The notes under the pieces are model-generated. The model saw only the letters and a list, made by a program, of their open reading frames with translations. It was not told the origin of the DNA and searched no databases. From the NCBI RefSeq assembly GCF_032444005.1, contig NC_091288.1, forward strand, positions 198,400,001 through 198,464,000: a stretch of 64,000 nt of DNA, given 5' to 3'. Below are positions 1 to 64,000 of the stretch, in pieces. Numbering within the stretch: the stretch's first letter is position 1; each line of letters begins with the position of its first letter. The DNA is from Ranitomeya imitator. Taxonomy: Eukaryota. The position numbers were made by a program, and so were the translations under genes.

Positions 1-45
1 ATGATCAGTGCCACCACCTTCTCCCCGCAGAGCTGTATGATCAGA

Positions 46-157
46 GCACGGTGGCGCAGTGGTTAGCACAGCAGCCTTGCAGCGCTGGGGTCCTGGGTTC
101 TAATCCCACCCAGGACAACATCTGCAAAGAGTTTGTATGTTCTCTCCGTGTTTGCGT

Positions 158-188
<31 letters not shown>

Positions 189-322
189 ACATTCCAAAGA
201 CATACTGATAGGGATTCTAGATTGTGAGCCCCATCGGGGACAGTGGTGATAATGTGTGCAAAACTGTAAAGCGCTGCGGAATATGTTAGCGCTATATAAA
301 AATAAAGATTATTATTATTATT
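46..322 (+). mobile_element. tRNA-derived V-SINE-type element with L2-like 3' tail, copy 1
   Basis: A-box tggcgcagtgg, B-box-like ggttctaatcc, V-domain-like core tgtatgttctctccgtgtttgcgtgggtttcctccggg..., tail gtaaagcgc...gcgctata plus (att)5, and target duplication atcaga. Confidence 0.85.
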
Positions 323-3300
323 ATCAGAGCCACCACATTCTCCCCGCAGAGCTGTAGGATCAGAGCCATCACCTCCTCCCCGCAGAGCTGTATGATCAGT
401 GCCACCACCCTCTCCCCGCAGAGCTGTATGATCAGAGCCACCACCTACTCCCCTCAGACCTGTATGATCAGAGCCATAACCTCCTCCTCCCTGCAGAGCT
501 GTATGATCAGAGAAATCACCTCCTCCCCGGAGAGCTGTATGATCAGTGCCAACACCTTCTCCCCGCAGAGCTGTATGATCAGTGCCACCACCTCCTCCCT
601 GCAGAGCTGTATGATCAGTGCCACCACCTCCTCCCCGCAGAGCTGTATGATCAGTGCCACCACCTCCTCCCCGCAGAGCTGTATGATCAGAGCCACCTCC
701 TCCTCCCCGCAGAGCTGTATGATCAGTGCCACCACCTCCTCCCCGCAGAGCTGTATGATCAGTGCCACCTCCTCCTCCCCGCAGAGCTGTATGATCAGAG
801 CCACCACCTCCTCCCCGCAGAGCTGTATGATCAGAGACACCACCTCCTCCCTGCAGAGCTGTATGATCAGAGAAATCACCTCCTCCCCGCACAGCTGTAT
901 GATCAGTACCACCACCTCCTCCCCGCAGAGCTGTATGATCAGTGCCACCTCCTCCTCCCCGCAGAGCTGTATGATCAGAGCCACCACCTCCTCCCCGCAG
1001 AGCTGTATGATCAGAGACACCACCTCCTCCCTGCAGAGCTGTATGATCAGAGAAATCATCTCCTCCCCGCACAGCTGTATGATCAGTACCACCACCTCCT
1101 CCCCGCAGAGCTGTATGATCAGAGCCACCACCTCCTCCCCGCAGAGCTGTATGATCAGTACCACCACCTCCTCCCCGCAGAGCTGTATGATCAGTGCCAC
1201 CACCTCCTCCCCGCAGAGCTGCATGATCAGAGCCACCACCTCCTCTCCGCAGAGCTGTATGATCAGAGCCACCACCTCCTCCCTGCAGAGCTGTATGATC
1301 AGAGAAATCACCTCCTCCCCGGAGAGCCGTATGATCAGTGCCACCACCTTCTCCCCGCAGAGCTGTATGATCAGAGCCACCACATTCTCCCCGCAGAGCT
1401 GTAGGATCAGAGCCATCACCTCCTCCCCGCAGAGCTGTATGATCAGTGCCACCACCCTCTCCCCGCAGAGCTGTATGATCAGAGCCACCACCTACTCCCC
1501 TCAGACCTGTATGATCAGAGCCATAACCTCCTCCTCCCTGCAGAGCTGTATGATCAGAGAAATCACCTCCTCCCCGGAGAGCTGTATGATCAGTGCCAAC
1601 ACCTTCTCCCCGCAGAGCTGTATGATCAGTGCCACCACCTCCTCCCTGCAGAGCTGTATGATCAGTGCCACCACCTCCTCCCCGCAGAGCTGTACGATCA
1701 CTGCCACCACCTCCTCCCCGCAGAGCTGTATGATCAGTGCCACCACCTCCTCCCCGCAGAGCTGTATGATCAGTGCCACCACCTCCTCCCCGCAGAGCTG
1801 TATGATCAGTGCCACCACCTCCTCCCCGCAGAGCTGTATGATCAGTGCCACCTCCTCCTCCCCGCAGAGCTGTATGATCAGTGCCACCACCTCCTCCCCG
1901 CAGAGATGTATGATCAGAGCCACCACCTCCTCCCTGCAGAGCTGTATGATCAGAGAAATCACCTCCTCCCCGCAGAGCTGTATGATCAGTGCCACCACCT
2001 CCTCCCCGCAGAGCTGTATGATCAGTGCCACCACCTCCTCCCCGCAGAGCTGTATGATCAGTGCCACCACCTCCTCCCCGCAGAGCTGTATGATAAGTGC
2101 CACCACCTCCTCCCTGCAGAGCTGTATGATCAGAGAAATCACCTCCTCCCCGCACAGCTGTATGATCAGTGCCACCACCTCCTCCCCGCAGAGCTGTATG
2201 ATCAGTGCCACCTCCTCCTCCCCGCAGAGCTGTATGATCAGTGCCACCACCTCCTCCCCGCAGAGCTGTATCATCAGTGCCACCACCTACTCCTCCCTGC
2301 AGAGCTGTCTGATCAGAGAAATCACCTCCACCCCGCAGAGCTGTATGATCAGTGCCACCACCTTCTCCCCCGCAGAGCTGTATGATCAGAGCCACCACTT
2401 CCTCCCCGCAGAGCTGTATAATCAGTGCCACCACCTCCAACCCGCAGAGCTGTATGATCAGAGAAATCACCTCCACCCCGCAGAGCTGTATGATCAAAGC
2501 CACCACCTCCTCCCCGCAGAGCTGTATGATCAGAGCCACCACCCTCTCCCCGCAGAGCTGTATAATCAGTGCCACCACCTCCTCCCCGCAGAGCTGTATG
2601 ATCAGTGCCACCACCTCCTCCCCTCAGAGCTGTATGATCAGTGCCACCACCTCCTCCCCGCAGGGCTGTATGATCAGAGCCAACACCTCCTCCCCGCAGA
2701 GCTGTATGATCAGTACCACCACCTCCTCCCCGCAGAGCTGTATCATCAGTGCCACCACCTCCTCCCTGCAGAGCTGTATGATCAGAGAAATCACCTCCAC
2801 CCCGCAGAGCTGTATGATCAGTGCCACCACCTCCTCCCCGCAGAGCTGTATCATCAGTGCCACCACCTACTCCTCCCTGCAGAGCTGTATGATCAGAGAA
2901 ATCACCTCCACCCCGCAGAGCTGTATGATCAGTGCCACCACCTTCTCCCCCGCAGAGCTGTATGATCAGAGCCACCACTTCCTCCCCGCAGAGCTGTATA
3001 ATCAGTGCCACCACCTCCACCCCGCAGAGCTGTATGATCAGAGAAATCACCTCCACCCCGCAGAGCTGTATGATCAGAGCCACCACCTCCTCCCCGCAGA
3101 GCTGTATGATCAGAGCCACCACCCTCTCCCCGCAGAGCTGTATAATCAGTGCCACCACCAACTCCCCGCAGAGCTGTATGATCAGTGCCACCACCCTCTC
3201 CCCGCAGAGCTGTATAATCAGTGCCACCACCTCCTCCCCGCAGAGCTGTATGATCAGAGCCACCACCTCCTCCCCGCAGAGCTGTGTGATCAGAGCCACC

Positions 3301-6028
3301 ACTTCCTCCCCGCAGAGCTGTGTGATCAGAGCCACCACTTCCTCCCCGCAGAGCTGTATAATCAGTGCCACCACCTCCACCCCGCAGAGCTGTATGATCA
3401 GAGAAATCACCTCCTCCCCGCACAGCTGTATGATCAGTACCACCACCTCCTCCCCGCAGAGCTGTATGATCAGAGCCACCACCTCCTCCCCGCAGAGCTG
3501 TGTGATCAGAGCCACCACTTCCTCCCCGCAGAGCTGTATAATCAGTGCCACCACCTCCACCCCGCAGAGCTGTATGATCAGAGAAATCACCTCCACCCCG
3601 CAGAGCTGTATGATCAGAGCCACCACCTCCTCCCCGCAGAGCTGTATGATCAGTGCCACCACCTCCTCCCCGCAGAGCTGTATGATCAGTGCCACCACCT
3701 CCTCCCCGCAGAGCTGTATGATCAGTGCCACCTCCTCCTCCCCGCAGAGCTGTATGATCAGTGCCACCACCTCCTCCCCGCATAGCTGTATGATCAGAGC
3801 CACCACCTTCTCCCCGCAGAGCTGTATGATCAGAGCCACCACCTCCTCCCCGCAGAGCTGTATGATCAGTGCCACCACCTCCTCCCCGCAGAGCTGTATG
3901 ATCAGTGCCACCACCTCCTCCCCGCAGAGCTGTATGATCAGTGCCACCTCCTCCTCCCCGCAGAGCTGTATGATCAGTGCCACCGCCTCCTCCCCGCAGA
4001 GCTGTATGATCAGTGCCACCACCTCCTCCCCGCAGAGCTGTATGATCAGTGCCACCACCTCCTCCCCGCAGAGCTGTATGATCAGTGCCACCTCCTCCTA
4101 CCCGCAGAGCTGTATGATCAGAGCCACCACCTCCTCCCCGCAGAGCTGTATGATCAGAGCCACCACCTCCTCCCTGCAGAGCTGTATGATCAGAGAAATC
4201 ACCTCCTCCCCGCACAGCTGTATGATCAGTGCCACCACCTCCTCCCCGCAGAGCTGTATGATCAGTGCCACCACCTCCTCCCCGCAGAGCTGTATGATCA
4301 GTGCCACCATCTCCTCCCCGCAGAGCTGTATGATCAGTGCCACCTCCTCGTCCCCGCAGAGCTGTATGATCAGAGCCACCACCTCCTCCCCGCAGAGCTG
4401 TATGATCAGAGCCACCACCTCCTCCCTGCAGAGCTGTATGATCAGAGAAATCACCTCCTCCCCGCAGAGCTGTATGATCAGTGCCACCACCTCATCCCCG
4501 CAGAGCTGTATGATCATTGCCACCACCTCCTCCCCGCAGAGCTGTATGATCAGTGCCACCACCTCATCCCCGCAGAGCTGTATGATCAGTGCCACCACCT
4601 CCTCCCCGCAGAGCTGTATGATCAGTGCCACCTCCTCCTCCCCGCAGAGCTGTATGATCAGTGCCACCACCTCCTCCCCGCAGAGCTGTATGATCAGTGC
4701 CACCACCTCCTCCCCGCAGAGCTGTATGATCAGTGCCACCACCTCCTCCCCGCAGAGCTGTATGATCAGTGCCACCTCCTCCTCCCCGCAGAGCTGTATG
4801 ATCAGAGCCACCACCTCCTCCCCGCAGAGCTGTATGATCAGAGAAATCACCTCCTCCCCGCAGAGCTGTATGATCAGTACCACAACCTCCTCCCCGCAGA
4901 GCTGTATGATCAGAGCCACCACCTCCTCCCCGCAGAGCTGTATGATCAGTGCCACCACCTCCTCCCCGCACAGCTGTATGATCAGTGCCACCACCTCCTC
5001 CCCGCAGAGCTGCATGATCAGAGCCACCACCTCCTCCCCGCAGAGCTGTATGATCAGAGCCACCACCTCCTCCCTGCAGAGCTGTATGATCAGAGAAATC
5101 ACCTCCTCCCCGGAGAGCCGTATGATCAGTGCCACCACCTTCTCCCCGCAGAGCTGTATGATCAGAGCCACCACTTCCTCCCCGCAGAGCTGTATAATCA
5201 GTGCCACCACCTCCACCCCGCAGAGCTGTATGATCAGAGCCACCACCTCCTCCCTGCAGATCTGTATGATCAGAGAAATCACCTCCTCCCCGGAGAGCCG
5301 TATGATCAGTGCCACCACCTTCTCCCCGCAGAGCTGTATGATCAGAGCCACGACTTCCTCCCCGCAGAGCTGTATGATCAGAGAAATCACCTCCACCCCG
5401 CAGAGCTGTATGATCAGAGCCACCACCTCCTCCCCGCAGAGCTGTATGATCAGAGCCACCACCCTCTCCCCGCAGAGCTGTATAATCAGTGCCAACACCT
5501 TCTCCCCGCAGAGCTGTATGATCAGTGCCACCACCACTCCCCGCAGAGCTGTATGATCAGTGCCACCACCCTCTCCCCGCAGAGCTGTATGATCAGTGCC
5601 ACCACCCTCCCCCGCAGAGCTGTATGATCAGAGCCACCACCTCCTCCCCGCAGAGCTGTATGATCAGAGACACCACCTCCTCCCTGCAGAGCTGTATGAT
5701 CAGAGAAATCACCTCCTCCCCGGAGAGCTGTATGATCAGTGCCAACACCTTCTCCCCGCAGAGCTGTATGATCAGTGCCACCACCTCCTCCCCGCAGAGC
5801 TGTATGATCAGTGCCACCACCTCCTCCCCGCAGAGCTGTATGATCAGTGCCACCACCTCCTCCCCGCAGAGCTGTATGATCAGTGCCACCACCTCCTCCC
5901 CGCAGAGCTGTATGATCAGTGCCACCACCTCCTCCCCGCAGAGCTGTATGATCAGTGCCACCACCTCCTCCCCGGAGAGCCGTATGATCAGTGCCACCAC
6001 CTTCTCCCCGCAGAGCTGTATGATCAGA

Positions 6029-6140
6029 GCACGGTGGCGCAGTGGTTAGCACAGCAGCCTTGCAGCGCTGGGGTCCTGGGTTCTAATCCCACCCAGGACA
6101 ACATCTGCAAAGAGTTTGTATGTTCTCTCCGTGTTTGCGT

Positions 6141-6171
<31 letters not shown>

Positions 6172-6305
6172 ACATTCCAAAGACATACTGATAGGGATTC
6201 TAGATTGTGAGCCCCATCGGGGACAGTGGTGATAATGTGTGCAAAACTGTAAAGCGCTGCGGAATATGTTAGCGCTATATAAAAATAAAGATTATTATTA
6301 TTATT
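6029..6305 (+). mobile_element. V-SINE copy 2
   Basis: Same sequence and flanks as copy 1, offset 5983 bp. Confidence 0.85.
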
Positions 6306-9300
6306 ATCAGAGCCACCACATTCTCCCCGCAGAGCTGTAGGATCAGAGCCATCACCTCCTCCCCGCAGAGCTGTATGATCAGTGCCACCACCCTCTCCCC
6401 GCAGAGCTGTATGATCAGAGCCACCACCTACTCCCCTCAGACCTGTATGATCAGAGCCATAACCTCCTCCTCCCTGCAGAGCTGTATGATCAGAGAAATC
6501 ACCTCCTCCCCGGAGAGCTGTATGATCAGTGCCAACACCTTCTCCCCGCAGAGCTGTATGATCAGTGCCACCACCTCCTCCCTGCAGAGCTGTATGATCA
6601 GTGCCACCACCTCCTCCCCGCAGAGCTGTATGATCAGTGCCACCACCTCCTCCCCGCAGAGCTGTATGATCAGAGCCACCTCCTCCTCCCCGCAGAGCTG
6701 TATGATCAGTGCCACCACCTCCTCCCCGCAGAGCTGTATGATCAGTGCCACCTCCTCCTCCCCGCAGAGCTGTATGATCAGAGCCACCACCTCCTCCCCG
6801 CAGAGCTGTATGATCAGAGACACCACCTCCTCCCTGCAGAGCTGTATGATCAGAGAAATCACCTCCTCCCCGCACAGCTGTATGATCAGTACCACCACCT
6901 CCTCCCCGCAGAGCTGTATGATCAGTGCCACCTCCTCCTCCCCGCAGAGCTGTATGATCAGAGCCACCACCTCCTCCCCGCAGAGCTGTATGATCAGAGA
7001 CACCACCTCCTCCCTGCAGAGCTGTATGATCAGAGAAATCATCTCCTCCCCGCACAGCTGTATGATCAGTACCACCACCTCCTCCCCGCAGAGCTGTATG
7101 ATCAGAGCCACCACCTCCTCCCCGCAGAGCTGTATGATCAGTACCACCACCTCCTCCCCGCAGAGCTGTATGATCAGTGCCACCACCTCCTCCCCGCAGA
7201 GCTGCATGATCAGAGCCACCACCTCCTCTCCGCAGAGCTGTATGATCAGAGCCACCACCTCCTCCCTGCAGAGCTGTATGATCAGAGAAATCACCTCCTC
7301 CCCGGAGAGCCGTATGATCAGTGCCACCACCTTCTCCCCGCAGAGCTGTATGATCAGAGCCACCACATTCTCCCCGCAGAGCTGTAGGATCAGAGCCATC
7401 ACCTCCTCCCCGCAGAGCTGTATGATCAGTGCCACCACCCTCTCCCCGCAGAGCTGTATGATCAGAGCCACCACCTACTCCCCTCAGACCTGTATGATCA
7501 GAGCCATAACCTCCTCCTCCCTGCAGAGCTGTATGATCAGAGAAATCACCTCCTCCCCGGAGAGCTGTATGATCAGTGCCAACACCTTCTCCCCGCAGAG
7601 CTGTATGATCAGTGCCACCACCTCCTCCCTGCAGAGCTGTATGATCAGTGCCACCACCTCCTCCCCGCAGAGCTGTACGATCACTGCCACCACCTCCTCC
7701 CCGCAGAGCTGTATGATCAGTGCCACCACCTCCTCCCCGCAGAGCTGTATGATCAGTGCCACCACCTCCTCCCCGCAGAGCTGTATGATCAGTGCCACCA
7801 CCTCCTCCCCGCAGAGCTGTATGATCAGTGCCACCTCCTCCTCCCCGCAGAGCTGTATGATCAGTGCCACCACCTCCTCCCCGCAGAGATGTATGATCAG
7901 AGCCACCACCTCCTCCCTGCAGAGCTGTATGATCAGAGAAATCACCTCCTCCCCGCAGAGCTGTATGATCAGTGCCACCACCTCCTCCCCGCAGAGCTGT
8001 ATGATCAGTGCCACCACCTCCTCCCCGCAGAGCTGTATGATCAGTGCCACCACCTCCTCCCCGCAGAGCTGTATGATAAGTGCCACCACCTCCTCCCTGC
8101 AGAGCTGTATGATCAGAGAAATCACCTCCTCCCCGCACAGCTGTATGATCAGTGCCACCACCTCCTCCCCGCAGAGCTGTATGATCAGTGCCACCTCCTC
8201 CTCCCCGCAGAGCTGTATGATCAGTGCCACCACCTCCTCCCCGCAGAGCTGTATCATCAGTGCCACCACCTACTCCTCCCTGCAGAGCTGTCTGATCAGA
8301 GAAATCACCTCCACCCCGCAGAGCTGTATGATCAGTGCCACCACCTTCTCCCCCGCAGAGCTGTATGATCAGAGCCACCACTTCCTCCCCGCAGAGCTGT
8401 ATAATCAGTGCCACCACCTCCAACCCGCAGAGCTGTATGATCAGAGAAATCACCTCCACCCCGCAGAGCTGTATGATCAAAGCCACCACCTCCTCCCCGC
8501 AGAGCTGTATGATCAGAGCCACCACCCTCTCCCCGCAGAGCTGTATAATCAGTGCCACCACCTCCTCCCCGCAGAGCTGTATGATCAGTGCCACCACCTC
8601 CTCCCCTCAGAGCTGTATGATCAGTGCCACCACCTCCTCCCCGCAGGGCTGTATGATCAGTGCCACCTCCTCCTCCCCGCAGAGCTGTATGATCAGAGAA
8701 ATCACCTCCACCCCGCAGAGCTGTATGATCAGTGCCACCACCTCCTCCCCGCAGAGCTGTATCATCAGTGCCACCACCTACTCCTCCCTGCAGAGCTGTA
8801 TGATCAGAGAAATCACCTCCACCCCGCAGAGCTGTATGATCAGTGCCACCACCTTCTCCCCCGCAGAGCTGTATGATCAGAGCCACCACTTCCTCCCCGC
8901 AGAGCTGTATAATCAGTGCCACCACCTCCACCCCGCAGAGCTGTATGATCAGAGAAATCACCTCCACCCCGCAGAGCTGTATGATCAGAGCCACCACCTC
9001 CTCCCCGCAGAGCTGTATGATCAGAGCCACCACCCTCTCCCCGCAGAGCTGTATAATCAGTGCCACCACCTCCTCCCCGCAGAGCTGTATGATCAGTGCC
9101 ACCACCTCCTCCCCGCAGAGCTGTATGATCAGTGCCACCACCTCCTCCCCGCAGAGCTGTATGATCAGAGCCACCACCTCCTCCCTGCAGAGCTGTATGA
9201 TCAGAGAAATCACCTCCTCCCCGCACAGCTGTATGATCAGTACCACCACCTCCTCCCCGCAGAGCAGCATGATCAGAGCCACCACCTCCTCCCCGCAGAG

Positions 9301-12300
9301 TTGTATGATCAGTGCCACCACCTCCTCCCCGCAGAGCTGTATGATCAGTGCCACCTCCTCCTCCCCGCAGAGCTGTATGATCAGAGAAATCACCTCCACC
9401 CCGCAGAGCTGTATGATCAGTGCCACCACCTCCTCCCCGCAGAGCTGTATCATCAGTGCCACCACCTACTCCTCCCTGCAGAGCTGTATGATCAGAGAAA
9501 TCACCTCCACCCCGCAGAGCTGTATGATCAGAGCCACCACCTCCTCCCCGCAGAGCTGTATGATCAGAGCCACCACCCTCTCCCCGCAGAGCTGTATAAT
9601 CAGTGCCACCACCTCCTCCCCGCAGAGCTGTATGATCAGTGCCACCACCTCCTCCCCGTAGAGCTGTATGATCAGTGCCACCACCTCCTCCCCGCAGAGC
9701 TGTATGATCAGTGCCACCTCCTCCTCCCCGCAGAGCTGTATGATCAGAGCCACCTCCTCCTCCCCGCAGAGCTGTATGATCAGTGCCACCACCTCCTCCC
9801 CGCAGAGCTGTATGATCAGTGCCACCACCTCCTCCCCGCAGAGCTGTATGATCAGTGCCACCACCTCCTCCCCGCAGAGCTGTATGATCAGTGCCACCTC
9901 CTCCTCCCCGCAGAGCTGTATGATCAGAGCCACCACCTCCTCCCCGCAGAGCTGTATGATCAGAGCCACCACCTCCTCCCTGCAGAGCTGTATGATCAGA
10001 GAAATCACCTCCTCCCCGCACAGCTGTATGATCAGTACCACCACCTCCTCCCCGCAGAGCTGTATGATCAGAGCCACCACCTCCTCCCCGCAGAGCTGTA
10101 TGATCAGAGCCACCACTTCCTCCCTGCAGAGCTGTATGATCAGAGAAATCACCTCCTCCCCGCAGAGCTGTATGATCAGTGCCACCACCTCCTCCCCGCA
10201 GAGCTGTATGATCAGTGCCACCACCTCCTCCCCGCAGAGCTGTATGATCAGTGCCACCACCTCCTCCCCGCAGAGCTGTATGATCAGTGCCACCACCTCC
10301 TCCCTGCAGAGCTGTATGATCAGAGCCACCACATTCTCCCCGCAGAGCTGTAGGATCAGAGCCATCACCTCCTCCTCGCAGAGCTGTATGATCAGTGCCA
10401 CCACCCTCTCCCCGCAGAGCTGTATGATCAGAGCCACCACCTACTCCCCTCAGACCTGTATGATCAGAGCCATAACCTCCTCCTCCCTGCAGAGCTGTAT
10501 GATCAGAGAAATCACCTCCTCCCCGGAGAGCTGTATGATCAGTGCCAACACCTTCTCCCCGCAGAGCTGTATGATCAGTGCCACCACCTCCTCCCTCCAG
10601 AGCTGTATGATCAGTGCCACCACCTCCTCCCCGCAGAGCTGTACGATCAGTGCCACCACCTCCTCCCCGCAGAGCTGTATGATCAGTGCCACCACCTCCT
10701 CCCCGCAGAGCTGTATGATCAGTGCCACCACCTCCTCCCCGCAGAGCTGTATGATCAGTGCCACCACCTCCTCCCCGCAGAGCTGTATGATCAGTGCCAC
10801 CTCCTCCTCCCCGCAGAGCTGTATGATCAGTGCCACCACCTCCTCCCCGCAGAGCTGTATCATCAGTGCCACCACCTACTCCTCCCTGCAGAGCTGTATG
10901 ATCAGAGAAATCACCTCCACCCCGCAGAGCTGTATGATCAGTGCCACCACCTCCTCCCTGCAGAGCTGTATGATCAGAGCCACCACATTCTCCCCGCAGA
11001 GCTGTAGGATCAGAGCCATCACCTCCTCCCCGCAGAGCTGTATGATCAGTGCCACCACCCTCTCCCCGCAGAGCTGTATGATCAGAGCCACCACCTACTC
11101 CCCTCAGACCTGTATGATCAGAGCCATAACCTCCTCCTCCCTGCAGAGCTGTATGATCAGAGAAATCACCTCCTCCCCGGAGAGCTGTATGATCAGTGCC
11201 ACCTCCTCCTCCCCGCAGAGCTGTATGATCAGTGCCACCACCTCCTCCCCGCAGAGCTGTATGATCAGTGCCACCACCTCCTCCCCGCAGAGCTGTATGA
11301 TCAGTGCCACCTCCTCCTCCCCGCAGAGCTGTATGATCAGTGCCACCACCTCCTCCCCGCAGAGCTGTATGATCAGTGCCACCACCTCCTCCCCGCAGAG
11401 CTGTATGATCAGTGCCACCTCCTCCTCCCCGCAGAGCTGTATAATCAGAGCCACCTCCTCCTCCCCGCAGAGCTGTATGATCAGTGCCACCACCTCCTCC
11501 CCGCAGAGCTGTATGATCAGTGCCATCACCTCCTCCCCGCAGAGATGTATGATCAGAGCCACCACCTCCTCCCTGCAGAGCTGTATGATCAGAGAAATCA
11601 CCTCCTCCCCGCAGAGCTGTATGATCAGTGCCACCAGCTCTTCCCCGCAGAGCTGTATGATCAGTGCCACCACCTCCTCCCCGCAGAGCTGTATGATCAG
11701 TGCCACCACCTCCTCCCCGCAGAGCTGTATGATCAGTGCCACCACCTCCTCCCTGCAGAGCTGTATGATCAGATCCACCACCTCCTCCCCGCACAGCTGT
11801 ATGATCAGTGCCACCACCTCCTCCCCGCAGAGCTGTATGATCAGTGCCACCTCCTCCTCCCCGCAGAGCTGTATGATCAGTGCCACCACCTCCTCCCCGC
11901 AGAGCTGTATCATCAGTGCCACCACCTACTCCTCCCTGCAGAGCTGTATGATCAGAGAAATCACCTCCACCCCGCAGAGCTGTATGATCAGTGCCACCAC
12001 CTTCTCCCCCGCAGAGCTGTATGATCAGAGCCACCACTTCCTCCCCGCAGAGCTGTATAATCAGTGCCACCACCTCCACCCCGCAGAGCTGTATGATCAG
12101 AGAAATCACCTCCACCCCGCAGAGCTGTATGATCAGAGCCACCACCTCCTCCCCGCAGAGCTGTATGATCAGAGCCACCACCCTCTCCCCGCAGAGCTGT
12201 ATAATCAGTGCCACCACCTCCTCCCCGCAGAGCTGTATGATCAGTGCCACCACCTCCTCCCCGCAGAGCTGTATGATCAGTGCCACCACCTCCTCCCCGC

Positions 12301-14333
12301 AGGGCTGTATGATCAGTGCCACCTCCTCCTCCCCGCAGAGCTGTATGATCAGAGAAATCACCTCCACCCCGCAGAGCTGTATGATCAGTGCCACCACCTC
12401 CTCCCCGCAGAGCTGTATCATCAGTGCCACCACCTACTCCTCCCTGCAGAGCTGTATGATCAGAGAAATCACCTCCACCCCGCAGAGCTGTATGATCATT
12501 GCCACCACCTTCTCCCCGCAGAGCTGTATGATCAGTGCCACCTCCTCCTCCCCGCAGAGCTGTATGATCAGAGAAATCACCTCCACCCCGCAGAGCTGTA
12601 TGATCAGTGCCACCACCTCCTCCCCGCAGAGCTGTATCATCAGTGCCACCACCTACTCCTCCCTGCAGAGCTGTATGATCAGAGAAATCACCTCCACCCC
12701 GCAGAGCTGTATGATCAGAGCCACCACCTCCTCCCCGCAGAGCTGTATGATCAGAGCCACCACCCTCTCCCCGCAGAGCTGTATAATCAGTGCCACCACC
12801 TCCTCCCCGCAGAGCTGTATGATCAGTGCCACCACCTCCTCCCCGCAGAGCTGTATGATCAGTGCCACCACCTCCTCCCCGCAGAGCTGTATGATCAGTG
12901 CGACCTCCTCCTCCCCGCAGAGCTGTATGATCAGAGCCACCTCCTCCTCCCCGCAGAGCTGTATGATCAGTGCCACCACCTCCTCCCCGCAGAGCTGTAT
13001 GATCAGTGCCACCACCTCCTCCCCGCAGAGCTGTATGATCAGTGCCACCACCTCCTCCCCGCAGAGCTGTATGATCAGTGCCACCTCCTCCTCCCCGCAG
13101 AGCTGTATGATCAGAGCCACCACCTCCTCCCCGCAGAGCTGTATGATCAGAGCCACCACCTCCTCCCTGCAGAGCTGTATGATCAGAGAAATCACCTCCT
13201 CCCCGCACAGCTGTATGATCAGTACCACCACCTCCTCCCCGCAGAGCTGTATGATCAGAGCCACCACCTCCTCCCCGCAGAGCTGTATGATCAGAGCCAC
13301 CACCTCCTCCCTGCAGAGCTGTATGATCAGAGAAATCACCTCCTCCCCGCAGAGCTGTATGATCAGTGCCACCACCTCCTCCCCGCAGAGCTGTATGATC
13401 AGTGCCACCACCTCCTCCCCGCAGAGCTGTATGATCAGTGCCACCACCTCCTCCCCGCAGAGCTGTATGATCAGTGCCACCACCTCCTCCCTGCAGAGCT
13501 GTATGATCAGAGCCACCACCTCCTCCCCGCAGACCTGTATGATCAGTGCCTCCACCTCCTCCCCGCAGAGCTGTATGATCAGTGCCACCACCCTCTCCCC
13601 GCAGAGCTGTATGATCAGAGCCACCACCTACTCCCCTCAGACCTGTATGATCAGAGCCATAACCTCCTCCTCCCTGCAGAGCTGTATGATCAGAGAAATC
13701 ACCTCCTCCCCGGAGAGCTGTATGATCAGTGCCAACACCTTCTCCCCGCAGAGCTGTATGATCAGTGCCACCACCTCCTCCCTGCAGAGCTGTATGATCA
13801 GTGCCACCACCTCCTCCCCGCAGAGCTGTACGATCAGTGCCACCACCTCCTCCCCGCAGAGCTGTATGATCAGTGCCACCACCTCCTCCCCGCAGAGCTG
13901 TATGATCAGTGCCACCACCTCCTCCCCGCAGAGCTGTATGATCAGTGCCACCACCTCCTCCCCGCAGAGCTGTATGATCAGTGCCACCTCCTCCTCCCCG
14001 CAGAGCTGTATGATCAGTGCCACCACCTCCTCCCCGCAGAGCTGTATCATCAGTGCCACCACCTACTCCTCCCTGCAGAGCTGTATGATCAGAGAAATCA
14101 CCTCCACCCCGCAGAGCTGTATGATCAGTGCCACCACCTCCTCCCCGCAGAGCTGTATGATCGGTTTTCCTACTTGTAATGTTTTTAATATAACTGATGC
14201 TGGGCGCAGTCTCAGGATGGGGGGTTTGTGTGATCTGACGATAATGTGGGAGCTGCACTGTACAGCGCTATACACGGGGACATTTCAACGCAGATACATC
14301 AGCTGCTCCAGCAGCGGCAAATGAGTGATCTGA

Positions 14334-14981
<648 letters not shown>

Positions 14982-15010
14982 ATCTGCCCCGGCTGCGACC
15001 ACAACACAAA

Positions 15011-15026
15011 GGCTCTTTTCAGAGCC
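15011..15026 (+). terminator. Histone 3' stem-loop (H3)
   Basis: ggctct-tttc-agagcc followed by acca. Confidence 0.97.
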
Positions 15027-15819
15027 ACCAAATCCTCCCACAAATGAGCCGAGTCCTGAACGGTCTCTCTTCTGCGCGTATTCTCCATATACGGAGCGCG
15101 GTCAGGAAGGGTAATAGCCGGCTGCTGTGTCCGATATTGTAGGTGATCAGCGATATTCCAGTTACCGCTCCGCGCATCCTTTATTCTCACCAAGTCCAAA
15201 AGTGCGACATCAATTACATGACTGACGTTTTATAAGGACAGGGTAAAGTGTGCGCTGTGCACAGCCCGGGTCTTTGGTGGTGGAGGCGCGGTTTCTGTAC
15301 AGCGCAGACGTAAATGGGGTCCTAGTGCCGCCTCTGCAGTCTTGCGGCTTTAGGTTGTAATTATCATATATTTGAGTTTTCTCATCTTATCTGTGGCTGG
15401 TGCCGCCGGGGGTCTGGTTACATACAGCTCCCTGCTCTGCAGTGACCGGTAATGGCCACCAGTCGGGCACCACGTGTAATGATGAGTGACTGCCGGGGAT
15501 CAGATGAGTTATCTGTAGATCAGTGTCCTTAAAATGTATTTTTTATTCTACTTTATAACAAGCTGGAAAATAACAACCGAAACTACAATGGAAGTAAAAA
15601 TCAAAATAACCAACAGATCTAAGCGACGCTGAGATGAGAAGAATAGAGAAGCGGGAAAAGAAGAGCACAATAAGTGGAAAATTCAAAATCTCCAACCGTT
15701 CTGTGCTCAACCAATCAGACGAAAGGGAGGAGCTAGGAGCTAATTGCAAAATTTCTACTAGCAATCTCCCCCGGATACGCGTCGGAACAGGTGAATATGC
15801 ATGGCTCACCCTCCCCCGT

Positions 15820-16075
15820 CATACTCACCCTCCTGGCAGCGTCTCTGCAAGTCCCTGCTTCTCCGATGGTCTCTGGTGCCGGCAACTTGTTCCTGTGTTC
15901 GTCATGGTACCGCTCATTAAAGTAATGAATATGCGCTCCACGCCTGTGGGAGTGGAGCCACGTATGTATTCATTACTTTGTTTAGTGGTCACGTGGTACC
16001 ACTCATTACAGGAAGAGATGCAGGCGCCAGAGACTATCTGAGAAGCAGAGACCGCGCCAGTATGAGGTGAGTATG
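15820..16075. repeat. Imperfect ~255-bp palindrome, MITE-core-like
   Basis: Paired arms catactcacc/ggtgagtatg, gcttctc..tctctgg/ccagaga..gagaagc, aaagtaatgaata/tattcattacttt and gctccac/gtggagc. Confidence 0.7.
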
Positions 16076-17419
16076 ATGTGCCAGCCGCCGACCCCCTGGT
16101 ACAATGACTCCAGTATAAGACGAGAGGGGCACTTTCAGCCTAAAAAAAATGGCTGCAAATCTCAGATTATACTCGAATGTATAAGGTAAATGCCTCTGGC
16201 ACTATAGAGGGCGATGTAGTAAGGATTAGAGTTGAGCGACCTTGACCTTTTTAGAGTCGAGCCGGGTTTTGCGAAACCCGACTATGTCCAAAGTCGGGTC
16301 GAGTGAAATCGGCCGATTATGACGTAAAGTCGGGATCGACCGAAACACGAAACCCAATGCAAGTCAATGGGGCAGCATAGTCGGCAGTGAGTGGGGGCCA
16401 GGAAAACACCTAGAGTGCCCATTTTAATGTCAAAACCATCCATTCTTCTTAATGAAGCTTGTCAAGCGTAATTTACCTTAAAATAATTGGAAGGCATTTG
16501 AAATTGGGGGTCATTTGGCTAAAGTTGTGGGGGGTAGGGCTGGTTCAAGTAATTAGTGGGCCCAGTAAATCTGGACCACGTCACGGCAGTGGAGCAGGGA
16601 GAGGTAAGTATTTCAACTTTGCAAGTGCTGTGATCCTGAGCAAGCAGGGGGGGCCCACTCGTTGGCATTGGCACTGGCACAGGGCCCCTCAAAGTACAGC
16701 GGTGTGTTTGCACGGCGGGGGCGCCTCCCACCGGCAGCAACACTTTTGCGTACTATGAGAGGCCCTGTGCCAGTGACGTCGCCAACTAGTATTCCTCCCC
16801 CCACCTGATGAAGGAACCTGCACTTTCATCTGCACCTTCCTCTTTGTCCCCGTGTAAGGTGGTATGGTATGCGGGAAGAGCAACCTGACTTTCAGCAGGG
16901 TCACAATGTTGTTGTGTAGCGTGCACGGGGAATGTTGCGTTATGGGTCAATGTACCAGCAGACTCATCTATCACTGGCTGGGCAATGGGCACGATGAAGT
17001 GGAAACACAGATATAGGCCCAAAGAAGAAAGTGGGCTAAATGCAGTTCAAAATTGGTAACACAGGAATAACCAGGGGGCATTGCAGTGGAGGACAACTGG
17101 AATGAGAGGCTGACACAGAGAGTAGGGCCAAATCAGTAAGTAGTCGAAATGCAGTTCAAAATTGGCAACCGTAGTAAACAGGCGGCACAGCTTTGTTCAG
17201 TGGAGGAGAACATCAAGGAGTGGCAGACACCGATAGTAGGCCCCAACCCAACTAGTAGGCCAAATGCAGTCTAACATTAACAACTACTTAACGAGAGGCT
17301 GAAAATGGAATTTCAGGACAGGAAACCAGGAGAACAGCAAGGAGTGGCAGACACCGATAGTAGGCCCCAAACCAACTAGTACGCCAAATGCAGTTGTTCC
17401 ATTTAACCACAATTTAATG

Positions 17420-17878
17420 AGAGCCTGAAGATAGAAGCTCAGGAAAGGCAACCTGGGGAACACCTTGGAGTGTAACACACCATCTCTCTCCACCCCATAC
17501 CCATTTTGTAGGCCTAATGCTGTGTACTTTTCTACAACTACTAAACGAGAGTCGGAAGACCGAAGCAATGGCAAGGAAACCTGGGGAACACCTTGGAGTG
17601 TAACACACCATCTCTCTCCACCCCATACCCAATTTGTAGGCCTAATGCAGCCTACTTTCCGACACCTACTAAACGAGAGCATGAAGATCGAAGCTCAGGA
17701 AAGGCAACCTGGTGAAAACCTTGGAGTGTAACACAACCTGTCTCTACACCCCATACACAATTAGTAGGCCTAATGCAGCGTAGTTTCCAACAGCTACTAA
17801 ACGAGAGCCGGAAGATCGAAGCTCAGGAAAGGCAACCTGGGGAACACCTTGGAGTGTAACACAACCTCTCTCTACACC
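17420..17878. repeat. ~128-bp tandem repeat (about 4 copies) inside hAT
   Basis: cctggggaacaccttggagtgtaacac recurs at about 17452, 17580, 17709 and 17837. Confidence 0.85.
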
Positions 17879-18329
17879 ACGGAAGGGCTGATTCTTAGGA
17901 AGGAAGGCTGTTGTAAATAAGCATTGCGCGTCCGAGGGTGATTATATTCTTATTCGGTATCTACTCACCCTCGGACGCGCCATGCTTCTTGATTTGTAAT
18001 TAATGTTTATTTGCAATGTGCTTTTGACTTACTCAATTATTTTTTTAATTATTGATTTTATTAAATTAATAGTTTAACATCTTATTGGAAATAATTTAAA
18101 GGAGACGCGACAGGACAACACTCGGTGGATGCCATATCTGTGTTAACAACTCCAAAAAACTTTCAGTTAACTTCTTGCAGGAGAAAGAAATTGTAGCTGT
18201 TGGACCTTTGTAGTACAGTTCCAGATATTTGTTGTGTGTTTGTTTTGATTGTTAAAATGTCTGCATTTGAGATCTCAACACGATCTTATTTTTTATAATC
18301 AAATTAATTTTTTAAATATTTTATTAGGT

Positions 18330-21300
18330 TGGTTCAAGGGGTACACGGGCCGCAGTAGACAGGTCAGTGGAGGCCTAGTGGAAGGAGGGACCACAGACAG
18401 GCATCGAAGGCCTAAAATAATAACACATGGCTGTAGGCAATTTTAAATTGGTTCCAGGGGTACACGGGCAGCAGTGCCCTGGTCAGTGTAGTAGTAGTTG
18501 AAAGAATGGACCGCAGACAGGCATCGAAGGCCTAAAATAAAAAAATTGGGCTGGCTGTAGGCAATTTTAAATTGGTTCCAGGGGTACACGGGCAGCAGTG
18601 GTGTGGTCAGTGGAGGCCTAGTGGAAGGAGTGACCGCAGACAGGCATCGAAGGCCTAAAATATTAACACATGGCTGTAGTCAATTTTAAATTGGTTCCAG
18701 GGGTACTTGGGCAGCAGTGCCCTGGTCAGTGTAGTAGTAGTTGAAAGAATGGACCGCAGACAGGCATCGAAGGCCTAAAATAAAAAAATTGGGCTGGCTG
18801 TAGGCAATTTTAAATTGGTTCCAGGGGTACACGGGCAGCAGTGGTGTGGTCAGTGGAGGCCTAGTGGAAGGAGTGACCGCAGACAGGCATCGAAGGCCTA
18901 AAATAATCACACATGGCTGTAGGCAATTTTAAATTGGTTCCAGGGGTACACGGGCAGCAGTGGTGTGGTCAGTGGAGGCCTAGTGGAAGGAGTGACCGCA
19001 GACAGGCATCGAAGGCCTAAAATAATAACACATGGCTGTAGGCAATTTTAAATTGGTTCCAGGGGTACACGGGCAGCAGTGGTGTGGTCAGTGGAGGCCT
19101 AGTGGAAGGAGTGACCGCAGACAGGCATCGAAGGCCTAAAATAATAACACATGGCTGTAGGCAATTTTAAATTGGTTCCAGGGGTACACGGGCAGCAGTG
19201 CCCTGGTCAGTGTAATAGTAGTTGAAAGAATGGACCGCAGACAGGCATCGAAGGCCTAAAATAAAAAAATTGGGCTGGCTGAAGGCAATTTTAAATTGGT
19301 TCCAGGGGTACACGGGCAGCAGTGGTGTGGTCAGTGGAGGCCTAGTGGAAGGAGTGACCGCAGACAGGCATCGAAGGCCTAAAATAATAACACATGGCTG
19401 TAGGCAATTTTAAATTGGTTCCAGGGTTACACGGGCAGCAGTGGTGTGGTCAGTGGAGGCCTAGTGGAAGGAGTGACCGCAGACAGGCATCGAAGGCCTA
19501 AAATAATCACACATGGCTGTAGGCAATTTTAAATTGGTTCCAGGGGTACACGGGCAGCAGTGGTGTGGTCAGTGGAGGCCTAGTGGAAGGAGTGACCACA
19601 GACAGGCATCGAAGGCCTAAAATATTAACACATGGCTGTAGTCAATTTTAAATTGGTTCCAGGGGTACTTGGGCAGCAGTGCCCTGGTCAGTGTAGTAGT
19701 AGTTGAAAGAATGGACCGCAGACAGGCATCGAAGGCCTAAAATAAAAAAATTGGGCTGGCTGTAGGCAATTTTAAATTGGTTCCAGGGGTACACGGGCAG
19801 CAGTGGTGTGGTCAGTGGAGGCCTAGTGGAAGGAGTGACCGCAGACAGGCATCGAAGGCCTAAAATAATAACACATGGCTGTAGGCAATTTTAAATTGGT
19901 TCCAGGGTTACACGGGCAGCAGTGGTGTGGTCAGTGGAGGCCTAGTGGAAGGAGTGACCGCAGACAGGCATCGAAGGCCTAAAATAATCACACATGGCTG
20001 TAGGCAATTTTAAATTGGTTCCAGGGGTACACGGGCAGCAGTGGTGTGGTCAGTGGAGGCCTAGTGGAAGGAGTGACCACAGACAGGCATCGAAGGCCTA
20101 AAATATTAACACATGGCTGTAGTCAATTTTAAATTGGTTCCAGGGGTACTTGGGCAGCAGTGCCCTGGTCAGTGTAGTAGTAGTTGAAAGAATGGACCGC
20201 AGACAGGCATCGAAGGCCTAAAATAAAAAAATTGGGCTGGCTGTAGGCAATTTTAAATTGGTTCCAGGGGTACACGGGCAGCAGTGGTGTGGTCAGTGGA
20301 GGCCTAGTGGAAGGAGTGACCGCAGACAGGCATCGAAGGCCTAAAATAATAAAACATGGCTGTAGGCAATTTTAAATTGGTTCCAGGGGTACACGGGCAG
20401 CAGTGGTCTGGTCAGTGGAAGTCTAGTGGAAGGAGTGACCGCAGACAGGCTTCGAAGGCCTAACATAACAAACTTGGGCTGGCTGTAGGCACTTTTAAAT
20501 TGGTTCCAGGGGTACATGGGCAGCAGTGTATGGTCAGTGGAAGTCTAGTGGAAGGAGTGACCGCAGACAGGCTTCCAAGGCCTAACATAACAAACTTGGG
20601 CTGGCTGTAGGCACTTTTAAATTGGTTCCAGGGGTACACGGGCAGCAGTGGTCTGGTCAGTGGAAGTCTAGTGGAAGGAGTGACCGCAGACAGGCTTCCA
20701 AGGCCTAACATAACAAACTTGGGCTGGCTGTAGGCACTTTTAAATTGGTTCCAGGGGTACACGGGCAGCAGTGGTCTGGTCAGTGGAAGTCTAGTGGAAG
20801 GAGTGACCGCAGACAGGCTTCGAAGGCCTAACATAACAAACTTGGGCTGGCTGTAGGCACTTTTAAATTGGTTCCAGGGGTACATGGGCAGCAGTGTATG
20901 GTCAGTGGAAGTCTAGTGGAAGGAGTGACCGCAGACAGGCTTCCAAGGCCTAACATAACAAACTTGGGCTGGCTGTAGGCACTTTTAAATTGGTTCCAGG
21001 GGTACACGGGCAGCAGTGGTCTGGTCAGTGGAAGTCTAGTGGAAGGAGTGACCGCAGACAGGCTTCCAAGGCCTAACATAACAAACTTGGGCTGGCTGTA
21101 GGCACTTTTAAATTGGTTCCAGGGGTACACGGGCAGCAGTGGTCTGGTCAGTGGAAGTCTAGTGGAAGGAGTGACCGCAGACAGGCTTCGAAGGCCTAAC
21201 ATAACAAACTTGGGCTGGCTGTAGGCACTTTTAAATTGGTTCCAGGGGTACATGGGCAGCAGTGGTCTGGTCAGTGGAAGTCTAGTGGAAGGAGTGACCG

Positions 21301-21825
21301 CAGACAGGCTTCCAAGGCCTAACATAACAAACTTGGGCTGGCTGTAGGCACTTTTAAATTGGTTCCAGGGGTACACGGGCAGCAGTGGTCTGGTCAGTGG
21401 AAGTCTAGTGGAAGGAGTGACCGCAGACAGGCTTCGAAGGCCTAACATAACAAACTTGGGCTGGCTGTAGGCACTTTTAAATTGGTTCCAGGGGTACATG
21501 GGCAGCAGTGGTCTGGTCAGTGGAAGTCTAGTGGAAGGAGTGACCGCAGACAGGCTTCCAAGGCCTAACATAACAAAATTGGGCTGGCTGTAGGCACTTT
21601 AAATTGGTTCCAGGGGTACATGGGCAGCAGTGTATGGTCAGTGGAAGTCTAGTGGAAGGAGTGACGGCAGACAGTCTTCGAAGGCCTAACATAACAAAAT
21701 TGGGCTGACTGTAGGCACTTTTAAATTGGTTCCAGGGTAACACGGCCAGCAGTGGCCTGGTCAGTGTAGTAGTTGTAGAAAGAAGGGACCGCAGACAGGC
21801 TTCGAAGGCCTAACATAACAAAAAT
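18330..21825. repeat. ~120-bp satellite (about 29 copies) inside hAT, 3' of the transposase
   Basis: aaattggttccaggggtacacgggcagcagtgg...gaccgcagacaggc recurs with about 120-123 bp period, in several subtypes. Confidence 0.93.
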
Positions 21826-22240
21826 GTCAAAACAATGGTATTGTCAGTGCCAGGCATTGAAGGATGTCAGCGCCTAGACTACACATTGGTGAAGCTGTGA
21901 GAGATAATTTTGCTAGTGGTAGAGCACTGTTTGAGCTGGGGGGGGGAACTGTCTTGTGGCCGGCGGTACAGGCACAGGGCCCCTCATATTACAACGGTGT
22001 GTCTGACGTTGGGTGCGCACCACCACCGCCAGAGACACTTTATTGTACTATGAGGGACCCAGTGGCAGTGCCGTCGACCAAAAGCGGCCACACCCACCTC
22101 TTCAGACAAACAGCACTCTCAAGGGTCCAAGCGCAAAGTGGCGATAGCACGGCCCCGTGTGGGGAGTTTGGCCATTTCGTGAGGTGGAAACATGTCGTAT
22201 GCTGGACAATCAGGTGAAGAAAATTACGAGATTGGAAAAG

Positions 22241-25200
22241 TCATTCAGAATAGTCCACAGGCAAGACCTTTTCATAGGAAAGCTTGGTGTCAGCCGGGCA
22301 GGGTGGGGCAAAAGATTTTGAAATCCAGTTGTGGTTCATTTTAATGAAGGTTAGATCATCTACATTTTGGGTAGCCAGACGAGTCCTTTTTTCTGTTAGT
22401 ATTGAACCTGCAGCACTGAATACTCTTTCTGATAGGACACTAGCTGCCGGGCAAGCAAGCTCCTGCAATGCATATTCTGCCAATTCTGGCCAGGTGTCTA
22501 ATTTGGATGCCCAGTAATCAAATGGGAATGACGGTTGAGGGAGAACGTCGATAAGGGATGAAAAATAGTTTGTAACCATACTGGACAAATGTTGTCTCCT
22601 GTCACTTTGAATTGATGCTGCAGTACCTGTCCTGTCTGCGGTCATAGAAAAATCACTCCACAACCTGGTCAGAAAACCCCTCTGGCCAACGCCACTTCTG
22701 ATTTCTGCCCCTCTAACACCTCTGGTCTGCTGGCCCCTGGAGCTCGTGTGAGAACGATCACGGGCGCTGTGTGCAGGGAATGCCAGAAGCAAACGGTCAA
22801 CAAGAGTTGATTGTTTTGTTGCTAATATTAGTTCCAAGTTCTCATGTGGCATAATATTTTGCAATTTGCCTTTATAGCGAGGATCAAGGAGGCAGGCCAA
22901 CCAGTAATCGTCATCGTTCATCATTTTTGTAATGCGTGTGTCCCTTTTGAGGATACGCAAGGCATAATCCGCCATGTGGGCCAAAGTTCCCGTTGTCAAA
23001 TCTGCGGTTGTGCTTGGTTGAGGGGCAGTTGCAGGCAAATCTACGTCACTTGTGTCCCTCAAAAAACCAGAACCCGGCCTTGCCACGCCACCAATTTCCC
23101 GTGCCCCCGGGAAAGCTTCCTCATTAAAAATATACTCATCCCCATCATCCTCCTCATCCTCCACCTCCTCTTCGCCCGGTACCTCGTCATGTACACTGCC
23201 CTGACCAGACAATCGCTGACTGTCATCAAGGCTTTCCTCTTCCTCTGGTGCAGACGCCTGATCCTTTATGTGCGTCAAACTTTGCATCAGCAGACGCATT
23301 AGGGGGATGCTCATGCTTATTATGGCGTTGTCTGCACTAACCAGCCGTGTGCATTCCTCAAAACACTGAAGGACTTGACACATGTCTTGAATCTTCGACC
23401 ACTGCACACCTGACAACTCCATGTCTGCCATCCTACTGCCTGCCCGTGTATGTGTATCCTCCCACAAAAGCATAACAGCCCGCCTCTGTTCGCACAGTCT
23501 CTGAAGCATGTGCAGTGTTGAGTTCCACCTTGTTGCAACGTCTATGATTAGGCGATGCTGGGGAAGGTTCAAAGAACGCTGATAGGTCTGCATACGGCTG
23601 GAGTGTACAGGCGAACGGCGGATATGTGCGCAAAGTCCACGCACTTTGAGGAGCAGGTCGGATAACCCCGGATAACTTTTCAGGAAGCACTGCACCACCA
23701 GGTTTAAGGTGTGAGCCAGGCAAGGAATGTGTTTCAGTTGGGAAAGGGAGATGGCAGCCATGAAATTCCTTCCGTTATCACTCACTACCTTGCCTGCCTC
23801 AAGATCTACAGTGCCCAGCCACGACTGCGTTTCTTGCTGCAAGAACTCGGACAGAACTTCCGCGGTGTGTCTATTGTCGCCCAAACACTTCATAGCCAAT
23901 ACAGCCTGCTGACGTATGCCAGTAGCTGCCCCATAATGGGAGACCTGGTGTGCAACAGTGGCAGGTGCGGATGGAGTGTTTGTGCGACTGCGGTCTGTGG
24001 ACGAGCTCTTGCTTCTGCAGGAGGACGAGGAGGAGGAGGAGGAGGAGGGGGTGCGAACGGCTACAGACAACTGTTTACTAGACCGTGGGCTAGGCAGAAC
24101 TGTCCCAAACTTGCTGTCCCCTGTGGACCCTGAATCCACCACATTTACCCAGTGTGCCGTGATGGACACGTAACGTCCCTGGCCATGCCTACTGGTCCAT
24201 GCATCTGTTGTCAGGTGCACCTTTGTGCTCACAGATTGCCTGAGTGCATGGACGATGCGCTCTTTAACATGCTGGTGGAGGGCTGGGATGGCTTTTCTGG
24301 AAAAAAAGTGTCGACTGGGTAGCTCGTAGCGTGGTACAGCGTAGTCCATCAGGTCTTTGAAAGCTTCGCTTTCAACTAACCGGTAGGGCATCATCTCTAA
24401 CGAGATTAGTCTAGCTATGTGGGCGTTCAAACCCTGTGTACGCGGATGCGAGGCTAAGTACTTCCTTTTTCTAACCATAGTCTCATGTAGGGTGAGCTGG
24501 ACTGGAGAGATGGAGATCGTGGAACTAGCGGGGGTGCCGGTGGACATGGCAGACTGAGAGACGGTGGGAGATGGTATTGTTGCCGCCGGTGCCCTAGATG
24601 CAGTGTTTCCTACTACGAAACTGGTGATTCCCTGACCCTGACTGCTTTGGCCTGGCAAAGATACCTGCACAGATACAGCAGGTGGTGCGCTAAATGGTGG
24701 TCCTACACTGCCGGAAGGGATGTTGCGTTGATGACTAGCTTCATTGGCCGAGGGTGCAACAACCTTAAGGGACGTTTGGTAGTTAGTCCAAGCTTTCAAA
24801 TGCATGGTGGTTAAATGTCTATGCATGCAACTAGTATTGAGACATTTCAGATGCTGACCTCTGCTTAAGGAAGTAGAACATTTTTGACAGATGACTTTGC
24901 GCTGATCAATTGGATGTTGTTTAAAAAAATGCCAGACTGCACTCTTTCTAGCATCGGATACCTTTTCAGGCATTGCAGACTGAGCTTTAACCGGATGGCC
25001 ACGCTGTCCTCCACCAGGTTTTGGCTTTGCCACGCGTTTTGGGCAAGATACGGGCCCGGCAGATGGAACCTGTGGCGATGTTGATGCCTGCTGCGGCCCC
25101 TCCTCCTCCTCTGCTTCAGAACTGCTGCCGCCTGCACCCTGTTCCCCCAATGGCTGCCAATCGGGGTCAAGAACTGGGTCATCTAATAACTCTTCTTGTA

Positions 25201-25861
25201 CCTCCTGCGCAACTTCGTCTGTGTCACCGTGTCGTTCGGTGGTATAGCGTTCGTGATGGGGCAACATAGTCTCATCAGGGTCTGATTCTTGATCAGCACC
25301 CTGCGAGGGCAATGTTGTGGTCTGAGTCAAAGGACCAGCATAGTAGTCTGGCTGTGGCTGTGCGTCAGTGCACTCCATGTCAGATTCAATTTGTAATGGG
25401 CATGGACTGTTAACTGCTTCACTTTCTAAGCCAGGGACGGTATGTGTAAAGAGCTCCATGGAGTAACCCGTTGTGTCGCCTGCTGCATTCTTCTCTGTTG
25501 TTGTTTTTGCTGAAGAGGACATGGAAGTGACTTGTCCCTGACCGTGAACATCCACTAACGACGCGCTGCTTTTACTTTTACCAGTTTCACGAGAGGAGGC
25601 AAAAGAGCTAGAGGCTGAGTCAGCAAGATAAGCCAAAACTTGCTCTTGCTGCTCCGGCTTTAAAAGCGGTTTTCCTAATCCCAGAAAAGGGAGCGTTCGA
25701 GGCCTTGTGTAGCCGGACGACGAACCTGGCTCCACAGCTCCAGACTTAGGTGCAATATTTTTTTCCCCACGACCACCTGATGCTCCACCACTACCACTAC
25801 CCTCATTACCAGCTGACAATGAACGCCCCCGGCCACGACCTCTTCCACTAGACTTCCTCAT
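22241..25861 (-). CDS. hAT transposase (BED zinc finger, DDE core, C-terminal dimerisation domain), 1206 aa
   Basis: SAVWHFF..C..C...HL...H BED finger, TTDAWTS, VVSDNGRN, CLAHTLNLVV, TRWNST and ACPAASVLSERVFS. Uninterrupted ORF. Confidence 0.95.
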   Translation of the reverse strand: MRKSSGRGRGRGRSLSAGNEGSGSGGASGGRGEKNIAPKSGAVEPGSSSGYTRPRTLPFLGLGKPLLKPEQQEQVLAYLADSASSSFASSRETGKSKSSASLVDVHGQGQVTSMSSSAKTTTEKNAAGDTTGYSMELFTHTVPGLESEAVNSPCPLQIESDMECTDAQPQPDYYAGPLTQTTTLPSQGADQESDPDETMLPHHERYTTERHGDTDEVAQEVQEELLDDPVLDPDWQPLGEQGAGGSSSEAEEEEGPQQASTSPQVPSAGPVSCPKRVAKPKPGGGQRGHPVKAQSAMPEKVSDARKSAVWHFFKQHPIDQRKVICQKCSTSLSRGQHLKCLNTSCMHRHLTTMHLKAWTNYQTSLKVVAPSANEASHQRNIPSGSVGPPFSAPPAVSVQVSLPGQSSQGQGITSFVVGNTASRAPAATIPSPTVSQSAMSTGTPASSTISISPVQLTLHETMVRKRKYLASHPRTQGLNAHIARLISLEMMPYRLVESEAFKDLMDYAVPRYELPSRHFFSRKAIPALHQHVKERIVHALRQSVSTKVHLTTDAWTSRHGQGRYVSITAHWVNVVDSGSTGDSKFGTVLPSPRSSKQLSVAVRTPSSSSSSSSSCRSKSSSTDRSRTNTPSAPATVAHQVSHYGAATGIRQQAVLAMKCLGDNRHTAEVLSEFLQQETQSWLGTVDLEAGKVVSDNGRNFMAAISLSQLKHIPCLAHTLNLVVQCFLKSYPGLSDLLLKVRGLCAHIRRSPVHSSRMQTYQRSLNLPQHRLIIDVATRWNSTLHMLQRLCEQRRAVMLLWEDTHTRAGSRMADMELSGVQWSKIQDMCQVLQCFEECTRLVSADNAIISMSIPLMRLLMQSLTHIKDQASAPEEEESLDDSQRLSGQGSVHDEVPGEEEVEDEEDDGDEYIFNEEAFPGAREIGGVARPGSGFLRDTSDVDLPATAPQPSTTADLTTGTLAHMADYALRILKRDTRITKMMNDDDYWLACLLDPRYKGKLQNIMPHENLELILATKQSTLVDRLLLAFPAHSARDRSHTSSRGQQTRGVRGAEIRSGVGQRGFLTRLWSDFSMTADRTGTAASIQSDRRQHLSSMVTNYFSSLIDVLPQPSFPFDYWASKLDTWPELAEYALQELACPAASVLSERVFSAAGSILTEKRTRLATQNVDDLTFIKMNHNWISKSFAPPCPADTKLSYEKVLPVDYSE

Positions 25862-26049
25862 TGTTTTAAAAACGTAACCAAACTAACGTTATTTGTTGCA
25901 GTCACACAACTTACACGGTGAGCTATAACTTCAGTATGATTTAGCTACCCCTTTACAGGTTGGTGAGACCACAGCGAAAATCAGGCCCAATGTTACACAC
26001 TCTTTTTTTGGTGGCTGCAAATTAGAGAGATGCCCCACACGCAGGACTG

Positions 26050-27766
26050 TCACTGAAGCACAAATGTTAATATTAATGTCACACTATTATTTTTTTTTTA
26101 TTTTTATTTTTTTCAGGAACACTTTAGAAACCCCCCCCCCAAAAAAAACATTGATTTTTGCAGGGAGAATTTAGAAAACAAATGTAACAAACTATATGCT
26201 TTCTATGGGCCACTGAGTGAGAGATGACGCACACAGGAATCAGGAGTGGCACACAAGCCCAGAGGCCAATATTTTTCTACCAATGATTGATGGAGTTATT
26301 TTCTCTGGTAGATTTTGGAACCCAAATCAAGGAAAAAAAATATAGGCTTTCTATGGACCACAATTGGAGAGAGAGAGAGAGAGAGAGAGATGGCACACCC
26401 AGGAGTCAAGACTGGCACACAAGCAGAAAGGCCAATATTAATCTCCCACTGTTTTTTTTTTTTTTTTTTTTTCAGGGAGACTTTAGAAAAAAAAATAATA
26501 AAAAAAATATGATTTTATCAGGAAGAATTTAGAAACCAAATAAAATAAAATGATTTTTTCAGGGAGAATTTATAAAACAAATAAAACCAAAAATAGGCGT
26601 TCTATGGCCCACTGACTGAGAGATGACGCACCCAGGAGTCAAGACTGGCACACAAGCAGAAAGGCCAATATTAATCTCCCACTGTTTTTTTTTTTTTTTT
26701 TTTTTTTTTTCAGGGAGACTTTAGAAAAAAAAATAATAAAAAAAATATGATTTTATCAGGAAGAATTTAGAAACCAAATAAAATAAAATGATTTTTTCAG
26801 GGAGAATTTAGAAAACAAATAAAACCAAAAATAGGCGTTCTATGGCCCACTGACTAAGAGAGAGAGAGAGAGATGGAACGCTTAGTACTGGCACACAAGC
26901 CCAAAGGGCAATATTAATCTCCCTTTTTTTTTCCAGGGAGAATTTCTAAAACCCCCCCCAAAAAAAAAATAGGCTTTCTATGGCCCACTATTTGTGAGAG
27001 AGATGGGACGCTCAGGACTGGCACAGATGGCACGCTCAGGACTGGCACAGAAGCCCAGAGGCCAATATTAATCTCCCTTTTTTTCTGGGAGAATTTATAA
27101 AACCAAAAAAATATTTAAATAGGCTTTCTATGGCCCACTATTTGTGAGAGAGATGGCACGCTCAGGACTGGCACAGATGGCACGCTCACAACTGGCACAC
27201 AAGCCCAGAGGCCAATATTAATCTCCCTTTTTTCAGGGAAAATTTATAAAACCAAAAAAAAATTTAAATAGGCTTTCTATGGCCCACTATTTGTGAGAGA
27301 GATGGCACGCTCAGGACTGGCACAGATGGCACGCTCACAACTGGCACACAAGCCCAGAGGCCAATATTAATCTCCCTTTTTTCAGGGAAAATTTATAAAA
27401 CAAAAAAAAAAATTAAATAGGCTTTCTATGGCCCACTATTTGTGAGAGAGATGGCACGCTCAGGACTGGCACAGATGGCACGCTCACAACTGGCACACAA
27501 GCCCAGAGGCCAATATCAATCTCCCTTTTTTTCAGGGAGAATTTATAAAACCAAAAAAAAAATTAAATAGGCTTTCTATGGCCCACTATTTGTGAGAGAG
27601 ATGGCACGCTCAGGGCTGGCACAGATGGCACGCTCAGGACTGGCACACAAGCCCAGAGGCCAATATTAATCTCCCTTTTTTTCAGGGAGAATTTATAAAA
27701 CCCAAAAAAAAATAAAATAGGCTTTCTATGGCCCACTATTTGTGAGAGAGATGGCACACTCAGGAC
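26050..27766. repeat. Poly(A)-rich subterminal tandem repeats of hAT 5' region
   Basis: ctggcacacaagcccagaggccaatattaatctccc...ggctttctatggcccact recurs many times. Confidence 0.85.
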
Positions 27767-27885
27767 CTCGTAGATCCAGGAAGCGGCTAGTCTGCTGTGC
27801 CAGGACTGTAAACTCCGCTCCTCCACATCTGTCCACACACTCAAAGGCTCTTCTAAGAGCTCCCACATCCTCCTCCTAAGAGCCG
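27764..27885 (+). pseudogene. Degenerate H2B 3' remnant with stem-loop and HDE
   Basis: ATC CAG GAA GCG GCT AGT CTG CTG -TG CCA GGA resembles H2B IQTAVRLLLPG. The 11-mer ctccgctcctc is shared with the H2B 3' UTR. Stem-loop ggctct-tcta-agagct at 27846-27861 and aagagcc at 27878. Confidence 0.65.
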
Positions 27886-28484
27886 CACCGCTGATCACAC
27901 TGATGGTTCACACTGCACCAGGCGGTATATAGAGGTCACTATACACGATCCGTGCTCCACTGTACTGCGGTCACCACAGAGCAGAGATTCGTGGCTGAAG
28001 TGACTGATCCGGCTTCGTGTTACTGAGATCACACACAGGAGGGATAAGTGCAGTTTATACAGGGGACACAGCTCCTGAGGGAAGCCGGCTCTTCCTAGAA
28101 AACTGGGTGCGGCTACTACCGAAACATCTCACTGAATTCACAGGGTTTGCAGTCCTGGCACAGCTGACTAGCTGGGGTTTCCAGCACCATCTGGAGATAT
28201 TACTGCACTATACGGAGTGTAACATGTCGGGCGCTGTACTGTAACTGCCTGCATAATGTGGCACAGTCATTTGTCAGTAGGTTGCAGTATATGGGGGTAC
28301 TCTGCACTATTCAGATGAATAACAGCACTATGAAGGGTAAATAGAACATGAACACATACAGCGCTATATGAGGGTGCACTGCGGTATATGGAGCTTCACA
28401 GCACTATTTAGATGTATAGAGCATTATACAGGGTTTTACATCGCTATACAGCATCCCCGCTGCAAAGATGAAGCAATGATTTGG

Positions 28485-28605
28485 GAAACCACCAATCAGC
28501 TGCAGTGGGCGGAGCGTCTAACGTTCTCGTTGGTCACATGACTTCATCACCCAATAGAACGGCGGTCTGACAGCAGTGCTCATCTGCATGGCCGGGCTAT
28601 AAATT
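28485..28605 (+). promoter_or_regulatory. H2B promoter (two CCAAT, octamer-like ATCTGCAT, TATA)
   Basis: ccaat near 28492 and at 28551, atctgcat at 28582-28589, tataaat at 28598-28604. Confidence 0.75.
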
Positions 28606-28653
28606 CCGCCGCTCTTGGAGGCGCAGGATCATTATTCTTCTCACTTGTACTGA

Positions 28654-29052
<399 letters not shown>

Positions 29053-29082
29053 NNNNNTCCGTGCTCCGCTCCTCACCCCAAA

Positions 29083-29098
29083 GGCTCTTCTAAGAGCC
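29083..29098 (+). terminator. Histone 3' stem-loop (H2B)
   Basis: ggctct-tcta-agagcc followed by accca. Confidence 0.96.
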
Positions 29099-29433
29099 AC
29101 CCACACCCTCACTACAAGAGCCACCCACACTGCTCCGGTGTCCTCTCCCGTCTCCCCGAGGTGTCTGCTCGCTCCGCCCGGGGCTCTGCGCCTGGTGACG
29201 AGGGAGATGGTGAGGAAATCTCAGGAATAATCTGGGCATTGCTCAGCGAGTTGATGTGTATTCAGGGACTTCTTATTTAACTCCTTGCTGCACAGATCTC
29301 GGCATTCTGGGGTCTCGTTTATTAGTTCATTACTCTCGTTTCTCAGGTAACAGGAGCCATTTGTGGTGGAGTTGATCTAGAGCCTAATCTGGATTCTTTT
29401 TACAGTGTAAGTGACGTCATTACATTTAGAAGC

Positions 29434-29510
29434 GGCGGGAAATTCAAACCCCCAACCGTCCTGTGTTCAGCCAATCAGCAGAGGGAGGAGCTAATGTTTC
29501 CAATGGTAAC
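29434..29510 (+). promoter_or_regulatory. Orphan copy of H4-promoter module (E2F/CDE-CHR-like plus CCAAT), followed by X-box-like gtttccaatggtaac
   Basis: ggcgggaaattcaaac...ctgtgttcagccaatcagcag...gggaggagctaatg closely matches the reverse complement of 35843-35907. Confidence 0.6.
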
Positions 29511-30126
29511 ACGTTTACGGTTCCCGCTTTTTTCCGTCTTTTGTCTTCATATAACACGTGGTCCCAGGACCGATATCGGGAAATCTGCTTGTGTTGAGCG
29601 ATCATTGGTCTCTTACATCCCACACAGGAATCTGCAGATTTCCAGGTTAGCGGCGCTGTATCCGCTCCGGTTTCCTCTCATGGATATAGAGAATGATTCG
29701 TGTTCTCCACATGCTGTGATGTTCCCGTGTGTCTGACCTGGAGACGATCAGATCGTCCCTTTCCCGTCACAATCCGTATTGTGGAGACGATATACTGGTC
29801 AGGGACGTATCCTACAAGAGACATTTCAGGGAAGACCAATTCTGCCCTTCCCAGCAGATCCCACCATGTCTCCCCATTACAGATCAGTCCTACGGCTGCA
29901 GGCAGGAGGTCTGTGATGGGAAATGTAGGATCATGTGTAGAAGATTGCGGAGTGTCCCTGCTCAGAACATTACCCTGTGGTGTCAGGATCTCACAGGTCA
30001 GGCAGTTACATTATCGGCCGTCACATCCTCCTCACAGGATCCCTGCTCAGTTACTGATCGTCCTTCTGTTCTATCACTTTTCCTCCCCCGCTTCATCTAG
30101 TGTCAGGACTGGCGGCTCTCGGGCAA

Positions 30127-31050
30127 TATTATTATTTATTATTATAGCGCCATTTATTCCATGGCGCTTTACATGTGAGGAGGGGTATACATAATAACAG
30201 GTACAATGATCTTGAACAATACAAGTCATAACTGGTACAGGAGGAGAGAGGACCCTGCCCACGAGGGCTCGCAATCTACAATGGATGGATGAGGATACAG
30301 TAGGTGAAGGTAGAGCTGGTCGATCAGTGGTGGTTACTGCAGGTTATTGGCTTGTCGGAAGAGGTGGGTCTTTAGGCTCTTTTTGAAGGTTTCCATGGTA
30401 GGTGAGAGTCTGATGTGTTGTGGTAGAGGGTTCCAGAGTAGGGGTGATGCGCAAGAGAAATCTTGTATGCGATTGTGGGAAGAGGAGATAAGAGGGGAGT
30501 AGAGAAGGAGATCTTGTGAGGATCGGAGGTTGCAGGAAAGTACCGGGAGAGGAGGTCACAGATGTATAAAGGAGACATTTTGTGGATGGCTTTGTATGTC
30601 ATGGTTAGGCTTTTGTACTGGAGTCTCTGGGTAATGGGGAGCCAGTGAAGGGATTGACAGAGGGGAGAGGCCGGGGAATAGCGGGGGACAGGTTGGTTAG
30701 TCGGGCAGGAGAGTTTAGAATAGATAGGAGGGGTGCGAGAGTGTTAGAGGGGAGGCCACAGAGCAGGAGGTTACAGTAGTCCAGGCGGGAGATGATGAGG
30801 GCATAGACTAGGGTTTTTGCAGATTCTTGGTTTAGAAATCTACAGATCCTTGAAATATTTTGAGTTGAAGGCGGCAGGAAGTGGAAAGGGCTTGGATATG
30901 AGGTTTGAAGGAGAGATGAGTGTCAAGGATTACCCCGAGGCAGCGAACGTGGACTGAGGAGAGTGGGCAGCCGTTTCCTGTAATGGATAGGTTCGTTGGG
31001 GGGTTGCGTGTGATGTGGGAAAGACAATGAATTCTGTTTTGCCCACATGT
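30127..31050 (-). mobile_element. L2-clade LINE 3' fragment
   Basis: Minus-strand peptides GKTEFIVFP...CLGVILD and TYKAIHKMSPLYICDLLSRY. The 3' tail tagattgcgagccc...gtaaagcgc...gcgctataataataaat resembles the SINE tail. Confidence 0.88.
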
Positions 31051-31574
31051 AGAAGTTCCGAGAATGTGGAGGGGAACAACGAATCATGGGAGAAATATCC
31101 CAATACAATTGCAGGATAGGATCCTCTAGCACTAGATGTAATAATGTAAAACGAATGCCATAGATCTCATAGGGTTAATATGACGTGAGATAAAACCACT
31201 GCAGTGCAGAGAGATCCGATCACAAGTCTGACTGTAAGATGCCCCAAGTACTGGTGACTCCCATCACAGCACAAATGCGGTTTCTTCTTATTGATATATA
31301 AAATAAATAGAACACGGATTTACAGGGAAATGGGCTGTACAGTAATATTCTCCTGATCAGATCCGTGTGGGGTGAATAGGGCAGCGAATATTCACAGGGA
31401 ATGTGGCTGTCTGAGGCAGCTGGATAGATGGACGCCCTGTGTACCGGGTACGGAGACTCCTATGTGATGACCACGTCCCGGACACTAATGTTTCGGATGG
31501 ATGGCGCCTATGAAGGTTATTATAACCTCCCCAGAGTAATAATGGCGACCGATCCCCGCCCGTGTTTGGGGGCA

Positions 31575-32467
31575 TGAACAAGGATAATGGTGTGCACTCA
31601 GGTCAAGGACACGGAGGTGCTGGTAAAACAGACCGTGTGGTCAAGTTAATAGTAGAAGAAAAAATACCGCACACTCGAAACTGGTATGATGCAAAAGGTA
31701 TATGCCAGATTTATTCACGAAAACAAGTCAACAATTGCCACTGTGATAATTCGTAGATAGAAACCCGACGTTTCGACCCTCCCGGGTCTTATTCATGGGG
31801 TTACTAGGAAAGCAAATAAACAGTATAAGTAACTGTATGTGACATAACATTATATGTAATAGAAAACGAATAAGAACAAAAAAGACAAAATAATAAACAT
31901 ACACCAAAATATAAAATATAATATGTACAATATTTACAAGGCAACCAGAGGCGATGAAGGGAATACTGTCCGGAGCAGCGAAAAGTAAGAGTCTGTGGAT
32001 GCCAATGTAGAAGATAGTTGTGTTTCAATTGCTCTAATACTGTCCTTTGTTTCCGTAATAGCCTTTTGTAGAAATTCAATGGTCAGAATAATGATGTCTA
32101 AAGAACATTTATTTAGTATTCTCTTGTATTTGTCACAGTAATCGGGATCTTCAGAAAAAAGTGTTGGGCGCAGGTTGCACCTAAGACCTCTCGGGATCTT
32201 GCCCTGTTTATGATGTTCTGCCAAAGTTATGCAGTGTAAATCATATGAGATTAATTTTCGTCGCTCCTTCTCGTAGTCCCTCGTCCTCAACTCATGGGGA
32301 GGGGTTTTCAAGAATTCACTTGAGTTTGAAACTTGCGATAAGATGCTGGAACTGGTTGCGTCGTCGTATGCGAAGATGTCAGACGTCATCTGGTAAACCG
32401 GTGCTACACCAAGCAAAAAATCACATGAACAAGGATAATGGTGTGCACTCAGGTCAAGGACACGGAG
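31575..32467 (-). mobile_element. Internally deleted Penelope-like element
   Basis: 13-bp TSD gtgtttgggggca (31562-31574 and 32468-32480), ~45-bp terminal direct repeats, N-terminal ORF motif LHCITLAE..IPRGLR..NKCSLD, and a hammerhead-like motif. Confidence 0.8.
31762..31802 (-). ncRNA. Degenerate minimal type I hammerhead ribozyme motif
   Basis: Minus strand reads AACCC-C-ATGAATA-A-GACCC-GGGA-GGGTC-GAAA-CGTC-GGGTT. Stems are intact but the CUGANGA core is altered. Confidence 0.6.
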
Positions 32468-33258
32468 GTGTTTGGGGGCAGACAGCTGGGATGACAGGAC
32501 CCGGTATTATCAGCGATCGCCGCTCCAGCAGAGGGGCCGGTAATAAACCCGACGGACAAAGAGCAGAAACTGAGCGGGGAATTCAAAACCAGCAACGGAT
32601 CTGTAATCAGCCAATGAGCGAGAGACATCCGCAGGCGCCGACCAATCCCAGATACAGGAATATCCGCCTCCATTTAACTCCTCAGTGTCCGTGTGTGCTG
32701 ACCCCCCACTACACACTCGCTTTACAGAAGCGGCGACTTCCCCCACCCGAGACCCGGCAGCGTCACATCAGGCTCCGGGCAGAACATAGGAGACTTGTCT
32801 CAGTCAGGCTGTGATAGTATAAGCGCGGACACCACAGGGAATCTGCACAGGATAATAAGCGGGTGAGTGAGGAGCCTCCTCCTGACAGGAATTAACCCCT
32901 CACCCGCCAGACTGTCAGTGCAATATATGGCTGATAGAAGACACAAGTCCAACAAGTGCAAACAACAAGTCAACAGAATATTTCTGCATTTCCTTCTGCT
33001 CCAGGACAGATATCTGTTTTCACCCCTTATCTATTCTGTCCAAAGCGAACGTTTTCTATTGGGTGAGAAACTCATTTGAGCAAGGAGCAATAATAAGCTC
33101 CGCCCTCTGTAGCTCATTGGTGGATCTCCAATACTCTTCTCCATTTTCATCTTCAGATCCGTCCAACGACAGGAGAGGAGGGCGGAGCAACGGACTATAT
33201 AAGGCGACACAGCACAGACTCTTCTCTACACGATTTTCCGTCATTAGTTATCGGCATC

Positions 33259-33651
33259 ATGTCTGGACGCGGCAAACAAGGAGGAAAGGTCCGTGCTAAG
33301 GCCAAGACCCGCTCATCCCGGGCAGGACTGCAGTTCCCAGTCGGCCGTGTGCACAGGCTTCTCCGCAAGGGCAACTACGCTGAGAGAGTCGGCGCCGGCG
33401 CTCCGGTCTATCTGGCCGCTGTGCTGGAGTATCTGACCGCTGAGATCCTGGAATTGGCCGGCAATGCTGCCCGGGACAACAAGAAGACCCGCATCATCCC
33501 CCGTCACCTGCAGCTGGCGGTGCGCAATGACGAGGAGCTGAACAGGCTGCTGGGTGGGGTGACCATTGCCCAGGGGGGCGTCCTGCCCAACATCCAGGCC
33601 GTGCTGCTGCCCAAGAAGACCGAGAGCAGCAAGGCGAGCAAGAGCAAGTGA
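33259..33651 (+). CDS. H2A: Histone H2A
   Basis: [40 protein letters not shown]...[12 protein letters not shown], 130 aa, with TATA tatataa at 33196. Confidence 0.99.
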
Positions 33652-33680
33652 GCGCTGCCGCCAATCTCTACAAAACCAAA

Positions 33681-33696
33681 GGCTCTTCTAAGAGCC
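33681..33696 (+). terminator. Histone 3' stem-loop (H2A)
   Basis: ggctct-tcta-agagcc followed by accca, with HDE-like aagagcc at 33714. Confidence 0.96.
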
Positions 33697-34089
33697 ACCC
33701 ACACCGTCACCACAAGAGCCGGCGCCGCCTATCTCGGGGGTCCTCGCATGAGGCTGATAGCTCATACACCATTGCCGCCATTGTTGGTGCACATATCCAC
33801 AGAATAACAGGAGATGAATGGGTCAATCCCACATGAAGTCTCAGACCCTCAGGTGGAGTGTCGTCTGCCAAGCTCGCAGGAAATGTCCCCTCCTTAGTGT
33901 CTGATACTCCGCGGTGAGGTCTACATGTAGTTAGCAGGTCCCGCAGTAAGGGGGTGGGGGATGGTTGTCGCTATCAGTGACCTGTAACAATCCTCCGGAG
34001 ATTATGAGCGGGGAATTCAAATTCCCCAACGGATTCTGTGATCAGACAATGAGCGAGAAACCTTGGTAACGCTCAGCCTTCAGTGATGT

Positions 34090-34567
34090 ACATAGTAACA
34101 TAGTTAGTAAGGCCGAAAAAAGACATCTGTCCATCCAGTTCAGCCCACACTCCATCACAACAAATCCCCAGATCTACGTCCCTCTACAGAACCTAATTGT
34201 ATGATACAATATTGTTCTGCTCCAGGAAGACATCCAGGCCTCTCTTGAACCCCTCGACTGAGTTCGCCATCACCACCTCCTCAGGCAAGCAATTCCAGAT
34301 TCTCACTGCCCTAACAGTAAAGAATCCTCTTCTATGTTGGTGGAAAAACCTTCTCTCCTCCAGACGCAAAGAATGCCCCCTTGTGCCCGTCACCTTCCTT
34401 GGTATAAACAGATCCTCAGCGAGATATTTGTATTGTCCCCTTATATACTTATACATGGTTATTAGATCGCCCCTCAGTCGTCTTTTTTCTAGACTAAATA
34501 ATCCTAATTTCGCTAATCTATCTGGGTATTGTAGTTCTCCCATCCCCTTTATTAATTTTGTTGCCCG
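34090..34567 (-). mobile_element. CR1 LINE 3' fragment
   Basis: RATKLIKGMGELQYPDRLAKLGLFSLEKRRLRGDLI...TRGHSLRL...WNCLP is the CR1 RT C-terminus. Tail repeat acatagtaacatag. Confidence 0.92.
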
Positions 34568-35358
34568 TCTTTCCTCTCCCGTTTAACTCCTTACGTGCCG
34601 TTTTCCAGCTGATCTTTTCTTTACCAGAGTATCCACAGATGCGGCACCTTCACCCCAGGCCCCGGCAGCGCTGTGTCCCCCATACACTGCACACAATGTA
34701 TACGCTTTGTATATACATATACAGGACAGGAGCTGTAGGGAACAGAACCAACACCTGTGTCCCCCCATACACTGCACACACCGGATATATATAAATACAT
34801 GACAGGACCTCAAAACGCGCAGCCGTGGCTATCAGACCTCAAACAGCCCATCATTATTCTGAGGAGGTTATAATAGTCTTCAGAGGCGCCATCCACCCGA
34901 AACATTAGTGTCCAGGACGTGGTCATCACGTGGTCATCACATAGGAGTCTCCGTACCCTATGTGATGACACACAGGGCGTCCATCTATCCAGCTGCCTCC
35001 TACAGCCACATTCCCTGTACACGGATCTGATCAGGAAATTATCACTGCGGCCCAGTGCGGATATATATCCCCCATAAATCTACTAATCAGCGCCCAATAA
35101 GAACAGGATATTAAATGTCTAGACAGAATATTAACCTACATTTGGAAACCGCCCTGAACACCCCCCTGATTAGAGCTGTAGAGGGATCTGCTTCGGGTAA
35201 GCCGTTTAGTCTTTCCACGTCAGGATATCCTTGGGACTATTCAGTATTCGGAGCGTAACGTTGGCACCGATGAGTGTTCTAACATTACAGCGACATCACC
35301 AAAGCAGAGAAATCAGATCCTAGCAGTCAGGTGCAGCCCTCACTTAGAAGATGTGGGT

Positions 35359-35374
35359 GGCTCTGAAAAGAGCC
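35359..35374 (-). terminator. Histone 3' stem-loop (H4)
   Basis: Reverse complement is ggctct-tttc-agagcc followed by accca. Confidence 0.97.
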
Positions 35375-35404
35375 TTTGGGTTGTGAGGACAGAAGAGAAC
35401 ACAA

Positions 35405-35725
<321 letters not shown>

Positions 35726-35767
35726 TTAATGAGCAAAAACTGATTCCTGAGCCTCAGGGACTGCTCC

Positions 35768-35907
35768 TTTATATGGAGGAAGAATGGACCAGAGAGAGAA
35801 CTGGAGAGATGACGCTATCCGGGGCGGGGCTTACAGAATCATTAGCTCCTCCCTTCCTCTGCTGATTGGCTGAACACAGAACTGTTGGGAAGTTTGAATT
35901 TCCCGCC
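35768..35907 (-). promoter_or_regulatory. H4 promoter (TATA, GC box, CCAAT, E2F/CHR-like)
   Basis: On the minus strand: ggcgggaaattcaaa, cagccaatcag, GC box at 35821-35829, atataaa at 35768-35774. Confidence 0.75.
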
Positions 35908-36545
35908 AATTGTACAGTTTCTGCAATTATTTTTCCAGCTTCTTTATTATATACAATTTCCTTCCCTGTAGCGGCAGGTATCCCGACTATTGTCATGACC
36001 ATGCCAGATCAGAGTGGATCATACTCTCCACAATGTATGATGCCCCCACAGTTAATCCCAATACACGGTTGAAAGCAGCAAGTGAAATTAGGAGAGATTT
36101 TTCATCATATCAACATCAGGTGATTGAATGTTAATTTATGCCATTACCTCATGTACCAATCACAACCCAGAAAGACACATTTTTATGCATTGTTTATATA
36201 AAATGTTATGCTTTAATTGAAAATTACAGGAATGTGCCGTGTTTTTTTTTTGTTTGTTTTCTTTAATTGTTCTGATTTAATGTGAAAACTGTACTGGAAG
36301 CAAACCAAAATAGAAAAATAATCCCTACTACATCACCCTCTATAGTGCCAAAGGCATTTGCTTTCTTATAACCAGGACGTGCTTCTTCGAAATTGGGGCC
36401 TGAGTAGCTGTCGGATGGCCAGGAGGGCTTCTGGGTCCCATTAGGACACTGTAGGAAAAAAACAGGTTGGATCCACTACAAATCACAGCACAAAAGGCAT
36501 TTCCGCAATGAGATCTGCAGCAGAAAAGTCCCTTAAACTTCCGCA

Positions 36546-37224
36546 TCAGTAGCAATCTGCATCGTGCATTTCTTCCCCCCCATAAGGTGGCTTTGACGTC
36601 CTGCAGCAGTGACCGGGGAGTCTCGTGTACATAATCGCTGTATTTCGGCAGGGAACATTTTATGTTATCCAAATCCATCTTCTTTATGACCCCAGTGGCC
36701 CATTCTGGTGGGCGACCCTGCCGGTCCCCAGCACCGTCCCCGCCTGCCATTTGCTTCTCTTTTATCGTGTGCTCCAGCCAGTCTCTTCCATACTCTTCGG
36801 AGGGATCAGTGTCCCCATTGCACAGTTTGGGCTTCACAGCGAGAAGGATTTCACACGCCTTTGATGCCACTGACCGGTCACAGTCACACAGACAAGTCAA
36901 TAAGGCCGGAAAAAGCCCGACTCATTCACATGTAACCAGAGCGTCGGAGATGGAACCTGAGCTTCTGCTAGATGGCAGCCCTATAGTGTAAGGGCACGTT
37001 AGGGACGGTCCCATCTCCAATGTTTGGGACATATAGGAATGTGCCAGGTCCAATGCGTTCACCTTCACCTCCCAATCCAAGTCACTGCACGTCATCTCCA
37101 AAATCTGGGACAGCACGGTGTCCGAGTCTTGGAGTTTTTGCATGCGACCATTCCTTAGCAAGTCATTAAACATCTTTACCACCGCCCTCCTGGGGAAACC
37201 TTTCATTCCATGGGGCACCAGAGC
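36546..37224 (-). pseudogene. BRAT1: BRAT1 terminal coding exon, pseudogenised
   Basis: GFPRRAV, DLDWEVKVNALDL, VGLF..L..CDCDRSVA.KAC and SLLQD, with shifted-frame end HDADCY*. These match my recollection of the BRAT1 C-terminus. Acceptor ctacag at 37225-37230, in-frame TGA at 36922-36924, +1 frameshift in the G7 run (36575-36581). Confidence 0.8.
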
Positions 37225-37269
37225 CTGTAGGAAGGACACAATTATTGATTATTAACCTTCCATAGCATA

Positions 37270-37549
37270 TCATCCCGCACCACAGCGGAGACACTTGAGG
37301 GCACATAGAGGCGGGTTATCATCACTTGTGCCTTCTCCTTTGCTACAGCTCGAAGTATCGGCAATGCTGATGAGAATACTGGGCCCAGCGATCACTTGGC
37401 TGGATATGGAAACGTGGAGAGGAAAAACGAGGATGATGACAGGGATTACAGCAGCACCCCACGTGCAGATGGCGGTGCCTAGAAAATCTAGTACATCTGC
37501 CTCATTTTGGAGAGGTGCACTGCTGACATGAAGGATTGATAATCTCTCC
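37270..37549 (-). pseudogene. Possible degenerate upstream BRAT1 exon remnant
   Basis: VLDFLGT resembles recalled BRAT1 ALDFLGT, and an AG acceptor follows a long polypyrimidine tract. The match is weak. Confidence 0.35.
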
Positions 37550-37550
37550 C

Positions 37551-37921
37551 TGAGAGAGAGAAAGAGAGAGATAAAGTGAAAGAGAGAGAATGAGAAAGAA
37601 GGAGATAGAGAGAAAGAAAGGGAGAAAGAGAGAGAGAGAGACAAAGAGACATAAAGAGAGAGAGAGAGAAGAGAGATAAAGAAAGAGAGAAGGAGAGAGA
37701 TAGATATAAAGTAAGAAAAAGAGAAAGCAAGGGAAAGAGAGGGAGAGAGAGAAATAGAAAGGAAGAAAGAGTAAGAGTGAGAGAAATATTTAGAGAAAAA
37801 AGAAGAGAGAAAGAAAGAGAGGAGAGCGAAGAGAGAAAGGAGAGAAGGAAATAATGAAAGAGAGGAGAGAGAAATAGAGATTAAGAAAGAGGGAGAGAGA
37901 GAGAAAGAAGAAGAGAGGGGA
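37551..37921. repeat. GA-rich low-complexity tract
   Basis: Almost pure purine (ga)n-like sequence. Confidence 0.9.
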
Positions 37922-37922
37922 G

Positions 37923-38130
37923 ACTGCTCTATATACTGTACACTCTGGTCTATAAATTGTACACACTGCTGTATATACTTTACACACTGCTCTATATACT
38001 GTACACACTGCTGTATGTACTGTACACACTGGCTCTATATACTGTGCACACTGCTGTATATACTGTACACTCTGCTCTATATACTGTGTACTCTGCTGTA
38101 TATACTGTACACTCTGCTGTATATACTGTA
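37923..38130. repeat. ~21-bp tandem repeat
   Basis: ctgct(c/g)tatatactgtacac(a/t) repeated about 9 times. Confidence 0.85.
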
Positions 38131-38924
38131 CCCTCTCCTCTAGTATCAGTGACACTTATTACACTGCTGATCTGGGCTGTGCAGATGTGATGTTGTGCAC
38201 TATATATACTATGTACAGCTGTGTTCTCTGTGTAGACGCTGGATTTTGTGTCTCCGCTTTTCTCCCAATATTCCCCTTTTACACAATAGTGGGGGTCACA
38301 TAAATCCATTAATATTTCAGTTTTCTCCCCGGAGATGTTTATGTGTTTGGTTGGGGAGTCGCAGTGTGCAGCTGTCGCCTCATCAGAGCTCTTCGCACCA
38401 TGACAGGCCGCAGCGGTCACAGCTTCACACTGGGTAAGACACGATATCAGGCAGGTGATTGCAATCAGCCACCGATGTGGATCATCTACTGGTGTGGAAC
38501 ACGTGTCCCCCCAATCCTCTGCACATACGGGGTACAGTGACACCACAGGTCAGGGAGGTGGCAGTCAGCGGAGGCCGTCGCCTGTGTTACCCTTCTGGGT
38601 TGTCAGCAGCTCCAGCTCGTCCCCACATCGTACAATCAGCTTCCTGTGCGATAGACATAGGAGTAAAGATCCCTGTGATGGTGACAGGAGCCGGGAATAG
38701 GAGGAACGAGCTCCCGCAGCAGATTTATCTCCCCGGATACACAGTGATGTGCAGATCGGGAGGACGGCGGCGATGATCCCGGGATTTCCTCTCCGCTCTT
38801 TCCCGGCATCTCTGCTAGTGACGGCTACAAATGGCCGGTGGAGATGTTGGAGAAGGGGAGGCGACGGAGGAATCGCGCTCTGCTGTCCGGTGTTAGCCGG
38901 TAAAGGGCTTTTATCCCGGGCAGG

Positions 38925-39062
38925 GAAGCACAAGGGGAGAGCGGAGCTTCACTCGGACTCAGCTGGGAGGGGGCGGGGCCTGTGTCCAGTGTCAGCCAAT
39001 AGAAGCTCAGGACGGTGCTGCTCAGCAGCCAATCAGTGCGCAGTAAGCCTGTACATATAACA
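38925..39062 (+). promoter_or_regulatory. H1 promoter
   Basis: aagcaca (H1-box-like), ggggcgggg, ccaat at 38996 and 39029, catataa at 39054. Confidence 0.65.
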
Positions 39063-39132
39063 GGCGCCTCCAGCTCCGGCCTCAGTGTTTTCCTTCCTAT
39101 CAGGAAATATTTTCATTTTGCTTCAGCAGCAC

Positions 39133-39771
39133 ATGATGGCAGAGACCGCGCCAGCCGCCGCTCCCCCTCCCGCAGAACCGGCCGCCAAATCCAAGAAGCA
39201 GCCGAAGAAATCTGCTGCCAAGAAGAGCAATAAACCCTCCGGCCCCAGCGTCTCCGAGCTGATCGTGAAAGCCGTGTCCGCCTCCAAGGAGCGCAGCGGG
39301 GTGTCTCTGTCCGCCCTGAAGAAGGCTCTGTCTGCTGGAGGATACGATGTAGAGAAGAACAACAGCCGCCTGAAGCTGGCCGTCAAGGCTCTGGTCACCA
39401 AGGGCGCCCTCCTCCAGGTGAAAGGCAGCGGCGCCTCCGGGTCCTTCAAGCTGAACAAGAAGCAGGAGACGAAGGACAAAGTGGCCAAGAAGAAGCCAGC
39501 AGCTGCGGCCAAACCCAAGAAACCCGCTGCTGCCAAGAAAGCCGCCAAATCTCCGAAGAAGCCCAAGAAGGCTCCGACTGCGGCCAAGAAGAGCCCGAAA
39601 AAGGCCAAGAAGCCCGCAGCGGCCAAGAAAGCGGCCAAGAGCCCCAAGAAGCCGAAAGCCGCTCCCAAGCCCAAGAAGGTGACGAAGAGTCCGGCTAAGA
39701 AGGCGGCCAAACCCGCCAAGAGTCCGGCTAAGAACGCTGCGAAAGCCAAGAAGCCCGCGGCTAAGAAATAA
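39133..39771 (+). CDS. H1: Histone H1 (replication-dependent linker histone)
   Basis: (M)[11 protein letters not shown]...[43 protein letters not shown]...[13 protein letters not shown] plus a K/A/P-rich tail. The start could be 39133 or 39136. Confidence 0.97.
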
Positions 39772-39799
39772 GCTGCAGCCCCTGTTCTGTTACCACAAA

Positions 39800-39815
39800 G
39801 GCTCTTATAAGAGCC
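39800..39815 (+). terminator. Histone 3' stem-loop (H1), atypical TATA loop
   Basis: aaa-ggctct-tata-agagcc-accac, with HDE agagctgta at 39832-39840. Confidence 0.93.
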
Positions 39816-41075
39816 ACCACCTCCTCCCCGCAGAGCTGTATGATCAGTGCCACCACCTCCTCCCCGCAGAGCTGTATGATCAGTGCCACCACCTCCTCCC
39901 CGCAGAGCTGTATGATCAGTGCCACCACTTCCTCCCCGCAGAGCTGTATCATCAGTGCCACCACCTCCTCCCCGCAGAGCTGTATGATCAGTGCCACCTC
40001 CTCCTCCCCGCAGAGCTGTATGATCAGAGCCACCACCTCCTCCCCGCAGAGCTGTATGATCAGAGCCACCATCTCCTCCCCGCAGAGCTGTATGATCAGA
40101 GCCACCACCTCCTCTCCGCAGAGATGTATGATCAGAGCCACCACCTCCTCCCTGCAGAGCTGTATGATCAGTACCACCACCTCCTCCCCGCAGAGCTGTA
40201 TGATCAGTGCCACCTCCTCCTCCCCGCAGAGCTGTATGATCAGTGCCACCACCTCCTCCCCGCAGAGCTGTATGATCAGTGCCACCTCCTCCTCCCCGCA
40301 GAGCTGTATGATCAGAGAAATCACCTCCTCCCCGCACAGCTGTATGATCAGTACCACCACCTCCTCCCCGCAGAGCTGTATGATCAGTGCCACCACCTCC
40401 TCCCCGCAGAGCTGCATGATCAGAGCCACCACCTCCTCTCCGCAGAGCTGTATGATCAGAGCCACCACCTCCTCCCTGCAGAGCTGTATGATCAGAGAAA
40501 TCACCTCCTCCCCGGAGAGCCGTATGATCAGTGCCACCACCTTCTCCCCGCAGAGCTGTATGATCAGAGCCACCACATTCTCCCCGCAGAGCTGTAGGAT
40601 CAGAGCCATCACCTCCTCCCCGCAGAGCTGTATGATCAGTGCCACCACCCTCTCCCCGCAGAGCTGTATGATCAGAGCCACCACCTACTCCCCTCAGACC
40701 TGTATGATCAGAGCCATAACCTCCTCCTCCCTGCAGAGCTGTATGATCAGAGAAATCACCTCCTCCCCGGAGAGCTGTATGATCAGTGCCAACACCTTCT
40801 CCCCGCAGAGCTGTATGATCAGTGCCACCACCTCCTCCCCGCAGAGCTGTATGATCAGTGCCACCACCTCCTCCCCGCAGAGCTGTATGATCAGTGCCAC
40901 CACCTCCTCCCCGCAGAGCTGTATGATCAGTGCCACCACCTCCTCCCCGCAGAGCTGTATGATCAGTGCCACCACCTCCTCCCCGCAGAGCTGTATGATC
41001 AGTGCCACCACCTCCTCCCCGGAGAGCCGTATGATCAGTGCCACCACCTTCTCCCCGCAGAGCTGTATGATCAGA

Positions 41076-41187
41076 GCACGGTGGCGCAGTGGTTAGCACA
41101 GCAGCCTTGCAGCGCTGGGGTCCTGGGTTCTAATCCCACCCAGGACAACATCTGCAAAGAGTTTGTATGTTCTCTCCGTGTTTGCGT

Positions 41188-41218
<31 letters not shown>

Positions 41219-41358
41219 ACATTCCAAAGACATACTGATAGGGATTCTAGATTGTGAGCCCCATCGGGGACAGTGGTGATAATGTGTGCAAAACTGTAAA
41301 GCGCTGCGGAATATGTTAGCGCTATATAAAAATAAAGATTATTATTATTATTATTATT
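41076..41358 (+). mobile_element. V-SINE copy 3
   Basis: Same sequence and insertion site, with (att)7 tail. Confidence 0.85.
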
Positions 41359-42123
41359 ATCAGAGCCACCACATTCTCCCCGCAGAGCTGTAGGATCAGA
41401 GCCATCACCTCCTCCCCGCAGAGCTGTATGATCAGTGCCACCACCCTCTCCCCGCAGAGCTGTATGATCAGAGCCACCACCTACTCCCCTCAGACCTGTA
41501 TGATCAGAGCCATAACCTCCTCCTCCCTGCAGAGCTGTATGATCAGAGAAATCACCTCCTCCCCGGAGAGCTGTATGATCAGTGCCAACACCTTCTCCCC
41601 GCAGAGCTGTATGATCAGTGCCACCTCCTCCTCCCCGCAGAGCTGTATGATCAGAGCCACCTCCTCCTCCCCGCAGAGCTGTATGATCAGTGCCACCACC
41701 TCCTCCCCGCAGAGCTGTATGATCAGTGCCACCTCCTCCTCCCCGCAGAGCTGTATGATCAGAGCCACCACCTCCTCCCCGCAGAGCTGTATGATCAGAG
41801 ACACCACCTCCTCCCTGCAGAGCTGTATGATCAGAGAAATCACCTCCTCCCCGGAGAGCTGTATGATCAGTGCCAACACCTTCTCCCCGCAGAGCTGTAT
41901 GATCAGTGCCACCACCTCCTCCCCGCAGAGCTGTATGATCAGTGCCACCACCTCCTCCCCGCAGAGCTGTATGATCAGTGCCACCACCTCCTCCCCGCAG
42001 AGCTGTATGATCAGTGCCACCACCTCCTCCCCGCAGAGCTGTATGATCAGTGCCACCACCTCCTCCCCGGAGAGCCGTATGATCAGTGCCACCACCTTCT
42101 CCCCGCAGAGCTGTATGATCAGA

Positions 42124-42235
42124 GCACGGTGGCGCAGTGGTTAGCACAGCAGCCTTGCAGCGCTGGGGTCCTGGGTTCTAATCCCACCCAGGACAACATC
42201 TGCAAAGAGTTTGTATGTTCTCTCCGTGTTTGCGT

Positions 42236-42266
<31 letters not shown>

Positions 42267-42400
42267 ACATTCCAAAGACATACTGATAGGGATTCTAGAT
42301 TGTGAGCCCCATCGGGGACAGTGGTGATAATGTGTGCAAAACTGTAAAGCGCTGCGGAATATGTTAGCGCTATATAAAAATAAAGATTATTATTATTATT
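42124..42400 (+). mobile_element. V-SINE copy 4
   Basis: Same sequence and insertion site, with (att)5 tail, 1048 bp after copy 3. Confidence 0.85.
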
Positions 42401-45400
42401 ATCAGAGCCACCACATTCTCCCCGCAGAGCTGTAGGATCAGAGCCATCACCTCCTCCCCGCAGAGCTGTATGATCAGTGCCACCACCCTCTCCCCGCAGA
42501 GCTGTATGATCAGAGCCACCACCTACTCCCCTCAGACCTGTATGATCAGAGCCATAACCTCCTCCTCCCTGCAGAGCTGTATGATCAGAGAAATCACCTC
42601 CTCCCCGGAGAGCTGTATGATCAGTGCCAACACCTTCTCCCCGCAGAGCTGTATGATCAGTGCCACCACCTCCTCCCTGCAGAGCTGTATGATCAGTGCC
42701 ACCACCTCCTCCCCGCAGAGCTGTATGATCAGTGCCACCACCTCCTCCCCGCAGAGCTGTATGATCAGAGCCACCTCCTCCTCCCCGCAGAGCTGTATGA
42801 TCAGTGCCACCACCTCCTCCCCGCAGAGCTGTATGATCAGTGCCACCTCCTCCTCCCCGCAGAGCTGTATGATCAGAGCCACCACCTCCTCCCCGCAGAG
42901 CTGTATGATCAGAGACACCACCTCCTCCCTGCAGAGCTGTATGATCAGAGAAATCACCTCCTCCCCGCACAGCTGTATGATCAGTACCACCACCTCCTCC
43001 CCGCAGAGCTGTATGATCAGTGCCACCTCCTCCTCCCCGCAGAGCTGTATGATCAGAGCCACCACCTCCTCCCCGCAGAGCTGTATGATCAGAGACACCA
43101 CCTCCTCCCTGCAGAGCTGTATGATCAGAGAAATCATCTCCTCCCCGCACAGCTGTATGATCAGTACCACCACCTCCTCCCCGCAGAGCTGTATGATCAG
43201 AGCCACCACCTCCTCCCCGCAGAGCTGTATGATCAGTACCACCACCTCCTCCCCGCAGAGCTGTATGATCAGTGCCACCACTTCCTCCCCGCAGAGCTGC
43301 ATGATCAGAGCCACCACCTCCTCTCCGCAGAGCTGTATGATCAGAGCCACCACCTCCTCCCTGCAGAGCTGTATGATCAGAGAAATCACCTCCTCCCCGG
43401 AGAGCCGTATGATCAGTGCCACCACCTTCTCCCCGCAGAGCTGTATGATCAGAGCCACCACATTCTCCCCGCAGAGCTGTAGGATCAGAGCCATCACCTC
43501 CTCCCCGCAGAGCTGTATGATCAGTGCCACCACCCTCTCCCCGCAGAGCTGTATGATCAGAGCCACCACCTACTCCCCTCAGACCTGTATGATCAGAGCC
43601 ATAACCTCCTCCTCCCTGCAGAGCTGTATGATCAGAGAAATCACCTCCTCCCCGGAGAGCTGTATGATCAGTGCCAACACCTTCTCCCCGCAGAGCTGTA
43701 TGATCAGTGCCACCACCTCCTCCCTGCAGAGCTGTATGATCAGTGCCACCACCTCCTCCCCGCAGAGCTGTACGATCACTGCCACCACCTCCTCCCCGCA
43801 GAGCTGTATGATCAGTGCCACCACCTCCTCCCCGCAGAGCTGTATGATCAGTGCCACCACCTCCTCCCCGCAGAGCTGTATGATCAGTGCCACCACCTCC
43901 TCCCCGCAGAGCTGTATGATCAGTACCACCACCTCCTCCCCGCAGAGCTGTATGATCAGTGCCACCTCCTCCTCCCCGCAGAGCTGTATGATCAGAGCCA
44001 CCACCTCCTCCCCGCAGAGCTGTATGATCAGAGACACCACCTCCTCCCTGCAGAGCTGTATGATCAGAGAAATCATCTCCTCCCCGCACAGCTGTATGAT
44101 CAGTACCACCACCTCCTCCCCGCAGAGCTGTATGATCAGAGCCACCACCTCCTCCCCGCAGAGCTGTATGATCAGTACCACCACCTCCTCCCCGCAGAGC
44201 TGTATGATCAGTGCCACCACTTCCTCCCCGCAGAGCTGCATGATCAGAGCCACCACCTCCTCTCCGCAGAGCTGTATGATCAGAGCCACCACCTCCTCCC
44301 TGCAGAGCTGTATGATCAGAGAAATCACCTCCTCCCCGGAGAGCCGTATGATCAGTGCCACCACCTTCTCCCCGCAGAGCTGTATGATCAGAGCCACCAC
44401 ATTCTCCCCGCAGAGCTGTAGGATCAGAGCCATCACCTCCTCCCCGCAGAGCTGTATGATCAGTGCCACCACCCTCTCCCCGCAGAGCTGTATGATCAGA
44501 GCCACCACCTACTCCCCTCAGACCTGTATGATCAGAGCCATAACCTCCTCCTCCCTGCAGAGCTGTATGATCAGAGAAATCACCTCCTCCCCGGAGAGCT
44601 GTATGATCAGTGCCAACACCTTCTCCCCGCAGAGCTGTATGATCAGTGCCACCACCTCCTCCCTGCAGAGCTGTATGATCAGTGCCACCACCTCCTCCCC
44701 GCAGAGCTGTACGATCACTGCCACCACCTCCTCCCCGCAGAGCTGTATGATCAGTGCCACCACCTCCTCCCCGCAGAGCTGTATGATCAGTGCCACCACC
44801 TCCTCCCCGCAGAGCTGTATGATCAGTGCCACCACCTCCTCCCCGCAGAGCTGTATGATCAGTGCCACCTCCTCCTCCCCGCAGAGCTGTATGATCAGTG
44901 CCACCACCTCCTCCCCGCAGAGATGTATGATCAGAGCCACCACCTCCTCCCTGCAGAGCTGTATGATCAGAGAAATCACCTCCTCCCCGCAGAGCTGTAT
45001 GATCAGTGCCACCACCTCCTCCCCGCAGAGCTGTATGATCAGTGCCACCACCTCCTCCCCGCAGAGCTGTATGATCAGTGCCACCACCTCCTCCCCGCAG
45101 AGCTGTATGATCAGTGCCACCACCTCCTCCCTGCAGAGCTGTATGATCAGAGAAATCACCTCCTCCCCGCACAGCTGTATGATCAGTGCCACCACCTCCT
45201 CCCCGCAGAGCTGTATGATCAGTGCCACCTCCTCCTCCCCGCAGAGCTGTATGATCAGTGCCACCACCTCCTCCCCGCAGAGCTGTATCATCAGTGCCAC
45301 CACCTACTCCTCCCTGCAGAGCTGTATGATCAGAGAAATCACCTCCACCCCGCAGAGCTGTATGATCAGTGCCACCACCTTCTCGCCCGCAGAGCTGTAT

Positions 45401-48400
45401 GATCAGAGCCACCACTTCCTCCCCGCAGAGCTGTATAATCAGTGCCACCACCTCCAACCCGCAGAGCTGTATGATCAGAGAAATCACCTCCACCCCGCAG
45501 AGCTGTATGATCAAAGCCACCACCTCCTCCCCGCAGAGCTGTATGATCAGAGCCACCACCCTCTCCCCGCAGAGCTGTATAATCAGTGCCACCACCTCCT
45601 CCCCGCAGAGCTGTATGATCAGTGCCACCACCTCCTCCCCGCAGAGCTGTATGATCAGTGCCACCACCTCCTCCCCGCAGGGCTGTATGATCAGTGCCAC
45701 CTCCTCCTCCCCGCAGAGCTGTATGATCAGAGAAATCACCTCCACCCCGCAGAGCTGTATGATCAGTGCCACCACCTCCTCCCCGCAGAGCTGTATCATC
45801 AGTGCCACCACCTACTCCTCCCTGCAGAGCTGTATGATCAGAGAAATCACCTCCACCCCGCAGAGCTGTATGATCAGTGCCACCACCTTCTCCCCCGCAG
45901 AGCTGTATGATCAGAGCCACCACTTCCTCCCCGCAGAGCTGTATAATCAGTGCCACCACCTCCACCCCGCAGAGCTGTATGATCAGAGAAATCACCTCCA
46001 CCCCGCAGAGCTGTATGATCAGAGCCACCACCTCCTCCCCGCAGAGCTGTATGATCAGAGCCACCACCCTCTCCCCGCAGAGCTGTATAATCAGTGCCAC
46101 CACCTCCTCCCCGCAGAGCTGTATGATCAGTGCCACCACCTCCTCCCCGCAGAGCTGTATGATCAGTGCCACCACCTCCTCCCCGCAGAGCTGTATGATC
46201 AGAGCCACCACCTCCTCCCTGCAGAGCTGTATGATCAGAGAAATCACCTCCTCCCCGCACAGCTGTATGATCAGTACCACCACCTCCTCCCCGCAGAGCA
46301 GCATGATCAGAGCCACCACCTCCTCCCCGCAGAGTTGTATGATCAGTGCCACCACCTCCTCCCCGCAGAGCTGTATGATCAGTGCCACCTCCTCCTCCCC
46401 GCAGAGCTGTATGATCAGAGAAATCACCTCCACCCCGCAGAGCTGTATGATCAGTGCCACCACCTCCTCCCCGCAGAGCTGTATCATCAGTGCCACCACC
46501 TACTCCTCCCTGCAGAGCTGTATGATCAGAGAAATCACCTCCACCCCGCAGAGCTGTATGATCAGAGCCACCACCTCCTCCCCGCAGAGCTGTATGATCA
46601 GAGCCACAACCCTCTCCCCGCAGAGCTGTATAATCAGTGCCACCACCTCCTCCCCGCAGAGCTGTATGATCAGTGCCACCACCTCCTCCCCGCAGAGCTG
46701 TATGATCAGTGCCACCACCTCCTCCCCGCAGAGCTGTATGATCAGTGCCACCTCCTCCTCCCCGCAGAGCTGTATGATCAGAGCCACCTCCTCCTCCCCG
46801 CAGAGCTGTATGATCAGTGCCACCACCTCCTCCCCGCAGAGCTGTATGATCAGTGCCACCACCTCCTCCCCGCAGAGCTGTATGATCAGTGCCACCACCT
46901 CCTCCCCGCAGAGCTGTATGATCAGTGCCACCTCCTCCTCCCCGCAGAGCTGTATGATCAGAGCCACCACCTCCTCCCCGCAGAGCTGTATGATCAGAGC
47001 CACCACCTCCTCCCTGCAGAGCTGTATGATCAGAGAAATCACCTCCTCCCCGCACAGCTGTATGATCAGTACCACCACCTCCTCCCCGCAGAGCTGTATG
47101 ATCAGAGCCACCACCTCCTCCCCGCAGAGCTGTATGATCAGAGCCACCACCTCCTCCCTGCAGAGCTGTATGATCAGAGAAATCACCTCCTCCCCGCAGA
47201 GCTGTATGATCAGTGCCACCACCTCCTCCCCGCAGAGCTGTATGATCAGTGCCACCACCTCCTCCCCGCAGAGCTGTATGATCAGTGCCACCACCTCCTC
47301 CCCGCAGAGCTGTATGATCAGTGCCACCACCTCCTCCCTGCAGAGCTGTATGATCAGAGCCACCACATTCTCCCCGCAGAGCTGTAGGATCAGAGCCATC
47401 ACCTCCTCCCCGCAGAGCTGTATGATCAGTGCCACCACCCTCTCCCCGCAGAGCTGTATGATCAGAGCCACCACCTACTCCCCTCAGACCTGTATGATCA
47501 GAGCCATAACCTCCTCCTCCCTGCAGAGCTGTATGATCAGAGAAATCACCTCCTCCCCGGAGAGCTGTATGATCAGTGCCAACACTTTCTCCCCGCAGAG
47601 CTGTATGATCAGTGCCACCACCTCCTCCCTGCAGAGCTGTATGATCAGTGCCACCACCTCCTCCCCGCAGAGCTGTACGATCAGTGCCACCACCTCCTCC
47701 CCGCAGAGCTGTATGATCAGTGCCACCACCTCCTCCCCGCAGAGCTGTATGATCAGTGCCACCACCTCCTCCCCGCAGAGCTGTATGATCAGTGCCACCA
47801 CCTCCTCCCCGCAGAGCTGTATGATCAGTGCCACCTCCTCCTCCCCGCAGAGCTGTATGATCAGTGCCACCACCTCCTCCCCGCAGAGCTGTATCATCAG
47901 TGCCACCACCTACTCCTCCCTGCAGAGCTGTATGATCAGAGAAATCACCTCCACCCCGCAGAGCTGTATGATCAGTGCCACCACCTCCTCCCTGCAGAGC
48001 TGTATGATCAGAGCCACCACATTCTCCCCGCAGAGCTGTAGGATCAGAGCCATCACCTCCTCCCCGCAGAGCTGTATGATCAGTGCCACCACCCTCTCCC
48101 CGCAGAGCTGTATGATCAGAGCCACCACCTACTCCCCTCAGACCTGTATGATCAGAGCCATAACCTCCTCCTCCCTGCAGAGCTGTATGATCAGAGAAAT
48201 CACCTCCTCCCCGGAGAGCTGTATGATCAGTGCCACCTCCTCCTCCCCGCAGAGCTGTATGATCAGTGCCACCACCTCCTCCCCGCAGAGCTGTATGATC
48301 AGTGCCACCACCTCCTCCCCGCAGAGCTGTATGATCAGTGCCACCTCCTCCTCCCCGCAGAGCTGTATGATCAGTGCCACCACCTCCTCCCCGCAGAGCT

Positions 48401-51400
48401 GTATGATCAGTGCCACCACCTCCTCCCCGCAGAGCTGTATGATCAGTGCCACCTCCTCCTCCCCGCAGAGCTGTATAATCAGAGCCACCTCCTCCTCCCC
48501 GCAGAGCTGTATGATCAGTGCCACCACCTCCTCCCCGCAGAGCTGTATGATCAGTGCCATCACCTCCTCCCCGCAGAGATGTATGATCAGAGCCACCACC
48601 TCCTCCCTGCAGAGCTGTATGATCAGAGAAATCACCTCCTCCCCGCAGAGCTGTATGATCAGTGCCACCAGCTCTTCCCCGCAGAGCTGTATGATCAGTG
48701 CCACCACCTCCTCCCCGCAGAGCTGTATGATCAGTGCCACCACCTCCTCCCCGCAGAGCTGTATGATCAGTGCCACCACCTCCTCCCTGCAGAGCTGTAT
48801 GATCAGAGAAATCACCTCCTCCCCGCACAGCTGTATGATCAGTGCCACCACCTCCTCCCCGCAGAGCTGTATGATCAGTGCCACCTCCTCCTCCCCGCAG
48901 AGCTGTATGATCAGTGCCACCACCTCCTCCCCGCAGAGCTGTATCATCAGTGCCACCACCTACTCCTCCCTGCAGAGCTGTATGATCAGAGAAATCACCT
49001 CCACCCCGCAGAGCTGTATGATCAGTGCCACCACCTTCTCCCCCGCAGAGCTGTATGATCAGAGCCACCACTTCCTCCCCGCAGAGCTGTATAATCAGTG
49101 CCACCACCTCCACCCCGCAGAGCTGTATGATCAGAGAAATCACCTCCACCCCGCAGAGCTGTATGATCAGAGCCACCACCTCCTCCCCGCAGAGCTGTAT
49201 GATCAGAGCCACCACCCTCTCCCCGCAGAGCTGTATAATCAGTGCCACCACCTCCTCCCCGCAGAGCTGTATGATCAGTGCCACCACCTCCTCCCCGCAG
49301 AGCTGTATGATCAGTGCCACCACCTCCTCCCCGCAGGGCTGTATGATCAGTGCCACCTCCTCCTCCCCGCAGAGCTGTATGATCAGAGAAATCACCTCCA
49401 CCCCGCAGAGCTGTATGATCAGTGCCACCACCTCCTCCCCGCAGAGCTGTATCATCAGTGCCACCACCTACTCCTCCCTGCAGAGCTGTATGATCAGAGA
49501 AATCACCTCCACCCCGCAGAGCTGTATGATCATTGCCACCACCTTCTCCCCGCAGAGCTGTATGATCAGTGCCACCTCCTCCTCCCCGCAGAGCTGTATG
49601 ATCAGAGAAATCACCTCCACCCCGCAGAGCTGTATGATCAGTGTCACCACCTCCTCCCCGCAGAGCTGTATCATCAGTGCCACCACCTACTCCTCCCTGC
49701 AGAGCTGTATGATCAGAGAAATCACCTCCACCCCGCAGAGCTGTATGATCAGAGCCACCACCTCCTCCCCGCAGAGCTGTATGATCAGAGCCACCACCCT
49801 CTCCCCGCAGAGCTGTATAATCAGTGCCACCACCTCCTCCCCGCAGAGCTGTATGATCAGTGCCACCACCTCCTCCCCGCAGAGCTGTATGATCAGTGCC
49901 ACCACCTCCTCCCCGCAGAGCTGTATGATCAGTGCGACCTCCTCCTCCCCGCAGAGCTGTATGATCAGAGCCACCTCCTCCTCCCCGCAGAGCTGTATGA
50001 TCAGTGCCACCACCTCCTCCCCGCAGAGCTGTATGATCAGTGCCACCACCTCCTCCCCGCAGAGCTGTATGATCAGTGCCACCACCTCCTCCCCGCAGAG
50101 CTGTATGATCAGTGCCACCTCCTCCTCCCCGCAGAGCTGTATGATCAGAGCCACCACCTCCTCCCCGCAGAGCTGTATGATCAGAGCCACCACCTCCTCC
50201 CTGCAGAGCTGTATGATCAGAGAAATCACCTCCTCCCCGCACAGCTGTATGATCAGTACCACCACCTCCTCCCCGCAGAGCTGTATGATCAGAGCCACCA
50301 CCTCCTCCCCGCAGAGCTGTATGATCAGAGCCACCACCTCCTCCCTGCAGAGCTGTATGATCAGAGAAATCACCTCCTCCCCGCAGAGCTGTATGATCAG
50401 TGCCACCACCTCCTCCCCGCAGAGCTGTATGATCAGTGCCACCACCTCCTCCCCGCAGAGCTGTATGATCAGTGCCACCACCTCCTCCCCGCAGAGCTGT
50501 ATGATCAGTGCCACCACCTCCTCCCTGCAGAGCTGTATGATCAGAGCCACCACCTCCTCCCCGCAGACCTGTATGATCAGTGCCTCCACCTCCTCCCCGC
50601 AGAGCTGTATGATCAGTGCCACCACCCTCTCCCCGCAGAGCTGTATGATCAGAGCCACCACCTACTCCCCTCAGACCTGTATGATCAGAGCCATAACCTC
50701 CTCCTCCCTGCAGAGCTGTATGATCAGAGAAATCACCTCCTCCCCGGAGAGCTGTATGATCAGTGCCAACACCTTCTCCCCGCAGAGCTGTATGATCAGT
50801 GCCACCACCTCCTCCCTGCAGAGCTGTATGATCAGTGCCACCACCTCCTCCCCGCAGAGCTGTACGATCAGTGCCACCACCTCCTCCCCGCAGAGCTGTA
50901 TGATCAGTGCCACCACCTCCTCCCCGCAGAGCTGTATGATCAGTGCCACCACCTCCTCCCCGCAGAGCTGTATGATCAGTGCCACCACCTCCTCCCCGCA
51001 GAGCTGTATGATCAGTGCCACCTCCTCCTCCCCGCAGAGCTGTATGATCAGTGCCACCACCTCCTCCCCGCAGAGCTGTATCATCAGTGCCACCACCTAC
51101 TCCTCCCTGCAGAGCTGTATGATCAGAGAAATCACCTCCACCCCGCAGAGCTGTATGATCAGTGCCACCACCTTCTCCCCCGCAGAGCTGTATGATCAGT
51201 GCCACCACCTCCTCCCCGCAGAGCTGTATGATCGGTTTTCCTACTTGTAATGTTTTTAATATAACTGATGCTGGGCGCAGTCTCAGGATGGGGGGTTTGT
51301 GTGATCTGACGATAATGTGGGAGCTGCACTGTACAGCGCTATACACGGGGACATTTCAACGCAGATACATCAGCTGCTCCAGCAGCGGCAAATGAGTGAT

Positions 51401-51404
51401 CTGA

Positions 51405-52052
<648 letters not shown>

Positions 52053-52081
52053 ATCTGCCCCGGCTGCGACCACAACACAAA

Positions 52082-52097
52082 GGCTCTTTTCAGAGCC
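52082..52097 (+). terminator. Histone 3' stem-loop (H3 copy 2)
   Basis: ggctct-tttc-agagcc. Confidence 0.97.
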
Positions 52098-52889
52098 ACC
52101 AAATCCTCCCACAAATGAGCCGAGTCCTGAACGGTCTCTCTTCTGCGCGTATTCTCCATATACGGAGCGCGGTCAGGAAAGGTAATAGCCGGCTGCTGTG
52201 TCCGATATTGTAGGTGATCCGCGATATTCCAGTTACCGCTCCCCGCATCCTTTATTCTCACCAAGTCCAAAAGTGCGACATCAATTACATGACTGTCGTT
52301 TTATAAGGACAGGGTAAAGTGTGCGCTGTGCACAGCCCGGGTCTTTGGTGGTGGAGGCGCGGTTTCTGTACAGCGCAGACGTAAATGGGGTCCTAGTGCC
52401 GCCTCTGCAGTCTTGCGGCTTTAGGTTGTAATTATCATATATTTGAGTTTTCTCATCTTATCTGTGGCTGGTGCCGCCGGGGGTCTGGTTACATACAGCT
52501 CCCTGCTCTGCAGTGACCGGTAATGGCCACCAGTCGGGCACCACGTGTAATGATGAGTGACTGCCGGGGATCAGATGAGTTATCTGTAGATCAGTGTCCT
52601 TAAAATGTATTTTTTATTCTACTTTATAACAAGCTGGAAAATAACAACCGAAACTACAATGGAAGTAAAAATCAAAATAACCAACAGATCTAAGCGACGC
52701 TGAGATGAGAAGAATAGAGAAGCGGGAAAAGAAGAGCACAATAAGTGGAAAATTCAAAATCTCCAACCGTTCTGTGCTCAACCAATCAGACGAAAGGGAG
52801 GAGATAGGAGCTAATTGCAAAATTTCTACTAGCAATCTCCCCCGGATAGCGTCGGAACAGGTGAATATGCATGGCTCACCCTCCCCCGT

Positions 52890-53145
52890 CATACTCACCC
52901 TCCTGGCAGCGTCTCTGCAAGTCCCTGCTTCTCCGATGGTCTCTGGTGCCGGCAACTTGTTCCTGTGTTCGTCATGGTACCGCTCATTAAAGTAATGAAT
53001 ATGCGCTCCACGCCTGTGGGAGTGGAGCCACGTATGTATTCATTACTTTGTTTAGTGGTCACGTGGTACCACTCATTACAGGAAGAGATGCAGGCGCCAG
53101 AGACTATCTGAGAAGCAGAGACCGCGCCAGTATGAGGTGAGTATG
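52890..53145. repeat. Second copy of imperfect palindrome
   Basis: Same as 15820-16075. Confidence 0.7.
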
Positions 53146-53399
53146 ATGTGCCAGCCGCCGACCCCCTGGTACAATGACTCCAGTATAAGACGAGAGGGGC
53201 ACTTTCAGCCTAAAAAAAATGGCTGCAAATCTCAGATTATACTCGAATGTAGGGTTGAGCGAAACGGGTCGAACATTTTCAAAAGTCGCCGACTTTTGGC
53301 TAAGTCGGGGTTTCATGAAACCCGATCCGACCCCTGTGCGGGGTCGGCCATGCGGTACGCGACTTTCGCGCCAAAGTCGCGTTTCAATGACGCGAAAAG

Positions 53400-53560
53400 C
53401 GCCATTTCTCAGCCAATGAAGGTAAACGCAGAGTGTGGGCAGCGTGATGACATAGGTCCTGGTCCCCACCATCTTAGAGAAGGGCATTGCAGTGATTGGC
53501 TTGCTGTCTGCGACGTCACAGGGGCTATAAAGAGGCGTTCCCGCCGACCGCCATCTTACT
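53400..53560 (+). promoter_or_regulatory. Putative transposase promoter
   Basis: agccaat, gattggc, gacgtca, tataaa at 53526 and YY1-like ccgccatctt at 53548. Confidence 0.5.
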
Positions 53561-54099
53561 GCTGCTGATCTGAGCTTAGGGAGAGGTTGCTGCCGCTTTG
53601 TCAGAAGCAGGGATAGCGTTAGGCAGGGTCCATTAACCACAAAACCGCTTGTGCTGCAGCGATTTGCACTGTCCAACACCACCCTCGGTGTGCAGGGACA
53701 GTGGAAGTTTTTTTTTTTTTTTTTTTCCCCTCAGCGCTGTAGCTCATTGGGCTGCCCTAGAAGGCTCCCTGATAGCTGCATTGCTGTGTGTACGCCGCTG
53801 TGCAAACCAACTGCTTTTTTCAAAGCACAAATCCTCTTGTTCCTTCCTTTCTGCACAGCTATCTTTTTTGTTTGTCCACACTTTTTATTTCATTTGTGCA
53901 TCAGTCCACTCCTTATTGCTGCCTGCCATACCTGGCTGAGATTACTGCAGGCAGGGAGATAGTAGCTGCCTGCCATACCTGGCTGAGATTACTGCAGGCA
54001 GGGAGATAGTAATTGTAGGACATTCCCTGTTTTTTTTTTTGTTTTTTTTTTGGTGGGAGATTAAGATTGGCAATTTGGCATTTCTGCTAGAGTGCCATC

Positions 54100-55536
54100 C
54101 CTGTGTGTGCCATCTCTCTCACATAGTGGGCCATAGAAAGCCTTTTCATTTTTCTGTATTTTTTTTTGTGGGGTGTATAAATTCTCCCTGATAAAAATAC
54201 AGTGGGAGATTAATATTGGCCTTTGGGCTTGTGTGCCAGTCCTGAGTGTGCCATCTCTCTCACAAATAGTGGGCCATAGAAAGCCTATTTTATTTTTTTT
54301 GGGGTTTTATAAATTCTCCCTGAAAAAAAGGGAGATTAATATTGGCCTCTGGGCTTGTGTGCCAGTCCTGAGCGTGCCATCTGTGCCAGCCCTGAGCGTG
54401 CCATCTCTCTCACAAATAGTGGGCCATAGAAAGCCTATTTATTTTTTTTTTTGGTTTTATAAATTCTCCCTGAAAAAAAGGGAGATTAATATTGGCCTCT
54501 GGGCTTGTGTGCCAGTCCTGAGCGTGCCATCTGTGCCAGTCCTGAGCGTCCCATCTCTCTCACAAATAGTGGGCCATAGAAAGCCTATTTTTTTTTTTTT
54601 TTTGGGTTTTAGAAATTCTCCCTGGAAAAAAAAAGGGAGATTAATATTGCCCTTTGGGCTTGTGTGCCAGTACTAAGCGTTCCATCTCTCTCTCTCTCTC
54701 TCTCAGTCAGTGGGCCATAGAACGCCTATTTTTGGTTTTATTTGTTTTCTAAATTCTCCCTGAAAAAATCATTTTATTTTATTTGGTTTCTAAATTCTTC
54801 CTGATAAAATCACATTTTTTTTATTATTTTTTTTTCTAAAGTCTCCCTGAAAAAAAAAAAAAAAAACAGTGGGAGATTAATATTGGCCTTTCTGCTTGTG
54901 TGCCAGTCTTGACTCCTGGGTGCGTCATCTCTCAGTCAGTGGGCCATAGAACGCCTATTTTTGGTTTTATTTGTTTTCTAAATTCTCCCTGAAAAAATCA
55001 TTTTATTTTATTTGGTTTCTAAATTCTTCCTGATAAAATCACATTTTTTTTATTATTTTTTTTTCTAAAGTCTCCCTGAAAAAAAAAAAAAAAAACAGTG
55101 GGAGATTAATATTGGCCTTTCTGCTTGTGTGCCAGTCTTGACTCCTGGGTGCGTCATCTCTCAGTCAGTGGGCCATAGAACGCCTATTTTTGGTTTTATT
55201 TGTTTTCTAAATTCTCCCTGAAAAAATCATTTTATTTTATTTGGTTTCTAAATTCTTCCTGATAAAATCACATTTTTTTTATTATTTTTTTTTCTAAAGT
55301 CTCCCTGAAAAAAAAAAAAAAAAACAGTGGGAGATTAATATTGGCCTTTCTGCTTGTGTGCCAGTCTTGACTCCTGGGTGCGTCATCTCTCAGTCAGTGG
55401 GCCATAGAACGCCTATTTTTGGTTTTATTTGTTTTATAAATTCTCCCAGAAAAAATCATTTTATTTTATTTGGTTTCTAAATTCTTCCTGATAAAATCAT
55501 ATTTTTTTTATTATTTTTTTTTCTAAAGTCTCCCTG

Positions 55537-55570
<34 letters not shown>

Positions 55571-55625
55571 AGTGGGAGATTAATATTGGCCTTTCTGCTT
55601 GTGTGCCAGTCTTGACTCCTGGGTG

Positions 55626-55656
<31 letters not shown>

Positions 55657-55870
55657 CAATTGTGGTCCATAGAAAGCCTACATTTTTTTTCCTTGATTTG
55701 GGTTCCAAAATCTACCAGAGAAAATAACTCCATCAATCATTGGTAGAAAAATATTGGCCTCTGGGCTTGTGTGCCACTCCTGATTCCTGTGTGCGTCATC
55801 TCTCACTCAGTGGCCCATAGAAAGCATATAGTTTGTTACATTTGTTTTCTAAATTCTCCCTGCAAAAATC
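54100..55870. repeat. Poly(T)-rich subterminal tandem repeats of hAT
   Basis: Reverse complement of the 26050-27766 repeats. Confidence 0.85.
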
Positions 55871-56160
55871 TTTTTTTTTTTTTTGGGGGGGTTTCTAAAG
55901 TGTTCCTGAAAAAAATAAAAATAAAAAAAAAATAATAGTGTGACATTAATATTAACATTTGTGCTTCAGTGACAGTCCTGCGTGTGGGGCATCTCTCTAA
56001 TTTGCAGCCACCAAAAAAAGAGTGTGTAACATTGGGCCTGATTTTCGCTGTGGTCTCACCAACCTGTAAAGGGGTAGCTAAATCATACTGAAGTTATAGC
56101 TCACCGTGTAAGTTGTGTGACTGCAACAAATAACGTTAGTTTGGTTACGTTTTTAAAACA

Positions 56161-59100
56161 ATGAGGAAGTCTAGTGGAAGAGGTCGTGGCCGGGGGCGTT
56201 CATTGTCAGCTGGTAATGAGGGTAGTGGTAGTGGTGGAGCATCAGGTGGTCGTGGGGGAAAAAATATTGCACCTAAGTCTGGAGCTGTGGAGCCAGGTTC
56301 GTCGTCCGGCTACACAAGGCCTCGAACGCTCCCTTTTCTGGGATTAGGAAAACCGCTTTTAAAGCCGGAGCAGCAAGAGCAAGTTTTGGCTTATCTTGCT
56401 GACTCAGCCTCTAGCTCTTTTGCCTCATCTCGTGAAACTGGTAAAAGTAAAAGCAGCGCGTCGTTAGTGGATGTTCACGGTCAGGGACAAGTCACTTCCT
56501 TGTCCTCTTCAGCAAAAACAACAACAGAGAAGAATGCAGCAGGCGACACAACGGGTTACTCCATGGAGCTCTTTACACATACCGTCCCTGGCTTAGAAAG
56601 TGAAGCAGTTAACAGTCCATGCCCATTACAAATTGAATCTGACATGGAGTGCACTGACGCACAGCCACAGCCAGACTACTATGCTGGTCCTTTGACTCAG
56701 ACCACAACATTGCCCTCGCAGGGTGCTGATCAAGAATCAGACCCTGATGAGACTATGTTGCCCCATCACGAACGCTATACCACCGAACGACACGGTGACA
56801 CAGACGAAGTTGCGCAGGAGGTACAAGAAGAGTTATTAGATGACCCAGTTCTTGACCCCGATTGGCAGCCATTGGGGGAACAGGGTGCAGGCGGCAGCAG
56901 TTCTGAAGCAGAGGAGGAGGAGGGGCCGCAGCAGGCATCAACATCGCCACAGGTTCCATCTGCCGGGCCCGTATCTTGCCCAAAACGCGTGGCAAAGCCA
57001 AAACCTGGTGGAGGACAGCGTGGCCATCCGGTTAAAGCTCAGTCTGCAATGCCTGAAAAGGTATCCGATGCTAGAAAGAGTGCAGTCTGGCATTTTTTTA
57101 AACAACATCCAATTGATCAGCGCAAAGTCATCTGTCAAAAATGTTCTACTTCCTTAAGCAGAGGTCAGAATCTGAAAAGTCTCAATACTAGTTGCATGCA
57201 TAGACATTTAACCACCATGCATTTGAAAGCTTGGACTAACTACCAAACGTCCCTTAAGGTTGTTGCACCCTCGGCCAATGAAGCTAGTCATCAACGCAAC
57301 ATCCCTTCCGGCAGTGTAGGACCACCATTTAGCGCACCACCTGCTGTATCTGTGCAGGTATCTTTGCCAGGCCAAAGCAGTCAGGGTCAGGGAATCACCA
57401 GTTTCGTAGTAGGAAACACTGCATCTAGGGCACCGGCGGCAACAATACCATCTCCCACCGTCTCTCAGTCTGCCATGTCCACCGGCACCCCCGCTAGTTC
57501 CACGATCTCCAGCTCTCCAGTCCAGCTCACCCTACATGAGACTATGGTTAGAAAAAGGAAATACTTAGCCTCGCATCCGCGTACACAGGGTTTGAACGCC
57601 CACATAGCTAGACTAATCTCGTTAGAGATGATGCCCTACCGGTTAGTTGAAAGCGAAGCTTTCAAAGACCTGATGGACTACGCTGTACCACGCTACGAGC
57701 TACCCAGTCGACACTTTTTTTCCAGAAAAGCCATCCCAGCCCTCCACCAGCATGTTAAAGAGCGCATCGTCCATGCACTCAGGCAATCTGTGAGCACAAA
57801 GGTGCACCTGACAACAGATGCATGGACCAGTAGGCATGGCCAGGGACGTTACGTGTCCATCACGGCACACTGGGTAAATGTGGTGGATTCAGGGTCCACA
57901 GGGGACAGCAAGTTTGGGACAGTTCTGCCTAGCCCACGGTCTAGTAAACAGTTGTCTGTAGCCGTTCGCACCCCCTCCTCCTCCTCCTCCTCGTCCTCCT
58001 GCAGAAGCAAGAGCTCGTCCACAGACCGCAGTCGCACAAACACTCCATCCGCACCTGCCACTGTTGCACACCAGGTCTCCCATTATGGGGCAGCTACTGG
58101 CATACGTCAGCAGGCTGTATTGGCTATGAAGTGTTTGGGCGACAATAGACACACCGCGGAAGTTCTGTCCGAGTTCTTGCAGCAAGAAACGCAGTCGTGG
58201 CTGGGCACTGTAGATCTTGAGGCAGGCAAGGTAGTGAGTGATAACGGAAGGAATTTCATGGCTGCCATCTCCCTTTCCCAACTGAAACACATTCCTTGCC
58301 TGGCTCACACCTTAAACCTGGTGGTGCAGTGCTTCCTGAAAAGTTATCCGGGGTTATCCGACCTGCTCCTCAAAGTGCGTGGACTTTGCGCACATATCCG
58401 CCGTTCGCCTGTACACTCCAGCCGTATGCAGACCTATCAGCGTTCTTTGAACCTTCCCCAGCATCGCCTAATCATAGACGTTGCAACAAGGTGGAACTCA
58501 ACACTGCACATGCTTCAGAGACTGTGCGAACAGAGGCGGGCTGTTATGTTTTTGTGGGAGGATACACATACACGGGCAGGCAGTAGGATGGCAGACATGG
58601 AGTTGTCAGGTGTGCAGTGGTCGAAGATTCAAGACATGTGTCAAGTCCTTCAGTGTTTTGAGGAATGCACACGGCTGGTTAGTGCAGACAACGCCATAAT
58701 AAGCATGAGCATCCCCCTAATGCGTCTGCTGATGCAAAGTTTGACGCACATAAAGGATCAGGCGTCTGCACCAGAGGAAGAGGAAAGCCTTGATGACAGT
58801 CAGCGATTGTCTGGTCAGGGCAGTGTACATGACGAGGTACCGGGCGAAGAGGAGGTGGAGGATGAGGAGGATGATGGGGATGAGTATATTTTTAATGAGG
58901 AAGCTTTCCCGGGGGCACGGGAAATTGGTGGCGTGGCAAGGCCGGGTTCTGGTTTTTTGAGGGACACAAGTGACGTAGATTTGCCTGCAACTGCCCCTCA
59001 ACCAAGCACAACCGCAGATTTGACAACGGGAACTTTGGCCCACATGGCGGATTATGCCTTGCGTATCCTCAAAAGGGACACACGCATTACAAAAATGATG

Positions 59101-59736
59101 AACGATGACGATTACTGGTTGGCCTGCCTCCTTGATCCTCGCTATAAAGGCAAATTGCAAAATATTATGCCACATGAGAACTTGGAACTAATATTAGCAA
59201 CAAAACAATCAACTCTTGTTGACCGTTTGCTTCTGGCATTCCCTGCACACAGCGCCCGTGATCGTTCTCACACGAGCTCCAGGGGCCAGCAGACCAGAGG
59301 TGTTAGAGGGGCAGAAATCAGAAGTGGCGTTGGCCAGAGGGGTTTTCTGACCAGGTTGTGGAGTGATTTTTCTATGACCGCAGACAGGACAGGTACTGCA
59401 GCATCAATTCAAAGTGACAGGAGACAACATTTGTCCAGTATGGTTACAAACTATTTTTCATCCCTTATCGACGTTCTCCCTCAACCGTCATTCCCATTTG
59501 ATTACTGGGCATCCAAATTAGACACCTGGCCAGAATTGGCAGAATATGCATTGCAGGAGCTTGCTTGCCCGGCAGCTAGTGTCCTATCAGAAAGAGTATT
59601 CAGTGCTGCAGGTTCAATACTAACAGAAAAAAGGACTCGTCTGGCTACCCAAAATGTAGATGATCTAACCTTCATTAAAATGAACCACAACTGGATTTCA
59701 AAATCTTTTGCCCCACCCTGCCCGGCTGACACCTAG
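56161..59736 (+). CDS. hAT transposase, 1191 aa
   Basis: Same BED, DDE and dimerisation motifs. Only a handful of residues differ from copy 1. Confidence 0.95.
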   Translation: MRKSSGRGRGRGRSLSAGNEGSGSGGASGGRGGKNIAPKSGAVEPGSSSGYTRPRTLPFLGLGKPLLKPEQQEQVLAYLADSASSSFASSRETGKSKSSASLVDVHGQGQVTSLSSSAKTTTEKNAAGDTTGYSMELFTHTVPGLESEAVNSPCPLQIESDMECTDAQPQPDYYAGPLTQTTTLPSQGADQESDPDETMLPHHERYTTERHGDTDEVAQEVQEELLDDPVLDPDWQPLGEQGAGGSSSEAEEEEGPQQASTSPQVPSAGPVSCPKRVAKPKPGGGQRGHPVKAQSAMPEKVSDARKSAVWHFFKQHPIDQRKVICQKCSTSLSRGQNLKSLNTSCMHRHLTTMHLKAWTNYQTSLKVVAPSANEASHQRNIPSGSVGPPFSAPPAVSVQVSLPGQSSQGQGITSFVVGNTASRAPAATIPSPTVSQSAMSTGTPASSTISSSPVQLTLHETMVRKRKYLASHPRTQGLNAHIARLISLEMMPYRLVESEAFKDLMDYAVPRYELPSRHFFSRKAIPALHQHVKERIVHALRQSVSTKVHLTTDAWTSRHGQGRYVSITAHWVNVVDSGSTGDSKFGTVLPSPRSSKQLSVAVRTPSSSSSSSSCRSKSSSTDRSRTNTPSAPATVAHQVSHYGAATGIRQQAVLAMKCLGDNRHTAEVLSEFLQQETQSWLGTVDLEAGKVVSDNGRNFMAAISLSQLKHIPCLAHTLNLVVQCFLKSYPGLSDLLLKVRGLCAHIRRSPVHSSRMQTYQRSLNLPQHRLIIDVATRWNSTLHMLQRLCEQRRAVMFLWEDTHTRAGSRMADMELSGVQWSKIQDMCQVLQCFEECTRLVSADNAIISMSIPLMRLLMQSLTHIKDQASAPEEEESLDDSQRLSGQGSVHDEVPGEEEVEDEEDDGDEYIFNEEAFPGAREIGGVARPGSGFLRDTSDVDLPATAPQPSTTADLTTGTLAHMADYALRILKRDTRITKMMNDDDYWLACLLDPRYKGKLQNIMPHENLELILATKQSTLVDRLLLAFPAHSARDRSHTSSRGQQTRGVRGAEIRSGVGQRGFLTRLWSDFSMTADRTGTAASIQSDRRQHLSSMVTNYFSSLIDVLPQPSFPFDYWASKLDTWPELAEYALQELACPAASVLSERVFSAAGSILTEKRTRLATQNVDDLTFIKMNHNWISKSFAPPCPADT

Positions 59737-60189
59737 CTTTCCTATGAAAAGGTCTTGCCTGTGGACTATTCTGAATGACTTTTCCAATCTCGTAATTTTC
59801 TTCACCTGATTGTCCAGCATACGACATGTTTCCACCTCACGAAATGGCCAAACTCCCCACACGGGGCCGTGCTATCGCCACTTTGCGCTTGGACCCTTGA
59901 GAGTGCTGTTTGTCTGAAGAGGTGGGTGTGGCCGCTTTTGGTCGACGGCACTGCCACTGGGTCCCTCATAGTACAATAAAGTGTCTCTGGCGGTGGTGGT
60001 GCGCACCCAACGTCAGACACACCGTTGTAATATGAGGGGCCCTGTGCCTGTAACGCCGGCCACAAGACAGTTCCCCCCCCCAGCTCAAACAGTGCTCTAC
60101 CACTAGCAAAATTATCTCTCACAGCTTCACCAATGTGTAGTCTAGGCGCTGACATCCTTCAATGCCTGGCACTGACAATACCATTGTTT

Positions 60190-62232
60190 TGACATTTTTG
60201 TTATGTTAGGCCTTCGAAGCCTGTCTGCGGTCCCTTCTTTCTACAACTACTACACTGACCAGGCCACTGCTGGCCGTGTTACCCTGGAACCAATTTAAAA
60301 GTGCCTACAGTCAGCCCAATTTTGTTATGTTAGGCCTTCGAAGACTGTCTGCCGTCACTCCTTCCACTAGACTTCCACTGACCATACACTGCTGCCCATG
60401 TACCCCTGGAACCAATTTAAACTGCCTACAGCCAGCCCAATTTTGTTATGTTAGGCCTTGGAAGCCTGTCTGCGGTCACTCCTTCCACTAGACTTCCACT
60501 GACCAGACCACTGCTGTCCGTGTACCCCTGGAACCAATTTAAAATTGCCTACAGCCAGCCCAATTTTTTTATTTTAGGCCTTCGATGCCTGTCTGCGGTC
60601 CATTCTTTCAACTACTACTACACTGACCAGGTCACTGCTGCCCGTGTACCCCTGGAACCAATTTAAAATTGCCTACAGCCATGTGTTATTATTTTAGGCC
60701 TTCGATGCCTGTCTGCGGTCACTCCTTCCACTAGGCCTCCACTGACCACACCACTGCTGCCCGTGTACCCCTGGAACCAATTTAAAATTGCCTACAGCCA
60801 GCCCAATTTTTTTATTTTAGGCCTTCGATGCCTGTCTGCGGTCCATTCTTTCAACTACTACTACACTGACCAGGGCACTGCTGGCCGTGTTACCCTGGAA
60901 CCAATTTAAAAGTGCCTACAGTCAGCCCAATTTTGTTATGTTAGGCCTTGGAAGCCTGTCTGCGGTCACTCCTTCCACTAGGCCTCCACTGACCACACCA
61001 CTGCTGTCCGTGTACCCCTGGAACCAATTTAAAATTGCCTACAGCCATGTGTTATTATTTTAGGCCTTCGATGCCTGTCTGCGGTCACTCCTTCCACTAG
61101 GCCTCCACTGACCACACCACTGCTGCCCGTGTACCCCTGGAACCAATTTAAAATTGCCTACAGCCAGCCCAATTTTTTTATTTTAGGCCTTCGATGCCTG
61201 TCTGCGGTCCATTCTTTCAACTACTACTACACTGACCAGGTCACTGCTGCCCGTGTACCCCTGGAACCAATTTAAAAATGCCTACAGCCATGTGTTATTA
61301 TTTTAGGCCTTCGATGCCTGTCTGCGGTCACTCCTTCCACTAGGCCTCCACTGACCACACCACTGCTGTCCGTGTACCCCTGGAACCAATTTAAAATTGC
61401 CTACAGCCATGTGTTTTTATTTTAGGCCTTCGATGCCTGTCTGCGGTCCATTCTTTCAACTACTACTACACTGACCAGGGCACTGCTGGCCGTGTTACCC
61501 TGGAACCAATTTAAAAGTGCCTACAGTCAGCCCAATTTTGTTATGTTAGGCCTTGGAAGCCTGTCTGCGGTCACTCCTTCCACTAGGCCTCCACTGACCA
61601 CACCACTGCTGTCCGTGTACCCCTGGAACCAATTTAAAATTGCCTACAGCCATGTGTTATTATTTTAGGCCTTCGATGCCTGTCTGCGGTCACTCCTTCC
61701 ACTAGGCCTCCACTGACCACACCACTGCTGTCCGTGTACCCCTGGAACCAATTTAAAATTGCCTACAGCCATGTGTTATTATTTTAGGCCTTCGATGCCT
61801 GTCTGCGGTCACTCCTTCCACTAGGCCTCCACTGACCACACCACTGCTGCCCGTGTACCCCTGGAACCAATTTAAAATTGCCTACAGCCAGCCCAATTTT
61901 TTTATTTTAGGCCTTCGATGCCTGTCTGCGGTCCATTCTTTCAACTACTACTACACTGACCAGGTCACTGCTGCCCGTGTACCCCTGGAACCAATTTAAA
62001 ATTGCCTACAGCCATGTGTTATTATTTTAGGCCTTCGATGCCTGTCTGCGGTCACTCCTTCCACTAGGCCTCCACTGACCACACCACTGCTGTCCGTGTA
62101 CCCCTGGAACCAATTTAAAATTGCCTACAGCCATGTGTTTTTATTTTAGGCCTTCGATGCCTGTCTGCGGTCCATTCTTTCAACTACTACTACACTGACC
62201 AGGGCACTGCTGGCCGTGTACCCCTGGAACCA
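60190..62232. repeat. ~120-bp satellite (about 17 copies) in hAT copy 2
   Basis: Reverse complement of the 18330-21825 unit. Confidence 0.92.
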
Positions 62233-62689
62233 ACATCAGAAAATATAAAAATAAGTATTTTGCTTATAAAAAAGAAAATACTGGTGAGATATCAAATGCA
62301 GACATTTTAACATTAAAAACAAACACACAACTAAAATCTGGTACAGTACTAAAAATGGCCACCAGCTACAATTACTTTCTCCTGCAAGTAGTTAACTGAA
62401 AGTTTTTTTAAATTGAAAACACACATATGGCATCCACCGAGTGTTGTCCTGTCGCGTCTTCTTTATATTATTGCCGAGAAGATGCAAAATAATGAAAATA
62501 ATAAAATCATTAATTACCAAAATAATAGAGAAAGTCAACACCACATTGCAAATAAACATTCATTCCAAATAAAGAAGCAGGGCGCGTCCGAGGGTGAGTA
62601 TATACCTAATAAGAATCTAATCACCCTCGGACGCGCAATGCTTATTTCCAACAGCCTTCCTTCCTAAGAATCAGCCCTTCCGTCGTGTA

Positions 62690-63370
62690 GAGAGACGTTG
62701 TGTTCCACTCCAAGGTGTTCCCCAGGTTGCCTTTCCTGAGCTTCGATCTTCCGGCTCTCGTTTAGTAGTTCTTGGAAACTACACTGCATTAGGCCTTCAA
62801 ATTGGGTATGGGGTGTAGAGAGAGGGTGTGTTACACTCCAAGGTGTTCCCCAGGTTGCCTTTCCTGAGCTTCGATATTCCGGCTCTCGTTTAGTAGTTAT
62901 CGGAAACTACGCTGCATTAGGCCTACAAATTGGGTATGGGGTGTAGAGAGAGGGTGTGTTACACTCCAAGGTGTTCCCCAGGTTGCCTTTCCTGAGCTTC
63001 GATATTCCGGCTCTCGTTTAGTAGTTGTCAGAAACTACGCTGCATTAGGCCTACAAATTGGGTATGGGGTGTAGCGAGAGGGTGTGTTACACTCCAAGGT
63101 GTTCCCCAGGTTGCCTTTCCTGAGCTTCGATCTTCCGGCTCTCGTTTAGTAGTTCTTGGAAACTACACTGCATTAGACCTTCAAATTGGGTATGGGGTGT
63201 AGAGAGAGGGTGTGTTACACTCTAAGGTGTTCCCCAGGTTTCCTTGCCATTGCTTCGGTCTTCCGACTCTCGTTTAGTAGTTGTAGAAAAGTACACTGCA
63301 TTAGGCCATACAAAATGGGTATGGGGTGGAGAGAGATGGTGTGTTACACTCCAAGGTGTTCCCCAGGTTG
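62690..63370. repeat. ~128-bp tandem repeat in hAT copy 2
   Basis: gtgttacactccaaggtgttccccagg recurs. Confidence 0.85.
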
Positions 63371-64000
63371 CCTTTCCTGAGCTTCTATCTTCAGGCTCTC
63401 ATTAAATTGTGGTTAAATGGAACAACTGCATTTGGCGTACTAGTTGGTTTGGGGCCTACTATCGGTGTCTGCCACTCCTTGCTGTTCTCCTCCACTGAAC
63501 AAAGCTGTGCCGCCTGTTTACTACGGTTGCCAATTTTGAACTGCATTTCGACTACTTACTGATTTGGCCCTACTCTCTGTGTCAGCCTCTCATTCCAGTT
63601 GTCCTCCACTGCAATGCCCCCTGGTTATTCCTGTGTTACCAATTTTGAACTGCATTTAGCCCACTTTCTTCTTTGGGCCTATATCTGTGTTTCCACTTCA
63701 TCGTGCCCATTGCCCAGCCAGTGATAGATGAGTCTGCTGGTACATTGACCCATAACGCAACATTCCCCGTGCACGCTACACAACAACATTGTGACCCTGC
63801 TGAAAGTCAGGTTGCTCTTCCCGCATACCATACCACCTTACACGGGGACAAAGAGGAAGGTGCAGATGAAAGTGCAGGTTCCTTCATCAGGTGGGGGGAG
63901 GAATACTAGTTGGCGACGTCACTGGCACAGGGCCTCTCATAGTACGCAAAAGTGTTGCTGCCGGTGGGAGGCGCCCCCGCCGTGCAAACACACCGCTGTA

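Follow-up and report, generated by a model that had tools for sequence, protein, structure and literature searches.

What brought several hundred copies of a U7-complementary element to the 3' side of a histone gene, and do these copies serve any purpose there? In the window, by which we mean the whole 64,000-nt stretch of Ranitomeya imitator DNA analysed here, the histone cluster recurs with a period of 37,071 bp in the order H3, H2B, H2A, H4, H1, array, H3, and a 36-bp array lies between the tandem clusters, 3' of H1 (Table 1). The anatomy, origin and turnover of this array, as well as its complementarity to human U7, are shown here.

Table 1. Coordinates of the histone genes, repeats and signals discussed in the text (window positions).
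Feature	Position	Strand	Basis or remark
Second, paralogous array of the preceding cluster copy	1..14162	+	at least 376 units, meets window start; TRF, sequence
Same SINE in second array	43-325 and 6026-6308		within 1..14162 array
Histone H1 gene, 212 aa + stop	39133..39771	+	ORF list; Pfam Linker_histone 2.1e-22
H1 mRNA 3' stem-loop GGCTCT-TATA-AGAGCC	39800..39815	+	sequence; Rfam RF00032
ACCAC cleavage-site context (39816-39820), 11-nt pyrimidine spacer, first HDE AGAGCTGTA (39832-39840)	39816..39840	+	sequence
36-bp minisatellite, ~314 units, 267 exact U7-complementary 9-mers	39810..51233	+	TRF, unit parsing, 9-mer counts
SINE inside array, sense-strand AATAAA at 41331	41073..41361	+	unit-parse gaps, AATAAA scan
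Second copy of SINE-bearing block, AATAAA at 42379	42121..42403	+	unit-parse gaps, AATAAA scan
Unique spacer + H3 promoter	51234..51641	+	sequence; 99.55% identical to 14163-16181
Next H3 gene	51642-52052		same strand as H1, downstream of array

The H1 processing signal and the repeat unit

The 3' end signal of replication-dependent histone genes consists of a stem-loop, an ACCCA cleavage site and a purine-rich downstream element (HDE), which is bound by U7 snRNP, lies ~10-15 nt past the cleavage site and is complementary to the 5' end of U7 snRNA. The hairpin (RF00032) measures 16 nt, with a 6-bp stem and a 4-nt loop that has U at loop positions 1 and 3; A-rich sequence precedes it and ACC(C)A follows. 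The H1 gene of the window, whose protein is 95-98% identical to Ranitomeya H1 proteins and has no exact counterpart on record, ends in what reads as such a hairpin: stem and loop U1/U3 are intact by eye, and the Rfam model gives 29.9 bits (E 1.5e-6), the gathering score of 34 not being reached. The layout and spacing from stem to HDE resemble those at H2A, H2B, H3 and H4 in the same window, where the downstream elements are of the AAGAGCC or GAGGGCTG type, and the segment that follows the H1 stem-loop is presumably the working H1 processing signal.

This signal is also where the array starts. The 3' arm of the stem-loop (39810-39815) doubles as the opening six bases of the array, which runs in phase from AGAGCC at 39810 to its last bases, ...GTATGATC, at 51233, where unique GGTTTTCC takes over; TRF calls the repeat from 39813 to 51233, with a period of 36 bp, 313.9 copies, 86% matches and the consensus GCCACCACCTCCTCCCCGCAGAGCTGTATGATCAGT. 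TRF and direct reading bear out a preliminary description of the locus, according to which the array begins at the H1 3' arm and ends on a whole unit, and the derivation from the H1 3' processing signal proposed there agrees with a phase that runs from the real stem arm via ACCAC to the first HDE. The first unit and the half-hairpin upstream of it make up a complete signal. As opposed to the canonical case, in which each gene has one signal, the signal is here reiterated hundreds of times, and units 2 to ~314 keep only the remnant of the 3' arm, mostly mutated to AGTGCC.

The order within the unit is stem-arm remnant, ACCAC, CTCCTCCCCGC, AGAGCTGTA and TGATC, with AGAGCTGTA 11 nt past ACCAC in every unit, the spacing of the natural signal. 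The general layout that had been ascribed to each 36-mer (stem arm, ACCAC, spacer, HDE) stands, with three amendments: (i) the arm reads AGTGCC in 59% of units and AGAGCC in most others; (ii) ~12% of units have a mutated 9-mer; (iii) two SINEs interrupt the array. Unit parsing yielded 300 units in the array behind H1 and 376 in the second array, where TRF reports 382 copies at 319-14162 and the repeat continues to base 1 across a SINE; 628 of the parsed units are exactly 36 nt long and fall into 74 distinct types. Exact copies of AGAGCTGTA number 599 in the two arrays (267 and 332, respectively), with a single one in the remaining 38.4 kb. As the units possess neither a 5' stem arm nor a loop, the HDE is present in them while the stem-loop and SLBP site are absent; over 39700-40300, a search with RF00032 returned no stem-loop match besides that of H1 itself, and none in repeat units.

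The strong strand asymmetry of the array (GC skew ~ -0.35), together with poly(C) tracts and a resemblance of the unit, judged by eye only, to a 3' splice site (CCTCCTCCCCGCAG) with GTATGA after it, raises the possibility that the array acts by other means than U7: as a platform of RNA or DNA that is C-rich or polypyrimidine, or as plain spacer DNA by which the H3 promoter is kept away from read-through of H1. The same-strand H1 and H3 genes are indeed 11.9 kb apart here, compared with ~1.0 kb in Phyllobates terribilis and ~0.9 kb on one R. imitator contig (gene-model spacing only), which suggests that much shorter H1-H3 gaps exist elsewhere. However, the variable positions of the unit, 3-16, take in much of the C-rich tract, and the variation in array length speaks against a tuned spacer; we regard a role of this kind as improbable.

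Duplication, turnover and constraint

Over 191 units (the 3' 191 units of the second array), the two arrays run colinear at 99.8% identity; their 5' halves differ through the insertion and deletion of blocks. The four SINE copies are identical over 341/341 positions, flanks included, and one insertion present four times at this identity indicates block duplication within the arrays. A search for higher-order repeats turned up nothing regular, the weak peaks falling at lags 88, 101 and 29 (in units). An AATAAA scan found the signal in the SINEs only, and H1 transcripts that escape cleavage would first meet a canonical poly(A) signal there, ~1.5 kb downstream; ARAGORN reported no tRNA-like gene in the SINE. 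Long repeats of perfect period are hard to assemble, and the exact unit counts may be wrong. That faulty assembly produced the array, or its length, is nevertheless very hard to believe, given that a long succession of variant units recurs in the same order in the two arrays, as do SINE landmarks, that independent public runs carry the repeat at very high depth along with the H1-to-array junction, and that an R. imitator gene and protein model extends into the first two of these units.

If the reiterated HDE were of use, its positions might be expected to change less freely than the rest of the unit, as the preliminary description had pointed out. They are not significantly less mutable in any of our tests: distinct variants occupy 11 of 27 possible in the HDE vs 42 of 81 in the rest (Fisher p=0.38), variant copy numbers do not differ significantly between the two (Mann-Whitney p=0.23), rare variants fall in the HDE in 5 of 23 cases vs 25% expected, and comparison of the paralogous arrays places 0 of ~10 recent events in the HDE (P ~0.06). 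Variants that break the HDE were multiplied in their turn and now number 17-22 copies. An unmutated HDE window occurs in 88.1% of units, the highest value of all 36 cyclic 9-nt windows, and 0 of 13 recent substitutions between the paralogous arrays fell in it, so that weak constraint is still possible at this sample size. The low-variation zone of the unit spans 22 nt (positions 17-36 plus 1-2) and is wider than the 9-mer.

The reading we favour, with a probability of about 0.6, is that of a young, fast-changing minisatellite that arose by tandem duplication of a 36-bp piece of the H1 3' flank, changed in length by unequal exchange, and most likely persists as a tolerated by-product. The shorter H1-H3 gaps suggested for Phyllobates terribilis and one R. 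imitator contig fit this reading. The founding piece would have extended from the first base of the stem-loop 3' arm, via ACCAC and the pyrimidine spacer, to 5 nt past the HDE, and its descendants would expand and contract through unequal exchange and block duplication, the whole being copied anew with every 37-kb tandem duplication of the histone cluster. Unit 1 would be the working HDE of H1, while later units would keep the 9-mer as recent, homogenised copies, selection on it not being demonstrable. H1 transcripts that escape cleavage would bear many unstructured U7 sites, and the effect would probably be mild at most, for example extra U7 binding or a backup chance of cleavage. An origin by slippage from the AGAGCC of the stem arm to the AGAGCT of the HDE was also considered, and rejected because the two are 22 nt apart, a distance that does not fit the 36-bp period.

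Pairing with U7 and transcription from H1

The 5' end of human U7, CAGUGUUACAGCUCUUUUAG, contains UACAGCUCU (PMC12360213 Table 1), and AGAGCTGTA complements nt 7-15 of the human snRNA, taken as reference in place of the frog's own, at 9/9 positions; the perfect 9-bp complement put forward in the preliminary description thus holds against the human 5' end (PMC12360213). With human U7, the predicted unit-U7 duplex has -14.5 kcal/mol vs -7.8 +/- 2.2 for shuffles, comparable to the downstream regions of H2B (-16.2) and H4 (-15.1) of the same cluster and better than those of H2A and H3. The 9-mer engages only UCU of the UCUUU box, which is universally conserved in U7 (PMC5054213). The window holds no U7 gene, and the Xenopus U7 sequence taken from the literature covers nt 19-56 (PMC2199211); the AAGAGCC- and GAGGGCTG-type elements of the other histone genes lend indirect support to pairing with the frog's own U7. 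A fold predicted for the first 181 nt (z = -0.08) contains no structure other than the H1 hairpin, and the array RNA would be unstructured.

As to transcription, contigs from three RNA-like runs (X1, X2, X20) join the H1 CDS or 3' UTR to positions 39842-39853 and leave the promoter uncovered, their library type being guessed and contig depth flat. In a run of a related species (X9), whose library type was likewise guessed, depth across the site drops from 5575 to 183 and then to 10. The evidence for read-through from H1 into the first units is weak; since the contigs cross the cleavage site, some exposure of HDE sites on RNA is probable. RNA-like runs scarcely cover the unique spacer on the far side of the array. 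In a DNA-like run the repeat is at least 200-fold over-represented relative to this spacer, and array-only contigs in RNA-like runs could therefore derive from trace genomic DNA. A 13.6-kb R. variabilis gene model (P0001) that might have reflected splicing across an array was discarded, its last exon matching the H4 3' flank (35371-35316, minus strand).

These observations bear on the main alternative, in which the array would be a functional multivalent platform: read-through H1 RNA with tens to hundreds of accessible HDEs would gather U7 snRNP, along with FLASH and CPSF73, at the histone locus, and could provide backup cleavage ~12 nt upstream of each HDE, freeing Pol II before the same-strand H3 promoter. 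To its credit are the 599 exact 9-mers with their 9/9 match to human U7, the predicted duplex on par with the H2B and H4 downstream regions, ACCAC kept at its natural distance from the HDE in each unit, the predicted lack of structure in array RNA, the rank of the HDE window as the best-preserved 9-mer, the RNA-like contigs that bridge the H1 3' UTR into the array, and the position of H3 downstream on the same strand. It also finds support in amphibian oocytes, whose histone locus bodies contain U7 snRNP and are located at histone loci (PMC12046345), and in chicken oocytes, where a condensate forms on nascent RNA of a tandem repeat with abundant snRNP-site motifs, which seeds it (bioRxiv 10.64898/2026.03.19.712899). 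On the other hand, constraint on the HDE is not significant, units devoid of a stem-loop offer the 9-bp duplex no help from SLBP, and the 9-mer uses only UCU of the conserved box (PMC5054213). Moreover, array length is hugely variable among copies and SINEs are tolerated, the unique spacer past the array is almost missing from RNA-like runs, and the array-only contigs may stem from trace genomic DNA. To our knowledge, other animals bring U7 to histone locus bodies via proteins, without such arrays. On balance, we consider a functional platform possible, with the odds clearly against it. The broader proposition, that the H1 3' flank of Ranitomeya-type frogs has become a multivalent U7 snRNP-binding RNA whose low-level read-through transcripts nucleate or enlarge the histone locus body, and could in addition serve as a serial U7/CPSF73 cleavage-termination array that protects H3, is less likely still. 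The sponge, scaffold or fail-safe role that the preliminary description had envisaged is possible but unsupported, and a conjecture, because constraint on the HDE is not significant, the units have no stem-loop, and the evidence for transcription is weak and confined to the first units.

Relation to known repeats

Akin to the array described here, kilobases of tandem repeat occupy the spacers between tandem histone clusters in another amphibian, the newt Notophthalmus, where, according to Gall and colleagues, read-through on lampbrush loops reportedly extends transcription into the satellite DNA. The newt repeat measures a few hundred bp per unit and is not known to be related to the processing signal, whereas here the unit is 36 bp long and is the HDE region itself, and read-through is weakly shown and for the first units only. 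Read-through transcription of satellites is mentioned in PMC2114352 and PMC12046345. With the repeat lying 3' of a histone gene in both cases, failed termination would transcribe it.

Classical hypervariable minisatellites are head-to-tail arrays of 10-100 bp units that extend over 0.5-30 kb, are GC-rich and strand-asymmetric, and turn over by unequal exchange. The 36-bp period, the arrays of 11.4 kb and at least 14.2 kb, the interspersed variant units, the block duplications and deletions between paralogous arrays and the G/C strand asymmetry all fit this class. Unlike classical minisatellites, the array can be traced to a defined RNA-processing element and, since it keeps a constant place behind one gene in a tandem multigene family, is co-amplified with that gene. 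The chicken LL2R repeat shares with it a motif in every unit that is complementary to or bound by an snRNP, and thereby potential multivalency on nascent RNA; for LL2R, however, transcription and the recruitment of splicing snRNPs by nascent transcripts were seen by microscopy (bioRxiv 10.64898/2026.03.19.712899), as opposed to the sequence complementarity and predicted lack of RNA structure reported here.

Satellites in histone-cluster spacers and minisatellite turnover are already known. In the literature searched, we came across no satellite built from the U7-binding downstream element of its neighbouring gene, and an origin from the H1 processing signal appears to be undescribed. An exact-pattern metagenome scan with a 24-mer of the unit gave 0 matches. 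Even if neutral, the array is a clean, datable case of a functional RNA-processing signal that seeded a satellite. Should the repeat RNA bind U7 snRNP, nature would have supplied an experiment on how a very scarce snRNP is recruited multivalently, with bearing on histone locus body assembly and on Pol II termination after histone genes, and a true snRNP platform would be the first case of an snRNP-site satellite that both stems from and acts on its own gene's processing machinery. A protein search with the array's artefact ORF returned a single weak match, which is irrelevant. For annotation the array is a hazard in two respects: (i) it contains artefact ORFs of 1,500 codons; (ii) it places hundreds of splice-acceptor-like sites 3' of H1.

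A repeat in phase with the H1 stem-loop

Slightly more than one period of a tandem histone cluster lies inside the window, and the 36-bp tandem array 3' of its H1 gene (the H1 array) has a paralogue at the window start. By TRF, the H1 array comprises 313.9 copies of a 36-bp period with 86% matches (39813-51233) and the paralogous array 382 copies (319-14162). The H1 mRNA hairpin GGCTCT-TATA-AGAGCC occupies 39800-39815, and the array phase begins at 39810, the first base of the hairpin's 3' arm; the array terminates in ...GTATGATC at 51233, with unique sequence beyond. The preliminary description, a minisatellite of 36-bp units made of the H1 processing signal, was thus right about the array, and the in-phase start on the 3' arm bears out the derivation it proposed. 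No earlier description of a satellite built from this signal was found in the literature.

The consensus unit reads AGTGCC ACCAC CTCCTCCCCGC AGAGCTGTA TGATC, in which AGAGCTGTA is the 9-mer of the U7-binding histone downstream element (HDE). Exact 9-mers number 267 in the H1 array, 332 in its paralogue and 1 in the remaining 38.4 kb, and the true arm AGAGCC is confined to the first unit and ~40% of the others. An Rfam search of 39700-40300 returned a single histone stem-loop, that of H1 itself (29.9 bits, below the gathering score of 34), and none in the repeat units, so that the units have the cleavage context and HDE without the hairpin bound by stem-loop-binding protein.

Arm repeats also occur beside two other genes of the cluster. 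In the H2B 3' flank (29093-29131) the 15-mer AAGAGCCACCCACAC, made up of the stem 3' arm and ACCCACAC, occurs again 24 nt further 3', at the place expected for the HDE, and in the H2A 3' flank (33691-33725) AAGAGCC is repeated with the same spacing. Judged from these flanks, stem arm and HDE are built-in direct repeats, at a spacing other than the 36 bp of the H1 array.

Features of the histone cluster and its arrays (window positions)
Feature	Position	Strand	Remark
Paralogous array	1-14162		first element, cut by window start
H3	14571-14981	+
H3-H2B block, ~10 kb	16695-27324		after first H3; 128-, 119- and 150-bp tandem arrays around the ORF
hAT transposase ORF	22241-25861	-	intact, 1206 aa, in H3-H2B block
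H2B	from 28672		partly N-masked
H2A	33259-33651	+
H4	35405-35716	-
ORFs	36180-37549		between H4 and H1
H1	39133-39771	+
H1 array	39810-51233		after H1
Next H3	51642-52052		after H1 array
SINE copies	43-325, 6026-6308, 41073-41361, 42121-42403		~285 bp

Growth and turnover of the arrays

The H1 array accounts for 11.4 kb of the 11.9 kb separating the H1 stop from the H3 start in the window, as against ~1.0 kb at one Phyllobates locus and ~0.9 kb on one R. imitator contig, and these shorter gaps agree with recent growth of the minisatellite. The window H1 protein is 95-98% identical to H1 of Ranitomeya variabilis and R. imitator and 90% identical to that of Phyllobates terribilis, which marks the genome as that of a dendrobatid poison frog, most probably a Ranitomeya. 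An R. imitator protein model in which the H1 stop codon is lost reads a 27-residue stretch, the exact translation of 39770-39850, and then PPPPPRRAV, the next unit in another frame, indicating that the repeat exists in this species.

The two array ends (14162 and 51233) lie 37,071 bp apart, and the flanks past them are 99.5% identical. Over their 3' 191 units the arrays are colinear, unit type for unit type, where they differ by 13 substitutions (0.19% per site) and a single change in length; block insertions and deletions set their 5' halves apart. Each array carries two SINE copies at the same unit junction, and all four are identical across 341 bp, flanks included, which points to a single insertion followed by block duplication within the array and duplication of the whole cluster. 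On this comparison of copies, turnover is ordinary, recent minisatellite behaviour. The SINE ends in TATATAAAAAATAAAGATT(ATT)n, one copy having two additional ATT repeats, and ARAGORN found no tRNA in it.

The hAT transposase ORF encodes zf-BED and hAT dimerisation domains. The surrounding block is inverted in the next cluster copy (54232-64000), with 96% identity in the transposon core and 85-91% in the repeat arrays on either side; the H3 flank preceding it is colinear between copies (99.5%). At 37552-38142, about 1 kb 5' of the H1 promoter, there are 10 copies of a 21-bp repeat and a (GA)n tract, degenerate and ~370 bp long.

Predicted U7 pairing and tests of constraint on the HDE

The 9-bp complement to U7 given in the preliminary description holds against the human molecule, whose 5' end is CAGUGUUACAGCUCUUUUAG (PMC12360213, Table 1): AGAGCTGTA pairs perfectly with nt 7-15. 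Of the UCUUU box, stated in the literature to be universally conserved in U7, it engages UCU alone, the remaining pairing running through UACAGC. Against the 20-mer human U7 5' end, the predicted duplex energy of the H1 array unit is -14.5 kcal/mol, compared with -16.2, -15.1, -11.8 and -8.0 kcal/mol for the regions downstream of H2B, H4, H2A and H3, respectively, and -7.8 +/- 2.2 kcal/mol for shuffled units. From ACCAC to the start of the HDE is 11 nt, a spacing similar to that in the other four histone genes. Folding predictions show array RNA as unstructured (z = -0.08), so that its candidate U7 sites would be accessible.

Such sites could make the array a functional U7 platform or a fail-safe cleavage array. 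Good analogies exist: in amphibians, U7 is present in the histone locus bodies that sit at histone loci (PMC12046345), and in chicken, snRNPs are recruited by RNA of the LL2R repeat (bioRxiv 10.64898/2026.03.19.712899). Our analysis found no direct support for either role, and we consider this explanation possible but the less likely one. By unit counts, positions 23-31 show 96-100% consensus, and 88.1% of units have the exact 9-mer unchanged, a larger share than for any other of the 36 cyclic windows. Windows starting at positions 21-30 are all 82-88% intact, the homogeneous zone spans 22 nt (positions 17-36 plus 1-2), and variation is concentrated at positions 3-16. Unit counts are non-independent events; by measures closer to independence, the HDE showed 11 of 27 possible distinct variants and other positions 42 of 81 (Fisher p = 0.38), variant copy numbers did not differ significantly (Mann-Whitney p = 0.23), 5 of 23 rare variants fell in the HDE (25% expected), and none of ~10 recent differences between the arrays did (P about 0.06). 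Variants that break the HDE have reached 17-22 copies by amplification. Free mutation of the HDE, which the preliminary description took as evidence against function, is neither clearly seen nor clearly contradicted, the constraint not being significant.

We favour, at a probability of roughly 0.6, a nearly neutral minisatellite: the H1 3' flank would have seeded it, amplification of the histone cluster would have copied it passively, and the U7 sites would persist since the array is young and homogenised.

Possible read-through and apparent annotation artefacts

Public sequencing runs were considered as Logan contig sets of guessed library type. In X1, X2 and X20 no contig covers the H1 promoter, the coding sequence has a depth of 7-17, array words occur at depth 10-80, and single contigs cross the cleavage site from coding sequence or 3' UTR to 39842-39853. 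In X9, a run from a related species in which the coding sequence is covered thousands of times, depth values across the site run 5575, 1295, 183, 90, 36 and 10. The contigs fit low-level read-through into the first units, as weak evidence, because contig depth is a whole-contig mean and few reads suffice for a junction, and because the array is over-represented, so that array-only contigs could come from traces of genomic DNA: in the DNA-like run X23, individual array contigs have depths of up to 1000-1100 and the binned depth goes up to 7000, with the neighbouring spacer (one per cluster copy) at 4.8. The unique spacer 3' of the array is almost missing from RNA-like runs. Sense-strand AATAAA occurs in the arrays only within SINEs (41331, 42379; 301, 6284), and escaped transcripts could thus be polyadenylated ~1.5 kb downstream of H1.

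By eye, each unit (e.g. 39821-39845) holds a vertebrate 3' splice site-like CCTCCTCCCCGCAG|AG with a donor-like GTATGA 4 nt on, which would place hundreds of decoy splice sites on any read-through RNA. A unit of 36 bp is 12 codons long, and two of the sense frames are free of stops; the arrays therefore contain artefact ORFs, the longest of 1503 aa (MISATTSSPQSC and PAELYDQCHHLL repeats; e.g. 9668-14179, 39840-41096), and a protein database search found no homologues of them. In the public R. variabilis gene model P0001, the H1 coding sequence is connected across 13.6 kb with a terminal exon whose sequence matches the H4 stem-loop and HDE region (35316-35371, minus strand); the model seems to be an annotation error produced by histone 3' ends.
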